DNA from: a virus
IMG/VR virus record: IMGVR_UViG_3300045051_000148
Reading direction: 5' to 3' (one strand)
DNA length: 53,811 nucleotides
Part shown: piece after piece, positions 1-53,811 of the stretch
Layout: each line of letters begins with the position of its first letter
Position numbering within the stretch: the first letter of the stretch is position 1
Made by a program: the position numbers and the translations under genes
The notes under the pieces: model-generated
Database searches by the model: none
The model's input: only the letters and a program-made list of their open reading frames with translations
What the model was told of the DNA's origin: nothing

Positions 1-127
1 TGCGGTCCATGATTTTCTTGAGGTCCTCGCCGTTGAGCGCCTGGGCCGCACGGTCGTACATCTGCTGCCAGGTGCCGATGCGCTCGTCCTTCTTCAGGAA
101 CGGCGTGGCCTCAAGCAGCGTGGCGTA
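1..127. repeat. Terminal direct repeat, copy 1 (identical to 53685..53811)
   Basis: Compared by eye: nt 1-127 equal nt 53685-53811 base for base. Both copies lie inside one open minus-strand frame, so the window is a closed circle (or terminally redundant molecule) cut inside a gene. Confidence 0.95.
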
Positions 128-607
128 CAGCAGCAGGTCCGGTGCGTACTCGGTGAGCCAGTTGGTCTGGAAGTCCTCGCCCAAAAAGCGCGGCTGCTCG
201 TAGTAGACCACCTCCAGCGTGCTCGCTGCAACCGGTGTGGGCGTGATCAGCCAGTGGTTGTAGTCGTAGTCGGCGTAAAACTGCGGTGCGCCGGTTTCGG
301 CCTCGTCGGGCCAGTAGTTGCGGCAGTACTCGTAGGAGCGCGCAAAAATCGGCGTTCCGTCAACGGTCATGCTCACCGTGTCGCGCCAGCGGTCGGGCTT
401 GCGGTAGGTGGCCACGCCAATCTGCAGGGGGGTCTGGACAGCGCGGATGAAGCCTTGAATCTTCAGCTCACGCGAGATGCGGCGCTCGCCCAGTGTGATC
501 AGGCGTGGCAGTTGCTCGTAGACAATCTGGTCGCTCTCAGCGGTGAAACCCCGCTCAAGGTAGCGGCGCACATCTTCAAGCAGGCTGCTGTACGTCATCG
601 TGTACAT
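1..607 (-). CDS. Junction-spanning virion protein, 5' part (full gene = 607..1 joined to 53684..53662, 209 aa); possible head-tail adaptor / tail tubular A-like
   Basis: Hand translation from ATG 607 (GGAG 5 nt upstream): MYTMTYSSLLEDVRRYLERGFTAESDQIVYEQLPRLITLGERRISREL...YADYDYNHWLITPTP... The frame is open to the window edge and continues in the duplicate copy to TGA 53662-53664. It is missing from the ORF track because there is no stop on this side. It is the first gene of a T7-like tail block. The functional call is weak. Confidence 0.7.
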   Translation of the reverse strand, partial: MYTMTYSSLLEDVRRYLERGFTAESDQIVYEQLPRLITLGERRISRELKIQGFIRAVQTPLQIGVATYRKPDRWRDTVSMTVDGTPIFARSYEYCRNYWPDEAETGAPQFYADYDYNHWLITPTPVAASTLEVVYYEQPRFLGEDFQTNWLTEYAPDLLLYATLLEATPFLKKDERIGTWQQMYDRAAQALNGEDLKKIMDR

Positions 608-660
608 GGGGACTCCAGTAGGGTGTGAAGCCGCTGGTCCAGCAGGCGCTGTGTTGCAGA

Positions 661-690
661 ATTATAGGCTGGGCGGCCGCCAGGAGGCAA
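661..690 (-). promoter_or_regulatory. Sigma-70-like promoter candidate upstream of the junction-spanning gene
   Basis: Minus strand reads TTGCCT-18 nt-TATAAT (-35 at 685-690, -10 at 661-666) in the 91-bp gap between the holin stop and the next start. The extended -10 CCTATAAT recurs at 11730. Confidence 0.35.
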
Positions 691-698
691 ACAGGAGA

Positions 699-1112
699 TC
701 ACCGCGCCACACCCTTGGTTTTCTCGAACGACCGCATGCCAGCGATGCCCAGGATGCCAGAGAGGATCACCCAAAGCTGATCAGCGTCCAGGACCGGTGG
801 TGGAGTCAGCTCTTTGGGAATCCAGCCCATGCCCTGCAGGTAGGTCCAGACCCAGAGCATCAGCGGGTAAAGCAGAAATTGGTAGGCCATGGCCGCCGCG
901 CCAATCCAGCCGATCGCGGGTCGCCATCCGGCGACAAAAACGCTGCTGTGCGCGGCCTCGGCCTTGTTGACCTCAATCTGCGCCAGGTCGATGGCCTGGT
1001 CGAGCTTGCGGCCCTCCAGCTCCAGCTGCATGCGCTCTTTTTCCGTGGTGATCAGGTCGCCAGCCACCTTGCCGACGGACTCGATCATGCTTCCAATGCC
1101 CAGGATATTCAT
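699..1112 (-). CDS. Holin, 3-TM GTA-type family
   Basis: 137 aa. ATGA overlap with the endolysin stop. ...LAQIEVNKAEAAHSSVFVAGWRPAIGWIGAAAMAYQFLLYPLMLWVW... plus hydrophobic segments match my recollection of the 'holin of 3TMs for gene-transfer release' family (PF11351). Confidence 0.7.
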   Translation of the reverse strand: MNILGIGSMIESVGKVAGDLITTEKERMQLELEGRKLDQAIDLAQIEVNKAEAAHSSVFVAGWRPAIGWIGAAAMAYQFLLYPLMLWVWTYLQGMGWIPKELTPPPVLDADQLWVILSGILGIAGMRSFEKTKGVAR

Positions 1113-1627
1113 GTGACGTCCTTCAGTGTGCGGTTAATCCAGCCGAGCAGGAACTTGGCCTGCGTGCGGTCGCGGGTCACAATATCCCGGTACCGGGCGA
1201 TCTTGGCCAGGGCGTAGGCCATGACGAATTTCTCGGGGTCGTAGGCGTTGAGAGCCTGCAGCGTGCGCTGACCGAAAGAGCCGTCGGGCGTTGCGCCAAC
1301 CACCAGCTGCGCGAGCTTGACGGCCACGGTGGGCCGCTTGGGCGCACTGGAGTTGACGGCAAAGCTGAAAATCGAGGTCGCGATTTGCTGGTGGGCGATG
1401 TGATCGCCCATGATGGGCAGCCAGTAGTTGGTGTGGTACCAGTTGCGCACCATCGGCGTTGGCGGCGTCTCCCCCCGGTCGATGAACCCCCAGCCCTCCC
1501 AATCGGGGTTGAAGTTCCTGGCGATGCCTGCGTAGGTTTGGCCACCCCGGTCGCCTGGGACGTTGTGCAGCACGTAGCCGCCCTCGTCTCGAATCATGGA
1601 CTCAAAAGCTGGCAGAAAATCAGCCAT
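1109..1627 (-). CDS. Endolysin, glycoside hydrolase family 108 muramidase with PG_binding_3-like C-terminal domain
   Basis: 172 aa. The N-terminal EGGYVLHNVPGDRGGQTYAGI motif is typical of GH108. The C-terminal half resembles the peptidoglycan-binding domain that normally follows it. Confidence 0.85.
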   Translation of the reverse strand: MADFLPAFESMIRDEGGYVLHNVPGDRGGQTYAGIARNFNPDWEGWGFIDRGETPPTPMVRNWYHTNYWLPIMGDHIAHQQIATSIFSFAVNSSAPKRPTVAVKLAQLVVGATPDGSFGQRTLQALNAYDPEKFVMAYALAKIARYRDIVTRDRTQAKFLLGWINRTLKDVT

Positions 1628-1715
1628 AAATCACCTCAAATCCAATTTTGACGGACCAAAGCACCACACCGACGATCAGGACGGCGGCGATCAGTGCTTC
1701 GGCCCAGTCTCTCAT
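1620..1715 (-). CDS. 31-aa single-TM miniprotein in lysis cassette (candidate holin modulator / lysis accessory)
   Basis: Hand-translated MRDWAEALIAAVLIVGVVLWSVKIGFEVIYG, below the ORF-track cutoff. Its ATG overlaps the stop of the 116-aa gene (ATGA). Its stop overlaps the endolysin start (ATGGCTGA). Confidence 0.45.
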   Translation of the reverse strand: MRDWAEALIAAVLIVGVVLWSVKIGFEVIYG

Positions 1716-2062
1716 GCTGACCAGGGCAGGGGTGGTGTCACCACAGGCGAATTGATCGCGTTGGCGATCTGCGTGGCGACGGCCGACTCGGTGGCGAATT
1801 TGTCCACGCCGTTGGCCCAGATCCAGCCGAGGACCTGAGCTTCGGTGAGCTGGTCGTAGGGCGTGAACGCTGAGCCGGTTGGCGCAGGCAGCGAGCAGGT
1901 GCCATACACGGAGCCGTTGTAGGTCTTACCGTTGACGGTCTGGGCTCCGGAGCAGGTCCAGTGAACGGTAAAAACCACATCGGTTTCGCCATCGGCCTGC
2001 GGGTAGCAGTCCATAGCGGTGACGTCCCAGGTCATGGTGATGGAGGTGAGGGTGTCGGTCAT
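1712..2062 (-). CDS. Hypothetical protein (tail-fibre-adjacent)
   Basis: 116 aa, ATG start preceded by CTGAAAGGAAC. Protein-like composition. No domain recognised. Confidence 0.7.
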   Translation of the reverse strand: MTDTLTSITMTWDVTAMDCYPQADGETDVVFTVHWTCSGAQTVNGKTYNGSVYGTCSLPAPTGSAFTPYDQLTEAQVLGWIWANGVDKFATESAVATQIANAINSPVVTPPLPWSA

Positions 2063-2073
2063 GGTGGTTCCTT

Positions 2074-3972
2074 TCAGTTTGATTCGAGTGCCGCGACACG
2101 GGCGGTCAGGGTTTGGATGATGGCTTGCTGTTCTTGGATGGCGGCAGTCAACGTTGCAACCAAGAAACTGGTGTCGATGCCCTGGTACTGTGGGTTGCCT
2201 TCGGCATCCACTGCGTCCTTCTCGCCTGTCACAGCAGCAGGGCAGACTTCGGCCAGTTCGTGAGCAATGAAGCCCTCTCCATCGGAGCCGTCAGACTTCC
2301 ATTTGTACGTCACCGGCTTAAGGGCTGCGACCTTAGCCAGCGCACCAGTCATGGGCTGGACGTTCTCTTTCAGGCGGTAATCGGATGATGTGTTGTACGC
2401 AACAGCGGTGGTTCCGTTTTGAGTAATGCCCCCAATTGATCCGCCGTTGTAAGCGAAGAAAGTGTACGCAGAGCCTGACACTGTACCGTTAGCGTGGTTG
2501 ACAACAACAACACCGCCGGGGCCATTCTTTTGCAGAGCAACCGAATCGCTATTTGTCAAACCAGCACTCGTCGTCCCCACCAGCAGATTCCCGCTGCTGT
2601 CGATGCGGGCGCGTTCTGTGCCGCCTGTCGAAATTGCTACGTTGTTTGTACCGACACCGTAGATGCCGTTGTTGAAGTTTCCGACTGTTCCGGTAAAGAA
2701 GATGCCGCTTGTCGATTGGGTGTAAATGTTTCCCGCAAGAAAATTAACGTTACCAGAGGAGTCGATGAGAGTGCGAGCTGTACCGTCGTTGTTGGAGAAT
2801 ACAAGTGATGGTGCTGCGGAGTCTGTTGCCCCTATGTAATACCCTTGACCGACCTGCGCTCTCGTATTGTTGTAAGCAACGTGAACGGCGTAAACCGAAT
2901 CATTGGAGCCGAAGTAAGAACGCCCGCCCGCAACTTGAAGCCTTGCGTTGCTTGCAAAGGAGGTGGTTCCGAGGCCAAGGTTTCCGGAGTCGGTCAATGC
3001 CAGACGCACAGTTGATGTCGCGTTATCGATAAACGCCAATATCTTGTCATCAACAGCGGCGGCATCAACAGCAATCTTCCATGTCTGTGTGCTGTTCCTG
3101 TTAAGCAACGCAAGCGCAGTTGGATTGCTTGCGCTTTCTTGCAAAGTGAGTTTAGTGCCCGATACAGGCGAACTCGTCCCAATACCCAGACCTGTGGAGG
3201 TCAGGCGCATTTGTTCGGTGTTGTTGACCGTGAACAGAATGGGCTGATTGCTCAGTGTGGCAAAGTCAAGCAAATACGCAGACGAGGTAACTCTGGAATA
3301 CGAAATGTCGGGGCGAGATTCAAGTGTGGCAATGTTTGATGTTGTTACCGCTTCTAAAATGGTCTGTCCAGACGTTCCTCTGGATGTAACCTTTGCACCA
3401 CCGATTGCGCTAACTTGCAGCGTATTCGTCCCATCAAACGTCAGCGCACTCCCCGTGGTCAGTACTTTGGAGCCGTTCAAATACGCGACCCCGTTTGCTG
3501 TGCCGCCCGAGAGCGTTACAGCATTCGAGACAGTCAGCGCGTTGGCGGTCAGCGTGGTGCCGTCAAACGTGAGGTTTGCGCTGTCTTGCAGCAGGCCGCC
3601 GGTGCCTGCGTAGGTCACGCGGCCAGAGGTCAGGCCGGAAAACGTGATCGAGCCCGACGAGGTCAGTCCGGTGAGTCCGGTGAGCACGCCCGCGTCGCTG
3701 AGAACACCCACCGAGTTTTGCACCAGCTTGCCCGTGGTGCCATCGAAACGCACCAGTGCGTTGTCGGTCGAGCTGCCTGGGCCGACCACATCACCAGCGG
3801 AGCCAGCGGCCGTTGCCAGCACGCGAACCACGCCGCCGTTGTCCTTGTAGAACAGCTTGCCGTCGGTAATGTTCACGGCCAGCTCGCCAGCGGCCAGGTT
3901 GCCTGCCGATGGGGTCGCCGCAGCGGTGGTGCTGTAGTACAACTGGATGGGTGTGTAGCCTGCCTGAGACAT
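2074..3972 (-). CDS. Tail fibre/spike protein with C-terminal peptidase S74 intramolecular chaperone domain
   Basis: 632 aa, Gly/Ser/Thr-rich beta repeats. The C-terminus SSDYRLKENVQPM...PVTYKWK...GFIAHELAEVCPAAV...ALESN matches the S74 autoproteolytic chaperone module. Confidence 0.85.
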   Translation of the reverse strand: MSQAGYTPIQLYYSTTAAATPSAGNLAAGELAVNITDGKLFYKDNGGVVRVLATAAGSAGDVVGPGSSTDNALVRFDGTTGKLVQNSVGVLSDAGVLTGLTGLTSSGSITFSGLTSGRVTYAGTGGLLQDSANLTFDGTTLTANALTVSNAVTLSGGTANGVAYLNGSKVLTTGSALTFDGTNTLQVSAIGGAKVTSRGTSGQTILEAVTTSNIATLESRPDISYSRVTSSAYLLDFATLSNQPILFTVNNTEQMRLTSTGLGIGTSSPVSGTKLTLQESASNPTALALLNRNSTQTWKIAVDAAAVDDKILAFIDNATSTVRLALTDSGNLGLGTTSFASNARLQVAGGRSYFGSNDSVYAVHVAYNNTRAQVGQGYYIGATDSAAPSLVFSNNDGTARTLIDSSGNVNFLAGNIYTQSTSGIFFTGTVGNFNNGIYGVGTNNVAISTGGTERARIDSSGNLLVGTTSAGLTNSDSVALQKNGPGGVVVVNHANGTVSGSAYTFFAYNGGSIGGITQNGTTAVAYNTSSDYRLKENVQPMTGALAKVAALKPVTYKWKSDGSDGEGFIAHELAEVCPAAVTGEKDAVDAEGNPQYQGIDTSFLVATLTAAIQEQQAIIQTLTARVAALESN

Positions 3973-3990
3973 GATGTTTCCTCTCGAAAT

Positions 3991-6537
3991 TTAGAACGTG
4001 CCGCCGGAGATACCCGACCACACTGGTGTGCCTGCGCCAGCCGAAGTGAGCACCTGCCCCGCCGTGCCGTTGGCGATAAACCCGGTCGCGCCTGCGCCGG
4101 TCTGATACGGGATCTGAGACGCTGCGCCGCCTGCCAAGTTGGTGGCCGACGTTGCGTTGCCGGACAGCGATGCCGTGATTGTCCCCGCGCTGAAATTCCC
4201 GGAGGCGTCGCGCGCCACGACCTTGGAGGCCGTGTTGGCTGATGTTGCGTCCACAGCAAACGTGCGCGCGGCTGATCCGTCAAACGTGCCCGTGGAGGTC
4301 AGGAACGCGCCTGCGGTCAGCGCGTTGGCCACCGAGCCAACACCGGTCACAGAGCCGGGTGCGATGTTGGTCCAGAATGTTCCGTTGTACTGGATCAGGT
4401 TGTTGGTGGCCAGGGTGTTGAACTGCACGTTCGAGTCCGTGCCGCCCAGGACGCTGCCAGGGTTCACCAGGACAAAGAACGAGCCCGAGCCGCCAGAGCC
4501 TGCGTGCGTGATGATGCCGAGCTGCACCTTGATGCCGGGCGCGGACGGCTTGACCTTTGTCGGGTTGCCCGTCGTCGGGTTGTACCAGATCACATCGCCG
4601 TCGGCCCAGGTTTCGCCGTAGGCCGAGCCGTTGGTTGTGATGCCGCGAACGAGGCCGTAGGTGGTGATGCGGCCAAAACCGTTGTTGGCGATCGGCTCAG
4701 TGGCGATGCCAAGGATCAGGTTGCCGTCCGTCAGTCCGGCCACTGTCGGGGCAAAGGTGATTTCGCCGGATGCGCCCACGGTGCCCGTTTGGTAGACGAT
4801 TTTCAGCGGGCTGTCACTGATCGTTGCCGAGGCCTTGCCGTAGACGAAAAGCTCCTCGCCGACCTGCTGGGTGATGTTGCCATTGCCCATGCCAAAGTTC
4901 AGCGAGCCGGTCGATCCGTTGTACCACATGCGCCCTGCGGCCAGGGTTACGGCAGCGCCGTTGTTGAACTGGATGTACGGGTTGGCGTTGTCGATCGTGA
5001 GCGCCGACATGGTTGCGCCGTCGGCAAACACCAGCTTGCCCGAGCCCGTCTCGTCGGTCATCGCTGCTGCCAGGTTGGCAGACGACGGCGTGGCCGCCCA
5101 GGTTCCAACGGCAGGCACCGAGAACGAAATCGTGCCGGTCGTCGTGATCGGGCCGCCAGTCAACCCGGTACCGGTGCCAACGCTGGTCACGGTGCCCAGA
5201 GGGTTCGTGGACCAATCAAAAGCCGTGCCATTCCAGCGCAGGAAGGTGTCGGTAACGGTCGGGGCGGTGATGAACCCGGTCGCACCCGAGCCGGTCTGGT
5301 AGGCGATCCTATTGGCCGCGCCGCCAGCAAGGTTCGTGGCCGAGGCCGCGTTGCCGCTGATGCCGATGTTCCACGTGCCCGTCGCGTCGGTGCCGTCCGC
5401 CTTGGGCGCGCCGACCGTGTTGTAGGAGATCGTGGCGGTCGCGCTGCCGTTGTAGGTCTGCCCCGGGCTTGCGCCGCCGGTGGTGTTGAACGTGATCGCG
5501 TTGGCCACCGAGCCAGCCTGGCCCGTGGTGTTTTGGTTGAGCACCGGGACGTCTGAGACCTGGATGGCGGACATCACCACATTCGTGCCGTCGCCGCGCA
5601 GGAACTGAGCCGTTGTCACCGCACCGGCCAGCGTGTTCATAGCCGCCTGGCGCGTGGTCTGGCCCGTGCCGCCCTTGGCGATGCTCACGACGGGCAGGTC
5701 GTCGTTGACCAGCGCCCGGAAGGTCGGGTCGGCGTTGGGGCCCGATGCCGGTCCGCCGAAAAACTGGTTTGCCGGTACAGGGGCCACGATCAGCGTGGAG
5801 CCCCAGGTGGGAGCGCCGCTGCCGCCGGACACCAGCACTTGGCCAAGGGTACCAGCCGTGCCAACATACAAACCGTCCGCGCCTGACCAGATCACCGCGC
5901 CGGGCTGCATCACCAGGCTGCGGCTGGTACCGCCCTGGTCGATGGGCAGGATGCCGTCGATCTGCGTCTGGTCGGCCAGGTCAACAGCCGGGTGGCGGTG
6001 GTCTGAGCGCGAGAGGGTAAGCGCCGTACCGGCCGAGCCAGATCCTGTGCCTGTCAGCGGAGTGCCCCCATATGAAACCGCAAGGGTGACGTTCGAGGAC
6101 AGCGGCCCGCCGCCCGTGAGGCCGTTTCCGGCGATCACCTCGCGGCTGGTGGGCACGTAGCCCGAAATCGACAGCGGAACGGTCGTGGCGGCCGTCACGC
6201 GGCCAGTGGCGTCCACGGTGACCTGGGGAACATTCGAGCCATCACCATACACACCAGGCGTCACGCCCGAGGCGGCCAGCTGCGTGGTGCCAATACCACC
6301 TGGGGCAACCGACAGGGTCACGTTCGAGGACAGCGCACCGCCGCCCGTAAGCCCCGTGCCAGCAATCACCTGGCGCGAGGTCGGAACACCGGCCACCTGC
6401 AGCAGGTCACCGGCGCGGATTTTGTACGTCACGCCCTGATAGACGCCAACAAGCAGCGTGTCCTCCGAAGGCAGCGTCACTGGAACCGGCAGGTTCGTGA
6501 TGCTGATCGGGATGAGGTTTGATGGGACTTGGGCCAT
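3991..6537 (-). CDS. Long tail fibre protein
   Basis: 848 aa. Internal duplicated motif (ASATNLAGGAANRIAYQTGSGATGFI / TSATNLAGGAASQIPYQTGAGATGFI) and GGTG/GGTS fibre motifs. It ends ...SGISGGTF, like the 399-aa protein at 52466. Confidence 0.8.
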   Translation of the reverse strand: MAQVPSNLIPISITNLPVPVTLPSEDTLLVGVYQGVTYKIRAGDLLQVAGVPTSRQVIAGTGLTGGGALSSNVTLSVAPGGIGTTQLAASGVTPGVYGDGSNVPQVTVDATGRVTAATTVPLSISGYVPTSREVIAGNGLTGGGPLSSNVTLAVSYGGTPLTGTGSGSAGTALTLSRSDHRHPAVDLADQTQIDGILPIDQGGTSRSLVMQPGAVIWSGADGLYVGTAGTLGQVLVSGGSGAPTWGSTLIVAPVPANQFFGGPASGPNADPTFRALVNDDLPVVSIAKGGTGQTTRQAAMNTLAGAVTTAQFLRGDGTNVVMSAIQVSDVPVLNQNTTGQAGSVANAITFNTTGGASPGQTYNGSATATISYNTVGAPKADGTDATGTWNIGISGNAASATNLAGGAANRIAYQTGSGATGFITAPTVTDTFLRWNGTAFDWSTNPLGTVTSVGTGTGLTGGPITTTGTISFSVPAVGTWAATPSSANLAAAMTDETGSGKLVFADGATMSALTIDNANPYIQFNNGAAVTLAAGRMWYNGSTGSLNFGMGNGNITQQVGEELFVYGKASATISDSPLKIVYQTGTVGASGEITFAPTVAGLTDGNLILGIATEPIANNGFGRITTYGLVRGITTNGSAYGETWADGDVIWYNPTTGNPTKVKPSAPGIKVQLGIITHAGSGGSGSFFVLVNPGSVLGGTDSNVQFNTLATNNLIQYNGTFWTNIAPGSVTGVGSVANALTAGAFLTSTGTFDGSAARTFAVDATSANTASKVVARDASGNFSAGTITASLSGNATSATNLAGGAASQIPYQTGAGATGFIANGTAGQVLTSAGAGTPVWSGISGGTF

Positions 6538-6540
6538 TTT

Positions 6541-6855
6541 TTAATCCACAACGAACAGGAAGCGTTGCCCGTCCTCAGAAACGATGAACTGCGTGCCGTC
6601 CTGCGTGATCAGGCCCGAAGGATTGGTCGTCAACGGCACATCCGGGCGCACGAACGGCAGCACGATCTGGTCCTCTTGGCGCGGGGCCAGGCGGTACGGA
6701 TCGTAGTTGTCCGTGTCCTCCTTGCAGACCATGAGCGCCGGAAAGTTGGGATCCGGGTTGAGCTCGGCGATCTTGAACTTTCGAGAGCAGCGAGCACAAA
6801 TGCCCAACCCATACGTCGGGTCGCTTGCATCTGGGACGATGAACTTGCCGCTCAT
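6541..6855 (-). CDS. Hypothetical Cys-containing small virion-module protein
   Basis: Track ORF 6541..6942 trimmed to the ATG at 6855, which overlaps the upstream stop (ATGA). 104 aa, MSGKFIVPDASDPTYGLGICARCSRKF... Confidence 0.65.
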   Translation of the reverse strand: MSGKFIVPDASDPTYGLGICARCSRKFKIAELNPDPNFPALMVCKEDTDNYDPYRLAPRQEDQIVLPFVRPDVPLTTNPSGLITQDGTQFIVSEDGQRFLFVVD

Positions 6856-7844
6856 TTCGTGTAGCACCCAATACCGGGGTTGATGTAAGTCGGCGAGCCG
6901 TCGTTGTCGCCGTCCCAGGCGGCCTGGCGGGCGGCGTACCATTTCTGCTCAAGCATGGCGACCAGGGATGGGTCCACGGCTGGGGTTTCAGCGCCGACAC
7001 GCGCAGACAAACCAGCGGTAATGGCCTCCAGCCAGCGCTGGGGAACCTCGACGTCTTGCCGCAGGTTCTCGGTGTCCATGATGTGGCGGTGACGCCACAC
7101 GATCAGCTGCTGGTGCTCAGCGGCGGCATTCGGAGACGGCCAGAGGTTCATCACCGGCCGGGGCAGGTCGCGCTGGAACCAGTAGGTCAGCGGACGGCCC
7201 ATGAACACCTTGTTGCTCTGCGCCACGTAGGTGTCGCGGTTGAGCGAGCCCATGGGGATTTCCTGCGGCAGTGTGCCGAGGTACACCTCGCTGAGCAGCA
7301 TCGGGCTGCTGCTGGTAATGCGAAACAGCCGCTTGGCCATCGCCGGGACGATATCCGTCCAAGTCCACTCGCCAGCGGTTGCGATCGTGTTTTGCGTTTC
7401 AACCGTGGTCCAGACCAGGCCGTCGTTGCTGGTCTGGAAGGTCACGTCCACGGACGCGCCGGTCCACTTCATGCCCACCGTGTTGACGGTTCCCACGCCG
7501 CCGTCCTGGTCGTTGAAGTCGACGGTGTAGCTGGTCGGCAGGGACACCGTTGCGCCGGTCAGCTCCTGCAGCGTGCGCAGGTTGGCGTTGAGCACCTCGA
7601 CGGTGCCGTTGTCCAGCGTGACGATGGGCTGGCCTTCGTAGAAGGGGTAGATCTGGCGCTGAATGCACCAGCTGGGGGTTTTCGTGTTGGCAAGCTCGCT
7701 GAGCAGCAGGTACAGCGACTCAAGCGCGTAGGCCTGCATTTCGGACGTGATGGCCTGGGCAGGCAGGCGGCAGCGCCGGAAAGCGTGATCGACGACTTTC
7801 AGGGCGTTGAATGTTGTGCTGCTGATGCTGCCGGAAAAGGCCAT
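6852..7844 (-). CDS. Virion structural protein (possible adaptor/tail-hub component)
   Basis: 330 aa, GGAG upstream. Lies between head-associated small genes and the tail fibres. No family recognised with confidence. Confidence 0.7.
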   Translation of the reverse strand: MAFSGSISSTTFNALKVVDHAFRRCRLPAQAITSEMQAYALESLYLLLSELANTKTPSWCIQRQIYPFYEGQPIVTLDNGTVEVLNANLRTLQELTGATVSLPTSYTVDFNDQDGGVGTVNTVGMKWTGASVDVTFQTSNDGLVWTTVETQNTIATAGEWTWTDIVPAMAKRLFRITSSSPMLLSEVYLGTLPQEIPMGSLNRDTYVAQSNKVFMGRPLTYWFQRDLPRPVMNLWPSPNAAAEHQQLIVWRHRHIMDTENLRQDVEVPQRWLEAITAGLSARVGAETPAVDPSLVAMLEQKWYAARQAAWDGDNDGSPTYINPGIGCYTK

Positions 7845-7927
7845 GCTAACTCCGTATTTGGTCGTCAGATGGCCGCCGATTCAGCGCGCCCGTGGGGGTT
7901 GGGGAATTGTAGATCAAGAGGTCACAA

Positions 7928-7945
7928 GGCGGCAAACATGCCGCC
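7928..7945 (-). terminator. Stem-loop after Lys-rich protein gene
   Basis: GGCGGCA-TGTT-TGCCGCC (7-bp stem) 10 nt after the stop at 7956 on the minus strand, followed by TTGTGA. The U-tract is poor. Confidence 0.35.
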
Positions 7946-7955
7946 CTGCTCTCGA

Positions 7956-8654
7956 TCAACGCTTGGCAGCCTTGCGGCCTTCGGACAAAGCAATTGCAAT
8001 CGCTTGCTTGGGCTTCGTCACGACCGGGCCCTTTTTGCCCGAGTGCAGCTCGCCCGCCTTGAACTCGCTCATCACCTTGCCGACCTTGGCCTGGCTAACC
8101 TTGCCGCCTGACTTCATGGCCAGCATCGGCTCACGGGGAGCGACGGGCACCATCTTGCGCATCGGGGCCTCGACCTTGCGGCGGGTCTCCATCGCCTCGC
8201 GGCGCATGGTGGGCGTGGCCGCCATCTCGCGCTTATCCATGGCCTCCATGCGGGGCATCTTGGCTTGGCCGCCCTTGGCCAGCTTGAGCGTGGGCAGGTC
8301 CGGCGCCACAGGCTTGGAGCCTTTGATGCCAGGGTTTTTGTTGCCCTTGATGCCCAGCTTGCTGTCGTCCTTGAGCATGTTGTTGCCCACGAACCCAGGG
8401 GCCTCGACCTTGCCGCCTTTGGCCAGCTTGGTCAGCGGCTCGCCCTTGTGCAGCGCCTTCTCGTGCTTGTGCACGGCTTTGGCCACGACCTTCTTGTCCA
8501 TCGCCACATCGCTGTGGACCTTGCCGCCCTCAGCGTAGCAGGCACCGCCCTTGGCGTAGCCCTTGCCAGACACCTTGCCGCCCATGGCGTACTTCACAGA
8601 GCCGTCTTTGCCCTTGGTGCCGAAATCAAACTCTTTGACGTATTTGCAGCCCAT
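7956..8654 (-). CDS. Lys-rich repeat protein with DUF6496-like C-terminus (possible internal/DNA-associated virion protein)
   Basis: The track start is TTG 8666. ATG 8654 has a GGAGAG SD. 232 aa with repeated (A/M/E/S)(K)GGKV units. The C-terminus KVGKVMSEFKAGELHSGKKGPVVTKPKQAIAIALSEGRK resembles DUF6496. Confidence 0.7.
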   Translation of the reverse strand: MGCKYVKEFDFGTKGKDGSVKYAMGGKVSGKGYAKGGACYAEGGKVHSDVAMDKKVVAKAVHKHEKALHKGEPLTKLAKGGKVEAPGFVGNNMLKDDSKLGIKGNKNPGIKGSKPVAPDLPTLKLAKGGQAKMPRMEAMDKREMAATPTMRREAMETRRKVEAPMRKMVPVAPREPMLAMKSGGKVSQAKVGKVMSEFKAGELHSGKKGPVVTKPKQAIAIALSEGRKAAKR

Positions 8655-8666
8655 GTTTCTCTCCAA

Positions 8667-8912
8667 TCAATCGCGATCGTGTATTGGCGCTTTGAGGTTG
8701 TCGATCTTGCGCTCAAGCCGATCGAACCGGTCCATGAGCTGTTGCATATCCGCACGAAACTCGCTGCGGGTGATGTGATCGCGCGCGATTTCCTCACGCG
8801 TCTTGTTGAGCAAGATGCTGATGCGCTGAAGCTCTGAGAATTTCTCTTTCACGACAAATCCAAGCAAAGCGACGATCGCTGTCAGTACGATGTTCCAGAC
8901 CATCATTTCCAT
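8667..8912 (-). CDS. Small membrane-anchored coiled-coil protein (low-GC moron)
   Basis: 81 aa, GGAGG SD. N-terminal TM (VWNIVLTAIVALLGFVV) followed by a charged helical tail. Local GC is clearly lower (8821-8880 has 28/60 G+C). Confidence 0.6.
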   Translation of the reverse strand: MEMMVWNIVLTAIVALLGFVVKEKFSELQRISILLNKTREEIARDHITRSEFRADMQQLMDRFDRLERKIDNLKAPIHDRD

Positions 8913-8938
8913 GACGCCAAACCTCCAGCGTCAAAGAG

Positions 8939-9202
8939 TCAGGTGTAAGCGATGTTCACAGTCCCGGCAGCAACAACCACCAGGCCGTTGTTTGCCGCGA
9001 TACCGTGGCTGGCCCAAGTGGCAATCTCACCGACCACCATGGTCTTGGTGTAGAGAATGTTTCCACTGGCTGCAGACGCGCTGTCGTAGACCGTAACCGC
9101 GCCTGCAACGATGCAGGTCACGGAAAACAGTCCGGCGGGAGTTGGCTTGATCACAGCGGTTGCGGCTGCAACCTGCTGATAGCCTAGTTTGTCGGTCATC
9201 AT
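8939..9202 (-). CDS. Small beta-rich head-module protein
   Basis: 87 aa, AGGAG SD, Ala/Val/Gly/Thr-rich. Downstream of the capsid gene. Confidence 0.6.
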   Translation of the reverse strand: MMTDKLGYQQVAAATAVIKPTPAGLFSVTCIVAGAVTVYDSASAASGNILYTKTMVVGEIATWASHGIAANNGLVVVAAGTVNIAYT

Positions 9203-9228
9203 GATTTGATCTCCTGGTTTGAATGAAA

Positions 9229-9246
9229 CCCCGCCGTCAAGCGGGG
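9229..9246 (-). terminator. Rho-independent terminator candidate
   Basis: Minus strand CCCCGC-TTGACG-GCGGGG followed by TTTCATTCAAA, 20 nt after the stop of the 69-aa gene. Confidence 0.5.
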
Positions 9247-9265
9247 TGCGTCATGACGCAGGAAA

Positions 9266-9475
9266 TCAGCTCAAAGCCGCGCCAACGGCAGTCACCCAAG
9301 CAGAGCCGGTGTTGATCACCAAGCAGAACTCATTGTTGCCCGCGCCATTGTCGGAAATGATGTAAACGGTACCAACAGGAAGGCTGGTGACAGCCGGGAG
9401 GTTGGCAGTTGTAACGACCGGAAAGTCAAAACCGGCCAAAGATGCAACCGGGCCGGAAAAAGTGGTTTGAGCCAT
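9266..9475 (-). CDS. Small beta-rich head-module protein
   Basis: 69 aa, GAGGA SD. Sits between two terminator-like hairpins just downstream of the capsid gene. Confidence 0.6.
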   Translation of the reverse strand: MAQTTFSGPVASLAGFDFPVVTTANLPAVTSLPVGTVYIISDNGAGNNEFCLVINTGSAWVTAVGAALS

Positions 9476-9567
9476 GATGTGTCCTCACATGCGAGTTGTG
9501 CGCAGCCGTCTGCATGTCGTCGGCCAGGGCGGGCCGTCTGCTGCGCTAAATTGAAGGTGCCCAACAA

Positions 9568-9592
9568 AGCCCCCGCCTTGTGAGCAGGGGCT
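9568..9592 (-). terminator. Rho-independent terminator candidate after major capsid gene
   Basis: Minus strand AGCCCC-TGCTCACAAGGCG-GGGGCT followed by TTGTTGGG, 13 nt after the capsid stop. This is the usual position for a partial terminator after a highly expressed capsid gene. Confidence 0.5.
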
Positions 9593-9604
9593 TCAGTTGG
9601 CATC

Positions 9605-10519
9605 TTAGACGCCAGCGGTACCGAACACGGCGCGTGGGTCAGTCCAGCCCAGAGCGTAACGCTCGGTGGCCTTGTAACGCATGCTGTCGGTTTCGAAGTC
9701 GCCTTCCATGGACTTTTCCAGACCACGGCGCATCATCAGCTTCAGACCTTCGGGAGCGTCGGTCTGCACCCACCAGGCGGTGGTGCTGGTGATACGAGAC
9801 AGGTTGGCTTGGCCTTCGGCCAGCAGACCCATCGACTTCACAGGGTTGATGTCGTTGTCGGCGGTGCCGGTGCGCAGCACAGACTTCAACAGGACCTCAG
9901 CCTGGAACACGTTGGAAGGACCGGAGACGATCTTCTTGGGTGTCAGGCGGATACGCTTGCCGTTGTTGTCAACAGCGTTGCGAATCTGAATGAGGATCTG
10001 CTCGAGCGAGGTCTGAGACAGAGCGGCGGCGGTGGCCAGCTGGTTGCTGAACGTGCCGTTGACGATCGGGTGAGCCGTGGAAACCAAGGACACGCCGTCA
10101 CCACCGGTATACGCGCCGTTGAAAGCGCGGTTCAGGATGTTGGCTGCCAAGGTCTCTTTGGTCTCGATCAGGGACTGCGCCAGGTGCTTGGCGTAGGTCT
10201 GACCGATACGGATGTGGTCGCCGTCTTCAACCAGAACTTTGGTCAAAGCGAAGGCCAAGCCGTACACCTTGTAGAGGTAGCGCTGCAGGAACAGGACGCC
10301 ACCGGATTGGTAGGTCACTGCCATGCCGTCAGGCAGCTCAGGCGCAGCACCGAAGCCGTACAAGACGGGCTCTTCGTGGTAGTTGCGTGGGATGCCTTTT
10401 TGCTCGCGGAACACTTGTTTCCACTCGTCAGCACGCTGCTCATAAACGCCGTCGAACACTTCGTTCAGGATCGGCTCAACAACGGACCGGAAGTCCGTAC
10501 TACGCATTGGGGTTGCCAT
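9605..10519 (-). CDS. Major capsid protein (HK97-fold type)
   Basis: 304 aa with the strongest SD in the window (AAGGAGGG). Size, position after the scaffold-like genes and overall sequence character (...HPIVNGTFSNQLA...LSQTSLEQILIQIRNAVDNNGKRIRLTPKKIV...NDINPVK...) fit capsid proteins. Followed by a terminator. Confidence 0.8.
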   Translation of the reverse strand: MATPMRSTDFRSVVEPILNEVFDGVYEQRADEWKQVFREQKGIPRNYHEEPVLYGFGAAPELPDGMAVTYQSGGVLFLQRYLYKVYGLAFALTKVLVEDGDHIRIGQTYAKHLAQSLIETKETLAANILNRAFNGAYTGGDGVSLVSTAHPIVNGTFSNQLATAAALSQTSLEQILIQIRNAVDNNGKRIRLTPKKIVSGPSNVFQAEVLLKSVLRTGTADNDINPVKSMGLLAEGQANLSRITSTTAWWVQTDAPEGLKLMMRRGLEKSMEGDFETDSMRYKATERYALGWTDPRAVFGTAGV

Positions 10520-10532
10520 GTTTCAGCCCTCC

Positions 10533-11132
10533 TTAGATGCTGTTGACGGCTGCTTTGTAGGCGTGTTCGTTGATGCGAACAGTGGCCGTGACATAAGCGT
10601 CAGTCAGCGAGTCGTTGATGTTGTATCCGAAGCCGGTGATCTGGAACTGGCCAGATGTGGTTTGGATGGCGGTGAGTTGTGTGTTGGACAAGCCCGTCTG
10701 GGTGCTGCCGCCAGGGGAGGCAACAGTCCAGTCGCACTCTTCGCCCACTGCGGTTTGCACCGTGGTGGAGCCAGGAGTACCTGGGTTGGTGTACTGCACA
10801 TCAAACAGCGTTTCTGGATCGTCGTACACCCAGGCGATGATGTTGGTCGCCGTGACGCCGGAGGGCCAGAAGGGGCTGATGGTGGGGCGGCCAGTGGCAT
10901 CGTTGTACTGGCAACCGGCGAAGATACCCAGGAGGGTAACGCCGTCAGTGGTGCCAGAACGGGTGCCGTCAGAGGTGCCCAGTTGAATAACACCAGCGTC
11001 AGTCAGCTTCACGGGGTCGCCCGAGAAGATGTTGGCGGCGTAGGTGCTCGCGATCGTGTAGGCTTTCGGGCGCATTTGACCACTGTTGTGGTACGAGGCA
11101 CGGAAGCCAAAAGGTGCGCTAGTCGAGGACAT
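10533..11132 (-). CDS. Head-module protein (possible decoration/auxiliary capsid protein)
   Basis: 199 aa, AAGGAG SD, immediately upstream of the capsid gene. MSSTSAPFGFRASYHNSGQ...IFSGDPVKL... is beta-rich. Function is inferred from position only. Confidence 0.65.
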   Translation of the reverse strand: MSSTSAPFGFRASYHNSGQMRPKAYTIASTYAANIFSGDPVKLTDAGVIQLGTSDGTRSGTTDGVTLLGIFAGCQYNDATGRPTISPFWPSGVTATNIIAWVYDDPETLFDVQYTNPGTPGSTTVQTAVGEECDWTVASPGGSTQTGLSNTQLTAIQTTSGQFQITGFGYNINDSLTDAYVTATVRINEHAYKAAVNSI

Positions 11133-11170
11133 AGTGCGGACTCCTTATGGGGTTGAATGGACTGAACTGT

Positions 11171-11701
11171 TCAGGTCAGCTCGAACTGAGCGGACCGTCT
11201 TTGTCCAATTTCCGTCATGCCGTCACCCGCATCCATACGCGAGCCAGAGGCGCGCGCTTGCTGCTCCATGAACTCCGCCGTGTCGGTCAGCTTTTCCTCT
11301 TCGCGCAGCGGCGCATCGTGGTGAGCTTCCTGCATGTACTTCTCGTACAGGCTGATCGGGAGTTTGAAAGCAAGCATCTCGTTGACGCCGATGAAGCCTT
11401 GCCACTCACCGGTTTTCACGGTGACGTAGTCCCAGCCAGGCACGTCGCTTGGCTTCAGAGGCTCATAACCCAGACGCATACGCATGTGGATGGAGTCACG
11501 AGGGTTCGAGGTGGTCAGCCAGCAGCAATGCCAGCCGTCGAGTTTGGGCAAGTCCGGAAGTGAGGACTGGTGGAACTGCTGTCGGAACATTTCAACCCGC
11601 TCATCATCGGACAGAGCACGTGATTCGGATACGGCGCGATCTACCATTGCGCGGTTATCACGGTTGTCACCAGCGGATTTCTTAAGGCGTTCGTCAGACA
11701 T
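11171..11701 (-). CDS. Head-module hypothetical protein
   Basis: 176 aa, CTGAAAGGAGC SD motif. Lies between the scaffold-like and capsid genes. No motif recognised. Confidence 0.7.
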   Translation of the reverse strand: MSDERLKKSAGDNRDNRAMVDRAVSESRALSDDERVEMFRQQFHQSSLPDLPKLDGWHCCWLTTSNPRDSIHMRMRLGYEPLKPSDVPGWDYVTVKTGEWQGFIGVNEMLAFKLPISLYEKYMQEAHHDAPLREEEKLTDTAEFMEQQARASGSRMDAGDGMTEIGQRRSAQFELT

Positions 11702-11729
11702 TTCTCGCTCCTTTCAGCGATTGGGAAAA

Positions 11730-11757
11730 ATTATAGGTTGAATTTGGAAAAACACAA
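11730..11757 (-). promoter_or_regulatory. Sigma-70-like promoter candidate
   Basis: Minus strand TTGTGT-16 nt-TATAAT in the AT-rich 65-bp gap upstream of the 176-aa gene. It shares the extended -10 CCTATAAT with the site at 661. Confidence 0.3.
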
Positions 11758-11766
11758 CGCGTTTTT

Positions 11767-12765
11767 TTACGCGCGGTTGTTGCGGTCGTATTCCGCATAG
11801 CGTTTCACGTACTTCATGCGAAGCACGGGATCGTCCCAGACACCGGCATCGATCAGCGCTTGCTTGCGCTCGGGGCTGATGTAGACCTCGGTCCGGGTAC
11901 TTGTCGGCGCGTGCTCGCGGCCAGAGCCGATGGCAGGGCCGCCGCGTTGCTGGCGCTGAGGCTGCTGAGACTGTTGCGACTGCTGGCGCTGGCTGCCCTG
12001 GCCGGAGCCGGACTGCTTGAAGCGCTCAGGCAGGCGGCGTGCCGCACGCTCGCGCAGCTCGTCCCAGTACTCCTCGGTGTCCGGGCGGAAGCCCTCGCGG
12101 TGCAGAGCGCCGTCGATGGCCAGCACGATGGCGCTGTCCTCGTCGCCGCCTTTGATGTCGTACCAGGGGTTTTGGTTGATGAACTCCTTGGCGAAGTGCA
12201 CCGACATGTCGTCCAGGCCGTCGTTCTTGGGCTGGGCTGCCTGGCGTTGGACCATCGCCTGCTGCTTGGCGTAGGCCAGCTGCTGTGCTTTCTGCAAGGC
12301 CTGATCGCGATAGCGCATGGCTTGCGTGACGTCCTCGCCGTTGCCAGCGGCCACCGCCTTGGCGATCACTCGCTCAGCCATCTCCGCTTCGTTCTTGGCA
12401 TTGGCGATCTGCGCATCGATCTGCGACAGGTCAGCCTGGTGCGTGCGCTGCTCGACGGTGCCAAGGCGGCGCTCGAGATCGTCGTTGCGCTTGCGCAAGA
12501 AGTCCAGCTCCAGCTTGTCGCGCTTGATCGCCTGCTCGCGGCGCTCCTTGCGTTCGAGCTTTTCCAGGCGGCGGCGCTCGCGGATCGCCTCACGCTCGGC
12601 GTCGTTGCCGTCGTTGTGGCCATCGTCGTCGTTGCCAGACAGTCGCTCGTCGTCTTCGTGGCCGTCGTCGTTGTCGTCTTGGTTTTGGTTGCCGTTGGGC
12701 TGGTCCTCGACGATGACGATTTCTTCGTTGTTGGGATTGCTGTCGTCTTCAGTCAATGTTGGCAT
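11767..12765 (-). CDS. Acidic coiled-coil protein, scaffold-like
   Basis: 332 aa. N-terminal D/E/N-rich tract, then charged heptad-like region (RERRRLEKLERKERREQAIKRDKLELDFLRKRNDDLERRL) and a Q-rich tail. Its position between portal and capsid fits a scaffolding protein. Confidence 0.6.
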   Translation of the reverse strand: MPTLTEDDSNPNNEEIVIVEDQPNGNQNQDDNDDGHEDDERLSGNDDDGHNDGNDAEREAIRERRRLEKLERKERREQAIKRDKLELDFLRKRNDDLERRLGTVEQRTHQADLSQIDAQIANAKNEAEMAERVIAKAVAAGNGEDVTQAMRYRDQALQKAQQLAYAKQQAMVQRQAAQPKNDGLDDMSVHFAKEFINQNPWYDIKGGDEDSAIVLAIDGALHREGFRPDTEEYWDELRERAARRLPERFKQSGSGQGSQRQQSQQSQQPQRQQRGGPAIGSGREHAPTSTRTEVYISPERKQALIDAGVWDDPVLRMKYVKRYAEYDRNNRA

Positions 12766-12793
12766 GGTCTGCTCCTTTCAGCAGGATGGTTGG

Positions 12794-13192
12794 TTAAACA
12801 AGGGCGTGCTCATTGAGCTTGGACTTGAGCTCGTAGCCCATGAGCGGCCAGATTTTCTGCACGGCGTTGGCGCGAGCAACCTTGCGGCCGATCTCGGCGT
12901 CAAAGTTCTCGGGGCTGGCGCAGGCCGACTCGCCGGTGACGGTGAAGCCGTTTTTCAGCACCAGCACGCAAAAGGTCAACAGGTCGAGTGGAGCCTTTGC
13001 GTTTTCAAACGAGCCGACAACGATTTCGGGCGAGTGCTCTTTGGCTTGCGCAATCACAGCGCCGAGCGTGCCTTGGGCGGCTGTGAAGTAAACCTCCTCA
13101 AAGATGTTGGCCTCGATGTCGGCAGGTGTGATGCGCGGGGCAGTCTTGCCTTTGGCTTGGATTTCAGCTTCGATTTGTGCGTCGGTGGTCAT
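12794..13192 (-). CDS. N4 gp49 / Sf6 gp66 family protein
   Basis: 132 aa. ...ITPADIEANIFEEVYFTA...LTFCVLVLKNGFTVTGESACASPENFDAEIGRKVARANAVQKIWPLMGYELK is the hallmark of the Phage_gp49_66 family as I recall it. Confidence 0.8.
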   Translation of the reverse strand: MTTDAQIEAEIQAKGKTAPRITPADIEANIFEEVYFTAAQGTLGAVIAQAKEHSPEIVVGSFENAKAPLDLLTFCVLVLKNGFTVTGESACASPENFDAEIGRKVARANAVQKIWPLMGYELKSKLNEHALV

Positions 13193-13551
13193 GATGCGTC
13201 CTTTGTGGGTGAGGTTGGGCGCAGGGCGTGCACCACTGCGCGGAAGATGAAGTCCTTGGCTTGCTGAGCTTGGGGCAGCATGTCAAATGGAACGATGCAG
13301 TGATGCGTCTTAGCCTCGGGGTCTTTGACTGGGCCATACACCCAGCCATCGGCAACCTTTTGCGCCATCCAACTTTCGTGGCTGGCTTCGGGTCCGACGT
13401 TGTTGTCGCAGTGCAGGTTCACGCCCATCATGGCGCTGTCTCGCTGCCACTGCGGTGCATCTTCCCAGGCTGGCTGGCTCATGTCGCCCAGGGCTTCGCA
13501 GTAGGCTCGGTTCACCTCATGGCAAACGCGGGCGATCTGTTCGCGGTTCAT
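13189..13551 (-). CDS. RyR-domain protein
   Basis: Track ORF trimmed to ATG 13551 (ATGA overlap). 120 aa. SHESWMAQKVADGWVYGPVKDPEAKTHHCIVPFDMLPQAQQAKD fits the ryanodine-receptor repeat domain signature (HE.W...K...GW.YG...D...K.H..LVP...LP...K..D). Confidence 0.75.
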   Translation of the reverse strand: MNREQIARVCHEVNRAYCEALGDMSQPAWEDAPQWQRDSAMMGVNLHCDNNVGPEASHESWMAQKVADGWVYGPVKDPEAKTHHCIVPFDMLPQAQQAKDFIFRAVVHALRPTSPTKDAS

Positions 13552-13793
13552 GAGTGGCTCCAAGTGATGGCCTTGACAGCCCACATCTGAGCGGTTTGTG
13601 CTTCTGTGATTGCGATGCTGAGCATGCGTTTGACTTCGGCGTCAGTTGCTTCTTGGCGGCGGAGGTTCAGGTTGTCCACCAAATTGGCGAACTCCTGCTT
13701 CACGAGTGCCACGGACAAATTGCCGCCAGGGTTGAACGACACGCCACAGGCTTTTTCGCCAAATGTAAATTCACGGTTTGGTGTTTCGGTCAT
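13548..13793 (-). CDS. Small helical phage protein (possibly Acb2/Vs.4-like; unverified)
   Basis: 81 aa. ...FTFGEKACGVSFNPGGN...VDNL...EAQTAQMWAVKAITW. The motifs recall a widespread small phage family. The assignment is from memory only. Confidence 0.7.
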   Translation of the reverse strand: MTETPNREFTFGEKACGVSFNPGGNLSVALVKQEFANLVDNLNLRRQEATDAEVKRMLSIAITEAQTAQMWAVKAITWSHS

Positions 13794-13805
13794 GTCAGTC
13801 CCCCG

Positions 13806-14216
13806 TCAGATGAAAGCACGGATGGCCAGCGGGTCGCCGGTCACCTGGCCGATGATGTCCAGATCGTTGAAGATCACGAACAGGGCGGACTCGCCGTTGG
13901 GAAGCGGCACCTCCCAGCGGTCGCCGCCGTATTTCGGCACGCGAACGTAGTCGCCCGGGCTGCACCAGCTGCCTTCGGGCCAGGGGTCCATGGTGTTTCG
14001 GTTCTTAAAGGCAAGGGTCCCAACGGAGACGACGCGCGCCACCTGGGTGTTCCACTTCTCGGTGTCCCGAGAGCCGTTGTCAATGATGATTCCGGATGCC
14101 GTTTTGGTCTTGGGGGTGCGGATCTGCACCAAGACTCGGCTCCCGAATGGGACGATCCCAGGATTCGCCTCGGGGAAGGCTTCTCGCATCGCTTCAATCA
14201 GCGCGTCAGCTGTCAT
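13806..14216 (-). CDS. GroES/Cpn10-like co-chaperonin
   Basis: 136 aa. PFGSRVLVQIRTPKTKTASGIIID...ARVVSVG...PGDYVRVP...FVIFNDLDIIGQV parallels the GroES pattern (P..DRV.V....E.KT..GI......G.V.AVG......GD.V.......I....DIL). Confidence 0.75.
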   Translation of the reverse strand: MTADALIEAMREAFPEANPGIVPFGSRVLVQIRTPKTKTASGIIIDNGSRDTEKWNTQVARVVSVGTLAFKNRNTMDPWPEGSWCSPGDYVRVPKYGGDRWEVPLPNGESALFVIFNDLDIIGQVTGDPLAIRAFI

Positions 14217-14289
14217 CTTCTGCTCCTTTCAGCAGGTGTACGGCGGCCACAACGGCCGCCATCAAAAAATCTTCACAGACCAGTGCAAA

Positions 14290-14487
14290 TCACAGGTCTC
14301 GGTCGCCGTTTCGCTCGTCGTTCAGAAGGTCAAGCAGGGCTTTGATGGCTGCTTCGTAACCAGCAACCATGCCCACTCGGTATCCGTACTCGAAAGCGTC
14401 CCGATCGACCGGGCGCTTGAGGGCTTCAAGCGCGAAAACCTGCTGGTCAGCCTTGAGCTTGCCGAGCAGGCGGTCTTCGATGGCCAT
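14290..14487 (-). CDS. Hypothetical protein
   Basis: 65 aa ORF with ATG start and helical character. Followed by a GGCGGCC-N5-GGCCGCC stem-loop. Confidence 0.55.
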   Translation of the reverse strand: MAIEDRLLGKLKADQQVFALEALKRPVDRDAFEYGYRVGMVAGYEAAIKALLDLLNDERNGDRDL

Positions 14488-14625
14488 TTAGCAGGGCGTC
14501 TTGGGCATCGATGGGGCGGCCGGGGTCGTTTGGCCGTTCACTGGCTGGCCAGCGGCCATGCGGTGGTGCTGTTTGACCAGCGCGCCAGTCATCGGGACGG
14601 TGCCGGGGGTGGGTTTGTCGCTCAT
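14488..14625 (-). CDS. Hypothetical 45-aa miniprotein
   Basis: Hand translation MSDKPTPGTVPMTGALVKQHHRMAAGQPVNGQTTPAAPSMPKTPC. GGAG SD. Its stop abuts the next start (TAAATG). Fills the gap after the portal gene. Low-complexity sequence. Confidence 0.35.
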   Translation of the reverse strand: MSDKPTPGTVPMTGALVKQHHRMAAGQPVNGQTTPAAPSMPKTPC

Positions 14626-14638
14626 GGTGGGCTCCATT

Positions 14639-17158
14639 TCAGGGTTGTGGGTTGATACCGGTGCCGGTGGACACCGCTACTTTTTCGCCAGAGGCAATTT
14701 CTGCTGCGGCCAGACGCATGGCCGTCACGTTGTCGGCCGTGTTCATCTCAACACGGGCGCTGATTTCGGCTGCGGTCCTCTGGTTTTCGGCAAACTCGCG
14801 CATCTGATCGGCCTGGAACTGCTCCGAGCGGGCCTGCTGCTTGTCGGCCAGCGCGGCGGCATCGGACTGAACCTTCTGTGCTGCCTTCTGCTGCTCGATC
14901 TGCAGGCGCTGCTGGTCGGTCTGTGCGCGCTGCTGCAGGGCAAGTTGCTGCACCTGCGCGTTGAGCTGCGCAATCTCCATGCTTTTGTCCTGCGGCATCT
15001 GAGGTGGCTGAGGGGCAAACTGCTGGGCCATCTGATCGATCTGGGCCAGCTCCTTGGAAAACTGCGCCAGCTGCTGCTCGATGATCTGCTGCACGCGCAC
15101 GATGACCTTGACCTGCTGCTCGGCGTCGTCGGTGATCAAATGCTCGCGCTCGGCGCGCTGCACGGCCTCGTGGGCTTGCGTCAGGTAGAAGTTCAACAGG
15201 TGGTCGCGCAGGTGCTGCGCCATCGGGTAGATGTAGGTCTTGACGATGGCCGGGTTCATGCCAAACACCGGCGACTTCAAGAACGCCAAGTGCGTCTGGA
15301 TGTGCGCCACGTGGTCCTGCTTGGGCAGCACGTAGACCGGGCGGCCCATCGAGGCGGCCACGTTCTCGCTAACCGGGTCGACGTCGTCCTGACCAGGCTG
15401 AGGCTGCAGCACGTCGTCCGGGCTGAGCTTGAGGTTGCGCAGGAACATTTCCTCGACCTTGCGCAGGTCGTACATCTGCGGCATGGCAGATGCACGGGCC
15501 TGCACGGCCTGGACCTGGGCGAAGCGCTGCGCCTCGCTGAAGATGGCCGGGTCGGACACGGGCACAACGTCCATCGGGCCGTCGAAGTCCTCGGGCTTCA
15601 CATCCAGGCCGTTTTCCATGGCCTCGATGTCTTCTTCGGTCAGGTACGCGCTGTTGATGCGGTGCAGGATGGCAAACACGCGTGCCATGCTGTTGTGCAG
15701 GCGCGAGTGGATGGAGCTGAACACCACCATGCCCTGCTCGATGAGCGCCAGGGTCGTGCCCACCGGGGCGTTGGGGTTTTGGTCGGACAGCTTCTCAAAC
15801 GAGGTCTGCACCACGCCCTTGCCCGCGTCCACCAGGAAGCCGAGCAGCTGGAACAGCGTGGGGCTTGGGCCGTTGAACGGCAGGGCCATGGCCAGCTTGC
15901 GAATGTCGTCGACCAGAGCTCCGCCCTCAATCTCGACCACCTCGGTCGGCTGCAGGTTGATCGTCTGGCCGCCAGGGCCGCCCTTGAGTTTCAAAAGCGT
16001 CGGGATGTTTTGGATGTGGGCCGAGTCCAGCAACGCACGCAGCGCGCCAGTGGCTGCGCCCGACAAGCCGCCGATCATGTGGGTCAGGCCAATCGGGTAC
16101 GCGCCGCGCCAAGGCACGAACGGGAACTCGACAATCCAGTCCAGCTCCTTGCGGCGCTGGTCCTCTGGCTCCCAGTTGCGGTACAGCGAGAGCGCCTTGC
16201 GCGTGGACTTGTCGATGCTGATGATGTACGGCTCCATGCCGTCACCAAAGTCCAGGTGGGTGTAAATCTCGAAGATGGTCCGCAGGCCGTCCTCGTTGTA
16301 GCTGGTGTCCTCGCGGCCCTCGATCTTGTCGTTGGCGATCGTGGCCTTGCTGAACTCGACCTGATCGGGCGAGCCCAGGTCCACCTCGGTGTACATGCCC
16401 GCCTTCATGCGGCGGTTGAACTCGGCCTTGGTGACGTACTGCACGTGCGTCTTGCGCTCGGCCGAGTAAAAGTTGGTGGCCGCAAACGGCAGGTAAATGT
16501 CGTCGATGGCGATGAACTCGGCCGTCGGGCGCTTCCACTGCGGGGACCACATGAGCTTGAGGTACTGGCCGCCACCCAGGGGGAGTTGGGTGGACAGCTG
16601 CTCCAGCTCGCCGCGCAGCTCGGGCATTTGCTGCGTGGTCTGCCAATTCATGAACTCGGCCTTGCGGCGGGCCTTTTCCAGCTTCTCGGGCTCAGCCTCG
16701 CCCAGAATCTTGGACTTGACCGGGCCGGAGGGCGGGAAAACCTCCTTCATGAATCGTGCGCTGAAATCGACACAGGCCTCGACCAGCATCGGGTGCACCA
16801 CCTTGTTGGCTCCCGAGAACTGAGCACCGCCGGGTGCATCGTCGCCCAGGCCGGTGCGGCGCAGGCCTTCCTCGTAGAGCTTGTCGCGCTTGGAGCGGGC
16901 GTCCTTGTCGCGCTCGATCTTGTCGAGCAGGTCAACGACCGCGTCGGACAGCATGCTGCGATCGACCTCGTCGACGATGTTGGCAAAGTGAGCCTTCTTG
17001 TCGGCCACATCCTGCTCGTTCTTCATGCGGATGACCGCGCCACCGTCCTCGGTATCTTCAACCTCCAGATCGTCGTCGGGCATGGAGACGGTTTCGCCTC
17101 GCTGCTCATCGTCGCTTGGGTTCTCGTCTTCGCCGTCGTTCAGGAGTTGGTCAGCCAT
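14639..17158 (-). CDS. Portal protein (long, with C-terminal Q-rich helical extension)
   Basis: 839 aa. Acidic N-terminus, conserved-looking core and a long C-terminal coiled coil (QQLAQFSKELAQIDQMAQQF...QQRLQIEQQKAAQK) reminiscent of P22-type portal barrels. Lies in the packaging/head module. Confidence 0.75.
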   Translation of the reverse strand: MADQLLNDGEDENPSDDEQRGETVSMPDDDLEVEDTEDGGAVIRMKNEQDVADKKAHFANIVDEVDRSMLSDAVVDLLDKIERDKDARSKRDKLYEEGLRRTGLGDDAPGGAQFSGANKVVHPMLVEACVDFSARFMKEVFPPSGPVKSKILGEAEPEKLEKARRKAEFMNWQTTQQMPELRGELEQLSTQLPLGGGQYLKLMWSPQWKRPTAEFIAIDDIYLPFAATNFYSAERKTHVQYVTKAEFNRRMKAGMYTEVDLGSPDQVEFSKATIANDKIEGREDTSYNEDGLRTIFEIYTHLDFGDGMEPYIISIDKSTRKALSLYRNWEPEDQRRKELDWIVEFPFVPWRGAYPIGLTHMIGGLSGAATGALRALLDSAHIQNIPTLLKLKGGPGGQTINLQPTEVVEIEGGALVDDIRKLAMALPFNGPSPTLFQLLGFLVDAGKGVVQTSFEKLSDQNPNAPVGTTLALIEQGMVVFSSIHSRLHNSMARVFAILHRINSAYLTEEDIEAMENGLDVKPEDFDGPMDVVPVSDPAIFSEAQRFAQVQAVQARASAMPQMYDLRKVEEMFLRNLKLSPDDVLQPQPGQDDVDPVSENVAASMGRPVYVLPKQDHVAHIQTHLAFLKSPVFGMNPAIVKTYIYPMAQHLRDHLLNFYLTQAHEAVQRAEREHLITDDAEQQVKVIVRVQQIIEQQLAQFSKELAQIDQMAQQFAPQPPQMPQDKSMEIAQLNAQVQQLALQQRAQTDQQRLQIEQQKAAQKVQSDAAALADKQQARSEQFQADQMREFAENQRTAAEISARVEMNTADNVTAMRLAAAEIASGEKVAVSTGTGINPQP

Positions 17159-17162
17159 GTGT

Positions 17163-19334
17163 TCAGCCCGCGTTCATTGCGTGGAGCTCGTCCACGATGG
17201 ACCCGATTCTAGCCGGGTCAAAGTCGTCTGTGTGGAAATTCGCACCGGACACCAGGCCGCCGGATGCGAAGCCTTCCGCGTTCTTGCGAACGATGTCCTT
17301 GTACTCGTCCTCGGTGACGAACCGCTGGCCGCCGCGCATCTCGGCTGGCACGCCCATCTGCTGGAGATCAACAAGGCCCGTGTTTTTCAGGTCGCCGACG
17401 TTGCTCCAGTTTTGGCTGCGCACAAAGTCATGAACCATTGGAAGCAAATGCGCATCTGGATTATCTTTGTAACCGGTACCGGCATGTCGAATTTTTTGTC
17501 CAGGGTCTTTTTTTCCGGAACCTTTGATTTGAACGATCTCATGAGGAAGACTGCGAACCCACTCCGCATATTCAGGTGTTGCCTCAATGTCTGAAATAAG
17601 CAAATCTTGAGATGCAATTTTGCTTGACTTTGGATAAAGCTTTTGAGCCTCTTTTTCAAGATCAAGATTTTTTGATGCCAAATACTGATACACGGAACCT
17701 TCACCAGGTCGCACCTCGATCGTCACGTGCGGCTGGCCCTTCTTGTCGCGCAGGCTGAAAATCTTGGATCTGCCTTCGATCACATCCGGGCAGTAGCCGC
17801 CGACGCAGTGGCCCATGGTCTCGCCCTCGTACTTGAGCGCGTCCTCCAGGGCTTTGTAGGACTCGTCCATTTCGACCTTCTTCTTCCGATTAAAGTCGGT
17901 CATCAGGTTGCGCACAAAGTCGTTGAACTCCGGAGTGCCTTCGTCAAATCCCTCGTCAAATGCCATGTCCTCAGCCACTTCGCGCATCTGACGCTGGTCC
18001 ATGTCCGGAGGTAAATCCATCTCGGATTTCTCGACGGTGATCTTGCGTCCAGTTTCCTTGGGTGCTTTGAGCTCGACCCATTTGAAGCCCTGCTCGGGGT
18101 ACTCCTTGAAAACCTGCGTGGCCGGGCCCATGGCGCGGGCCATGTCAGCCTCGACCTTTTGGGCCGCGCGCCAGGCGTTGATGTCCGCCACGCGCTGAAC
18201 GGCCTGGGGCACCGTGACCTTCTCCAGGTCCTGGTACTTCCAGCGCAGGTTCTCGGGCAGGCCGGACGTTGGATTGATGGCGTTTTTCAGCTCGTCGACC
18301 AGGTGGCCAAAGCCAAGCATGCCCTGCCCTGCGGAGCCTTGCAGCATCTCGTACACCGGTGTCTCTGGAGGAACCTTGAGCAGCCAGGGGTTTTCCTTCA
18401 CGGTCTCCGGGTAGTAGCCGGTGATGTCCGATGCTTTGAGCGGGTTGATGAATGTGTCCGCCCGATCCTCCCAGGTCTTGGCCAGCGGCGACACGCCCAT
18501 GCCTTCCTCGGGAAATCCTGCCTCGCGGCGCGCGCGGGTGACGTTGTAGCCAGTGGGCAAAATCTCGGAGTGAATCGGGCCCTTCTCGGCCAGGGCTCGA
18601 ATGGGGTCCTCGGCGGTCCCCATCTCGTTTTTGATGTACTTGGCCAGCTTTGTGTCGAGCCAGCGGTTCATGGCCGCCTCAGACTCAAGTCGAGAGCGCT
18701 CGCGAGCAAAAAGCTCTGGATTTACTTCAACGCCAGCTTCAACATTTTGCGCATAAGCCGCATCAAGGTCGCGCAGTCGAGCGGCTGGGTCTTGTCCAAT
18801 GACTTTCACCCGCATCGGGGCAATCTCGCGCTCGATGCTGCCGGCCAGCCAGTTGCCGCCCTTGGGCTTGACCACCTGCGATCGGGATCCTGTGACCATG
18901 TCCTGCATCAGCTGCGCGCCGATGCCGCCACGCTCCATCACCTGTGGCACAACGCGCTCGGCCAGGCGTTCGCCAGCGCGGCCAGCAGCCATGGCGCCAC
19001 GTGTGGCGGTTTTGCCGGCCATCGCAGCGAGAGGCGTGACGTTCATCGCAACATCAGCAACGTCTGCAACCCGAGGATCAAGCCTGAAAGTGCCGATGCC
19101 ACCGGTGGCCACGTTGCCACCACGAATCAGGGCGCGCGGCCCGTAGTAAGAAACGTCCTCAGCAAGGGAGGCGGCGCCGGGTAGCGAAAGCAGCTCGTCA
19201 ACGCTGGTGCCGCCAAGCAGCGGAATGCGTGGATCGACCTGGTACTGGCCAGCAAGTTGTTGCAGTGAGCGCAAACCTCGCGCCAGTGCGCCCGTGTATG
19301 GGTTTTGAGGCGTTGCCCGGATGTTGTCAGCCAC
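17163..19334 (-). CDS. Large portal-adjacent protein with PcfJ-like domain (candidate packaged/ejected protein)
   Basis: 723 aa, GTG start with AAGGAG SD 7 nt upstream. The segment KYEGETMGHCVGGYCPDVIEGRSKIFSLRDKKGQPHVTIEV...IVQIKGSGKKDP resembles the PcfJ-like family (PF14284). Contains a low-GC in-frame patch at ~17430-17700. Confidence 0.75.
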   Translation of the reverse strand: MADNIRATPQNPYTGALARGLRSLQQLAGQYQVDPRIPLLGGTSVDELLSLPGAASLAEDVSYYGPRALIRGGNVATGGIGTFRLDPRVADVADVAMNVTPLAAMAGKTATRGAMAAGRAGERLAERVVPQVMERGGIGAQLMQDMVTGSRSQVVKPKGGNWLAGSIEREIAPMRVKVIGQDPAARLRDLDAAYAQNVEAGVEVNPELFARERSRLESEAAMNRWLDTKLAKYIKNEMGTAEDPIRALAEKGPIHSEILPTGYNVTRARREAGFPEEGMGVSPLAKTWEDRADTFINPLKASDITGYYPETVKENPWLLKVPPETPVYEMLQGSAGQGMLGFGHLVDELKNAINPTSGLPENLRWKYQDLEKVTVPQAVQRVADINAWRAAQKVEADMARAMGPATQVFKEYPEQGFKWVELKAPKETGRKITVEKSEMDLPPDMDQRQMREVAEDMAFDEGFDEGTPEFNDFVRNLMTDFNRKKKVEMDESYKALEDALKYEGETMGHCVGGYCPDVIEGRSKIFSLRDKKGQPHVTIEVRPGEGSVYQYLASKNLDLEKEAQKLYPKSSKIASQDLLISDIEATPEYAEWVRSLPHEIVQIKGSGKKDPGQKIRHAGTGYKDNPDAHLLPMVHDFVRSQNWSNVGDLKNTGLVDLQQMGVPAEMRGGQRFVTEDEYKDIVRKNAEGFASGGLVSGANFHTDDFDPARIGSIVDELHAMNAG

Positions 19335-20139
19335 AGCTGCACTCCTTCACGTGGTTGAGGGCGCCGCCGACGCGGCCGCCTTTCTGGAATTTCTTGGAGC
19401 GAAGCACCTCGACCGCTGGACCCTCGAGCCGGCGGAACAGCTCAGTGTCGGTTGCCTCGGGCGTTGGCGTGAGCTGCTTGTTGCCAAGCTGCAGCTCGTG
19501 GCGGCCAAGGCCCTGGCCAGAGCGGTACCGGAGCAGGGTCAGCGGGGAAACATCCTCGAGCAGCTCGCCCAGGTCGCCGCCGTAGTCGAAGTACTCGCGG
19601 AAAAGCGGGTCGTCCTGGATCGAGCGGAAGGTGCCCTTGCTGCCTGCGCGCTGCAGCTCGAAGCGCGCAGCGTCGAGCATCTTCGGGTCGAAAACCCGCT
19701 GCGGGTTGTCGGTGGCAAAAAAGTTGTACGAGGTGACACGGCGCATGCCGTCGCGCGTCGGTGGCACAGCAATCAGCGTGCGAACGTCGCGGCCAGTCCT
19801 GGTCGGCGGGTAGTTGGTGCTGTAGAAGCTGAAGTCTTGGCGGCTCGGGGCGGTCTCAAAGATCGAGAAGCCGGATCCGGGGTGCGTGTGGAAGTCCAGG
19901 ATGGCCGGACCACCAGGAGCGCGCACTGCCTGCCGAAGGTCGTAGGCGTTGGGCGTCACGCTGGACTCGGTGCCGCGTGTGATTGCCGACGCGCCGCCTT
20001 CGTTGGCCAGGCCAATGACCGAGTGCTCGCGCCCGGTCTGCGCTGTCTGGCGCAAGGCCTCGCGGATGACGTCGGCTTGCTGTGGTGCCTCACGCGCAAG
20101 AAGTGCGCGCAGCTTTGCGAGGACTGAAACTGGAGGCAT
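19327..20139 (-). CDS. JAB/MPN-like (JAMM-type) domain protein
   Basis: 270 aa. ILDFHTHPGSGFSIFETAPSRQD gives H84-x-H86 ... S99-x-x-D102 with a longer than canonical spacer, and upstream Glu candidates (E38/E47). Overlaps the next gene by 8 nt. Confidence 0.65.
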   Translation of the reverse strand: MPPVSVLAKLRALLAREAPQQADVIREALRQTAQTGREHSVIGLANEGGASAITRGTESSVTPNAYDLRQAVRAPGGPAILDFHTHPGSGFSIFETAPSRQDFSFYSTNYPPTRTGRDVRTLIAVPPTRDGMRRVTSYNFFATDNPQRVFDPKMLDAARFELQRAGSKGTFRSIQDDPLFREYFDYGGDLGELLEDVSPLTLLRYRSGQGLGRHELQLGNKQLTPTPEATDTELFRRLEGPAVEVLRSKKFQKGGRVGGALNHVKECSCG

Positions 20140-20142
20140 GAT

Positions 20143-20418
20143 TTACCACTTCACTTTGTTGGCCCAATAGGCCGCGCTCGACGGCCCCTTGGCGATGTTC
20201 TTGGCGTGGCGGGCCTTGAAGCTGTCCCGCTTGTCCTTCATGGCCTGGGACTCGCCGGCCTTGGGCTTGCCGGCGGTCTTGGCGCCCTGCTCGCCGAAGC
20301 GGATCACCTTCTCCTGGCCATCAAAGCAGGCTTTGACGATGTGGGACTTCTTCGGGTGGTCCGGGGTGCGTTTCGGCTGGTTGCAAGCCATCTCGGATTT
20401 CTTGGCGGTCTTTGTCAT
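20143..20418 (-). CDS. Small basic protein
   Basis: 91 aa. ...KKSHIVKACFDGQEKVIRFGEQG...RDSFKARHAKNIAKGPSSAAYWANKVKW looks like a conserved phage family whose name I cannot give with confidence. Confidence 0.7.
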   Translation of the reverse strand: MTKTAKKSEMACNQPKRTPDHPKKSHIVKACFDGQEKVIRFGEQGAKTAGKPKAGESQAMKDKRDSFKARHAKNIAKGPSSAAYWANKVKW

Positions 20419-20588
20419 TTCGACCTCCGCGCGGCGCGCATGTTGTCGACCAGGTTGGGGTAAGGTCGTCCGGCCTTCTCGGCTGCGCGCTTGGCGCTGG
20501 ACTTGGCGCTGGGGGAGAGAGCCTTGGGAGCGCCCAGGGAGGTGGGGCGCTTCTTGTCCCAGATGGGCTTGGGTGGCTTAGACGGCAT
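20415..20588 (-). CDS. Small basic protein
   Basis: The track ORF starts at TTG 20633, deep inside terL. I prefer ATG 20588 (57 aa, MPSKPPKPIWDKKRP...AGRPYPNLVDNMRAARRSK). ATGA overlap with the next gene. Confidence 0.5.
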   Translation of the reverse strand: MPSKPPKPIWDKKRPTSLGAPKALSPSAKSSAKRAAEKAGRPYPNLVDNMRAARRSK

Positions 20589-22158
20589 ACGGGTTGACCT
20601 TTCCTTCACGACGATGGGGCCGATCTTCGTCAACGTCGCGTGCCTGTGGCAGCTCGAACCAGCCGTCGTTCTTCAGGTAGATGACCGCCTGCGTGAAGGT
20701 GTCCACGTAGTCGTCATGTTCCGCGACGGGGAACTTCGCCACTTGGGTCAGGAACGGCTGGGCCCAGCTCACAGGCTGGCCGGGGTTCTTGGCAGACTCC
20801 GGGATCCACAGCAGTCCAAGCTCCAACGTCGGCGCGGTCTGGTGCGCCCTCGACACCTTGTCCGCTTGGCCCGGATTGTAGCCAACGGCCGGCACCTTGG
20901 CCAGACGCAGGTCCTGCAGCAGCGATTGGCCACTGGCCTTGGCCTCGACCAGGATGCGGTCGGGCTTCCTTCCCTTGGTCGGCATCCCAGCCTTGGCCGA
21001 CTTGTCCGCCCCGTACTCGCTGGTCCAGTCGCGGATCACCTTGGAGCGCAGGTCGGGGTAGCCCAGGTGCTCGTCCCAGGCGTCGAGCAGCATGGCGTTG
21101 CGCAGGCCTCGGTGCGTGAACACGCCCCAGACCGTGCAGGCCGTCGGGTCGCCCGTGGTCCGCTCGGTGAAGGCGCAGTCGTAGCTTTGCAGGATGTACT
21201 CAAAGGGCGGCAGGCGCTGGGCCACCGGCCAGAGGTTGAAGCAGTCGGCCTTCAGGATGCCGCCCTCGGCGGGCGACGGCTCTTGCTGCAGCTGGCCAGC
21301 GGTGCCGTAGGTGCCCAGCAGCTGCTTGAGCTTGGTGATCTCGGCCTCGCCGAAGCGGTCGGGGCAGATCAGCTCGCCCTTGGTGCGGCGCGGGTCGTAG
21401 GGCCCGAGCACCGTCCTGCGCTGTTTGCCGTCCCACTCGGCCGGGATGCAGATGTGCTCCCAGCCTTTGATGTCGTTGAGGATGTGCCCGCTGATGTCCT
21501 TCTCGTGCAGGCGCTGCATGACCGTCACCATGGCGTCGGTCTTGGGGTTGTTCAGACGCGTGGACCAAACCATGTCGAACCACTCGAGCGCGCTCTCGCG
21601 CATGGTCTCGGACTGCGCGTCCTGTGCGCCGTGCGGGTCGTCCAGGATCAGGCGCGAGCCGCCCTCACCGGTTGCGGTACCGCCCACCGAGGTGGCCAGC
21701 CGGTAGCCGGTCTTGTTGTTCTCGAATCGCTGCTTGGCGTTTTGGTCCCCGGCCAGCTGGAACATGTGCCCCCAGCGCTCCTGGTACCAGGGCGACTGGA
21801 TCAGCCGCCGGGCCTTGAGGTTGTCTCGGATGGACAGCGTGCCGGAGTAGGACGCGGCGAGGAACTTCTGCTCGGGCGAGGTCAGCCACTCCCAGCAGCA
21901 CCAAGCCACCGAAACGATGGTGGACTTGGAGTGGCGCGGCGGGATGTTGATGAGCAGGCGCTGAATCTCGCCGAAGCTGACGGCCTCCAGGTGCTCGCAG
22001 ATCAGCTCGATGTGCCAGCTGGGCACAAACGGGACGCCGGGCTCCATGACGTGCCAAGCCTGTTTGACGAACTCGTACAGGCTGGCGCTGGCGCGGCGGC
22101 GGTCCTGTTCCTTGGCGATCAGGTCCAGCATGACGGCGGGGGAGACGGGTGCGTTCAT
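20578..22158 (-). CDS. terL: Terminase large subunit
   Basis: 526 aa. Walker A-like INIPPRHSKST, Walker B LILDDPH, ATPase coupling and nuclease-half character typical of Terminase_6-type TerL. Confidence 0.93.
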   Translation of the reverse strand: MNAPVSPAVMLDLIAKEQDRRRASASLYEFVKQAWHVMEPGVPFVPSWHIELICEHLEAVSFGEIQRLLINIPPRHSKSTIVSVAWCCWEWLTSPEQKFLAASYSGTLSIRDNLKARRLIQSPWYQERWGHMFQLAGDQNAKQRFENNKTGYRLATSVGGTATGEGGSRLILDDPHGAQDAQSETMRESALEWFDMVWSTRLNNPKTDAMVTVMQRLHEKDISGHILNDIKGWEHICIPAEWDGKQRRTVLGPYDPRRTKGELICPDRFGEAEITKLKQLLGTYGTAGQLQQEPSPAEGGILKADCFNLWPVAQRLPPFEYILQSYDCAFTERTTGDPTACTVWGVFTHRGLRNAMLLDAWDEHLGYPDLRSKVIRDWTSEYGADKSAKAGMPTKGRKPDRILVEAKASGQSLLQDLRLAKVPAVGYNPGQADKVSRAHQTAPTLELGLLWIPESAKNPGQPVSWAQPFLTQVAKFPVAEHDDYVDTFTQAVIYLKNDGWFELPQARDVDEDRPHRREGKVNPYAV

Positions 22159-22352
22159 TGCAGCCGAATCTCCCCACGCTCGAGCTTGTCGCGCTGGTCC
22201 ATGGCGTTGTGCAGGATCACGTCCGGGTGTTCCTCATGCACCCTTGGGTGACACCAGCAAGCACGGCTGACCTCGTGCTCCTTGAAGTCCCCGAGCGGGA
22301 TGATGTGGCAAAGCGCCTGTTCATCGCCCGGGTAAACCGCTGAGGCAGTCAT
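22155..22352 (-). CDS. Small Cys/His-rich protein
   Basis: Trimmed to ATG 22352. ATGA overlaps on both sides. 65 aa, ...LCHIIPLGDFKEHEVSRACWCHPRVHEEHPDVILHNAMD... Confidence 0.6.
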   Translation of the reverse strand: MTASAVYPGDEQALCHIIPLGDFKEHEVSRACWCHPRVHEEHPDVILHNAMDQRDKLERGEIRLQ

Positions 22353-22624
22353 GCGGCGTTGATCGCCTCTTGCAGCAGACGCACGGCGTCGAGCTGGGCG
22401 TTGACCACCACCGAGTTGGCGTGGCCAGTTTCGCTCAGCGCCATGCCCTGGGCCGTGCACTGCTCGCCGAAGGCGTCCAGCAAAGCCAGAATGCGGGCGC
22501 GTTCAAAGGCGATCATGTCCTCGCCGTGCTGGCGCACCAGGTCCTCAGGGAACAAGGCCTGAAAGCGACCGTCGTGGTCAAGCAGGGCGGGCAGGGGGGA
22601 CTCGGGGAGGGTGGGTTTGTTCAT
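22349..22624 (-). CDS. Hypothetical protein
   Basis: Trimmed to ATG 22624 (ATGA overlap). 91 aa, helical. Confidence 0.6.
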   Translation of the reverse strand: MNKPTLPESPLPALLDHDGRFQALFPEDLVRQHGEDMIAFERARILALLDAFGEQCTAQGMALSETGHANSVVVNAQLDAVRLLQEAINAA

Positions 22625-22929
22625 TGCGGGGTCTCGGTTGGTTGTGTGGTGGGGATGCCCATGGCCAGAACATCGGCGTACTCTTTGGCGCTCATGCCTG
22701 CGCCGTCGTCGTTGCGCATCCATTCGATGATGCGCTGGCGCTCAGCCACACCAGCGTCCAGTGCGGACTGCTCGATGGCGGCTTGGATGCGGGGTGCAAT
22801 TTGCGCCATCGCTGCCTGCACCTGTTGCTTGCCGTAAGCCTCGAGCAAGACCTGGGCAGCCGCATCGCCTTCGCAGGCGCGGATCTTCATAGTGGTGAAG
22901 AACGGGTCCATAGGTTCGGTGGTGCTCAT
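22621..22929 (-). CDS. Hypothetical protein
   Basis: The track start is TTG 22932. ATG 22929 overlaps the terS stop by 1 nt (TGATG). 102 aa. Confidence 0.6.
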   Translation of the reverse strand: MSTTEPMDPFFTTMKIRACEGDAAAQVLLEAYGKQQVQAAMAQIAPRIQAAIEQSALDAGVAERQRIIEWMRNDDGAGMSAKEYADVLAMGIPTTQPTETPQ

Positions 22930-23393
22930 CAATCGCTCCCGTTGGCTTTTTGCAACAGCGCCTGCATCTGCGCCAGCTCGGTGTCGTTGAGGCCCTTGAG
23001 GTCAACGCTGGAGACCGCAATCGCGCCGCCGTCCTTGCCGGTGTGCTCGTGCTTTTGGGTCTCGGACCACTTCATCTGGGTTTTGGTCCACCAGATCATG
23101 GCCGTCGTGTCGCCGCTCGTCGCCTTCTGGAACAAGGTGCGCCCGACCTGGCTGTTCGCCTTGGCCTTGCCGCTGAGCAGCTCCTCGGCAAAGTGCGTCG
23201 TCAGGGTCTCAGCGCTGATGCCATTGCGCACCAGGATGGCGATTTGCTCAAGCGGCAGGCCGTAGCCCGACATGGCTTCCACCTGCTTTCGCTCGGTTTC
23301 CGTGGGTTCAAATGCAGGTCGGCCAGCCCCAGGACGAGCCCCGCCGTTTTTGCCTGGTTTTTTTAAAACCGATTTTTCAGTCGCTTTTGTCAT
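22929..23393 (-). CDS. terS: Terminase small subunit (HTH type)
   Basis: 154 aa. N-terminal basic GARPGAGRP, HTH-like SGYGLPLEQIAILVRNGISAETLTTHF, then TTAMIWWTKTQMKWSE typical of many small terminases. CTGAAAGGAGC SD. Confidence 0.7.
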   Translation of the reverse strand: MTKATEKSVLKKPGKNGGARPGAGRPAFEPTETERKQVEAMSGYGLPLEQIAILVRNGISAETLTTHFAEELLSGKAKANSQVGRTLFQKATSGDTTAMIWWTKTQMKWSETQKHEHTGKDGGAIAVSSVDLKGLNDTELAQMQALLQKANGSD

Positions 23394-23435
23394 GAATCGC
23401 TCCTTTCAGTGCAGTGATTCGGTTGGTTTTGGTCA

Positions 23436-24794
23436 TCAATCCGGCTTTTTGGCCGGTTTGGTCTTGTCGGCCTTGGGTTTGTCGGCCTTCCCGATCTCGC
23501 TCCCGATCAGGCTGTTGGGGCTGCGTTCGCCCATCACCTCGGTGAAGGATCGCCCGTCGGCCTCCAGGTGCGCGTGCTTGCCGGTGAACTGCTGCCAGCG
23601 GGTGACGATCACGTCGCAGTATTTTGGGTCCAACTCCATGAGCCTGGCAACTCGGCCGTTTTTCTCGGCTGCGATAAGGGTGGTGCCAGAGCCTCCGAAG
23701 CTGTCCAGGACGATGTCGCCGCCCTTGGTGTTGTTGAGCATCTGGTACTCGAAAAGGGCCACGGGTTTCATGGTCGGGTGCTCGCCGTTGCGGGCGGGCT
23801 TGTCGAACTCGAGGATGGTGGTCTGCTTGCGGTCGGCAGCCCAGAGGTGGCCCGCGCCGTCTTTCCAGCCGTAGAGACATGGCTCGTGCTGCCACTGGTA
23901 GTCTTGGCGGCCGAGGACAAGGCTGGACTTCTTCCAGATCAGGCACTGGCGCACGGTCCAACCGGCGTCCTTGGCGGCTCCCCGGAAGTTGTAGCCCTCG
24001 CTGTCGGCGTGCCAGATGTAGAAAACCGCCCCGGCTTTCATGACCGCGTTGGCTGCGGTGTAGGCATCGCGCAGGAACTCGCGGAACTGGGTGTCGCCCA
24101 TCGAGTCGTTTTTGATGGTGAGCTTCTCTTTGGTACCGCCCTCATAGGCCACGTTGTAGGGCGGGTCGGTCAGCCACATGTCCACAGGTTGTCCGGCGCA
24201 GAGCTTTTCCAGGTCGTCGATGCTGGTGGAGTCTCCGCAGAGCAGTCGGTGACTGCCCATGACCCACACGTCGCCTTGGACGGTGACCGGGTTGGCCGGG
24301 GCCTCGGGCGCGTCGTCGGGGTCTGTGAGGCCTTCCTCCAGCTCCAGGGGCATCAGGGCGTCGATCTCTTCTTCGGTGAAGCCTGTGAGGCCAACGTCGA
24401 AGCCGAGGTCCATCAAGTCTTTGAACTCGGTGGCCAGCATGGCGTTGTCCCATCCGGCGTTGAGGGCGAGTCGGTTGTCGGCAATGATGTAGGCGCGTTT
24501 CTTGGCCTCGGACCAGCCGGTGGCGACCATGACCGGGACCGTTTTGATTTTGAGGCGCTGTGCGGCCATTGTGCGGCCGTGTCCGGCAATGATGCCGCCT
24601 TGCTCATCGACCAGGATGGGCGTGGTCCAACCCCACTCTTTGATCGAGGCTGCGATCTGTCCGATCTGCTCGTCTGAGTGGGTGCGGCTGTTGCGTGCGT
24701 AAGGGATAAGTTTGTCGATGCTCCACTGCTCGATTTTGTCGGCAGGGTTTCCGGTGAGTTTTTCGGCGGTGATTTCCGTGGTGGGTTTTGTCAT
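23436..24794 (-). CDS. ParB-like nuclease domain fused to N6/N4 DNA methyltransferase
   Basis: Trimmed to ATG 24794 (452 aa). ParB-N-like IPYARNSRTHSDEQIGQIAASIKEWGWTTPILVD...IIAGHGR, then the methylase motif IV WLTDPPYNV and a C-terminal AdoMet motif VLDSFGGSGTT. Confidence 0.9.
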   Translation of the reverse strand: MTKPTTEITAEKLTGNPADKIEQWSIDKLIPYARNSRTHSDEQIGQIAASIKEWGWTTPILVDEQGGIIAGHGRTMAAQRLKIKTVPVMVATGWSEAKKRAYIIADNRLALNAGWDNAMLATEFKDLMDLGFDVGLTGFTEEEIDALMPLELEEGLTDPDDAPEAPANPVTVQGDVWVMGSHRLLCGDSTSIDDLEKLCAGQPVDMWLTDPPYNVAYEGGTKEKLTIKNDSMGDTQFREFLRDAYTAANAVMKAGAVFYIWHADSEGYNFRGAAKDAGWTVRQCLIWKKSSLVLGRQDYQWQHEPCLYGWKDGAGHLWAADRKQTTILEFDKPARNGEHPTMKPVALFEYQMLNNTKGGDIVLDSFGGSGTTLIAAEKNGRVARLMELDPKYCDVIVTRWQQFTGKHAHLEADGRSFTEVMGERSPNSLIGSEIGKADKPKADKTKPAKKPD

Positions 24795-24819
24795 GAGGTG
24801 CCTTCGGTGGTGGTGGGGA

Positions 24820-25041
24820 TTATGCAACGCGCCAGCAGCGGGCACCGCCTTCGACTGTGTTGCAGGTGAATTTTTTGCCTGTTTTGTTGGCGTGCCACTG
24901 AGCGGAGTTGCTCAAGGCTCTTGCGCTCATCTTGGGGGCAAAAAACGAATCGCCGATCTCCATTTTTGCAAACGGGTACTTGGGTCGAGCGCCGCCACCG
25001 GTGTGCTCAGGGGCGGGGATATTTTTCTCTATTTCGAACAT
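24820..25041 (-). CDS. Small conserved phage protein, first gene of late/packaging block
   Basis: 73 aa, AAGGA SD. ...ARPKYPFAKMEIGDSFFAP... resembles small proteins often found next to ParB-methylases. Confidence 0.65.
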   Translation of the reverse strand: MFEIEKNIPAPEHTGGGARPKYPFAKMEIGDSFFAPKMSARALSNSAQWHANKTGKKFTCNTVEGGARCWRVA

Positions 25042-25131
25042 GGGCCATCCTTGGTTTGAACTTGGGCCTTTATTGTTGATCGAGTTGCAAAAAAATCAAA
25101 TTCAATACCCGACCCGTGTGATCGGGAATTT

Positions 25132-25482
25132 TTGGCACAACCTGGCACCGGTGGAACCGGATAAAAGCAGACATTTTCACTGTGTTCTTTCTTGCGTGTG
25201 TGTGTGCGTGTGTGCATGTGAATATAGGCGTTTTATCTTGTGCATGGTTGTGCCAAAGTCAAAAACACCAATAAAATCAAAGGGTTGCACGGTTTTTTGT
25301 CGGTCGAAAAAAGTTGTGCCAGCTTGCACCGGCACACCTTTAAGTTGTGCCAAAAGCCGGATTTCAGAATGGCTCAGCATCGCTTTCCCAATCGTGACGC
25401 AAGCGAATGCCGGTGTAGAGGTTCAATCGTGTGCCAGAACCCTCCGTGGCACAGGCTTCCTGACCCCTCGATGTTGTGCCAG
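25132..25482. repeat. Cluster of YTGGCACAAC motif copies (iteron/operator candidates)
   Basis: TTGGCACAAC at 25132-25141 (+). Reverse copies at 25247-25256, 25313-25322 (CTGG...), 25344-25353 and 25473-25482 (CTGG...), plus a degenerate copy CTGGCACACG at 25428-25437. Four copies lie in the AT-rich gap and two in the 3' end of the primase-helicase gene. Confidence 0.7.
25194..25220. repeat. 27-nt perfectly alternating purine-pyrimidine tract (imperfect GT repeat)
   Basis: gcgtgtgtgtgtgcgtgtgtgcatgtg alternates R/Y at every position. It sits in the intergenic region between the motif copies. Confidence 0.9.
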
Positions 25483-28003
25483 AACCGCGTGGTTGGCTGC
25501 GTTTGACGCCCGGGAAAGCGGCCGAAAGTTGGCGGCCAAACGACACCTTGGTGCCTGCGTGATCGCGGCCCTGGGCCTCGCACCACTTCTTCCAAGCCTT
25601 GAAAAGCTCGTCGCGATCGGCTTGGGCGTGCTCGCTGACCACGCACATCTCGTCCACAAAAGCGCGGATCGGGCTGGTCTGATCGACCAGGTCTGAAGCC
25701 AGCTCGTCGGCCGAGGTGGGGCGCTGGAAGTAGCCGCGCTGGTTCAGACGGGCCAGGCCCTCAAGTGCCCACAGGACGATGCCGGGCAGCTCCTTGAGCA
25801 GGCGGGCCGTGAGGCCGTGGTCCTCCTTGCCCAGGAAGCTCGTGTTGAACTTGAAGGGCAGGAACCGGTTGGCCAGGGCGGCCGAGGCGTCCGAGAAGGC
25901 GGGCAGCTCGTTGGAGGCCAGCACGAAGCGGATGGCCATCTTGCCGGACCAGGCGGTCATGTTCTTGCGGTCGATCGTGATGGTGTCCTCGCCCGAGATC
26001 CGCAGCAAGTTTTCCACGATGGGCTGCTGGTCTGCGCGGCCGGAGAGGCGGGCGTCGGAGATCATGGCCAGGCGCTTGCCGATCAGGGGCTGCAGGCCGA
26101 ACTGCGTGCCAAGCGACGCGAGGCTGGGGCTCACCCGGTTGGCGTACCCGACCAGGGCTTCGAGGATGCGCAAGATGGTGCCCTTGCCGCAGCGTGGGGG
26201 GCCGATCAGCATGAACATCTTTTGCTGGCTGGTGTCGTCGGTCAGCAGGTAGCCGAACATCTCGGCCAGGGTGCTGATGGACTCGGGGTCGTCGGGCCAG
26301 AGGCTGTGCAGGAACTTCAGCCACTCGGTCGGCGCGCTGGCGCTGGGGTCGTAGTCGAAGTCCAGGGAGGACACGCAAAACAGCCGGTCCGTCGACGGCA
26401 TGATGGTGCGGGTCGGGTGGTGCAAGAAGCCGTTTTTGAAGGCCACGATCTCGTGGGCCAAGTGGTCGCCAGGCTTGGGTTCAATCCAGACTTGGGGCTC
26501 GGGCAGGTCGGCGTAGCACACCGCGCGCAGGGCGTGGGCGACGTCGTTGACCGTTGAGGTTTTCGGGTTGAAGGCCACCGTCTCGCTGTCGCCTGTCTTA
26601 GGGTTGACTTTGAGCGTCAGGCACCCGGCCATGAAGTGGTACAGGCGCTGGTCGATGTAGACCCGGTCCCGAGTGACGTAGCGCGTGGCGTCCCAGCTGT
26701 AGAACTCGCCGCGCCAGTGGATGATGCGCCCGCGCTCGGGCAGCGTCTCGTGGAACAGCTCGGCCGTTTTCATGGGCGAGCTCGAGAAGATCATCGGCTG
26801 ATCATGGCTGTCCGGCGGAATGTTGTCAGGGGCCCGGGGTGGCTCAGGGGGCGGGGGCGTGTGCCCAGCGTGGTCCGAAACGTCGGGGATGGGTGCGTCG
26901 TCGAAGTCGGGCGGCAGGTCGTCCCAGGGCGGCTCAAAATCGGATGGAAACGGGTCCGAATCGGGTGGAATCGGTTGTTTTTCTGGCGGTGGCTCATCCG
27001 GTGAGCCTGCCTTCATGATGCAGTCCTCGACGGCGGCCAGGCCGTCGGCCAGGTGCAGGTCGTTGAAGTCGGTACCGGTGCCCCGCGTTGAGACGTTCCA
27101 GACCGGGATGGCCAGCAGCGCGTTGACGGCTTGGGCGGTCTTGCGGGCGTAGGTCAGGCCAGGGTTGCCCTCGGTTTGAGCGTCGTCGTCGGCCGCGATG
27201 ATCAGGCGGGCCTCGGGTAGCGCGGCGCGAATCTTGCGGGCAACCGGCTCCAGGTTCCCGGCGTTGAAGGCAACAACCACGCAGTGCCCGGTGGCCATGC
27301 GGATGGAGCAGCAAGTGGCCCAGCCCTCGGCGATCACCACGGTGCCTTGCTTGTCGGGCTTGCCTAGCACTGTGTAAGCGCCGCCCGATGGCGTGCCTTT
27401 GAGAAACAGCTTTGTGCCGTCAGACTTGATGCGTTGGAGGCCAACCAGTGCGCCGGGGCCGTGGCGCAGCGGGATGAGCAGCTCGTCGCCCAGCATGCGG
27501 GCACCCTCGGGCTCGATCTGCTTGCGCTGAGGGTAGGGGTGGCTGGTGACCGTGGTGGCCCGAGCCCACATCTCGGCGGCGCGGGTGGCAGCGGCGTCGC
27601 GCTCTATTTTGGCCTGGGCCTCCTCGGCTGCCATGCGGGCCTCGCGCTCGGCGATGCGGCGGGCACGTTCCTCTGGGTCGACCGGCTTGCGGTCCTGGGC
27701 TGTTGATTTGTAGCCGCCCTCTTTGGCCAGGGCGATCAGGGTGCCTATGGTGGCGCGGTTGGAGCCGCCGCCGGGTTTGCAGGATTTCCAAACGTCGCGT
27801 GCGTCGCGGCTGTTGTAGTTTGAGCCCTGCTGGCTCCAGGCGTCCCACGCTTCGAAGGCGGGCTCACCGAATTCTTCTTTGAGGATGAAGGCCATCTTCA
27901 CCCAGGTCTCGCGGTCATCGACGCCGCGAACGAATGAGAGCATGCGCTCCGCTGTCTCGAGGGAAATGGGGTCCCTTGGCCCTGTAGTTTTTGTTCGTTG
28001 CAT
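25364..28003 (-). CDS. Bifunctional primase-helicase (PriCT-like N-domain, Toprim, P4-alpha/D5-type SF3 helicase)
   Basis: 879 aa. N-terminal WVKMAFILKEEFGEPAFEAWDAWS (PriCT-2-like). Toprim VVIAEGWATCCS...IIAADDDAQTEGNPG...GTDFNDL. Pro-rich linker. Walker A LIGPPRCGKGT and downstream D5/P4-type helicase character. Confidence 0.9.
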   Translation of the reverse strand: MQRTKTTGPRDPISLETAERMLSFVRGVDDRETWVKMAFILKEEFGEPAFEAWDAWSQQGSNYNSRDARDVWKSCKPGGGSNRATIGTLIALAKEGGYKSTAQDRKPVDPEERARRIAEREARMAAEEAQAKIERDAAATRAAEMWARATTVTSHPYPQRKQIEPEGARMLGDELLIPLRHGPGALVGLQRIKSDGTKLFLKGTPSGGAYTVLGKPDKQGTVVIAEGWATCCSIRMATGHCVVVAFNAGNLEPVARKIRAALPEARLIIAADDDAQTEGNPGLTYARKTAQAVNALLAIPVWNVSTRGTGTDFNDLHLADGLAAVEDCIMKAGSPDEPPPEKQPIPPDSDPFPSDFEPPWDDLPPDFDDAPIPDVSDHAGHTPPPPEPPRAPDNIPPDSHDQPMIFSSSPMKTAELFHETLPERGRIIHWRGEFYSWDATRYVTRDRVYIDQRLYHFMAGCLTLKVNPKTGDSETVAFNPKTSTVNDVAHALRAVCYADLPEPQVWIEPKPGDHLAHEIVAFKNGFLHHPTRTIMPSTDRLFCVSSLDFDYDPSASAPTEWLKFLHSLWPDDPESISTLAEMFGYLLTDDTSQQKMFMLIGPPRCGKGTILRILEALVGYANRVSPSLASLGTQFGLQPLIGKRLAMISDARLSGRADQQPIVENLLRISGEDTITIDRKNMTAWSGKMAIRFVLASNELPAFSDASAALANRFLPFKFNTSFLGKEDHGLTARLLKELPGIVLWALEGLARLNQRGYFQRPTSADELASDLVDQTSPIRAFVDEMCVVSEHAQADRDELFKAWKKWCEAQGRDHAGTKVSFGRQLSAAFPGVKRSQPRGSGTTSRGQEACATEGSGTRLNLYTGIRLRHDWESDAEPF

Positions 28004-28184
28004 ACCTGGCGTCTGTTGGCTGGCGAATAAAAGGTGGGGCAGCCCTCGCCAGGGTCAGGCCTTGTCACCGGTGGATCAGACCGGTCAAGCCCCGTGAACA
28101 GTATAAGGGCGTGCGGGCGGAAAAACGCAACACCTGCGAAAATAAATGTGCGGTTTTGCGCAACGGTTGTGGTAGCATCGTTGC

Positions 28185-28243
28185 TGACGCCAGTGCTCAC
28201 GGAGTCCTGCAAGGAACTCGGCGAAACGCGGGTGCTGGCGTCA
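28185..28243. repeat. Nested inverted repeat in non-coding gap
   Basis: TGACGCCAG (28185-28193) pairs with CTGGCGTCA (28235-28243). Inside it GGAGTCC..GGAACTC forms a second imperfect hairpin. Confidence 0.6.
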
Positions 28244-28258
28244 CATCACGCATGCGGC

Positions 28259-28290
28259 TTGGCATAAATGGCACACCCTGCTGGCATAAA
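28259..28290. repeat. Three YTGGCAYA motif copies upstream of primase-helicase gene
   Basis: TTGGCATAAA (28259-28268), ATGGCACACC (28268-28277) and CTGGCATAAA (28281-28290). They are related to the YTGGCACAAC cluster at the other end of the gene. Confidence 0.5.
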
Positions 28291-28368
28291 CCGACAAAAC
28301 CGGGGTTCTGGCCAAGTCGGGCTAACAGGCTGCAGCCGTGATGGTGTAGTTCAAGTTTTGGAGAACAG

Positions 28369-28387
28369 CCCGTCAGTGGATGACGGG
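28369..28387 (-). terminator. Stem-loop after VRR-NUC gene
   Basis: CCCGTCA-5 nt-TGACGGG perfect 7-bp stem, 29 nt after the stop at 28416, followed on the minus strand by CTGTTCTCC. The U-tract is weak. Confidence 0.4.
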
Positions 28388-28415
28388 GAAATGCCGGGAT
28401 CAGCACCGGCCACCA

Positions 28416-28730
28416 TCAACCTCCATTCACCGCCAGCCTGGCATCCTCCACCGACCGAACGATTGCCGCCAGGGCCCCGCGCTTTTTCATCGCGGCGATG
28501 AATGCGAGCTGCTCGGGTCTGGCACGGCCCTTGGCGGTTTTCACCTCCAGATAGAACGCCCGCGCATCGCTGGCCCGGTGTCCAAACAAATCCGAGAAGC
28601 CTTTGGGCAGACCTGTTTTGACAGGCCGACCATCTTTGGTGAAAAACATCCCCACATTGGCCCTGGCCACGAAGTGCCCGTCGGTAGACAGCGCAATCAT
28701 GATCTGATGCATTAAATCAGTCTCGCTCAT
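28416..28730 (-). CDS. VRR-NUC domain nuclease
   Basis: Trimmed to ATG 28730 (ATGA overlap). 104 aa. GLPKGFSDLFG...AFYLEVKTAKGRARPEQLAFIAAMKKRGALAAIVRSVEDA fits the D...E.K nuclease core of VRR-NUC. Confidence 0.85.
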   Translation of the reverse strand: MSETDLMHQIMIALSTDGHFVARANVGMFFTKDGRPVKTGLPKGFSDLFGHRASDARAFYLEVKTAKGRARPEQLAFIAAMKKRGALAAIVRSVEDARLAVNGG

Positions 28731-29002
28731 CGCCTGCCATGCTCCCAAACACGCCGCACCAAGGCCTCGAGCTCCTGGCACGCCTTCTCGCCGCGCACCT
28801 GCAGGATGCCGCGCTTGACGATCTTGCCCGCCTCCTCACGGCCGCGCAGGTACTCGCGCCGGGCGACCTTGTCGGGGATGGACAGGATGTGGCGGGCCTC
28901 GCACTCAGCACGCCAGGCCTCGCAGTAGGTGCACACCGTGGTGCCGTCGATCAACTTCACGACCTGGTCGGTTTCCAGGCGGTTGCAACCAGCGCAGCTC
29001 AT
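28727..29002 (-). CDS. Small zinc-ribbon-like protein
   Basis: Trimmed to ATG 29002 (ATGA overlap). 91 aa, MSCAGCNRLE...VCTYCEAWRAECEAR... Confidence 0.65.
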   Translation of the reverse strand: MSCAGCNRLETDQVVKLIDGTTVCTYCEAWRAECEARHILSIPDKVARREYLRGREEAGKIVKRGILQVRGEKACQELEALVRRVWEHGRR

Positions 29003-30420
29003 CGCTTCTGGGCCTCCTTGGCGGCGCGGGCGCGGAGCACGTGGCGCGCCCAAAGCTCGGGGCGTTTCATGCCCCGGGCGCGGCCGATGCGAATGAGGTC
29101 GGCCTCGGTCTGCGACCTGCCCTGCTCCATCTTGCGCTCCTTGACCGCCTGGGCCTTGGCGGCGGCAGCGGTGATCTCCTCAAGTTGCCCATCCACTTCT
29201 TCGATCTCGCGGCCAACGGGCTCGAAGTGGTGGCCACAAGCGCAGTCGGTGACGATGGAAGGCACAGTGGCAAAGCACACGGGACAGGTTTTCACCGGCA
29301 CCTCGGACTTCTTGGAGTTTTTGCGCTTTTCGACGGCGGCCAGGGTCCACTCGCGCAGGTCGGTGGGCAGCCCATGGCGCTTCACGTTGCCCGCGTGGTC
29401 GAGGATGATGCAGTCGTCCTTGCCAGGGTGTGTGCGCAGGCCACGGCCAACGGATTGCAGGTACTTCACGACCGACTGCGTAGGCGCGAGCTGGATGATG
29501 CAGCCGATGGATGGCGCGTCCACACCGGCCACCCACAGGGCGCAGTTGCAGACCACATCCAGGACGCCGTCGCGCAGGCCTTGCAGGGCAGCGTCGCGCT
29601 CAACGGTGTCGGACTCGCCGCTGATGGCCACGGCCCGGTACCCGGCCTGGCGAAACTGCTCGGCCACGTTGGTCGCGTGCTCCACGGTCACGCAAAACGC
29701 CACGGCCGGGCGACCATCGGCCAGCTTGCGGTAGTGCTGCACGGCGCTGCCGGTAATGACAGGCTTGTCCATGGCGGCGGCCAGCTCGCCCTGGTTGAAG
29801 TCGCCCATGCTGGTGTGCACACCGGACAGGTCCGGCTCGCTGGGCGCGTAGTAGCGGATGGGAGCGAGCAGCCCCTCGTCGATCAGGTCCTGCGTGCTGC
29901 AGGTGGGCACCAGGATGTCAGCGACCTCGTTCATGCCTCGGCCGTCCAGGCGGCAGGGTGTGGCCGTGAGGTGCAGCAGGTGCGCGCCGCCGGGTCGTTT
30001 GAACTTCGGGCCTGCGCCAGCCCACTCGAAAATCTGCTGGTAGGTGTTGGCCACGGCCAGGTGCGCCTCGTCCACGATGATGAGGTCCGGTGGCTGGTAC
30101 CGGTCCAGGCGGCGCACCAGGGTCTGCACCATGGCCACCTGCACGGGCAGGCGGTGGTTGCCGTCGCGGCCCGCTGCGATCCAGCCGTAGGGGATGCCCG
30201 CATCGGTCAGGCGGTTGCTAGTGTCGTTCAGGATTTCCTTGAGGTGCGCGATGAACCACACGCGCTTGCCTTTGTCGAGTGCGTTTTGGATCATGCAGAT
30301 CGCGGTTGCGCTCTTGCCAAAACCGGTCGGGGCAATCATGACCGGAGCCTTAAATCCACGGCGGTAGGCCGCACGCAAATCCTCGATGGCTTTTGCTTGT
30401 CGGGGGCGAGGTGTGATCAT
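28999..30420 (-). CDS. Superfamily-2 DEAD/DEAH-box helicase
   Basis: Trimmed to ATG 30420 (473 aa). Motif I APTGFGKSAT, motif II IIVDEAH, motif III LTATP, helicase-C motifs (VVCNCALWVAGVDAP...QSVGRGLR) and a C-terminal CPVC...CACGHH zinc finger. Confidence 0.9.
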   Translation of the reverse strand: MITPRPRQAKAIEDLRAAYRRGFKAPVMIAPTGFGKSATAICMIQNALDKGKRVWFIAHLKEILNDTSNRLTDAGIPYGWIAAGRDGNHRLPVQVAMVQTLVRRLDRYQPPDLIIVDEAHLAVANTYQQIFEWAGAGPKFKRPGGAHLLHLTATPCRLDGRGMNEVADILVPTCSTQDLIDEGLLAPIRYYAPSEPDLSGVHTSMGDFNQGELAAAMDKPVITGSAVQHYRKLADGRPAVAFCVTVEHATNVAEQFRQAGYRAVAISGESDTVERDAALQGLRDGVLDVVCNCALWVAGVDAPSIGCIIQLAPTQSVVKYLQSVGRGLRTHPGKDDCIILDHAGNVKRHGLPTDLREWTLAAVEKRKNSKKSEVPVKTCPVCFATVPSIVTDCACGHHFEPVGREIEEVDGQLEEITAAAAKAQAVKERKMEQGRSQTEADLIRIGRARGMKRPELWARHVLRARAAKEAQKR

Positions 30421-30662
30421 CGCTTCCCCGGCAACGGCTGCCGCTCCACAAAATAGCGCCCCGTGCTGTTTATGAACTTGGCGTTTAATCCTCGCTCGGC
30501 AAGCAAATGCTCGAAGGTCTCGTTGTGCGGAATGTGCGCCATCCAAACGGCGGCGATCTCGTTGGGCTGGCCGGTCGTTGCGATGCGGTTCAGGAAATCA
30601 AGGACCTCAGCGTAGGCGCGGTTTTCGAGGGCGGGTTTGAGGTCAATCATCGCTTCCCCGGC
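30416..30662. repeat. Two identical 17-nt copies at consecutive gene junctions
   Basis: atcatcgcttccccggc at 30416-30432 and 30646-30662. On the coding (minus) strand this is GCCGGGGAAGCGATGAT, encoding ...PGKR-stop overlapped by the ATG-AT(C) start of the next gene in both cases. Confidence 0.9.
30417..30650 (-). CDS. Hypothetical protein
   Basis: Trimmed to ATG 30650 (ATGA overlap). 77 aa, MIDLKPALENRAY... ends ...LPGKR. Confidence 0.6.
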   Translation of the reverse strand: MIDLKPALENRAYAEVLDFLNRIATTGQPNEIAAVWMAHIPHNETFEHLLAERGLNAKFINSTGRYFVERQPLPGKR

Positions 30663-30964
30663 TGAATCCACGCCTGCTTTTCTGTGCGACGCCACGTGGA
30701 TTTCTCGATCGCCTTGAGGTCGGCCAGGACCTCACTGTGCACAACCTCCATGCCGTGCAGGTGCAGGTATGCGTCGATCACGTTGTGCTTGTTTTTCGCA
30801 AACATGAATCGAGGCTTGCGGTGCATGCGAACGCGCAGACGGTAAATGGTGGCGCTGTGGCTGGCGAAGTCGTACCAGGCCCACAGCAGCACGAAGCCGC
30901 CGGGCGTAAAGCGGAAGTTCAGACCCAGGCGCAGGTACTCGCACTCGCGGGTGTAATGAATCAT
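30647..30964 (-). CDS. Hypothetical protein
   Basis: 105 aa, ATG start, ATGA overlaps at both ends. Ends ...QPGKR. Confidence 0.6.
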   Translation of the reverse strand: MIHYTRECEYLRLGLNFRFTPGGFVLLWAWYDFASHSATIYRLRVRMHRKPRFMFAKNKHNVIDAYLHLHGMEVVHSEVLADLKAIEKSTWRRTEKQAWIQPGKR

Positions 30965-31116
30965 TCGTCGTCCTCCTGGTGATCCTGAATCAGCTGGGCC
31001 TTAACCAGGTCCAAGCAGCCAAGCGCGGTGGGCAGCAGCATGGTCTGTTCGTATTTGTGGACAACGGCGAGCAGCTCATCGACCAGGGCTTGGGTGATTG
31101 CGCCGTGGTAGTTCAT
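30961..31116 (-). CDS. Hypothetical 51-aa acidic miniprotein
   Basis: Hand translation MNYHGAITQALVDELLAVVHKYEQTMLLPTALGCLDLVKAQLIQDHQEDDE. ATGA overlaps with both neighbours. Fills an otherwise empty 150-bp gap. Confidence 0.5.
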   Translation of the reverse strand: MNYHGAITQALVDELLAVVHKYEQTMLLPTALGCLDLVKAQLIQDHQEDDE

Positions 31117-31517
31117 GGGGTTTTCCTATTGAGCTTCTCGTTGAGGCTGACGACCCGGTCGCTCTCGTTTATGGCCCACGCGACCTGCCTGAGTTTTCGG
31201 ATAGCCTTGTTCTCGATCTGCCGAACGCGCTCACGCGTGACGCCAATTTTCAGACCTACTTCTTCAAGAGTCTCGCCGTAAATAACCCTTGCCAAAAACA
31301 CAAGGCACTGCTGATTGTTCAGGTTTGACCGTTCCCAAATCTTGCGCATGTAGTCCTGCATTTCAAACTCCATGTCGTAAGAGTTTGTTGGTTCCCCAAC
31401 CAGCAAGGGGAGTTCATCCAGGTCGTCGTTGCGCGTGAGCCAGATCCGATAAACCTCGGGGTCCAGATTCTTGACCTGCAGCTTTCCGTAGTGGGGGAGT
31501 GCTTTACCGCGCATCAT
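31113..31517 (-). CDS. Sigma-70 family region-4 (4.2 HTH) protein
   Basis: 134 aa from ATG 31517 (ATGA overlap). NNQQCLVFLARVIYGETLEEVGLKIGVTRERVRQIENKAIRKLRQ closely parallels RpoD region 4.2 (...LEEVG..F.VTRERIRQIEAKALRKLR). Low-GC segment (31321-31380 has 27/60 G+C). Confidence 0.75.
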   Translation of the reverse strand: MMRGKALPHYGKLQVKNLDPEVYRIWLTRNDDLDELPLLVGEPTNSYDMEFEMQDYMRKIWERSNLNNQQCLVFLARVIYGETLEEVGLKIGVTRERVRQIENKAIRKLRQVAWAINESDRVVSLNEKLNRKTP

Positions 31518-31828
31518 GGCTGCTCCGGTGTTGGCCACTGCGCCCAGATCAGCGGCTTGCCGACCAAGTGCTCTTTTTCCAAAGTCATCGTGACAAACTC
31601 CAGGGGGGAAACTTGCACCGGGCCTTGCGCCAGCTCTGGGGCATCGGCGTACACCTCCCTTGGGTCAATGCGCTTGTCGCCCTTGCTCCAAGCGCTGCCA
31701 AAGGTGGCCACGTCGCGCAGCATGTCTTGCGCGAGCTGCTCCGGCGTGCTGGGCCCGGTCTGCGCGCCGCAGCGCTGGCAGCTCAGGATGTTTCTGGCGG
31801 TGAAGTGCCAGTCGTGTTTGCAGGTCAT
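31514..31828 (-). CDS. Hypothetical protein with N-terminal CxxC/His cluster
   Basis: 104 aa, MTCKHDWHFTARNILSCQRCG... ATGA overlaps. Confidence 0.6.
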   Translation of the reverse strand: MTCKHDWHFTARNILSCQRCGAQTGPSTPEQLAQDMLRDVATFGSAWSKGDKRIDPREVYADAPELAQGPVQVSPLEFVTMTLEKEHLVGKPLIWAQWPTPEQP

Positions 31829-32169
31829 GATTGGCTCCTTGCGCGAATGGCGACAGCGGCTCCAAGCAACCCAATGTTGCGTTCATATCTTTCCACGGTC
31901 AGCATATCCTCACATAGCTTCGCGCAGGCCTCGCGCTCTGCTGCAACGCGCTCCTTAACCTGCCAGTCCAGCTCTGCAAGCAAGTCCTCCATCGTGTCGC
32001 CGTGGCCAGTGGCGAAGCCGAACTGGATCATCCATGCGGCCAGCTTGTTGCGCTCTGCTGCGATTGCTCGCACAAGGTCTTCATGGCGAACCCAACGACC
32101 GTGCTCAGCGGGCTCCATGGATCCGTCCATATCAAGGTTAAACCGGGTGATGTCTTCGCGGCTCACCAT
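31825..32169 (-). CDS. EREACAK-motif family protein (paralogue 1)
   Basis: 114 aa. C-terminus ...VAAEREACAKLCEDMLTVERYERNIGLLGAAVAIRARSQS shares its motif with 35442..35717 and 35714..35935. Confidence 0.65.
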   Translation of the reverse strand: MVSREDITRFNLDMDGSMEPAEHGRWVRHEDLVRAIAAERNKLAAWMIQFGFATGHGDTMEDLLAELDWQVKERVAAEREACAKLCEDMLTVERYERNIGLLGAAVAIRARSQS

Positions 32170-32294
32170 GGTGCCTCCTCGGCCTCGTCGCGCTGCTGGC
32201 GGCGATAGGCGGCCTCTTGCTTAGGAGTCCAGGGCACAGGCCCGGTTGGGGGTGGAAATGGCCAGACGCTGGCCGGGGTGTTATTCAGGCTCAT
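32163..32294 (-). CDS. Hypothetical 43-aa Pro-rich miniprotein
   Basis: Hand translation MSLNNTPASVWPFPPPTGPVPWTPKQEAAYRRQQRDEAEEAPW. GGAGGG SD. Overlaps the next start (ATGGTGA). Confidence 0.4.
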   Translation of the reverse strand: MSLNNTPASVWPFPPPTGPVPWTPKQEAAYRRQQRDEAEEAPW

Positions 32295-32313
32295 ACAGCC
32301 CTCCGTTAAAAAA

Positions 32314-32526
32314 TCAGGCGGGCAAAACCACCTGATGTTTGCACCCCACACACTTGTGATCTGCCTGTCCGAGCGCGGTGTGGGTGTACTGGCACTCGGG
32401 CGACATGCGAAACGGGGAGGCGACCATCTTGGCCACTCGGGTCTGGCCATCAAGCCACCAGCCGTCTTGCACGGGTAGCATCTTGCGATACTCTGGGCGG
32501 TTATAGCAACCATATTTTTTGGTCAC
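32314..32526 (-). CDS. Hypothetical protein
   Basis: 70 aa. GTG start overlapping the upstream stop (GTGA). Cys/His-containing. Confidence 0.5.
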   Translation of the reverse strand: MTKKYGCYNRPEYRKMLPVQDGWWLDGQTRVAKMVASPFRMSPECQYTHTALGQADHKCVGCKHQVVLPA

Positions 32527-32726
32527 GAAATCCTCGCTTGTTTTGAGCGGTACAAAAAGCAGGTCGGCCCCGGCACACGCTCCAAAAGCCCAGCGCGAAT
32601 CAAACGCCCAAGGGAGCCGTTTATTTTTCGCCGCCCAAGCCTGGTGGAAATGTCCCGTGGAAGCTCATACCTGGTGGCCGACACAGCGGCCAGCACCATG
32701 CGATCGGTGACGGTCTTATTGGCCAA
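32523..32726 (-). CDS. Small winged-helix-like DNA-binding protein
   Basis: 67 aa, TTG start (no in-frame ATG near the 5' end). ...YELPRDISTRLGRRKINGSLGRLIRAGLLERV resembles a MarR-type recognition helix and wing. Confidence 0.45.
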   Translation of the reverse strand: MANKTVTDRMVLAAVSATRYELPRDISTRLGRRKINGSLGRLIRAGLLERVPGPTCFLYRSKQARIS

Positions 32727-32740
32727 GTGCGGTGCCCCGG

Positions 32741-33007
32741 TTAAACGGCCCAGTCCTCTGCGGTGCGCAGGATCAGGTCCTCGGCGGTGAGGTTCAGTCC
32801 ACGCGCCTGGGCCATGGCCAGGATTCGGCCCTGCAGGGCTGATGGCACAGCCCCGGCGCTGCCGCCCTCGTCTTTGGGCTTGCGCCAGCGCACCACGGAG
32901 CTGGGGTTTCGCTCCAAGGCGCGTGCCAGCGCACGGACTCCGCCGAAGGCTGTGATGGCCTTATCGGCAGGGGTTTCGGGGCCGGGATCTTTGATTTCTG
33001 AGGTCAT
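32741..33007 (-). CDS. Cro/YdaS-like HTH regulator
   Basis: Trimmed to ATG 33007 (88 aa). ...AITAFGGVRALARALERNPSSVVRWRK...VPSALQGRILAMAQ fits YdaS/Cro-type HTH proteins. First gene of the leftward early operon at a divergent junction. Confidence 0.7.
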   Translation of the reverse strand: MTSEIKDPGPETPADKAITAFGGVRALARALERNPSSVVRWRKPKDEGGSAGAVPSALQGRILAMAQARGLNLTAEDLILRTAEDWAV

Positions 33008-33242
33008 GGGCCTAAAGTGTAGCGTAAAAAGCAACACTCGACCGAAAATATCTCGAAGAAACCCACGTAAACCCCTTGCGTTCCATTTTAAACCGAGTGA
33101 AGATGCAGTTATCGCAACACCTCGCCAGGATCACGATATGAACCGCCTGCACCCGATCATGCAGCAAGCCCTGGCCCCATTCGTCGGGGCCGCTTTTCAC
33201 CAACCCGCGTTTAAAAAACCCGCCTTTCACCAAGGAGAAAAC
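33008..33242. promoter_or_regulatory. Divergent early control region
   Basis: 235-bp gap between the oppositely oriented early operons. Inverted repeat AGTGT-N13-ACACT (33016-33038) and two direct repeats CCGCYTTTCACCAA (33190-33203, 33220-33233). No clean -35/-10 pair could be assigned. Confidence 0.4.
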
Positions 33243-33488
33243 ATGGAAATCGAAACCCGCGTCTCGGGCATCCCTTGCATTGCCAAGGTGACGCACTTCT
33301 TCCGCCAGGCGCCGCACCGAGGCAGCGCGCACACCTGCGACAGCGACATGGACTACTACGGATACACAGAATGCGAGTTTGAAATCCTGGACCGACGAGG
33401 CAGGCCCGCCGCCTGGCTGGAGCGCAAGGTCACCGACGACGACCGCCAGCGCATCGAGCAAGAAATCACTGAGCAACTGGAGGACTGA
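33243..33488 (+). CDS. Hypothetical early protein
   Basis: 81 aa from the ATG with AAGGAGAAAAC SD. The track ORF extends far upstream in the frame antisense to the cro-like gene. An alternative ATG at 33138 cannot be excluded. Confidence 0.6.
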   Translation: MEIETRVSGIPCIAKVTHFFRQAPHRGSAHTCDSDMDYYGYTECEFEILDRRGRPAAWLERKVTDDDRQRIEQEITEQLED

Positions 33489-33491
33489 ACC

Positions 33492-33674
33492 ATGACGACC
33501 AAGAAAACCAAACCCGACCTGATACCTGCGGCGCGCCCCGAGGTGTTCAGCCGCCCGATCTACGACGGCAAAGAGCTGCGCCGCAACCCCGGCATCACAG
33601 ACGAGCGGTTCCGCGCCTACGAGCTGCCTAGCCTGCGCGGCGGCCGCCTGGTTTACCCCAAGGAGAAAGCATGA
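33492..33674 (+). CDS. Hypothetical early protein
   Basis: 60 aa, GGAGG SD. Confidence 0.5.
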   Translation: MTTKKTKPDLIPAARPEVFSRPIYDGKELRRNPGITDERFRAYELPSLRGGRLVYPKEKA

Positions 33675-33925
33675 ACACCACGATGTTGAAAATGGCCCGC
33701 CGACTTTGGTGCGTTGGCCACGCCGACCGCGCAACGCAGCGCGCCAACATGCGCAAGTGGGTGCGCTCGGTTCGCATGCTTGGCGACCGCTGGGTTTTGG
33801 CAAGGCAGGAAATAAAGCTGGCCGCGCCGATCCCTGAGGGCAAGATTTCCAGCATGGTGCTGCCATTCCCTCTGCGCACGCCGCGCAGCCTGGAAGAGGC
33901 CCGCGAAGCCCGGAGAAAAGCATGA
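33671..33925 (+). CDS. Hypothetical early protein
   Basis: 84 aa, AAGGAGAAAGC SD, ATGA overlap. Confidence 0.55.
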   Translation: MNTTMLKMARRLWCVGHADRATQRANMRKWVRSVRMLGDRWVLARQEIKLAAPIPEGKISSMVLPFPLRTPRSLEEAREARRKA

Positions 33926-34305
33926 CGGACGCCGCGCCGCGCCAGGCCTACACATGCACCAGGTGCAACGGCACGGGCCGGTACAGCTTTAACCTGATGC
34001 ACGGCACCACCTGCTTTGGCTGCAAGGGCACCGGCAAGCAGCTCACACAGCCAAAGGCACCGACGCCCAAGTGGGCTGTGTTTGGCCAGCACCGCGAGAC
34101 GGGCGCTTGGCTGCGGCTCTACAACGTGGTGGCCAGGTCCAAGCCCGCAGCGATCGCCAAGGCGCAAGCGACCTACGCCGACGCCAGCACCGACTGGAAG
34201 AACACCTACACGCTGGCCACCGCCCGCGCAATGAAATGGACCGACATGGCCAGCGTTGAGGCGCTGACGTGGGATGAGGCTTTTAAACCGAAGGAGAACA
34301 CATGA
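33922..34305 (+). CDS. DnaJ-type zinc-finger-like protein
   Basis: 127 aa. CTRCNGTGRYSF...TTCFGCKGTGK gives two CxxCxGxG units. ATGA overlap. Confidence 0.65.
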   Translation: MTDAAPRQAYTCTRCNGTGRYSFNLMHGTTCFGCKGTGKQLTQPKAPTPKWAVFGQHRETGAWLRLYNVVARSKPAAIAKAQATYADASTDWKNTYTLATARAMKWTDMASVEALTWDEAFKPKENT

Positions 34306-34799
34306 AGAAGATCAAGATTTACCGGCTGCAAGCTGATTATTTGTATGGCGAAGACAGGGAGGAAAAGCGAGCCAAACAACTGCAGGCGGTGGCCGATGTT
34401 GGAGTCAAAGAGGAGTCGACCGAATCCTCGGTTATTTGCACAGCGGAGCAAGCAATCGAGTTAATTGCTGCGGGGTATTCCGGTAGTTATTTCAGCGCAA
34501 ACCACATTCAAGAAGTTGCGGTTGTTGATGGCGGCCCCGATGTTGAAGGACTGTTTTCAATCCTGGCCGACAAGATCGCCAGCATGCCAGCGGCCAGCAT
34601 GAATGAGCGATGCAACCAGCAGCAGCCAGGCAACGCGCTGATGGGAATTGCCGAAACAAAACTGCTGCAGGACTCATGCACCGACGTCTTGCAAGAAAAC
34701 CTCGCGGGCGGTTGGCGAATCATTGCTGTCCAGCCGCAACCAGATCAACGTCGACCAGACTACATCCTGGGCCGACCACTTACGAGCGCCATGCGCTGA
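34302..34799 (+). CDS. Hypothetical protein (lower-GC segment)
   Basis: 165 aa, GAAGGAGAAC SD, ATGA overlap. Confidence 0.65.
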   Translation: MKKIKIYRLQADYLYGEDREEKRAKQLQAVADVGVKEESTESSVICTAEQAIELIAAGYSGSYFSANHIQEVAVVDGGPDVEGLFSILADKIASMPAASMNERCNQQQPGNALMGIAETKLLQDSCTDVLQENLAGGWRIIAVQPQPDQRRPDYILGRPLTSAMR

Positions 34800-34806
34800 A
34801 ACCAAA

Positions 34807-35043
34807 ATGATGACACTGGAGGCTTTTGATGTTTTCTCTATCTTTGTGGCGGGGCTCGCGATCGGGCTCATCGGAGCGCAATACCTCAACAAGTGGGAGC
34901 GCGAATCAGAATACAAGCGAGGCGTCTTGGACACCTTATGGGAAATCCAGCGCGTCGCCATGCGAGAGCACCTTGCTCGCGTGCTCGGCACTCCCAGAGA
35001 CAAAAAGGCTGGTGGTGCAGACGGCGGTAAACCACCTGTTTGA
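34807..35043 (+). CDS. Small membrane protein
   Basis: 78 aa from ATG 34807. N-terminal TM FDVFSIFVAGLAIGLIGAQYL. Weak SD. The track ORF 34648 start lies inside the previous gene. Confidence 0.5.
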   Translation: MMTLEAFDVFSIFVAGLAIGLIGAQYLNKWERESEYKRGVLDTLWEIQRVAMREHLARVLGTPRDKKAGGADGGKPPV

Positions 35044-35269
35044 GCAGACGCATTTCAGCATTTGCGAGCTTCGCAACGTGATGGAGCTGGTCGGCGCACG
35101 CAAGGGTGGTGAAGCGTACACACTGCTGCAAAACCTGCACTGCGTGCATTACGCCAAGATGCCGCCAGAGCTGCGTGAGCGCATTCCGCACTTGGTCAAC
35201 GAGTGCCTGCGCCAGCAAGACGATGTAATTGAAGCGACCGGCGTTGCGCTGGAGGGGGTAAGAATATGA
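35012..35269 (+). CDS. Hypothetical protein
   Basis: GTG start chosen after AAAAGG. 85 aa, VVQTAVNHLFEQTHFSICELRNVMELVGARKGGEAYTLLQNLH... The 5' part of track ORF 34826 overlaps the previous gene out of frame. Confidence 0.45.
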   Translation: MVQTAVNHLFEQTHFSICELRNVMELVGARKGGEAYTLLQNLHCVHYAKMPPELRERIPHLVNECLRQQDDVIEATGVALEGVRI

Positions 35270-35445
35270 AAACCTACCCGTACCTGGCCGTTGCCATCTG
35301 GGCTGTGGCTGCCGCGCTGGTGCTGCTGTACGCCCCGCGCACCGACAGCAAGCGCATTGATTGTTCCCAGGCCGAGTTCCACCCGGACTTCACCGCAGAC
35401 ATGAAAGAGCAGTGCCGACTGGCGCGCTCGGGGAGGTTGCTGTGA
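35266..35445 (+). CDS. 59-aa membrane miniprotein
   Basis: Hand translation MKTYPYLAVAIWAVAAALVLLYAPRTDSKRIDCSQAEFHPDFTADMKEQCRLARSGRLL. GGAGGGGG SD, ATGA overlap. Just below the track cutoff. Confidence 0.55.
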   Translation: MKTYPYLAVAIWAVAAALVLLYAPRTDSKRIDCSQAEFHPDFTADMKEQCRLARSGRLL

Positions 35446-35717
35446 AGGACACGGTGGACATGGCCCGTAAGGCGGGGTTCAGAGTGGGCCCGTCAAGAGA
35501 TGGCCCAGATGATGTGTGGGGCGTTGTCGCAAACCTTAAGCGCTTTGAAGCCTTTATCCGTGTTGATGAGCGTGAGGCAAGAAGTATGCGGTGGGATGAG
35601 TTGATTGCCAAAGCTGTTGAGGCCGAGCGAGAAGCGTGTGCAAAGGTGTGTGAGGACGCGCCTGAGCCTGATGGCCGCGATTTGGCAGAGCGTATCCGAA
35701 ACAGGGGGAACACATGA
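35442..35717 (+). CDS. EREACAK-motif family protein (paralogue 2)
   Basis: GTG start (GGGAGG SD, GTGA overlap). 91 aa. ...AVEAEREACAKVCEDAPEPDGRDLAERIRNRGNT. Confidence 0.6.
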   Translation: MKDTVDMARKAGFRVGPSRDGPDDVWGVVANLKRFEAFIRVDEREARSMRWDELIAKAVEAEREACAKVCEDAPEPDGRDLAERIRNRGNT

Positions 35718-35935
35718 ACATCAGAGAAATCGAACACATGTGGAAGATTGCCAGCAACAACCCAAACCACGACACCAACTGGCACGACCCAGTCGTTGTG
35801 GCCTTTGCCAAGCTGGTAGCACAACATGAGCGCGAGGCGTGTGCAAAGTTTGTGGAAGACGGGTATGTGCGTCAGTTTGAGCGACCTTGGCGAGAAGACC
35901 TTGCCGCCGCCATCCGAGCAAGGGGGCAGGCATGA
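35714..35935 (+). CDS. EREACAK-motif family protein (paralogue 3)
   Basis: 73 aa. ...VAQHEREACAKFVEDGYVRQFERPWREDLAAAIRARGQA. ATGA overlap. Confidence 0.65.
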   Translation: MNIREIEHMWKIASNNPNHDTNWHDPVVVAFAKLVAQHEREACAKFVEDGYVRQFERPWREDLAAAIRARGQA

Positions 35936-36030
35936 AGTACCCATCCTATTGCTGCCAGAAATGTGGCGAACTTATTGGGTGGCTCGGTCGAGTCATGCCA
36001 TTTCACAAATGCAAGGAGAAGCAAGCATGA
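35932..36030 (+). CDS. 32-aa zinc-ribbon-like miniprotein
   Basis: Hand translation MKYPSYCCQKCGELIGWLGRVMPFHKCKEKQA. ATGA overlaps on both sides. Confidence 0.4.
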   Translation: MKYPSYCCQKCGELIGWLGRVMPFHKCKEKQA

Positions 36031-36218
36031 CCCCGCTTCCCTTCGACTACAGCCGCTGCCTGCCCGCCACCGTGTGCGACAAATGCCAAAACTGCCGCCG
36101 GTGGATGGACCACCCCGAGCAAGAAAACCACCCGTACAGGCAATCGTTTGTTGCAGCATCCAGCAGCCGCGATGCCGCGTGCTGTTACCTTCCGATCAGC
36201 CTTTTGGAGAACAAATGA
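36027..36218 (+). CDS. Small Cys-rich protein
   Basis: 63 aa from the ATG with AAGGAGAAGC SD. MTPLPFDYSRCLPATVCDKCQNCRRW... Confidence 0.55.
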   Translation: MTPLPFDYSRCLPATVCDKCQNCRRWMDHPEQENHPYRQSFVAASSSRDAACCYLPISLLENK

Positions 36219-36649
36219 AAAAAACGCCCGACCTGAATGCCTGGCGCGACCACGCCAGTGACTACGAGCGCGGCTTCATCGACGGCATGCAAAAGCAGGC
36301 GCAGTCCAGTGTGGACCGGGCGATTAACGCATCGCTGGACCGCACAGCCGACGCCATGGACGAAGTTGCCCACCGGTTTGCCCACCGGTTGGCGCTGGAC
36401 CTTGAGTGCGTCCTGGCCAAGTACGACGGCCCTTGGTACGACCAAGCCTGGGAAACGCTCAGCCAGTACCGAAGCGAGATGAACAAACTGCACGAACAGG
36501 TGAGCCCGACGTTTATGGGCGAGCCGGTCGCGCAGAAGTGGTTTTGTCTCAGCTGCAAAAGCAGCACGCCTGGGCACCATGGAACGCTCAATGATCGAAC
36601 CACGCCATGCCCCGAAGGGTTGCGTGCCAAAAACAAGGAGAACAAATGA
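36215..36649 (+). CDS. Hypothetical protein
   Basis: 144 aa from ATG 36215 (GGAG SD, ATGA overlap). The track ORF is extended upstream. Confidence 0.65.
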   Translation: MKKTPDLNAWRDHASDYERGFIDGMQKQAQSSVDRAINASLDRTADAMDEVAHRFAHRLALDLECVLAKYDGPWYDQAWETLSQYRSEMNKLHEQVSPTFMGEPVAQKWFCLSCKSSTPGHHGTLNDRTTPCPEGLRAKNKENK

Positions 36650-36780
36650 AACACTGCTCTGAATGCAAACGCGATCGCCTGCCAGAAGGCGGCATTTTCC
36701 TGACCGCCACGCGATGGCTGTGCGCTGAGTGCTGGCTGAAATTCCTCCAGGGGCGCCGCTCCGTGAAGGAGGCGGCATGA
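36646..36780 (+). CDS. 44-aa zinc-ribbon-like miniprotein
   Basis: Hand translation MKHCSECKRDRLPEGGIFLTATRWLCAECWLKFLQGRRSVKEAA. AAGGAG SD. ATGA overlaps on both sides. Confidence 0.45.
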   Translation: MKHCSECKRDRLPEGGIFLTATRWLCAECWLKFLQGRRSVKEAA

Positions 36781-37166
36781 AGCACGAAATCAAAAAGCCA
36801 AACGGCGAGGTTTATGCCGAGGTGTGGGTGGAGGATGGTTTGTTTATACAGAGAATGAAAAGCCATCCAGCCCTTCGAATCACTATGGACAAAAAAATCA
36901 TCCCGCAACTGATTGAGGCTTTGAAATTAATCGAACAGGAGACACCCATGAACTGCTGCGACGAATACGGCAACTGCAATCAGGGCCGCAACTGCCCGGT
37001 GCGCAAAGAACAGGCTAAATGCCCGTGGTGCCACGGCCTTGGTTATGACGCCAGCGGGCAAAAATGCCCATGCCAACCAGATAACACCGGCAAAATGCTG
37101 GCGTGGCTTTTAGGTGGATTTGTTGCGGTCATGCTGCTTTTAATGACGCTCAGGAGCTGCGTGTGA
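36777..37166 (+). CDS. Cys-rich protein with C-terminal TM anchor
   Basis: 129 aa. ...NCCDEYGNCNQGRNCPVRKEQAKCPWCHGLGYDASGQKCPC... then LAWLLGGFVAVMLLLMTL. Lower GC. Confidence 0.65.
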   Translation: MKHEIKKPNGEVYAEVWVEDGLFIQRMKSHPALRITMDKKIIPQLIEALKLIEQETPMNCCDEYGNCNQGRNCPVRKEQAKCPWCHGLGYDASGQKCPCQPDNTGKMLAWLLGGFVAVMLLLMTLRSCV

Positions 37167-37312
37167 TTTACACCCCATACACCGGCCCTGCCAAGCCCAT
37201 CCCAACACAATCGGAGCGCGGTATTTTTATCGTTGAATATGTTGTATTTTTGTCTGGAATTTTGATCGTTGGACTTGATGTTTACGTGTGGAGAGCGAAC
37301 ATCGTCCTGTAG
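37163..37312 (+). CDS. 49-aa membrane miniprotein (tentative)
   Basis: GTG start 6 nt after AGGAG, overlapping the upstream stop (GTGTGA). TM FIVEYVVFLSGILIVGLDVYVW. Confidence 0.35.
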   Translation: MIYTPYTGPAKPIPTQSERGIFIVEYVVFLSGILIVGLDVYVWRANIVL

Positions 37313-37348
37313 TTTTTAAACCGTAACGGAAGCTGAAAGGAGCGACCT

Positions 37349-37657
37349 ATGAAACACACACGGCACACACCTGGGCCATGGATTGCGGTCGGTTTTTGGG
37401 TTGAGCACCCAAACGATAAACGCCCTGATATTTGCAACTGCGACCCAAGAAGCATGGATCAAGAGGGGCGTTCTGACGCTGAGATTCTTGCCAACGCCCG
37501 CCTGATCGCCGCAGCGCCTGATCTGCTGGAGGCGTTGCAATCCGCAGAACGCGCCATGAGCAACAAGCACTTTGCCGCCGAAGTGCTGGCCCACGACAGC
37601 GTAGTGCGCGAAATGATCCTCGCCGCCATCGCCAAAGCAACCGGAGAGCAACCATGA
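37349..37657 (+). CDS. Hypothetical protein with Ead/Ea22-like C-terminal motif
   Basis: 102 aa, CTGAAAGGAGC SD. ...GPWIAVG...ILANARLIAAAPDLLEALQ... is a motif recurrent in small phage early proteins. Confidence 0.7.
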   Translation: MKHTRHTPGPWIAVGFWVEHPNDKRPDICNCDPRSMDQEGRSDAEILANARLIAAAPDLLEALQSAERAMSNKHFAAEVLAHDSVVREMILAAIAKATGEQP

Positions 37658-37872
37658 AAATCCACCGCGTTCAATGGTTCACCAGCGGCAGGGGGCTGGT
37701 GGGCATCGTCGAGGCCACGCAGGACGACGGAGAGCACGGCTACTGGATCGCGCCGTGCGACGGCTTCAATGAGGTGATCGACGCCAACATGGTGGCTGCG
37801 CACGGGGCAAAGTTTCCACCAGCCGCAGGGCGGGCGATTTTTGGACTGCCAGCGGGGAGTGAAGATGAGTGA
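37654..37872 (+). CDS. Hypothetical protein
   Basis: 72 aa, ATGA overlap. Confidence 0.6.
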   Translation: MKIHRVQWFTSGRGLVGIVEATQDDGEHGYWIAPCDGFNEVIDANMVAAHGAKFPPAAGRAIFGLPAGSEDE

Positions 37873-38197
37873 CCGAGAACTACTGGAACTAGCGGCAAAG
37901 GCGGCTGGCGACTTCACCATTCCAAAGTATTACCGCGTTGCGGATGATCTGCCGGTGGTTTTTATGCTGAATGATAAACCTTGGAACCCCCTCAAAGACG
38001 ACGGCGACGCGCTGCGTCTGGCGGTGAAGTTGAGGATGTCTCTTGTGATGTTTTCAATTTATGTCCGGGTGGACACCGTGGATTACGAGGCCATTTACGA
38101 GGAATACGGCGACGACCCCCACACCGCCACCCGCCGCGCCATCGTGCGTGCGGCAGCCGAGATCGGAAAACAAATGGAGAAAAACAATGGCAACTGA
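37865..38197 (+). CDS. DUF2591-like phage protein
   Basis: 110 aa from ATG 37865. MSDRELLELAAKAAG...WNPLKDDGDALRLAVKL...ATRRAIVRAAAEIGK matches my recollection of the DUF2591 (phage ABA-sandwich) family. Confidence 0.6.
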   Translation: MSDRELLELAAKAAGDFTIPKYYRVADDLPVVFMLNDKPWNPLKDDGDALRLAVKLRMSLVMFSIYVRVDTVDYEAIYEEYGDDPHTATRRAIVRAAAEIGKQMEKNNGN

Positions 38198-39143
38198 AAT
38201 CATCGTCCCCAGCAATCAAGAACACTGGCTTGCCATGCGCAAGCAAGACGTCACCAGCACCGAGTCTGCGGCGCTGTTCTCAATGTCTCCATACGTCACG
38301 CATTTTGACCTCTGGCACCGCAAGCGCACAGGCATCGTGCCCGAGTTCAAGACCAACGACCGCATGGCATGGGGCAACCGACTGGAGGCCGCGATCGCGC
38401 ACGGCATCGCCGAGGAGCAGGGTTGGGAAATCCGGCCCATGAAGGAGTACTTCCGCGACCCCGACCTGCGCATGGGCAGCTCGTTTGACTTCGTGATCAC
38501 CAACCTGCCGGGAGGCCCGGTGCACCTGGAGATCAAGAACGTCGACTACCTGGCCTTCCGCGACGGCTGGCTTGAGCACGAGGACGGCAGCATCGAGGCC
38601 CCGGAGCACATCGAGATGCAGGTCCAGCACCAGATGGCCGTCTCAGGCTTTGAGCGAGCGTTCATTGGCGCGTTCATCGGCGGCAACAGAGGCGTGGTGA
38701 TCGAGCGCCTGCGCGATGAGGACGTCATCAAGGCGATCAAAGCCAAGGTGGCGGCCTTCTGGAAAACGGTCGACGAAGGCCAAGAACCAGACCCAGTGAT
38801 GCCAGGCGACGCCGAGGTGATCATCCGGCTCAACCAGTACGCCAAGCCTGGCAAGGTGCTCAGCGCAGACGGCGACGAAACGCTGGCCGAGCTGCTCGAG
38901 CAGTACAAGTCGGCAGCCGCCACCGAGAAAAACGCCAAGGAGGACAAGGACGTTGCCAAGGCCAAAATCTTTAAGCACATCGGCGACGCCGAGAAGGTCC
39001 TGACCAGCGCCTGGAGCGTGAGCTGCGCGATGCAGGCAGACACCCCTCCGACCCTGATCACCGCCGACATGGTGGGCAAGTCCTACGGTGGCCGCGCAGG
39101 GTTCAGAAATCTTCGTTTATTCCCACGCAAGCCCACGAAATGA
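38187..39143 (+). CDS. YqaJ-type viral recombinase exonuclease
   Basis: 318 aa from ATG 38187 (GGAG SD). ...HWLAMRKQDVTSTESAALFSMSPY...SSFDFVI...VHLEIKNV... fits the PD-(D/E)xK YqaJ/lambda-Exo-like fold. Paired with recT. Confidence 0.85.
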   Translation: MATEIIVPSNQEHWLAMRKQDVTSTESAALFSMSPYVTHFDLWHRKRTGIVPEFKTNDRMAWGNRLEAAIAHGIAEEQGWEIRPMKEYFRDPDLRMGSSFDFVITNLPGGPVHLEIKNVDYLAFRDGWLEHEDGSIEAPEHIEMQVQHQMAVSGFERAFIGAFIGGNRGVVIERLRDEDVIKAIKAKVAAFWKTVDEGQEPDPVMPGDAEVIIRLNQYAKPGKVLSADGDETLAELLEQYKSAAATEKNAKEDKDVAKAKIFKHIGDAEKVLTSAWSVSCAMQADTPPTLITADMVGKSYGGRAGFRNLRLFPRKPTK

Positions 39144-39185
39144 TGGTACACTGATTGGAAATTCCAAACAGGAATCCACCCCGCA

Positions 39186-39207
39186 GCCGGTCGGCCACCG
39201 GCGTTTT
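39186..39207 (+). terminator. Small hairpin + T4 between exonuclease and recT (attenuator/stability element candidate)
   Basis: GCCGGT-CGGCC-ACCGGC followed by GTTTT, ending 2 nt before the recT SD. Preceded by the palindrome TTGGAA-A-TTCCAA (39163-39175). Confidence 0.35.
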
Positions 39208-39221
39208 CAGGAGCAACTCAA

Positions 39222-40073
39222 ATGAGCCAAGTCGCTGTTATCAATGAAGTCCGAAGCGCCATCGAGCGCATGTCCCCTCAGTTCAAAGCCGCCCTGCCAG
39301 CCCACGTCAGCGTCGACCGTTTTGTGCGCGTCACGCTGACCGCTGTGCAGACCAACCCCAACTTGCTCGAAGCTGACCGCCGCACGCTGTTTGCCGCAGC
39401 CACCAAGGCCGCGCAAATGGGCCTGCTGCCAGACGGCCGCGAGGGCGCGATCGTCACGTTCAAAAACCAGGCGCAGTGGATGCCGATGGTCGCGGGCATC
39501 ATGAAGCTGGTGCGCAACAGCGGCGAGATCAGCACCTGGTCGGTCCAGGCGGTCTACGAAAACGACACCTTCGATTTCTGCCTGGGCGACGAAGAGCACA
39601 TCACGCACAAGCCCAACCTGGCCAACCGTGGCAAGCTGATTGCGGTTTACTCGATCGTGACCATGAAGGACGGCGAGAAGTCCCGCGAGGTGATGAGCGT
39701 CGAGGATGTGCTGGCAATCAAGGCCCGCAGCCGCTCCGGCAGCTCTGGCCCTTGGGTGTCCGACTTCGCCGAAATGGCCAAGAAGACCGTCATCCGCCGC
39801 CACAGCAAGCGCCTGCCTTTGAGCACCGACATTGACGGCGTGCTCAAAGAGGACGACGAGCTGTTCATGCCCGAGCCCGCACAGGCCGCGCCAGAGGCCG
39901 CACAAGCCGAGGAAAAGCCGTCCGCAGCGCGACGCCCCAGTCGCCTGAATAAAGTCGCTGAGCAGGCGCCAGAGGCCGCGCAGCCCGACTCCGACGGCGT
40001 AATCGACGTGCCGCACACCGACGTCCAGAACGCCACCTACGCGGGCGAAAACGAAGCCGACAGCCCGATCTGA
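39222..40073 (+). CDS. recT: RecT-family single-strand annealing protein
   Basis: 283 aa. ...FKAALPAHVSVDRFVRVTLTAVQTNPNLLEADRRTLFAAATKAAQMGLLPDGREGAIV... has typical RecT N-terminal and core features. Confidence 0.9.
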   Translation: MSQVAVINEVRSAIERMSPQFKAALPAHVSVDRFVRVTLTAVQTNPNLLEADRRTLFAAATKAAQMGLLPDGREGAIVTFKNQAQWMPMVAGIMKLVRNSGEISTWSVQAVYENDTFDFCLGDEEHITHKPNLANRGKLIAVYSIVTMKDGEKSREVMSVEDVLAIKARSRSGSSGPWVSDFAEMAKKTVIRRHSKRLPLSTDIDGVLKEDDELFMPEPAQAAPEAAQAEEKPSAARRPSRLNKVAEQAPEAAQPDSDGVIDVPHTDVQNATYAGENEADSPI

Positions 40074-40167
40074 TTTTTGGGCCGAAAGCCAAACCCCGGG
40101 ACGGGCGGAGTTCTTGCCGCTGACGGGGTGGCAAGTAGGCCCACCATTTAACCCACAGGAGAACCCC

Positions 40168-40374
40168 ATGGAATACCGCATTTACGTGATTCGCGAGCAA
40201 GGCAAGGACGACATTCGTCTGGTCCGCGCAGGCAGCCTGGCCCAGGTGCTGCGCCACCTGGTCAAGGACCGCTTTGAAATTGATCGCGCAAGCACCGCAG
40301 ATGTTGCAGACTACGTGACGGCCGGTATTCCGGTCGAGCGCGTGGCCAACAACGACAACGCCGACGCCGTTTAA
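40168..40374 (+). CDS. Hypothetical protein
   Basis: 68 aa from the ATG with CAGGAGAACC SD. Confidence 0.6.
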   Translation: MEYRIYVIREQGKDDIRLVRAGSLAQVLRHLVKDRFEIDRASTADVADYVTAGIPVERVANNDNADAV

Positions 40375-40392
40375 CCCAACCAGGAGCATTTC

Positions 40393-40749
40393 ATGAGCGA
40401 CAACAAACCATCCCCCATCAGCGTCGCAGCCGCGACCGACGTTTCCGAGTTCTTCACCGACCTGGACGGCGGCATCTTTGAGCGCAAGCTCTCGATTGCC
40501 CTGTCCCAAGTGGCCGCTGCCTGCACCGACCACGACAAGGTCGGCGAGGTCAACATCAAGCTGTCGTTTTCGCAGATTCCTGGTACCGGCCAGGTGCGCT
40601 GCGAGCACACGCTGAAATTCGTCAAACCCACCCTGGACGGCAAGTCTGGCGAGGAAGAAAAACGCGCCACCGTCCTGCACGTTGGCAAATACGGCGCTCT
40701 CTCGCTTGCTCAGCCCTCGCTGATGGGCAAGCAGGGCGAGCTGGTCTAA
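40393..40749 (+). CDS. Hypothetical protein upstream of YfdQ-like gene
   Basis: 118 aa, CAGGAGC SD. Confidence 0.65.
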   Translation: MSDNKPSPISVAAATDVSEFFTDLDGGIFERKLSIALSQVAAACTDHDKVGEVNIKLSFSQIPGTGQVRCEHTLKFVKPTLDGKSGEEEKRATVLHVGKYGALSLAQPSLMGKQGELV

Positions 40750-40758
40750 GGAGCTGAC

Positions 40759-41568
40759 ATGATCGACAAAGACGCCATCGAAGCCCTGCAACTGTCAGAA
40801 GCCATCACCGCCGCCAACAACAATGTCGGCGCATCTTTTGTGACCGCGCTGCCCGATGGCTTCCGGCTGCATGACCTGGAGAAACACCAGACCAATCGCC
40901 GCCGCGCCATCGGCGTGATGAAGACCAACGCGCTGCCAGATTTCGCCACCTATGTGGAAGCGCACGCCGAAATTGGCGCTACGGTGTTTGTCAACGCACA
41001 AGCCATGTCGGCCACAGCGGTCTTGAATCTTGGCGTTCCAGAAGAGCCAGGTCAGGCCGACAACCTGGCCGTGCTTGAGGCTCGCCGCACAGCCGCGTTT
41101 TCAGCCCTGCAGCACATCGCCAACGGCCAGCCACGCAGCCAGCAAGAGATCGCCGAGTTCATGGAGGACTGGCCCAGCATGGTGTCCTGCTTCAACGACG
41201 AGGGCACCATCTCGCCCGCCAAGGCCATCGCCGCTGTTCGCAAGGTCACCATCGAGGCGATGCGCAAGATGGAGAGCCAGGAAAAGCAGCTCTCAGCGAG
41301 CCGCAGCGCCTTCGAAAGCGTCCAGGCCACCAGCACCGAGCCGCTGCCCACCTTGGTTTATTTCGAGACCGTTCCTTATCACGGCCTGGCATCGCGCTTG
41401 TTTGTGCTGCGCCTTGGCGTGCGCACAAGCGGCGACAAACCCACCATCACTTTGCGTGTCCAGAATCTGGAGCAGCACGAAGAGGAAATGGCAAACGAGC
41501 TGGCCGAGCTGGTCAGCGCAACTGTGAAAACCACCGCTGTGCTTTTGGGCACATACCAACCTAAGTGA
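40759..41568 (+). CDS. YfdQ / DUF2303 family protein
   Basis: 269 aa. Overall pattern (...LPDFATYVEAH...VFVNAQAMSATAVLNLG...GQADNLAVLEARRTAAFSAL...) matches my recollection of DUF2303. Confidence 0.7.
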   Translation: MIDKDAIEALQLSEAITAANNNVGASFVTALPDGFRLHDLEKHQTNRRRAIGVMKTNALPDFATYVEAHAEIGATVFVNAQAMSATAVLNLGVPEEPGQADNLAVLEARRTAAFSALQHIANGQPRSQQEIAEFMEDWPSMVSCFNDEGTISPAKAIAAVRKVTIEAMRKMESQEKQLSASRSAFESVQATSTEPLPTLVYFETVPYHGLASRLFVLRLGVRTSGDKPTITLRVQNLEQHEEEMANELAELVSATVKTTAVLLGTYQPK

Positions 41569-41575
41569 GAAACCC

Positions 41576-41791
41576 ATGACAAACCAACCCATGAACGACC
41601 AAACCATCACCCTCAAGCTGTCCGTCAGCGAGTTCAACTTCCTGCACGCCATTCTTGGCGACCTGCCCACCAAGACCAACGCCTGGGTGCTCTTGAACAA
41701 CCTGGAGAGCCAGGCCAAAGCGCAAGCTGAGGCGCAAAACATCCCTGTGGTGAACCCCGCCGCAGAGACTGCCCCAGCAGCCGCTGAATAA
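41576..41791 (+). CDS. Hypothetical protein
   Basis: 71 aa ORF. Confidence 0.6.
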   Translation: MTNQPMNDQTITLKLSVSEFNFLHAILGDLPTKTNAWVLLNNLESQAKAQAEAQNIPVVNPAAETAPAAAE

Positions 41792-41800
41792 CGCAAACAA

Positions 41801-41820
41801 GGGCCGCCTTCGGGCGGTCC
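41801..41820 (+). terminator. 8-bp stem with UUCG tetraloop (terminator/processing or stability element candidate)
   Basis: GGGCCGCC-TTCG-GGCGGTCC, 10 nt after the stop at 41791. No U-tract. Directly followed by the SD of the next gene. Confidence 0.4.
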
Positions 41821-41835
41821 GCAAGGAGTACCCGC

Positions 41836-42045
41836 ATGGAGAAGTTTGAAAACCAGATGCTGACGCCGCAGGAGGTCTCCCAGTTGATCAAGATTTCGGT
41901 TGGCACGCTGGAAAACTGGCGCCTGGCAGGCAAAGGCCCCAAATTCATCAAGCTCGGTGGCGGCCCCAAGGGGCACATCCGCTACCGGCTGCAAGACGTC
42001 GAGGATTGGATGTTTGAGGACGCAAAAACAGGAGAACAGAAATGA
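41836..42045 (+). CDS. AlpA/excisionase-family (MerR-like) HTH protein
   Basis: 69 aa. MLTPQEVSQLIKISVGTLENWRLAGKGPKFIKLGG...IRYRLQDVEDWM is the HTH_17/AlpA pattern. Confidence 0.75.
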   Translation: MEKFENQMLTPQEVSQLIKISVGTLENWRLAGKGPKFIKLGGGPKGHIRYRLQDVEDWMFEDAKTGEQK

Positions 42046-42353
42046 GTATTCCACCCACATTCCAAAAAGCTGGCGATCATTTTGACCCTTACGCCAGTGA
42101 GGCTGACACCGCAGAGCTGTTGCGCATCGGCAAGATGCCAGAGGCCTTGCGCCTGGCTGACATGCTGGAGATGGAAATGCAGCACCCAGGGCACGGCAGA
42201 GCCGCCGATTGCCTGCGCAAGATGTATATGTTGTTTCAACACTGCGAAAACGAGATGCGTTACGCAGGGTGGGACAAGCGTGAAGCTGACAACTACGTGA
42301 GAAACGATGTGTACGAAGAGGTCAAGAAATGCCTGGGAAACAGAAATGACTGA
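42042..42353 (+). CDS. Hypothetical protein
   Basis: 103 aa, ATGA overlap. Confidence 0.6.
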   Translation: MSIPPTFQKAGDHFDPYASEADTAELLRIGKMPEALRLADMLEMEMQHPGHGRAADCLRKMYMLFQHCENEMRYAGWDKREADNYVRNDVYEEVKKCLGNRND

Positions 42354-42465
42354 GGCCCAAATCGCCACATTGACCAGCAGCGTTTTCCTTGCTGCGTATC
42401 TTGGCAAGCACTGGCTTTCCGCTGTGTTTTGCGTGGCTTACGCAGTGGCATCGTTCCTGAAATGA
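42346..42465 (+). CDS. 39-aa hydrophobic miniprotein (tentative)
   Basis: Hand translation MTEAQIATLTSSVFLAAYLGKHWLSAVFCVAYAVASFLK. Overlaps the upstream stop by 8 nt and the downstream start by ATGA. Confidence 0.35.
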   Translation: MTEAQIATLTSSVFLAAYLGKHWLSAVFCVAYAVASFLK

Positions 42466-42701
42466 ACCAGTCCCGCACCGCCTCGCTGATTGAGTCCGTG
42501 TTCAACGTGGTCATCGGCTACGGCGTGGCGCTGGCCAGCCAGCTGGCGATCTTTCCGATGTTTGGCATTCACCTGCCACTGTCCGACAACCTAGCGATCG
42601 GCGCTTGGTTTACCGTCATCAGCCTGGTGCGCAGCTATGCGATCAGGCGCTGGTTCAACGCGCGGCTGCACCGAGCCGCCAACAAACTCGCAGGTTTATG
42701 A
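42462..42701 (+). CDS. Small two-TM membrane protein
   Basis: 79 aa from ATG 42462. ...SLIESVFNVVIGYGVALASQLAIFPMFG...AIGAWFTVISLVRSYAIRRWFN. Confidence 0.6.
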   Translation: MNQSRTASLIESVFNVVIGYGVALASQLAIFPMFGIHLPLSDNLAIGAWFTVISLVRSYAIRRWFNARLHRAANKLAGL

Positions 42702-43219
42702 AACGCAAAAAACACAGCCGAACGGTCTACGTGTACCGCTACAGCCTCATTGATGTGATGCTGGCCAGCCCCACGGAGCCACTACCAGAGTCGCATCGTG
42801 TGCACCAGCTCACTCGAATGCACCAGGGGCTTGAAGCGATGGAGAAGGCCCCACAGCCGACTACCGACGACTGGCGAGTTGTGAGCGATGCGGTGAACAT
42901 CATGGAAACGCTGGTCACATCCGGGCCGTGGCCAGACTGCAGTGGCGAGCCGGTTGAAATTACCGACTCCAGCGGCTTGCTGCAGGATGCCGTCACCGCC
43001 ATGGCCCTGGCCGGCAAGCGCCACAAGGCGGGCGGCAACATCCGGCTCGACGGCGCAGGCATCCAGGCCGTGCGCGGCGTCCTGGCCGATTACAGCGACA
43101 TGCTCGAAGCGCTGCCAGCGCGCACAATGATCAAGGCGCACCGGGAAACCGAGCGGCGCTTGCATGAAATCTTGAGCGGGAAGAAACGCCCGCACGACGT
43201 TGAAATCTGTGATCTCTGA
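42698..43219 (+). CDS. Hypothetical protein
   Basis: 173 aa from ATG 42698 (ATGA overlap). Basic N-terminus, helical. Confidence 0.65.
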   Translation: MKRKKHSRTVYVYRYSLIDVMLASPTEPLPESHRVHQLTRMHQGLEAMEKAPQPTTDDWRVVSDAVNIMETLVTSGPWPDCSGEPVEITDSSGLLQDAVTAMALAGKRHKAGGNIRLDGAGIQAVRGVLADYSDMLEALPARTMIKAHRETERRLHEILSGKKRPHDVEICDL

Positions 43220-43231
43220 GGAGCTCTGAAG

Positions 43232-43504
43232 ATGACCCCCGAAGAAATGAAACTCGACATGCTTGTCGCTGAGCTGGACTACGAGAACCGGCTGCTGCGG
43301 GCGCGCAATGAGCGGCTGACGAATGAAAACGAAGCGCTGGAAAAGCAGGTCAAGGAGCTGCAGGACAAGCTGACACCTCCTCCGAAGTTCAGAATTGATC
43401 CGGACGACCCATGCCCAGGATGCCGCAAGGGCGGCGTTTGCCGCACACCAAAATGCGGTCGGCTCGCTTTGCCAGAAAACCACCCATACCGTGTCGGCAA
43501 CTGA
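43232..43504 (+). CDS. Coiled-coil protein with C-terminal Cys cluster
   Basis: 90 aa, GAGGAG SD. ...LRARNERLTNENEALEKQVKELQDKL... then CPGCRKGGVCRTPKC. Confidence 0.6.
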   Translation: MTPEEMKLDMLVAELDYENRLLRARNERLTNENEALEKQVKELQDKLTPPPKFRIDPDDPCPGCRKGGVCRTPKCGRLALPENHPYRVGN

Positions 43505-43544
43505 AACCCCTTGGCCGTACATCCACGCCCTGCTTGGCCCGGGG

Positions 43545-43700
43545 TTGCACTGGTCAAAGTCGCCTGCCAGCGTCCAGGCGGCGATCGACCGGGCCGAGCG
43601 TGAAGGCCAGCGCGCGGCGGCCGATCACCTGCGCATCATCCTTGACCAGATTCGGGTTGTCGGGTTTGTGCTCCAGGAAGAAAAAACTCCGCCGGGTTAG
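43545..43700 (+). CDS. Possible last small early ORF (start unresolved)
   Basis: Protein-like frame (...SVQAAIDRAEREGQRAAADHLRIILDQIR...) but no ATG. Only TTG 43545, CTG 43530 or TTG 43395 are available. Its 3' end overlaps the minus-strand terminator. Confidence 0.25.
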   Translation: MHWSKSPASVQAAIDRAEREGQRAAADHLRIILDQIRVVGFVLQEEKTPPG

Positions 43701-43705
43701 GGCGG
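43681..43705 (-). terminator. Rho-independent terminator of the late (tail/internal protein) operon
   Basis: Minus strand CCGCC-CTAACCC-GGCGG-AG-TTTTTT, 40 nt after the stop of the 671-aa gene, in the convergent junction. Confidence 0.5.
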
Positions 43706-43744
43706 GGTAAGTCCTGATTTCTCAGGCGAGGGAGACAACTGCAA

Positions 43745-45760
43745 TCATTCCAGCGTGTCGGGCGCTGTCTGTTTGGGCGCGTTCATCTTGCGCCACTCGC
43801 GCTCCAGCTCGCTTTCGCCTTCGGGCATTTCTGGCGTTGTGGGCATCGCGGCCTCGATGCCGCCAGAGGTGTCGCCTTCCACGGCGGGTGGGTTGAAAAT
43901 CGATGTCGTGGTGCCCATCACTGCGCCAGCCTCGCCCGCCGTTGCCTTGACCGCCTTGGGCACCTGGCCAGCGGCGTAATCCTCGAGGAACTTCACCACA
44001 GAGGCCACCTCGGCCGGGTTCTTGGCCATCAGCATGTCGGCCAGCTTGTCGGCCACCTGCGGGGTGATCGTGGCGCTGTTGGCAAAGCGCGTGGCCAGCC
44101 CGGACAGCGCGCCGCTGAAGTTGCCGAAAGCACCCTGCACCATGGCCTGGCCGATGCCTGGGCCTTCATCCAATCCCTCGGCCATGGCTTGTCGCTTAGC
44201 TGTCTGCGAGCCGCCCAGGATTTTGTTGGCCTGCTGGAACAACTGGGCCTCACGCTCCAAGGCCGCCTTGAACAGACGGAAGTGCGCGGGGTCGTCGAAC
44301 AGGGGCTGGAGTTTGGCCGTCGTCTCGGGCGAGTTGATGATTCTGTTGGCCGCGTTGAAGTTCGTCGACGGGTCCATGATGGTGCCGTACAGATTGCGCG
44401 CAACACCCGTGCGGAAGGCTTCTTTTTCTGCGTTGCCCATGCCGGACACCAGCTTGATCACCTGTTCATGGTCGAGCTTGTTGAAGTCGCTCATACCGGC
44501 GCGCATGGCGTCGATCACCTCCATGTCGCCCGCGTAGGCCTTGCGAGCGTCGCGGTACGCTGGGACGTTCTCGTCGATGGCGTTCACAAACACTTTGCGC
44601 AGGTCGCGCAGGGCGCTGGCCTCGGTCTTGGACAGGCCCTTGCCCGCAAAGCCGGACTCGATGGTGGCGTCGATGCCGCGCTTGATGTAGTCCAGCGTGC
44701 GCACATCGGGCAGTCGGGTCAGCTCCAAGACCTCGGCACCGCTTTCGGTGAACTTACCCGATGGCTTGTAAATCTCGGGCAGCGCAAACTTTGACGGGTC
44801 TTCGCCGCGCAGTTTTGCAGCCATGGCCTCGGTGTCAGCGATGCTGCGGGCCTTCTGGAAAAACTGCTGGAACTGCGGGTTCTTGAGCGCCTCAACGATA
44901 CGAGGGTCATCCACATCGCCGTGGGCATAAGCGTCGTCGTAAACGGTCTGGGCCCGGCTGCGCAGCTCTTTGACCAGATTGGCCTCGTCTGCGTAGTAGT
45001 CGCCAGGCTGCAGGCCTTTTGCGACCTGCTGGTATGTGCGCTCGCGTGCGCCGGTTTTCTGCTGCGTGAGGGTCTTTTCGACCTTGCGCGTGCCCTTGCC
45101 GGTGCGTTGCGCGACAGCCTCGGCCAAGTCGGCCATCGCCCCGTCCACGTTGGCCAGCGTGCTGGGCACATTCATGGAGCGGTCCTTGGCCATCATCTGC
45201 TCGATCTGCTGGGGCGTCAGATTGGACTCGCGCATCGCCCGGGTCATTTTCTCGCCAGCCCGTGCGGAAATGGTCGCCTCTGTGGGAGCCAAGCGATCGC
45301 GTAGCCACTGGCCCGCGCTCTTGGTGCCGCGAAGCACAACGGGAGCGCCGCCGCCGATGATCGTGCCCAGCGTGCCGCCAACGACGGCCCCTGTGCCCCG
45401 ATCGCCCTCTGTGGCCGACCCAGCGCCAGACACTGCGCCCGTGGCCCCACCAAGGGCTGCCAGACGCCCAAGAGCGCCAACAGTGGACCGCTGAGCCTGA
45501 GCAACAGCCGCCGGTTGCGCCCCAGGCACAAACATCATCCCAACAGCCGGAGCCATGCCACCAGCGAACTCGGCGGCCATGGCTGTTGCGGGGTTCTCGC
45601 GGGCGTACTGTGCGTACTCCTGGCGAATCTGCTGCAAAGCCTGCTCGTAGGGTTTGCCACCCAGCTTGGAGCGCAACCAGGCCTCGCCCTCGTCGCCCCA
45701 GCCCATGCCAAGGCCCTGGCCCAGAAAGGCGCGGGCCGTGTTCGTGATGCCGTCAGCCAT
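43745..45760 (-). CDS. Large internal-virion/ejection-type protein
   Basis: 671 aa, last of four consecutive large genes after the nozzle-like gene (the T7 gp13-16 position). Gly/Ala-rich N-terminal segment. No enzymatic motif recognised. Confidence 0.65.
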   Translation of the reverse strand: MADGITNTARAFLGQGLGMGWGDEGEAWLRSKLGGKPYEQALQQIRQEYAQYARENPATAMAAEFAGGMAPAVGMMFVPGAQPAAVAQAQRSTVGALGRLAALGGATGAVSGAGSATEGDRGTGAVVGGTLGTIIGGGAPVVLRGTKSAGQWLRDRLAPTEATISARAGEKMTRAMRESNLTPQQIEQMMAKDRSMNVPSTLANVDGAMADLAEAVAQRTGKGTRKVEKTLTQQKTGARERTYQQVAKGLQPGDYYADEANLVKELRSRAQTVYDDAYAHGDVDDPRIVEALKNPQFQQFFQKARSIADTEAMAAKLRGEDPSKFALPEIYKPSGKFTESGAEVLELTRLPDVRTLDYIKRGIDATIESGFAGKGLSKTEASALRDLRKVFVNAIDENVPAYRDARKAYAGDMEVIDAMRAGMSDFNKLDHEQVIKLVSGMGNAEKEAFRTGVARNLYGTIMDPSTNFNAANRIINSPETTAKLQPLFDDPAHFRLFKAALEREAQLFQQANKILGGSQTAKRQAMAEGLDEGPGIGQAMVQGAFGNFSGALSGLATRFANSATITPQVADKLADMLMAKNPAEVASVVKFLEDYAAGQVPKAVKATAGEAGAVMGTTTSIFNPPAVEGDTSGGIEAAMPTTPEMPEGESELEREWRKMNAPKQTAPDTLE

Positions 45761-47043
45761 TACTCAAGCCCTCCTGCTGAGTTCGTGTCGCGGTACAAAC
45801 CCTGGTTGATCTCGTTGAAGCGTTTTTGCAGTTTGGCCTGGCCGCGCTGCAGGGCACCGTAAGCGTTGAGCATGATGCGCTTGCGCTCTTCCTGGTTCTT
45901 GGACTTGGCGCCAGAAACCATGGTCAGCAGCTTGATGTCTGAGTCGGACAGAACGCCCTTCATTTTCTCTGCTGCCGAGCTGATCATCTGGTCGGTGAGC
46001 AGGTTTTCCAGCTCTTGCGTGTTAACCAGGACCGGGTCCTTGGAGCCAGCGGCCTCAAGTGCAACACGGGTCGCCTTGTCCACCAGGGAACCGGACATGC
46101 TGTTTTTGTTGAGGTCGAAGGCACGCTTCAAAATCCCCATAGAGCCGTTGATGTTGCTCAGTGCATCCTCTGTTTCGGTCTTGAGTTTGAGCTCCGGAGC
46201 CGTCAGCTTGGTGGCCTGCTGTTGCTGGAAGTTGAACTTCTGCTGGGCCAAGGCAAGGTTTGCCTGAGCGGTGCCCATCTGCGCCAGTGTGGCGTTGATG
46301 CGGCTCATCTGCTGCTCAGTGTTCATCTCGGCAATCTGGGCGACGCGCTTTTGGAACTCGGGCGTTCCTGGGACAAGCCCCTCATCCTTGGCCTGCTTGC
46401 CTGCGGACGACTCGGGTTGGCCGGACTTCACGTAGTCCTTGATCAGCTCGGTAGCGATTGTGCGCTTATCCTTCATACCCTCGGCGGCTAGTGCGCGCAG
46501 GGTGTTGAGGTCCTCCTTGGCGCCTGTCATCCGCAGCTTTTGAGCCTCAAGACCAAGCTGCAGACGGCGGTCGCGCGCTTCCTTCTCTGATGCGCGTCGC
46601 TCTTCAAGCATTTTGGAAGCCGCGCCACCGGCTGTGCCCAGCGACTCCATGAAGTTGCCGGTCTTGGTCGGAGCACCAAATGCGGCGGCCAGTCGGAAGT
46701 ACATCTCGGCCTTGCTGGGGCCGGACTCTTGGGGCTGCTTGATGGCCTCCTGCAGGAGCTTGTTGAAGGCCTCGGACTCTTTGGTCATTGTGGCACGCGC
46801 AGCCTTGAGCTCGGAGCCGTAATCGTCGCCCTGGGGAAAGTACCTGCCAATCAGGGACAAAAGCTGGTCGCTCCGACCAGGGGCGGCGGCTGGCGCTGCT
46901 GCAGGCGTTGAGGCCGCAGGCATGGGCGGCAATTCGGTGGCGGGAGCAGCCATTGGAGCGATGGGCGCACCGACAACCGGCAAGCGAATGCCTGGCTCTT
47001 CGCCAATGTTGTAGTTTGAGGCCAGGTCGTAGATCGATGGCAT
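45760..47043 (-). CDS. Internal-virion-type protein
   Basis: The track start is TTG 47055. ATG 47043 has a GGAGG SD (427 aa). Pro/Ala-rich N-terminus and a long helical region. Confidence 0.65.
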   Translation of the reverse strand: MPSIYDLASNYNIGEEPGIRLPVVGAPIAPMAAPATELPPMPAASTPAAAPAAAPGRSDQLLSLIGRYFPQGDDYGSELKAARATMTKESEAFNKLLQEAIKQPQESGPSKAEMYFRLAAAFGAPTKTGNFMESLGTAGGAASKMLEERRASEKEARDRRLQLGLEAQKLRMTGAKEDLNTLRALAAEGMKDKRTIATELIKDYVKSGQPESSAGKQAKDEGLVPGTPEFQKRVAQIAEMNTEQQMSRINATLAQMGTAQANLALAQQKFNFQQQQATKLTAPELKLKTETEDALSNINGSMGILKRAFDLNKNSMSGSLVDKATRVALEAAGSKDPVLVNTQELENLLTDQMISSAAEKMKGVLSDSDIKLLTMVSGAKSKNQEERKRIMLNAYGALQRGQAKLQKRFNEINQGLYRDTNSAGGLE

Positions 47044-47058
47044 GTTTGCCTCCAAAAA

Positions 47059-48495
47059 TTAACCGCCGAGCAACTTGCTCAGACCGGCGGATGCGGACAG
47101 GCCGGTTGCCAGCTGCTGCAACGGCGATGCCGAGTAGGTCTGGCCGGTGCTCTGGCCGGTTTGCGTTGTCGACGACTGCACGTTGGGCGCCATGCCGCGC
47201 ACCTGAGTGGACAGCCAGTCGAGCTGTGTTTTGGGGTACTGCAGCTCCGTGAGGTATTGCTGGTACTTCGCATCGGCCTCGCGCTGTGAAAGTTGCTGCT
47301 GAGCGGCGCCAGCGGCCTCCAGTGCGGCAACGTCCTGAGTGCGCATCTGCTGGCCTTGCTGGGCCTGCGTTGCCATCTGCTGGAGCACAGATTGCTGGCG
47401 CTGCAGGTCGGCTTGCGTGAGCTGGCCAGCCTGCGAGCCCAAGGAGGCAAGCAACTGCTGCTGCTGACCCGTCAGAGCGCCGGTTTGCTGGGCGGCGCTC
47501 AAAAGCGCCTGCTGCTGAGACTGCGTGAGGCCGCCAAGCTGCGTGCCCACGCCGCCCAAAGCCTGGGCGCGTGCGATTTCTTGCTGCGCTGCTTGTTGCT
47601 GGGCAGAGGTGAGAGCCTGCCCACCTTGCAAAATGGCCTGCTGCTGGGCGGTACCGAGGCCGCCAGCGGTGGATGCCAGCTGAGCCTGGCGGGCGGCTTC
47701 TTGCTGGGCGGCGGACAGGGCCTGGCCGTAGCCTGCTTGCAGCGCCTGAGATTGCTGGGCAAGCACCGATTCCTGCGTGTCGCGCAGTGCGCGGCTGCCA
47801 AACTCACCCATGCGCGTGCCGCCGAATTGGCCAGCACGAATGAATGAGTCAGACACCGCAGGCAGCAAGTTTTCAGACAGGTTTCGAGCCCCAAGCCTAG
47901 CGATCTGGTTGGTGACCGACTCGGTGTAAGGGTTGAAGAACTGCCCAATATCCTGTGCAGAAGTTTGTGCAGCCTGCTGCATGTACGGAGCGGCAGCGGT
48001 CAGGCCTGAGCCCTCAAGGCTGGCCTGCACGTATGGCGACAGCGTGCGTGCACCGGTACTGGTGTCAACACCTGCCAAGGCGGCGGCCTGCTGGTTCAAA
48101 AACGGCTGAGCCGCGCCAACGCCGGTTGTGCCTGTGGCCTGAGTGATCAAACCCTGGGCGGCCTGCAGCGGGCTCATGCCTGCGGCCTGCGTCATGTAAG
48201 GCGTGGCTGCCGACATGGCACCAGGCGCGGCGGAGAGCTTTTCGAGGCCAGTCTGGGCGGTCTCAAACGGCGCTTTCCAGAGGCCCTGGTTTGCACTTAC
48301 AGCCTCGTAGGCCTGTTTCTGTTGGGGCGTTGCGCCTGCTACCAGCGTCCCGCCATAAGGCGTGAACGGCGTGTTGGCCACGTTGGTGGCTTGGTAGATT
48401 TGATTGTAGATGGCGTCCTGCAGCCACTTTGGCGTCTCGGTGGTGCTGGTGACGTAGGACGTCGCCTTCTGGGGTTCACCCTTAAACAAGCTCAT
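47059..48495 (-). CDS. Gln-rich internal-virion-type protein
   Basis: 478 aa. The C-terminal half is built of Q/A/L-rich repeats (AQQQAILQGGQALTSAQQQAAQQEIARAQALGG...). Confidence 0.65.
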   Translation of the reverse strand: MSLFKGEPQKATSYVTSTTETPKWLQDAIYNQIYQATNVANTPFTPYGGTLVAGATPQQKQAYEAVSANQGLWKAPFETAQTGLEKLSAAPGAMSAATPYMTQAAGMSPLQAAQGLITQATGTTGVGAAQPFLNQQAAALAGVDTSTGARTLSPYVQASLEGSGLTAAAPYMQQAAQTSAQDIGQFFNPYTESVTNQIARLGARNLSENLLPAVSDSFIRAGQFGGTRMGEFGSRALRDTQESVLAQQSQALQAGYGQALSAAQQEAARQAQLASTAGGLGTAQQQAILQGGQALTSAQQQAAQQEIARAQALGGVGTQLGGLTQSQQQALLSAAQQTGALTGQQQQLLASLGSQAGQLTQADLQRQQSVLQQMATQAQQGQQMRTQDVAALEAAGAAQQQLSQREADAKYQQYLTELQYPKTQLDWLSTQVRGMAPNVQSSTTQTGQSTGQTYSASPLQQLATGLSASAGLSKLLGG

Positions 48496-48496
48496 A

Positions 48497-50416
48497 TTAA
48501 GCGCCTTTCAGATATGCCAACGGCGATTTGGCGTTCGCGCTGAACTTGCCCCGGGCCATCGATTTGCCTTTGTGTTGGCGAATTTTAGCCCGCATCTGGT
48601 CCAGACGGCGAGCCCCATCGCTGGTCGAGCCGTCGCCCAAAAGAGCCACTGTCTCGGCGTCCATCACGTACTCGCCGTCCGACAAACGCGCCGGGATGGT
48701 GTCATCGCGACCAGAGCCACCGCCACGGGCCAGACGGCTCAGAGCGCCGCCACGGGCCAGGTTTTGCGTTGGCTCGGCTGGGTTGTCGTATTGACCGCCG
48801 CCAACCTTGTCCCAGTTGCGGGCGATGTAGCTGCCGATCGGCAGACCTTGAATCTTGGCCGCCGCGTTGAGCGTGTCCCAATTCCAGGTGCGCATCGGGC
48901 GGTTGAAGTACTCCTGCTGCTCAGGCGTCATCTGAGAGACCACCTGCTGCACCTGCTCGGGCGTTTCGGCGGCGCTGAACAGCGAAAGCAACGGCAGCAT
49001 GTTGGCTGCTGTGCCGACGGTGAAACCCTTATTCGCAGGAGCATCGCCGACCGTTCCCTTGACGCCAGGCGTGGTGGCAGCCGTCTGGGCCGCGATCACA
49101 TTGAGCGGTGATGCCTTGATGCCCGTGCCCAACTCAGGCTGAGCAGAGCCGACGGGGGCTTGAGGCTGGCCATAAAGCGAGTAGTCCACTGCAAAATTGT
49201 CTGGGCCTTTGAAGGTCGGCGTCTGGCTGCCACCAAGGCTGTAATCGAAGCCAAGGCCCATTTCGGGAACGCTGGCGGTATTTACAGCTGGAGCTTTCAG
49301 GCCTTCGATGGCAATGTCGGACGGGGCTTTCAAGCCCAAGCCGCCAGTCTCGGCGGGTGTGATGTCGTATGGAGATTTTGCAGGGGGAGCCGTAAATCCT
49401 GCGGTCAAACCGGCGATGGCCGACTGCCCCAGAGCCTCGGTCGGGCTTGCCCCCATCGTCAGAGCGTTGCCAAACTGCTGGCCAGCTGCCTGCAAGCCCG
49501 TGCCCATCTGACCGCCAATCCCGCTCGCCGCGCCAGAAAGCGTGCTGCCTGCATAACCGCCCAAAGCACCCTGCATGGCACCAGAGGCAAAATCCCCGCC
49601 ACTCAGCGCGCTTTGTGCGCCGCCGGTGATGGCGCTGCCCACCACGTTTTTGGCCGTGTCTCCGAGCGCCATGCCCAGCGTGTCACCAACGGCTCCGCCG
49701 ATCACGGGTGCAACACCAGCGCCCAGGGCTCCACCGATCGCGCCATTAAGAAAGTCGCCGCCGGAGGCCGCCGAGGACAGGCCGCTGATCGCTGCACTGC
49801 CGAGCATATTGGCAGCTGTACCGGCAAGAGCCCCGCCAGAAAGAGCGCCACCTAACGTGCCAGCCAGGGCTGCACCGCCGGGAATGAAGGCCAGAGCCAA
49901 AGGCAAAACAGGAGCCACAGCCTTAACGACCTTTTTCAGAGCACGGCCCAGTTTTTTCAGAAAAAACTCGCGCTGGCCGGTGTATGGGTTCACCGTGCCG
50001 GAGCCGCCGTAAGCCTGCAGGATTCGGGCCTCGAAGGGATTGATGTGCGCCAGCTCCGTGTCGCCATAACGACCCATGCGAGCGATCTGGTTCAAGCCAC
50101 CGCGTGCAAAACGAGGCATATTGCCCTCTTGCATCTGCTGTTGGACGACCTTCAAAGCCATGAGCGCGATGGTCAGCATCGCCTCATCGAACTCCATCGG
50201 CAGGTCCTCTTCGTCCATTGCACCGCTCTGGATGGCGCTCATCCTGAAATCGCCGTAGGAGTCCGGGTTTTGAAGCACGAACTCGAACATTCGAATGATC
50301 TCGTCAATGTTCTCAGGCGTGATGTCCTGATCCTGGAGGATTTCCTGGATGGCCTGGCCAAGGGCCTGCATGGCCTCGGGGCTCGACTGAATAGCGCGCA
50401 AAATTTCTTGATTCAT
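48497..50416 (-). CDS. Internal-virion-type protein with Gly-rich hydrophobic core
   Basis: Track ORF (744 aa) trimmed to ATG 50416, which overlaps the upstream stop (ATGA). 639 aa. Gly/Ala-rich membrane-like middle. ARGG motifs and a C-terminal DTIPARLSDGEYVMDAETV. Confidence 0.65.
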   Translation of the reverse strand: MNQEILRAIQSSPEAMQALGQAIQEILQDQDITPENIDEIIRMFEFVLQNPDSYGDFRMSAIQSGAMDEEDLPMEFDEAMLTIALMALKVVQQQMQEGNMPRFARGGLNQIARMGRYGDTELAHINPFEARILQAYGGSGTVNPYTGQREFFLKKLGRALKKVVKAVAPVLPLALAFIPGGAALAGTLGGALSGGALAGTAANMLGSAAISGLSSAASGGDFLNGAIGGALGAGVAPVIGGAVGDTLGMALGDTAKNVVGSAITGGAQSALSGGDFASGAMQGALGGYAGSTLSGAASGIGGQMGTGLQAAGQQFGNALTMGASPTEALGQSAIAGLTAGFTAPPAKSPYDITPAETGGLGLKAPSDIAIEGLKAPAVNTASVPEMGLGFDYSLGGSQTPTFKGPDNFAVDYSLYGQPQAPVGSAQPELGTGIKASPLNVIAAQTAATTPGVKGTVGDAPANKGFTVGTAANMLPLLSLFSAAETPEQVQQVVSQMTPEQQEYFNRPMRTWNWDTLNAAAKIQGLPIGSYIARNWDKVGGGQYDNPAEPTQNLARGGALSRLARGGGSGRDDTIPARLSDGEYVMDAETVALLGDGSTSDGARRLDQMRAKIRQHKGKSMARGKFSANAKSPLAYLKGA

Positions 50417-50640
50417 GATAGTGCTCCAACCAGCCTTTCGGCCCATTCTTTCCAATCGGTAAATCCGTAAGGATTGGGCAAGTTTCGCCCAATCGTCGTG
50501 TTGTTCAGGAACTGCACCCCCCAGTCCTGCCAGCGGTCCGGGTCCTGCAGCCGCCCAAACGAGCCGTAGGCGTCGAGGTCGATGATGACCTGCGACGACC
50601 AGTCGAGCAGCTCCATTCCTGTGGGCAGCGTGATGATCAT
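50413..50640 (-). CDS. Small tail-module protein
   Basis: 75 aa, ATGA overlaps on both sides. Confidence 0.6.
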   Translation of the reverse strand: MIITLPTGMELLDWSSQVIIDLDAYGSFGRLQDPDRWQDWGVQFLNNTTIGRNLPNPYGFTDWKEWAERLVGALS

Positions 50641-52466
50641 CCCAGCACCGTCCTGTCGCCAGCGTCGATGTGGCCAATGATCTGGCCCATCTGGTAGTCG
50701 CCATACAGCGCGTTGGACTCAAAGCGCACACGCAGCTCGCGGCGCTGCTCCTTGAGCATCACGATCTGCTCGAAAGGCTGGTCGGCCTGCTCGGGGAATG
50801 TGAAAATCGAGCTGATCACTTCGGGCGCACGGGCGTTGGCGCGGCCGGTGACCTGCACGGTCATGGGGCCCTTTTGCACGAAGTCCGGCTCGATGGTGGT
50901 GATGCGCAGATAGCCGTCCTGGCCTTGAGCCACAGACGACAAGTCCGCTGTTTCAAAGTAGGACTGAATGGGCGCGGCCAGTGTGCCGTCAATCTCGTCC
51001 ACACCCTGCTCATGCACCCAGGTGCGGTAGCCGCTGGCCGTTGGGACGGCATCCACCAGGATGGGAGCCATGAAGGCGTTGTTGTAGCCACCGGCTGAAC
51101 GACCCGATGCGGGCAGAGCGGTGTCGTACCAGGTGTTCTCGCGCACGTTGTAGATCACGGCGTGCGTGCATTCGGTGGCGTCCCCCTTGGGGTAGGCCCA
51201 CCAGATTTCGCCGAAGCGCGGCACCTTCCAGGCAAACACCTTGCTGTGCTGCTGGGGGTTCAGACCTTCGAGGAAGTAGTTGATGTTCAGCTGGTTGGGC
51301 ACATCGCGCACCACGCCGTTGAACATGAAGAACCGGTCCACGCCTGCCCAGTAGAAAACGCCATCGTAGTCCACGACCGAGTCGGCGGACAGGATTGAGG
51401 TGTCGGTGGCGATCGTGTCGAACTGGAAAACCGTAGCGCCGCCCGTGAAAGTGGCACGAATCACCGCGTCATAGGCCCAGAAAATTCCAGCAGGGGCCGA
51501 TCCGGAGCCTGCGCGCAGTGGCATGCCCTTGACAATCTTTTGGCTCCAAACCCGGGCGATGCCTGAGCCGGAGCCGATCAGGTCGGTGGGCTCGCCAGCC
51601 ACGGACCAGCCGATGATGCCAGCCGTGCCGTAGTAAAACAGGTACGGGTGAAGGGCCACGATGCCGCCCGTGGCGTTTGCGCCTGCTGGCAGCTGCACGC
51701 TTTTTAGGGGCGCGGTGCCGAGCAGGTCGCCGTAGAAAATCTGCCCGCCGACGTCATTGCACAGGCAGCGACCGTTGGGCGAGACGTGCGCCAAGAGCGC
51801 GTTGTACTGCGTGGACGAGTCAAACACGGCCTGGAACATCCAGCGGTTGGCATCCGATACCGCAAGCGCGTCAGAGCCGCCCACCATGTCGGTGTCGGTT
51901 GCTGTAATTGTTGTTGTGGCCGCAGCGACCACGTACCCGTTGGTGGCAACACCTGCCGTCACTGCCGTGATAGTGATCACCGGGCCAACGGCCACGGCGG
52001 TGTAATTTGGGATCGATGTGTGCAGGTTGATGTTGGTGGCCACGGCCGCCGCTGTGGTGGCCAGGTCTGTTGTGAAGGACACCGCGCCGGACATGATCTG
52101 AACGCCGTTGACCGTGATGCCGTTGACCGCCCCAGAAGCCCCGCCCGTGAGCGTCACTGTGCCCGTTGCGGCCACGGCCACGGGGGTGCGGTCGGAAATC
52201 AGGCTGGCGTTCTTGCTGGCGTCGATGGTGAAACGCTCTAGCGTTCCAGGGCCACCGCTGTGACAGTACTGCAGCAGCTGCTGCGTAAAACTCATGAAGC
52301 CACGCGAAATCTCGGTCAGGTACTTGGAGATCGAGCGATACCCGCCGATCTTGCGCGGCAGGCCACGCTGAAAACGAACCCACTGTCCGTCGGTGTAGAA
52401 ATCACCGTCGAACTTGGTGCCGTCGCGTTTGATGCCCGGCTGAGAGCGCAGGATCTGGGTTGGCAT
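50637..52466 (-). CDS. Tail nozzle / tail tubular protein B-like
   Basis: 609 aa, beta-rich and Trp/Gly-rich propeller-like sequence. Position (after the adaptor-like and fibre-like genes, before the internal proteins) mirrors T7 gp12. The call rests on position and character. Confidence 0.55.
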   Translation of the reverse strand: MPTQILRSQPGIKRDGTKFDGDFYTDGQWVRFQRGLPRKIGGYRSISKYLTEISRGFMSFTQQLLQYCHSGGPGTLERFTIDASKNASLISDRTPVAVAATGTVTLTGGASGAVNGITVNGVQIMSGAVSFTTDLATTAAAVATNINLHTSIPNYTAVAVGPVITITAVTAGVATNGYVVAAATTTITATDTDMVGGSDALAVSDANRWMFQAVFDSSTQYNALLAHVSPNGRCLCNDVGGQIFYGDLLGTAPLKSVQLPAGANATGGIVALHPYLFYYGTAGIIGWSVAGEPTDLIGSGSGIARVWSQKIVKGMPLRAGSGSAPAGIFWAYDAVIRATFTGGATVFQFDTIATDTSILSADSVVDYDGVFYWAGVDRFFMFNGVVRDVPNQLNINYFLEGLNPQQHSKVFAWKVPRFGEIWWAYPKGDATECTHAVIYNVRENTWYDTALPASGRSAGGYNNAFMAPILVDAVPTASGYRTWVHEQGVDEIDGTLAAPIQSYFETADLSSVAQGQDGYLRITTIEPDFVQKGPMTVQVTGRANARAPEVISSIFTFPEQADQPFEQIVMLKEQRRELRVRFESNALYGDYQMGQIIGHIDAGDRTVLG

Positions 52467-53665
52467 CAGAACGTCCCGCCCACCACGACGCCAGAAGGCG
52501 CAATGCCAAGGGCCGCATAAGCCGCCGGGCCGTCAGCCGCTGTAAACACCGCGTCGCCCACAGCCGTGCCGCCCAAGTTGATGCGGGCAGCACCTGCGGT
52601 CGTTGCGCCGGTACCGCCGTCAGACACCTGAATGGGTACGGCCAGGCCGCCCGTATCGGCGTTGACCACATCGGTGCCGTCGCAGTACAAGATCGAGCGC
52701 GAGCCGGACGCCACCAGGACGCCAGTGCCAGCGGCCGTCTTGACCGTGAAGTTGTAGGGGCCCGTAGTCTCGTTGTTGACCCAGTACTGTTGCACCGTGG
52801 CCGGAACAATGATCACGCGGTTTCCGGTCAGGGTTCCTGTGAAGCCGTAGGCGATTCGGTTGAGCTCCGTGCCGGTCAGGGTGTAGTTGCCCGAGCCCGC
52901 CACGTTGATCGAGGTGTAGTCGAAGGCAAAGGTCGCGGACTGGCCAAAGCCGATCGTGTAAAACGACGTGCCGTCCGAGACAATGATGGCCGACTCGCCT
53001 GGCTGGAAAGACAGTGTCGGTCCGCCGTCGATCAGCACGGTACCGGTCGGGTCAGCCACGATGGCACCAGACCCGGAGTTGCGAAGGTAGCAGAACCAGT
53101 TGTTGCCGACGATTGTCGGAGCGGGCAGCGTCAACGTGCCGCCAGCGCCGGTCCAGACGAACATCCGGGCGCGGTCCTGATCGCCTGCCGAGTAGTTGCT
53201 GTTGAACTCGGTGACTGGCACCGACTGAGCGAGCAGCGTGCCGGTGGCCACGATACCGTTGCCGGCCAGCGACGAGGCGTTGACCTGCGAGGTCGATGCG
53301 CCGTACTGCAGCGCCACCCAGGAGCCCGCTGCCGTGCTGTTGTTCGTGAGGTAGACCTGCCAGAGCGTGCCAGAGGCAATACTGACCACCTGCACGCCAT
53401 CGTCGCGCTTGACCGTGAATGTCGACGCGCCACGGTTGTTGAACAGGATGGTCTGGCCCGTGCCCGTTTTGTCAGCGGGCGGCAAGGTGATGGACAGGCC
53501 GCCGTTTGCGGGCGTGACGTCCATGATCTTGGTGGCCAGGTTCGAGCTGGTCGAGGTCTCATCGGGCCAGCTCAGCGTAATGTCGGCGGCAAGCGCAATC
53601 GCGCTGTAATCAATCTCGCTGGGGTAGATGTTTGCCCCACCGAAAACGTCGGTGTATGTGGTCAT
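52466..53665 (-). CDS. Tail fibre-like / tail-associated protein
   Basis: 399 aa. Beta-rich. C-terminus ...VSDGGTGATTAGAARINLGG...GIAPSGVVVGGTF shares fibre motifs and the GGTF ending with the 848-aa fibre. Confidence 0.7.
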   Translation of the reverse strand: MTTYTDVFGGANIYPSEIDYSAIALAADITLSWPDETSTSSNLATKIMDVTPANGGLSITLPPADKTGTGQTILFNNRGASTFTVKRDDGVQVVSIASGTLWQVYLTNNSTAAGSWVALQYGASTSQVNASSLAGNGIVATGTLLAQSVPVTEFNSNYSAGDQDRARMFVWTGAGGTLTLPAPTIVGNNWFCYLRNSGSGAIVADPTGTVLIDGGPTLSFQPGESAIIVSDGTSFYTIGFGQSATFAFDYTSINVAGSGNYTLTGTELNRIAYGFTGTLTGNRVIIVPATVQQYWVNNETTGPYNFTVKTAAGTGVLVASGSRSILYCDGTDVVNADTGGLAVPIQVSDGGTGATTAGAARINLGGTAVGDAVFTAADGPAAYAALGIAPSGVVVGGTF

Positions 53666-53811
53666 GCTTCAGTCCTCTGGGCGCTGCGGTCCATGATTTT
53701 CTTGAGGTCCTCGCCGTTGAGCGCCTGGGCCGCACGGTCGTACATCTGCTGCCAGGTGCCGATGCGCTCGTCCTTCTTCAGGAACGGCGTGGCCTCAAGC
53801 AGCGTGGCGTA
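53662..53811 (-). CDS. 3' end of the junction-spanning gene (see 1..607)
   Basis: Same frame as 607..1. Ends ...KKIMDRSAQRTEA-TGA at 53662-53664, overlapping the ATG of the 399-aa gene (ATGA). 53685..53811 duplicates nt 1..127. Confidence 0.7.
   Translation of the reverse strand, partial: YATLLEATPFLKKDERIGTWQQMYDRAAQALNGEDLKKIMDRSAQRTEA
53685..53811. repeat. Terminal direct repeat, copy 2 (identical to 1..127)
   Basis: See copy 1. Confidence 0.95.

Follow-up and report, generated by a model that had tools for sequence, protein, structure and literature searches.

A PcfJ-like hub and an optional JAB/JAMM metallopeptidase between terL and portal: a candidate split polyvalent cargo cassette in uncultured phages

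Four coupled genes that lie between the large terminase gene (terL) and the portal gene of an uncultured virus probably, on balance, represent a split form of a phage polyvalent protein, in which a PcfJ-like protein would be the hub, the products would be loaded into the capsid and ejected from it, and a JAB metallopeptidase would be an effector directed at the host. The DNA examined, here called the window, is the whole of IMG/VR virus record IMGVR_UViG_3300045051_000148 (53,811 nucleotides), with the cassette at 17,163-20,588 (Table 1). Polyvalent proteins, as predicted in the capsids of portal-terminase phages, combine unrelated effector-type domains in one chain, are encoded by portal/terminase genes and contain embedded peptidases (Iyer, Burroughs, Anand, de Souza, Aravind 2017, PMC5512222). 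In a newly infected cell they are predicted to act before any other phage proteins, and almost none of them has been characterised. The first-pass annotation knew of no description of a virion-delivered JAB and PcfJ-like pair acting in counter-defence or host takeover; as a kind of system, the cassette is covered by the concept of polyvalent proteins (Iyer et al. 2017, PMC5512222). The cassette is abundant in environmental phages, relatives of the 723-aa protein being encoded on more than 541 IMG/VR contigs, and it offers a compact test bed with a constant hub, few swappable modules and a short motif at every boundary.

Gene organisation and conservation

All four ORFs (mini1, mini2, JAB and PcfJ-like) were found on the minus strand at the positions first given for them, and their coordinates, together with the identification of the flanking genes, confirm that they run co-directionally from terL to portal. 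The portal is 57% identical to the protein in the portal position of Caulobacter phage RW, which is annotated as hypothetical, and its lower-identity matches in other phages are annotated as portal or head-to-tail connector proteins. The three junctions reported earlier are all present in the sequence: an ATGA overlap between mini1 and mini2, a 3-nt gap between mini2 and JAB, and an 8-nt overlap (GTGGCTGA) between JAB and the PcfJ-like gene. In addition, mini1 overlaps terL by 11 nt, its ATG at 20588 overlapping the terL stop, and a 4-nt gap separates the PcfJ-like gene from portal. The AAGGAG that encodes Lys-Glu in the JAB tail also provides the GTG start of the PcfJ-like gene with its Shine-Dalgarno sequence. 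Homologues of all four genes occur in unchanged order on independent contigs, which indicates that the ORFs are real genes and not chance ORFs.

Synteny in related phages, proposed earlier as a check, places the hub gene between terL and portal in all 50 dereplicated loci, in a sample that comprises the best 80 of the more than 541 contigs and is hence skewed to close relatives; ORF calling in these loci was crude. The description of the interval as an accessory insertion is therefore not upheld for the PcfJ-like gene, which is conserved in this slot in those loci and across the clade of more than 541 contigs, and applies to the JAB alone, which is carried by 15 of 65 loci. DUF6973 is carried by 18 of 65 and never together with JAB, and 35 of 73 have neither. 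The mini1 gene was found in 27 of the 65 related loci, and mini2 is very widespread and highly conserved. A metagenome-assembled genome (MAG), DSL-LC04, already has a 'PcfJ-like protein' annotated in the terL-portal slot, and no cultured members carrying the cassette were found.

Table 1. Features of the terL-portal interval and related ORFs in the window
Feature	Position	Strand	Description
terL	20578..22158	-	Large terminase, 526 aa; upstream flank; phrog_38 (E=2.9e-91), Pfam Terminase_6C (29 bits)
mini1	20415..20588	-	57 aa from ATG, basic, pI 11.5; phrog_34011
mini2	20143..20418	-	91 aa, basic, pI 10.1; phrog_7595
JAB	19327..20139	-	Predicted JAB/JAMM metallopeptidase module, 270 aa, with C-terminal helical domain
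JAB general base	20026-20028		E38
JAMM metal-site motif	19834..19890	-	H84-T-H86-P ... P98-S99-x-x-D102; invariant columns
JAB C-terminal delimiter and tail	19330..19392	-	KKFQKGG-RVGGALNHV-KECSCG; disordered in model
PcfJ-like hub	17163..19334	-	723 aa, GTG start; PF14284 (39.4 bits)
Hub N-terminal region	18873..19334	-	aa 1-154; variable, predicted disordered
Hub core	17265..18872	-	aa 155-690; begins at invariant KPKGGNW; >100 invariant columns
Hub hypervariable cassette	17460..17708	-	Low GC (40-45%), in PcfJ domain between TIEVxP and EIVQIKG
Hub C-terminal delimiter	17250..17273	-	GFASGGLV; G692, G693, V695 invariant
Hub C-terminal helix	17166..17225	-	FDPARIGSIVDELHAMNAG; conserved
portal	14639..17158	-	839 aa; downstream flank of slot
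Structural-module ORF	7956..8666	-	236 aa; delimiter-like KYAMGGKV, GYAKGGAC, YAEGGKV, MKSGGKV; C-terminal DUF6496

Identity of the JAB protein

Judged by its motif, its AF2 fold and the Prok-JAB matches within its family, the 270-aa protein belongs to the JAMM/JAB metallopeptidase superfamily, as it had been called. The JAMM string first quoted, DFHTHPGSGFSIFETAPSRQD, is found in the protein. In an alignment of the 36-member family E38, D82, H84, T85, H86, P87, P98, S99 and D102 are invariant, the catalytic motif E ... H-x-H ... S-x-x-D is complete, and HxHP is kept in essentially all full-length relatives. The spacer from H to S is unusually long, as had been remarked, with 12 residues compared with 7 in the canonical motif, and its length varies across the family. 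Pfam Prok-JAB scores the window protein at 14.3 bits, under the gathering cutoff of 25, and is matched by 26 of the 36 family members (best E=6.8e-5). The earlier call was to fall if no JAB fold was predicted; the AF2 model (pLDDT 90, pTM 0.87) has a JAB/MPN fold, and its Foldseek matches in the PDB are almost exclusively JAB/MPN isopeptidases, among them BRCC36 (E=2.4e-4), BubCD (prob 0.99), CSN5, AMSH, Rpn11 and PfJAMM1. TM-scores to solved JABs are only 0.25-0.30 on the query, which makes the window protein a distant JAB/MPN member. Its family is tiny (57 matches in 1.8 billion representatives) and was not found in GenBank phages. The matches in BFVD include a viral DUB, polyvalent RadC-JABs and phage 'minor capsid proteins' about 550 aa long.

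The presence of RadC-like JABs among the weaker BFVD matches, and a weak match of one of the 36 family members to Pfam RadC, could suggest that the substrates of this JAB are nucleic acids or nucleotides instead of peptides, as has been argued for the RadC-type JABs of polyvalent proteins (PMC5512222). This is very improbable, as the closest structures are isopeptidases of the ubiquitin type and not RadC, the full E...HxH...S..D peptidase motif is present, and RadC is reported only from the polyvalent proteins of conjugative elements (PMC5512222).

The deconjugating JABs of bacterial defence had also been brought up for comparison. Like Cap3 of CBASS, the Bil JAB and BubCD of the Bub operon, enzymes that cut after the C-terminal Gly of a ubiquitin-like moiety, it has the JAMM fold and catalytic motif, and BubCD is among its best structural matches. 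However, an identity of the Cap3 or Bil type is unsupported: the window JAB and three relatives had no match among the PADLOC defence-JAB models (Cap3/Bil), one family member reached a negligible 11.9 bits (E=0.032), and no E1, E2 or Ubl genes stand beside JAB in the window or in any related locus, where the neighbours are terL, mini1, mini2, the PcfJ-like gene and portal. It also differs from these enzymes in being encoded by a phage head-module gene, in having its own C-terminal helical domain and in the long insert, variable in length, that separates HxH from S..D.

The PcfJ-like hub and its partners

The PcfJ motif EGETMGHCVGGY...IFSLRDKKGQPHVTIEV is found in the 723-aa protein, and the PcfJ-like assignment was borne out by a Pfam match (PF14284) well over the gathering cutoff (39.4 bits vs 25), between aa 499-564 and profile positions 76-144 of 147. 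All fused hub relatives examined likewise pass this cutoff, and homologues of the hub number more than 731. The hub shares with Pfam PcfJ, typified by PcfJ of pCF10 from Enterococcus, the core E-G-x-x-M-x-H-C-x-G-x-Y ... S-L-R-D ... H-V-T-I-E, and like the plasmid protein it resides on a DNA element that enters new cells. It is, however, 5 times longer, owing much of its sequence to an extensive conserved core on the N-terminal side and carrying a hypervariable insert, and it aligns over that part of the profile only; plasmid relatives have only about 43 residues in common with it. The PcfJ domain thereby appears to gain a context, as DNA-accompanying cargo common to phages and plasmids.

No significant match to the hub core was found among solved folds (best PDB E=0.31) or by sequence search. 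The region N-terminal to it is common to a 420-aa protein of MW202710, and in relatives other sequence, DUF6973 or JAB stands in its place. Alleles of the hypervariable cassette are shuffled among divergent backbones, and this recombining, low-GC segment may, from its sequence, be read as the signature of an arms race. The PHROG matches of the four proteins are to families of 'unknown function', and none of the four matches Phage_Mu_F in Pfam at E<=0.1, so that a MuF / SPP1 gp7 head-morphogenesis identity is not supported. The cassette nevertheless resembles MuF / SPP1 gp7 in that a portal-adjacent head-module gene carries variable effector domains (a C-terminal toxin/effector in MuF), and in that the BFVD neighbours of JAB include the minor capsid proteins already mentioned; it differs in lying upstream, not downstream, of portal and in its unrelated carrier domain.

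JAB is fused N-terminal to the PcfJ core in L038, L042, P0170 and P0175, C-terminal to it in L056, L068, P0168, P0173, P0183, P0186 and P0195, and inside it in L066. These independent N- and C-terminal fusions (Rosetta stone) argue that JAB and hub are functionally linked, in agreement with the earlier proposal that the two act as a pair. In L073 and L085 the PcfJ-like protein starts with mini2 as its N-terminal module; L031 has the architecture DUF6973-PcfJ-ART-PolyVal, and in P0176 SLT occurs with ART-like and JAB domains. The fused architectures thus include JAB-PcfJ, PcfJ-JAB, mini2-PcfJ, LPD23...PcfJ and SLT-ART-JAB, and the other hub partners are ART-PolyVal, LPD23, DUF7178 and SLT transglycosylase, with ART-PolyVal (PF18760) and LPD23 (PF18838) above cutoff in homologues. 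Unrelated modules use both the slot of JAB and its C-terminal tail.

Relationship to polyvalent proteins

The cassette relatives share with polyvalent proteins the signature domains ART-PolyVal and LPD23, the portal/terminase neighbourhood, embedded peptidases and, in fused orthologues, multi-domain chains. In the window the proteins carry one module each, the fused orthologues named above two or more, and the virion-gene location is directly between terL and portal. On the other hand, the window cassette consists of four separate, coupled genes, its hub is PcfJ-like, a domain not named by Iyer et al. (2017, PMC5512222), instead of a zincin MPTase, and its JAB is deubiquitinase-like, RadC-type JABs alone being listed there and only for conjugative elements. 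A Gly-Gly delimiter that bounds the modules here is likewise unmentioned there (PMC5512222).

We suggest that the four genes together encode, in split form, a polyvalent protein, whose effector modules would travel as a set with the genome. The PcfJ-like hub would be the constant element, the cassette filling the terL-portal slot across a large uncultured phage clade (about 52-60 kb), and modules (JAB, DUF6973, ART-PolyVal, LPD23, DUF7178, SLT, mini2) would be swapped on either side of it, some encoded by genes of their own with translational coupling, others joined to the hub in one polypeptide, with the conserved, disordered delimiter EG[FY]AxGG[AL]V at the borders of each. The products would be synthesised late, together with the head proteins, would enter the procapsid close to the portal, be ejected with the DNA, and act within the first minutes after infection. 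We infer this packaging and ejection from the fusion of homologues to ART-PolyVal, LPD23 and SLT, hallmarks of polyvalent or ejected proteins. The JAB is predicted to be an active Zn-dependent (iso)peptidase of a deubiquitinase-like branch that cuts after Gly-Gly, and its putative substrates could be, for example, ubiquitin-like or CD-NTase conjugates of host immunity. Its optional occurrence, in alternation with other modules, makes it most likely a host-directed effector and not the general processing enzyme of the cassette.

The only hard fact on timing is the location of the cassette in a late head operon with translational coupling, and this would fit with proteins that are not packaged, namely late cytoplasmic chaperones of the portal or procapsid, or a late JAB counter-defence that removes Bil-type tags from new virion proteins. 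The Bil system is reported to tag tail proteins late in infection, and the phage encodes Cpn10 nearby. We consider this unlikely, because fusions to the three domains just named are typical of ejected proteins, because optional, swappable modules are atypical of assembly factors, and because JAB-bearing minor capsid proteins are among the BFVD neighbours.

The delimiter motif

The motif EG[FY]AxGG[AL]V at module boundaries is previously unreported. It was observed 176 times against 16.4 expected (z=43). Of 75 hub proteins, 71 contain it, and a copy immediately follows every JAB domain, where G254/G255 are invariant. In models and predictions the delimiters lie in disordered linkers. Separately encoded modules keep the delimiter at their C-terminus; stand-alone mini1 and mini2 lack it, and fused mini2 is directly followed by one (KVKW-ADGGSV). 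Some JAB family members end two residues past the GG (...GGHV, ...GGSV), and many JAB-containing relatives end, as the hub helix does, in [YF]DPxx[IV]xxI[IV].

JAMM enzymes cleave after GG and trim the residues that follow it in Ubl precursors, which the members ending in ...GGHV and ...GGSV resemble. Adenovirus protease cuts (M/I/L)xGG|x and ASFV pS273R cuts GG|x, both processing virion core polyproteins at Gly-Gly with deubiquitinase-like specificity. It could therefore be supposed that the JAB is the maturation protease of the cassette, cutting after the delimiter GG to free modules and trim tails, in the capsid or after ejection, and the position of the delimiters, exactly at module boundaries and in disordered linkers, would suit such a role, as would the prediction that embedded peptidases autoprocess polyvalent proteins (PMC5512222). 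We find this rather doubtful, as the delimiter is found in nearly all hub proteins but JAB in only 15 of 65 loci, with neither JAB nor DUF6973 in 35 of 73, so that whatever the delimiter does cannot as a rule require this JAB, and as stand-alone proteins keep the motif although they have nothing to separate.

A broader proposal, that the delimiters are Gly-Gly processing or recognition sites and that a private, deubiquitinase-like JAMM enzyme borne in the capsid would, once ejected, either cut the cargo into active effectors or strip the ubiquitin-like or CD-NTase conjugates of host immunity (Bil, type II CBASS, Bub), is offered only tentatively. As in adenovirus and ASFV, a hydrophobic-x-G-G|x motif lies between internal virion modules, cleavage here being putative; in contrast, the proteases there are clan CE cysteine enzymes of eukaryotic viruses, and most relatives here have no JAB. 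If such a processing or deconjugase reading were true, the enzyme would be the first deconjugase to be delivered by a virion, and bacterial viruses would have their own counterpart of the core proteases with GG specificity found in adenovirus and ASFV. A JAB that is delivered and acts on Gly-Gly would also give access to the processing of multi-effector cargo after ejection, and to the question of whether phage deconjugases counter bacterial ubiquitin-like immune pathways.

By analogy with encapsulin cargo-loading peptides and the T4 capsid-targeting sequence, the delimiter and the [YF]DPxxIxxI[IV] helix next to it could instead be a docking signal that loads cargo onto the inner capsid, portal or scaffold, JAB being one such cargo. 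This is a real possibility, if less than probable. The motif is universal with or without JAB, is retained on separately encoded modules, and is accompanied by a conserved terminal helix, yet several copies per polypeptide flanking the modules exceed what loading needs, and stand-alone mini1 and mini2 have none. The motif recurs in two further ORFs of the window, one of 744 aa and the 236-aa structural-module ORF, which, going by its delimiter-like repeats, is possibly further cargo with the same motif.

The slot between terL and the portal gene

Four genes fill the interval, or slot, between terL and the portal gene: those for two basic miniproteins (mini1 and mini2), a 270-aa JAMM/JAB-like protein (JAB) and a 723-aa PcfJ-like protein (the hub). 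The four genes noted in the first-pass annotation are confirmed, with identical gene order on independent metagenomic contigs, and the junctions it gave, an ATGA overlap, a 3-nt gap and an 8-nt overlap, are exact. Contigs nearly identical to it occur in samples from freshwater or wastewater. Open reading frames were called as the longest frames. A programmed frameshift joining JAB and the hub was considered and rejected, as there is no slippery site and the geometry of the Shine-Dalgarno sequence and GTG start is that of ordinary translational coupling. The Caulobacter phage RW protein matched by the portal sits at the portal position and is annotated as hypothetical; weaker matches carry the annotation portal or head-to-tail connector. 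Mini2 belongs to a very large family without annotation (at least 8000 matches, 80-100% identity) and is far better conserved than its neighbours, the identical protein being present on 40 contigs.

Features of the window and their coordinates
Feature	Coordinates	Strand	Remarks
terL	20578-22158	minus	526 aa; phrog_38, E=2.9e-91
mini1	20415-20588	minus	57 aa; pI 11.5
mini2	20143-20418	minus	91 aa; pI 10.1
JAB-like gene	19327-20139	minus	270 aa
C-terminal tail of JAB	19330-19392
PcfJ-like hub gene	17163-19334	minus	723 aa; GTG start
Hub N-terminal region	18873-19334		aa 1-154
SecB-like stretch of hub	17787-17834		aa 503-518
Hypervariable cassette of hub	17400-17700	minus	aa ~545-645
portal	14639-17158	minus	839 aa; 57% identity to Caulobacter phage RW protein
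Cpn10/GroES-like protein	13806-14216	minus
Second variable spot	12794-13584	minus
RyR-domain protein	13189-13584
N4 gp49/Sf6 gp66-family protein	12794-13192
236-aa ORF	7956-8666	minus	DUF6496 at end, E=2e-9
ParB_N-N6/N4 DNA methyltransferase fusion	23436-24845	minus
744-aa ORF	48497-50731	minus

Related phage loci were compared with the window, 86 being analysed locally and giving 75 clusters after dereplication. In this sample, which comprises the best 80 of more than 541 loci and is biased toward close relatives, all 50 dereplicated loci that have the three genes place the hub between terL and portal. The MAG phage DSL-LC04 likewise has the order terL, 'PcfJ-like protein', portal; terL adjoins portal in Caulobacter RW-like phages and roseophage CRP-901. 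Since the hub is conserved in this place among relatives, it is not a private insertion, the earlier description as an insertion is not supported, and the slot is better seen as a clade-wide cargo position. In Pelagibacter phage HTVC027P (L089, 1666-5797) the slot is filled by two uncharacterised proteins, gp41 (483 aa) and gp42 (892 aa), neither of them detectably homologous to the hub or to JAB. The HTVC027P slot genes bear A-x-G-G-R-[IV]-G-Y stretches and its portal is related; this phage has been cultured and could offer an experimentally tractable analogue of the slot.

Modular organisation and the swap site

On the evidence of sequence, the four slot genes are modules of one system. JAB is found in 15/65 dereplicated loci, and in five of these 15 it shares a single ORF with the hub, being fused at the N-terminus (L038, L042), at the C-terminus (L056, L068) or internally (L066), which bears out the proposed pairing of the two. 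Matching JAB-hub architectures occur in independent database proteins (P0168, P0170, P0173, P0175, P0183, P0186, P0195), and two loci (L073, L085) have mini2 joined to the N-terminal end of the hub. The domains ART-PolyVal, LPD23, DUF6973 and DUF7178 are found in the same chains as hub relatives, L031 encoding a single DUF6973-PcfJ-ART-PolyVal chain, and one JAB relative bears an SLT lytic transglycosylase together with an ART-like region.

The position upstream of the hub is a swap site. JAB and DUF6973 co-occur in none of the 65 loci, and at least five other unrelated proteins take this position. All of these upstream proteins share the C-terminal tail ...GG-L-A-Q-x-K-E-C-x-C-(H)-G, which is present at the end of JAB in the window and also in L023, L039, L046, L048, L052, L060, L065 and L074. 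That the tail (KECSC(H)G) is purely a DNA-level artefact holds in part: K-E is always AAGGAG, the Shine-Dalgarno sequence of the hub gene, and the last residues are set by overlap with the start, ATG-GCT-GA. Both Cys codons show synonymous variation and the intervening residue is free to change, so that C-x-C is under selection at the protein level; it may serve in metal binding, a disulfide or attachment.

The JAB protein

The 270-aa protein belongs, as predicted from its alignment and structure model, to a small and private family of JAMM/JAB peptidases. Alone, the window protein scores 14.3 bits on Pfam Prok-JAB (cutoff 25); among the 36 members of its family 26 match this model, the best at E=6.8e-5. 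In the 36-member alignment E38, D82, H84, T85, H86, P87, P98, S99 and D102 are invariant, and JAB therefore has a complete E...HxH...SxxD motif, with a long HxH-to-S insert of variable length. An AlphaFold model (pLDDT 90, pTM 0.87) has a disordered tail at residues 253-270. Nearly all its Foldseek matches in the PDB are JAB/MPN isopeptidases, including BRCC36 (E=2.4e-4), Citrobacter BubCD (probability 0.99), CSN5, AMSH/Sst2, Rpn11 and PfJAMM1, at low TM-scores of 0.25-0.30. Together with the invariant motif, these results uphold the JAB call of the first-pass annotation. Among viral structure models, JAB matches 'minor capsid proteins' of phages (about 550 aa), JABs of the RadC type that form part of very long phage proteins, and a deubiquitinase from a giant virus; a RadC-like role on nucleic acids is considered highly improbable beside the isopeptidase matches.

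Only 57 JAB relatives emerged when 1.84 billion representatives were searched exhaustively with a profile; GenBank phages gave none at E<=1, and no NCBIfam family was matched. As JAB matched none of the PADLOC defence JAB models, the suggested link to Cap3 and Bil-type systems is unsupported.

The hub protein

The hub scores 39.4 bits on PF14284 (PcfJ) at aa 499-564, in agreement with the earlier domain call, and its family comprises over 731 proteins and is represented on over 541 viral contigs of IMG/VR. Its core (aa 155-690) has over 100 invariant columns and a model pLDDT of 70-90. Foldseek gave no significant structural match for this core (best E=0.31, scattered GNAT folds), a sequence comparison with solved structures gave none, and no functional account of PcfJ was found in the literature. 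The invariant residues E505, D530, E540, Q602 and K604 prompted a reading of the PcfJ core as a PD-(D/E)xK nuclease, which was dropped because Foldseek found no nuclease and the best matches were weak GNAT folds (E>=0.3). Assignment of the hub to MuF is without Pfam or PHROG support. An invariant stretch, EGETMGHCVGGYCPDV, resembles residues 90-105 of E. coli SecB, EGTQMAHCLGAYCPNI; this 16-aa likeness recurs in PDB and NCBIfam searches at E=0.2-0.85 without fold support and is probably due to chance. Involvement of a DGR was considered and set aside: the sole 'PcfJ-like' paper found deals with DGR targets in CPR and has no bearing on the hub.

Residues 1-154 are predicted to be disordered and differ among relatives. 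The N-terminal part of a hypothetical protein of 420 aa (5998-7260) in MW202710 (L090), an unrelated 33-kb phage, is 42% identical to them, and so this region is itself a mobile module. A hypervariable cassette lies between TIEVxP and EIVQIKG of the PcfJ domain, and in the window it has 40-45% GC against a background of 62%. Discrete alleles of it are common to hub backbones whose overall identity is only about 60%, a pattern suggestive of exchange by recombination or of diversifying selection. One lineage has tandem PcfJ-like paralogues of 699 and 956 aa between JAB and portal (L006, 10889-13759).

The delimiter motif

Almost all module boundaries of the fused relatives carry the motif P-E-G-[FY]-A-x-G-G-[AL]-V, here called the delimiter. 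Homologous sequences are not independent, yet with several sites per protein it was observed 176 times in the hub set against 16.4 expected from shuffles (z=43) and 24 times in the JAB set against 1.5, compared with 2 against 5.7 in the terL control. It is present in 71/75 hub proteins. In the window the delimiter that closes JAB reads KKFQKGG-RV, and that of the hub, GFASGG-LV, precedes the conserved terminal helix FDPARIGSIVDEL; each is invariant in its family and lies in a disordered segment.

Adenovirus and ASFV core proteases are GG-specific and JAMM enzymes trim Ubl precursors, and by analogy JAB could be the protease that cleaves at the delimiter. This is rather unlikely, being weakened by the JAB-less relatives: JAB is present in only 15 of the 65 loci and 35/73 loci have neither JAB nor DUF6973 and keep the motif, so JAB cannot be its general partner. 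It is possible, if less than probable, that the delimiter is a docking or cargo-loading peptide, an explanation of the motif that can stand alongside the polyvalent cassette discussed below. The GroES mobile loop has the sequence SAGGIVL; mimicry of it by the delimiter was set aside, the resemblance being loose and the register different, and is retained as a remote idea.

Four delimiter-like motifs, KYAMGGKV, GYAKGGAC, YAEGGKV and MKSGGKV, occur in the 236-aa ORF of the structural module, which is placed between capsid and tail genes and may be another user of the motif system. The 744-aa ORF has one delimiter-like motif, MPRFARGGLN, and parts of it match 'tail tape measure protein' regions of DSL-LC04 and Caulobacter phage GB2A.

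Relationship to polyvalent proteins

Phage-type polyvalent proteins, which combine several effectors, were predicted by Iyer et al. 2017 (PMC5512222) to be packaged into the capsids of portal-terminase phages and to enter the host along with the DNA, their domains being freed by embedded peptidases. The fused slot relatives share their defining architectures, so the claim that the cassette is of an undescribed kind is not supported; the proposed cargo logic is upheld. PcfJ is unnamed in that study, no non-RadC JAB appears there among phage-type proteins and RadC is listed for conjugative elements only, whereas the slot cassette has a PcfJ hub and a non-RadC JAB. What sets the cassette apart is this hub, a JAB module that is private and deubiquitinase-like, the occurrence of both split and fused forms, and the GG delimiter.

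We somewhat favour the view that the slot holds a split polyvalent cassette, whose products would be loaded near the portal and ejected together with the DNA, and in which JAB would act as an active Gly-Gly-directed (iso)peptidase, one interchangeable effector beside a constant PcfJ hub. We infer each of these functional steps, and packaging from position, domain partners (ART-PolyVal, LPD23, SLT) and precedent, beside which a non-packaged, late cytoplasmic role of the slot proteins seems distinctly unlikely.

Other features of the window

The Cpn10/GroES-like protein, with a mobile-loop region of KTASGIII, is conserved after portal clade-wide and is also found in HTVC027P, DSL-LC04 and Caulobacter RW. 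Directly downstream of portal and Cpn10 is a second variable spot (also in L003 and L004), which in the window holds the RyR-domain and N4 gp49/Sf6 gp66-family proteins; the relative L004 has a Tad2-like gene (anti-Thoeris family) there. A scaffold candidate is located at 11767-12765. The ParB_N-methyltransferase fusion, placed upstream of the terminase region here and in L003, is a candidate for an anti-restriction function.

Follow-up and report, generated by a model that had tools for sequence, protein, structure and literature searches.

The segment at 25132-25482 is probably a phage replication origin of the SaPI/PICI-P4 type (estimated probability about 0.75), at which, we infer, the primase-helicase binds the TGGCACA iterons and replication starts. 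The original prediction had offered two readings of these repeats, origin iterons or late-operon control sites. The origin reading is supported by conserved sites, by the layouts found in homologues, by a PriRep-like enzyme with a modeled winged helix and by the co-inheritance of wing and array; the late-operon reading fared poorly. The array is most likely an ordinary, well-supported example of an already known kind of origin.

Organization of the repeat array

The window (the whole 53,811-nt stretch of viral DNA analyzed) contains five exact copies of YTGGCACAAC, starting at 25132(+), 25247(-), 25313(-), 25344(-) and 25473(-) and all located within 25132-25482, so that the predicted cluster is real. 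The lone near-match reported elsewhere (GTGGCACAAC) was found at 18944. With one mismatch allowed, 16 matches occur window-wide against 11.8 expected; since abundance is not enriched, the signal of this motif is one of clustering. Of the 12 window copies of the core 7-mer TGGCACA, 7 fall inside 25040-25500 (binomial 2.5e-12). This core (7 in 460 bp) ties with CTGCTGC (46 copies overall) as the top clustered 7-mer of the window, and the clustering exceeds that in 40 dinucleotide shuffles, where the best-clustered 7-mer of each reached only 4-6 copies per 460 bp. In total, the array comprises ∼11 sites (7 perfect TGGCACA and 4 degenerate copies) spanning -113 to +227 relative to the stop codon of the primase-helicase gene (25364-25366), with forward copies on the gene side, a low-GC center and inverted copies on the far side. 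The five copies originally counted stand, with those at 25447(+), 25330(+), 25143(+), 25152(+) and 25238(-) having been missed, and the copy described as degenerate exists and carries a perfect TGGCACA core at 25430(-). The 322-bp gap is confirmed as 25042-25363, and the array enters the 879-aa ORF by ∼120 nt. The features are as follows, with offsets given relative to the stop codon:

24819..24828 (-): GTTGCATAAT element, promoter-like and conserved, 25 nt upstream of the ParB-methylase ATG (24794)
24820..25041 (-): DUF7303-like gene, 73 aa, a presence/absence insert between the array and the methylase gene
25132..25158 (+): right arm, three inverted sites ∼10 bp apart (TTGGCACAAC, TGGCACC, TGGAACC-GGATAAAA); the degenerate sites are TGGCACC at 25143-25149 and TGGAACC at 25152-25158
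25160..25237 (strandless): low-GC center, 35-50% GC against 61% for the window, with a TATATT hexamer at 25221-25226
25193..25220 (strandless): alternating purine-pyrimidine (TG/CA) tract, 28 nt, candidate unwinding element
25238..25256 (-): left inner arm, two forward sites ∼10 bp apart, TTGGCACAAC at +113 and degenerate ATGCACAAGAT at +123; the degenerate site TGCACAA occupies 25238-25244
25313..25322 (-): iteron CTGGCACAAC, forward, offset +47
25315..25336 (-): terminator-like hairpin built from the +30 and +47 iterons, then ACTTTTTT
25330..25336 (+): degenerate iteron CGGCACA, inverted, offset +30
25344..25353 (-): iteron TTGGCACAAC, forward, offset +15
25430..25436 (-): iteron core TGGCACA (CTGGCACACG), forward, coding, offset -68; encodes Gly-Thr of GTRLN
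25447..25453 (+): iteron core TGGCACA, inverted, coding, offset -87
25473..25482 (-): iteron CTGGCACAAC, forward, coding, offset -113
25364..28003 (-): primase-helicase gene, 879 aa, with Pfam and PHROG matches
25394..25672 (-): C-terminal winged-helix domain, ∼residues 778-870 (AF2 model; Pfam Pox_D5 at 778-831)
25424..25489 (-): wing loop of the winged helix, residues 839-860, PRGSGTTSRGQEACATEGSGTR, encoded by three iterons
28260..28288 (+): upstream trio TGGCATA / TGGCACA / TGGCATA, inverted relative to the gene

Two inverted repeats are embedded in this layout. The sites at -87 and -68 form TGTGCCA-N10-TGGCACA (I5), and the arms at 25238-25256 and 25132-25158 form an 18-nt repeat with 89% complementarity and 91 nt between them (I1). 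The central tract at 25193..25220 is the sole purine/pyrimidine-alternating run of at least 16 nt in the window, and the center as a whole is low-GC, not strictly AT-rich.

Conservation and mosaicism of the array

Sites with a GCACA core occur at fixed stop-codon offsets, and with conserved orientation, in more than 35 related uncultured phages. The shared offsets are -113, -87, -68, +15, +30, +47/58, +113 and +123, followed by 1-3 inverted copies at +205, +215 and +225 in the right arm. The -68 coding iteron is found in nearly all relatives and the inverted site at +30 in most of them. The central segment 25160..25237 is conserved in relatives as well. L050 and the high-GC relatives retain a CA-rich tract at this location, and the equivalent center is plain AT-rich in L043, L047-L049 and L051-L053.

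Four distant homologues (36-53% identity) each carry a repeat word of their own, arranged as direct copies, an AT-rich stretch and inverted copies right after the stop codon. They combine four different words (TGGTCC in L043, TGCCCTAG in L047, GTGGAAC in L048 and TGTCACGC in L049) with different recognition helices. Closer to the window, the pairs L010/L005, L011/L007 and L004/L001 are 95-100% identical in the flanks and only 42-73% identical over -120..+230, which indicates that wing and array move as one cassette. The three CGCACA-type genomes (L004, L010 and L011) lie on three different backbones, and in these alone Arg839 at the base of the wing is replaced (QPR to QPM or QPS). The recognition helix is identical across the TGGCACAAC, TGGCACARGAT and CGCACARGAT genomes, and covariation within the clade therefore lies in the wing alone. 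As a correlation, these sequence comparisons suggest that the repeat word changes together with the DNA-binding domain of the initiator.

A search of phage GenBank entries matched the methylase gene alone and returned no annotated relative of the origin, and an Rfam scan of 24500-28600 gave sub-threshold chance matches only.

The primase-helicase and its predicted winged helix

The 879-aa protein contains PriCT_2, Toprim_3, D5_N, a DUF5906 P-loop/SF3 helicase and a Pox_D5-type C-terminal domain. Residues 520-814 match TIGR01613 (‘phage/plasmid primase, P4 family’) with 152.9 bits against a cut-off of 108.7. SaPI5 PriRep (7OLA) is both its best PDB sequence match (3.9e-9) and its best fold match (E 1.8e-16, TM(target) 0.62-0.74), and the 7OLA chains matched by fold include the C-terminal domain. 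In the AF2 model, this domain has the topology H778-786, E787-796, H797-810, H819-829, E834-836, a loop and E862-868, with residues 819-829 (KVSFGRQLSAAF) as the candidate recognition helix. Confidence in the wing loop is low (pLDDT <50 for residues 843-855). L016, L019, L023, L034 and L037 lack the loop or have a shorter one, and each of them has only one coding iteron left.

Codon usage at the -68 iteron is restricted. The Gly-Thr of GTRLN is written GGC ACA without exception (28/28 and 30/30 unique rows), and ACA serves for 10 of the 56 Thr codons of the gene; the next codon, for Arg, is AGA in most rows, and TTG encodes the Leu in 29 of 30. The coding iteron is under DNA-level constraint, with GGC-ACA fixed and AGA and TTG preferred.

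A further proposal, which we hold at long odds, is that the iterons inside the gene are translated into the wing of their own reader, the winged helix, and that a change of repeat word would thereby rewrite this reader in the same step. In L004, L010 and L011, the change from GGCACA to CGCACA turns Ser-Gly-Thr into Arg-Thr, alongside the loss of Arg839. If the proposal is true, the wing-plus-array cassette would be an autonomous specificity module, open to exchange, that determines replicon identity or incompatibility between phages infecting the same cell.

Genomic neighborhood

Downstream of the array, the gene order is the 73-aa DUF7303-like ORF, a ParB-N/DNA methylase, terS and terL. The ORF originally termed the first late gene does follow the gap, but the label is imprecise: this DUF7303-like gene is common to L006, L025 and L026 and is missing from most relatives, including L001, L004 and L021. 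Where it is lacking, GTTGCATAAT lies directly after the right-arm iterons. Upstream of the primase-helicase gene, the trio of sites (starting at 28260, 28269 and 28282) sits in a variable insert common to the window and L035 only. It is absent from the 97%-identical L002, and other sequence takes its place in L002, L004 and others. The motif clusters said to bracket the gene thus exist in these two genomes alone, and the trio is possibly an auxiliary site.

Proposed mechanism and alternative readings

In the proposed mechanism, a P4-family primase-helicase with an SF3-type self-loading helicase would read the TGGCACA iterons via its C-terminal winged helix. The forward copies on the gene side and the inverted copies on the far side would set helicase assemblies oppositely around the low-GC center, melting would occur at the 28-nt alternating TG/CA tract of this center, and the Toprim primase part would then prime synthesis. 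The annotated ORFs include no apparent polymerase gene, so a host polymerase probably extends the primers. GC skew has no inflection at 25.2 kb and is uninformative at the array because the genes on both sides run the same way.

The position of the array invites other readings. It sits between the replication and packaging modules in every phage relative, and synteny alone cannot separate the readings because late promoters and cos/pac sites, too, are usually found at such a boundary. The repeats could serve as operators or activator sites for turning on, or insulating, the downstream packaging/late operon, bound by a phage regulator such as the sigma-region-4 protein (31113-31538). A TATATT hexamer following the +113/+123 sites and a terminator-like hairpin made of two iterons also fit this possibility, which we nevertheless consider distinctly improbable. 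The hexamer is not conserved in the more distant L014-L016, L019 and L023, and GTTGCATAAT travels with the methylase gene, out of register with the repeats (∼300 bp apart here, adjacent in L001-type genomes). With ∼11 sites spread over 350 bp in both orientations, and three within coding sequence, the arrangement is unlike a promoter, and the same layout follows two helicase homologues, the chromosomal L048 and L049, neither of which has a recognizable packaging gene downstream. The late activator originally suggested as an alternative is weakened further: in five relatives with a completeness of at least 99%, TGGCACA arrays are kept without any homologue of the sigma-region-4 gene, with the small VRR-NUC control protein found in 5/5, and the sigma-region-4 protein is rejected as the binder on these grounds. 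The nearest record, G001, used as a positive control for the sigma-like gene, gave no match, but is only 64% complete. A sigma-54 promoter, in which TGGCAC would be the -24 box of TGGCAC-N5-TTGC(A/T) with fixed spacing, is rejected as well, as no array copy is followed by TTGC at the proper distance; the closest one, 25247-25256 (TGGCACAACCATGCA), misses the register by one base and is not conserved in relatives. The ParB-methylase, for which the repeats would be parS-like sites, is rejected as the binder since TGGCACA arrays persist where its gene is not adjacent.

P1 pac and lambda cosB have arrays of short repeats flanking the cut site, and the present array lies upstream of the packaging module; it could accordingly be a pac or cosB-like packaging site bound by the small terminase. 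This is the least probable of the readings considered here, and very improbable in itself. The same TGGCACA array is kept beside an unrelated Sf6-type terS in L023, L034, L052 and L053, the two terS families having no mutual BLAST similarity, and this family swap weakens the case for a pac site. The array is tied to the helicase stop codon and extends inside the gene, whereas its distance to terS varies by insertions, and cassette exchange swaps array and wing together while the downstream sequence stays 95-100% identical. Moreover, the breakpoints of complete IMG/VR relatives are arbitrary, some falling inside the helicase gene, and do not coincide with the array. A dual-purpose element, an origin at which the bound helicase also ends or gates read-through from the replication into the packaging operon, would draw on all of the origin evidence, on the location at an operon boundary and on the hairpin and T-run at 25336-25315. 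The T-run is not kept in TGGCACARGAT-type relatives, which makes a terminator role of the hairpin uncertain, and we regard the dual function as unlikely. A replication origin remains the preferred reading of the array.

Comparison with known replicons

Read as an origin, the array would give a large clade of uncultured, freshwater-type phages of ∼54 kb a concrete origin-initiator pair; one of the relatives sits on a Polaromonas MAG contig. It would support the view that many full phages also use, as their standard replicon, the ‘pri-rep-ori’ module known from satellites; the family of P4-type enzymes is very large, with 47,961 representative proteins at E ≤ 0.001. Iterons that double as wing-loop code and an alternating TG/CA tract that replaces an AT-rich unwinding element may be of specialist interest, with the principle unchanged.

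The closest parallel is the pri-rep-ori of SaPI/PICI elements (SaPIbov1 and SaPI1 Rep; SaPI5 PriRep). The SaPI ori lies immediately downstream of rep and contains 6-12 iterons around an AT-rich center, with at least two oppositely directed iterons per side; the winged helix in the C-terminal domain of Rep recognizes them (PMC9371898). The present array shares the position directly 3' of the helicase gene, an iteron number (∼11) within this range, a labile center with at least two opposed iterons per side, and an initiator in which a self-loading helicase is fused to a primase and ends in a C-terminal winged helix, modeled here. Unlike SaPI/PICI, which are satellites of Gram-positive hosts, the replicon belongs to a full 54-kb tailed phage with a probable Comamonadaceae host. 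Its enzyme shares only ∼16% identity with PriRep5 and has PriCT_2 plus Toprim as its primase part. The array extends 120 nt into the gene, where it codes for the wing loop, and the center contains an alternating TG/CA tract instead of a plain AT run.

Satellite phage P4 has short iterons that are read by the C-terminal domain of alpha, and its replication depends on two cis elements that lie apart, ori and crr. The present phage has a single compact array with a different iteron word; the second cluster (28260-28288), which invites comparison with crr, is 2.8 kb away and is present in the window and L035, not in ∼20 other relatives. The enzyme itself passes the TIGR01613 cut-off and has the same domain order as alpha, namely Toprim primase, SF3 helicase and winged helix (PMC2777425). 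The Sulfolobus plasmid pRN1 is similar in domain make-up and in its cis region: ORF904 combines primase, SF3 helicase and winged helix, and an essential cis region lies downstream of its gene (PMC2777425, PMC4234260). It differs in being an archaeal plasmid with a prim-pol type primase, for which no such iteron array has been described.

The coding iterons also recall lambda. There, as predicted here, the same DNA is both binding site and initiator coding sequence. The lambda ori lies within gene O, with iterons inside the initiator's own coding sequence. However, the whole lambda origin is internal to O, which is not a helicase, whereas here only three of the ∼11 sites fall in coding sequence, that of the wing of the DNA-binding domain.

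A candidate replication origin behind the primase-helicase gene

The TGGCACA-core sites at 25132-25482 probably (about three chances in four) constitute the replication origin of the phage, an origin of the SaPI/P4 type. The helicase itself would recognize it by means of its C-terminal winged helix, with oppositely oriented sites around a labile center. At ~54 kb, the window appears to be a complete phage genome, and several of the 45 related loci in IMG/VR lie on contigs of 54-56 kb. L046, a 6.2-kb contig (NZ_JBDNGU010000173.1) in a Polaromonas MAG, encodes an 82% identical helicase with the same array, which hints weakly at Polaromonas or another Comamonadaceae member as host. Profile annotation places the repeat region in the following gene order:

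28999-30546, minus strand, SNF2-type helicase
28416-28781, minus strand, VRR-NUC nuclease
25364-28003, minus strand, primase-helicase (879 aa)
repeat region, between the primase-helicase and the 73-aa ORF
24820-25041, minus strand, 73-aa DUF7303-like ORF
23436-24794, minus strand, ParB-N/DNA methylase
22929-23393, minus strand, terS
20578-22158, minus strand, terL

GC skew at the repeat region is uninformative. The 73-aa gene, preceded by a hairpin (CCCGATCACACGGGTCGGG) with a T-rich tail at 25108-25126, is a presence/absence insert, found in the window, L006, L025 and L026 and missing from L001, L004, L021 and others. The annotated ORFs of the window showed no DNA polymerase gene; a RecE-like exonuclease and RecT-like annealing protein pair is encoded at 38061-40073 in the plus-strand block.

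As originally predicted, the 879-aa protein (PriCT_2, Toprim_3, D5_N, DUF5906 and Pox_D5 domains) is P4-alpha-like, scoring above the curated cut-off of TIGR01613 ('phage/plasmid primase, P4 family'). Its top PDB sequence match is SaPI5 PriRep (7OLA, 3.9e-9), which is also the top fold match (E 1.8e-16, TM 0.62-0.74 on target) of an AlphaFold2 model built from a 73-sequence alignment (mean pLDDT 82); poxvirus D5/E5 and ASFV primase-helicases rank behind it. The C-terminus is modeled with a winged-helix topology, comprising helices 797-810 and 819-829 (KVSFGRQLSAAF), a strand at 834-836, a low-confidence loop and a strand at 862-868. PMC2777425 identifies this Pfam domain with the origin-binding winged helix present in P4 alpha and in pRN1 ORF904. 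The ~150 nt ahead of the start codon (28004-28160, minus strand), strongly conserved in all relatives, carry a promoter-like TTGCGT-N18/19-TATACT followed by a GC-rich hairpin set (GGGGC...GCCCC) and ACCTTTTATT, and look like the helicase gene's promoter together with a structured leader or attenuator.

Clustering and conservation of the sites

A motif scan of the 53,811-bp window gave five exact copies of YTGGCACAAC, all within 25132-25482; a single copy is plus-strand and the other four are minus-strand. With one mismatch allowed, the window as a whole has 16 matches versus 11.8 expected, an unremarkable number, and the signal therefore lies in the clustering: 7 of the 12 window copies of the TGGCACA core fall inside 25040-25500 (binomial probability 2.5e-12). 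When all 7-mers were ranked by their densest 460-bp cluster as a look-elsewhere control, TGGCACA came joint first with CTGCTGC (46 copies in all), above the shuffled background, where the top 7-mer reached only 4-6 copies in 40 dinucleotide shuffles. Read from the sequence with degenerate copies counted (CGGCACA, 25330-25336; TGGCACC, 25143-25149; TGGAACC, 25152-25158; TGCACAA, 25238-25244), the array comprises ~11 sites over 351 bp, three of them inside the 879-aa ORF, into which it had been proposed to extend.

Motif and spacing are both preserved: more than 35 relatives have GCACA-core sites whose orientation and distance from the helicase stop codon are unchanged.

Conserved sites (nt from the primase-helicase stop codon at 25364-25366, minus strand; orientation relative to that gene)
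-113 forward, -87 inverted, -68 forward: coding sites
+15 forward, +30 inverted, +37/47/58 forward: just past the stop
+113 and +123 forward: inner sites, followed by the conserved center
+205/215/225: one to three inverted copies on the far side

The repeat word drifts in concert within each genome. The window has TGGCACAAC; L001-L003 (97% identical) have TGGCACARGAT, as do many others, and the form in L004, L010 and L011 is CGCACARGAT. Relatives L050-L053 have TGGCACA arrays of the same layout, although the C-terminal part of their helicase is only 50-60% identical. The center has a GC content of 35-50% versus 61%, and its 28-nt alternating purine-pyrimidine run (25193-25220) is the sole run of at least 16 nt in the window. 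A CA-rich tract is retained there in high-GC relatives and L050, and is replaced by a plain AT-rich center in L051-L053. The inner sites of both sides form an 18-nt inverted repeat, 89% complementary, with 91 nt between the arms.

The gene had also been described as bracketed by motif clusters. The upstream trio TGGCATA/TGGCACA/TGGCATA (28260-28288, three TGGCAYA sites in 29 bp) is real and unlikely to be due to chance, but it is common to the window and L035 only. The variable 65-nt insert that holds it in the upstream gap has a counterpart only in L035 (4716-4738); the trio is absent from L002 despite 97% identity, and stands outside the conserved design. Recalling P4 crr, it may serve as an auxiliary site, and could represent an auxiliary helicase-binding cluster or a remnant.

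Iterons within the wing-loop code

Residues 839-860, the wing loop PRGSGTTSRGQEACATEGSGTR, are encoded by the three sites that fall within the gene; L016, L019, L023 and L034, which lack the loop insert, keep the -68 site alone. This site encodes the Gly-Thr of GTRLN, and in 30 unique sequences these two residues are without exception GGC and ACA, the latter a codon used for just 10 of the 56 Thr in the primase-helicase gene. AGA is the usual codon of the next residue, Arg, and 29 of the 30 have TTG for Leu, so that these codons spell the family consensus GGCACAAGATTG; nearby conserved Gly/Thr codons outside the site are free to vary at the third position. This codon pattern indicates that the -68 site is constrained as DNA.

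Association with the helicase gene and exchange of the array

Directly past the stop codon of four distant helicase homologs (36-53% identity) the arrangement recurs, each time with a word of its own: direct copies, 45-70 bp of AT-rich DNA, then inverted copies.

Direct and inverted words of the distant homologs
L043: TGGTCC / GGACC
L047: TGCCCTAG / CTAGGGCA
L048 (Bythopirellula chromosome): GTGGAAC / GTTCCA
L049 (Bryobacterales chromosome): TGTCACGC / GCGTGACA

The candidate recognition helices also differ among the four. No recognizable packaging genes follow the L048 and L049 helicases, which are followed instead by an HTH_17 protein, a DnaJ/TerB protein and unknowns. Within the TGGCACA group, L023, L034, L052 and L053 carry an Sf6-type terS with no BLAST similarity to that of the window, and several genomes lack the adjacent ParB-methylase. 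The gene for a stand-alone sigma-70 region-4 protein (31113-31538; Pfam 4.2e-12) has no homolog in five array-bearing relatives at least 99% complete, in all five of which the control, the 121-aa VRR-NUC protein, was detected; the sigma-like gene appears to be a recent acquisition of the window genome. These comparisons indicate that the array layout goes with the helicase gene and not with its neighbors.

Pairwise DNA alignment of L010 with L005 gives 95-98% identity to about -180 and from +225, and 62-72% between; L011 and L007 have flanks 95-100% identical around an interval at 42-60%, and L004 versus L001 follows the same mosaic pattern. Overall, the stretch from -120 to +230 is diverged by 30-50% in L004/L010/L011 versus L001/L005/L007, between flanks 95-100% identical. 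The three CGCACA-type arrays are more similar to one another (~83%) than to the arrays of their backbone relatives, and sit on three different helicase backbones. The exchanged unit is thus wing, array and center together, which points to an origin module often replaced by recombination. Outside the iteron-coded loop, Arg839 at the wing base is the one residue of the C-terminal domain that changes with the repeat word: every TGG-type genome, L050-L053 among them, has QPR, and the three CGCACA genomes have QPM or QPS, a suggestive link based on one cassette lineage.

Alternative functions of the array

The original prediction alternatively had the sites bind a late activator, with a TATATT -10-like hexamer (25221-25226) close by. 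Such late-operon control is unlikely, because more distant relatives have lost the hexamer, the sigma-like gene is not conserved, and GTTGCATAAT (24819-24828), the sole promoter-like element to be conserved, goes with the methylase gene, lying ~300 bp away from the array in the window and adjoining it in L001-type genomes. Most relatives keep this element, as GTTGCATAAT(T/C)C, 25-70 nt ahead of the ParB-methylase start. In the window it overlaps the 73-aa gene's stop codon, and in L001, L004, L013 and others it lies just past the right-arm iterons; it may be a late-operon promoter or a control element for some factor. A pac or cos site is improbable as well, because the repeat word is independent of terS family and the array is anchored in the helicase gene. 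The array may have a secondary role at the operon boundary. Two iterons form one hairpin, and the T-run that comes after it lacks conservation. The sites are not sigma-54 promoters, and an Rfam search gave no match.

Comparison with SaPI origins

The reading as origin iterons, also part of the original prediction, draws on sequence-level SaPI features, conservation and enzyme family. From these we infer that the C-terminal winged helix of the helicase would bind the iterons, that melting would occur at the labile center between opposed sites, and that replication would initiate at the array. The candidate origin in the window has two modest peculiarities, iterons doubling as wing-loop code and the alternating TG/CA tract at the center. 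The SaPI origin lies directly downstream of rep and contains six to twelve iterons, with at least two per side of an AT-rich center in opposite directions; the winged helix in the C-terminal domain of Rep recognizes them, and the center is probably flanked by two loaded hexamers (PMC9371898). All sequence-level features of that description are present in the window array.
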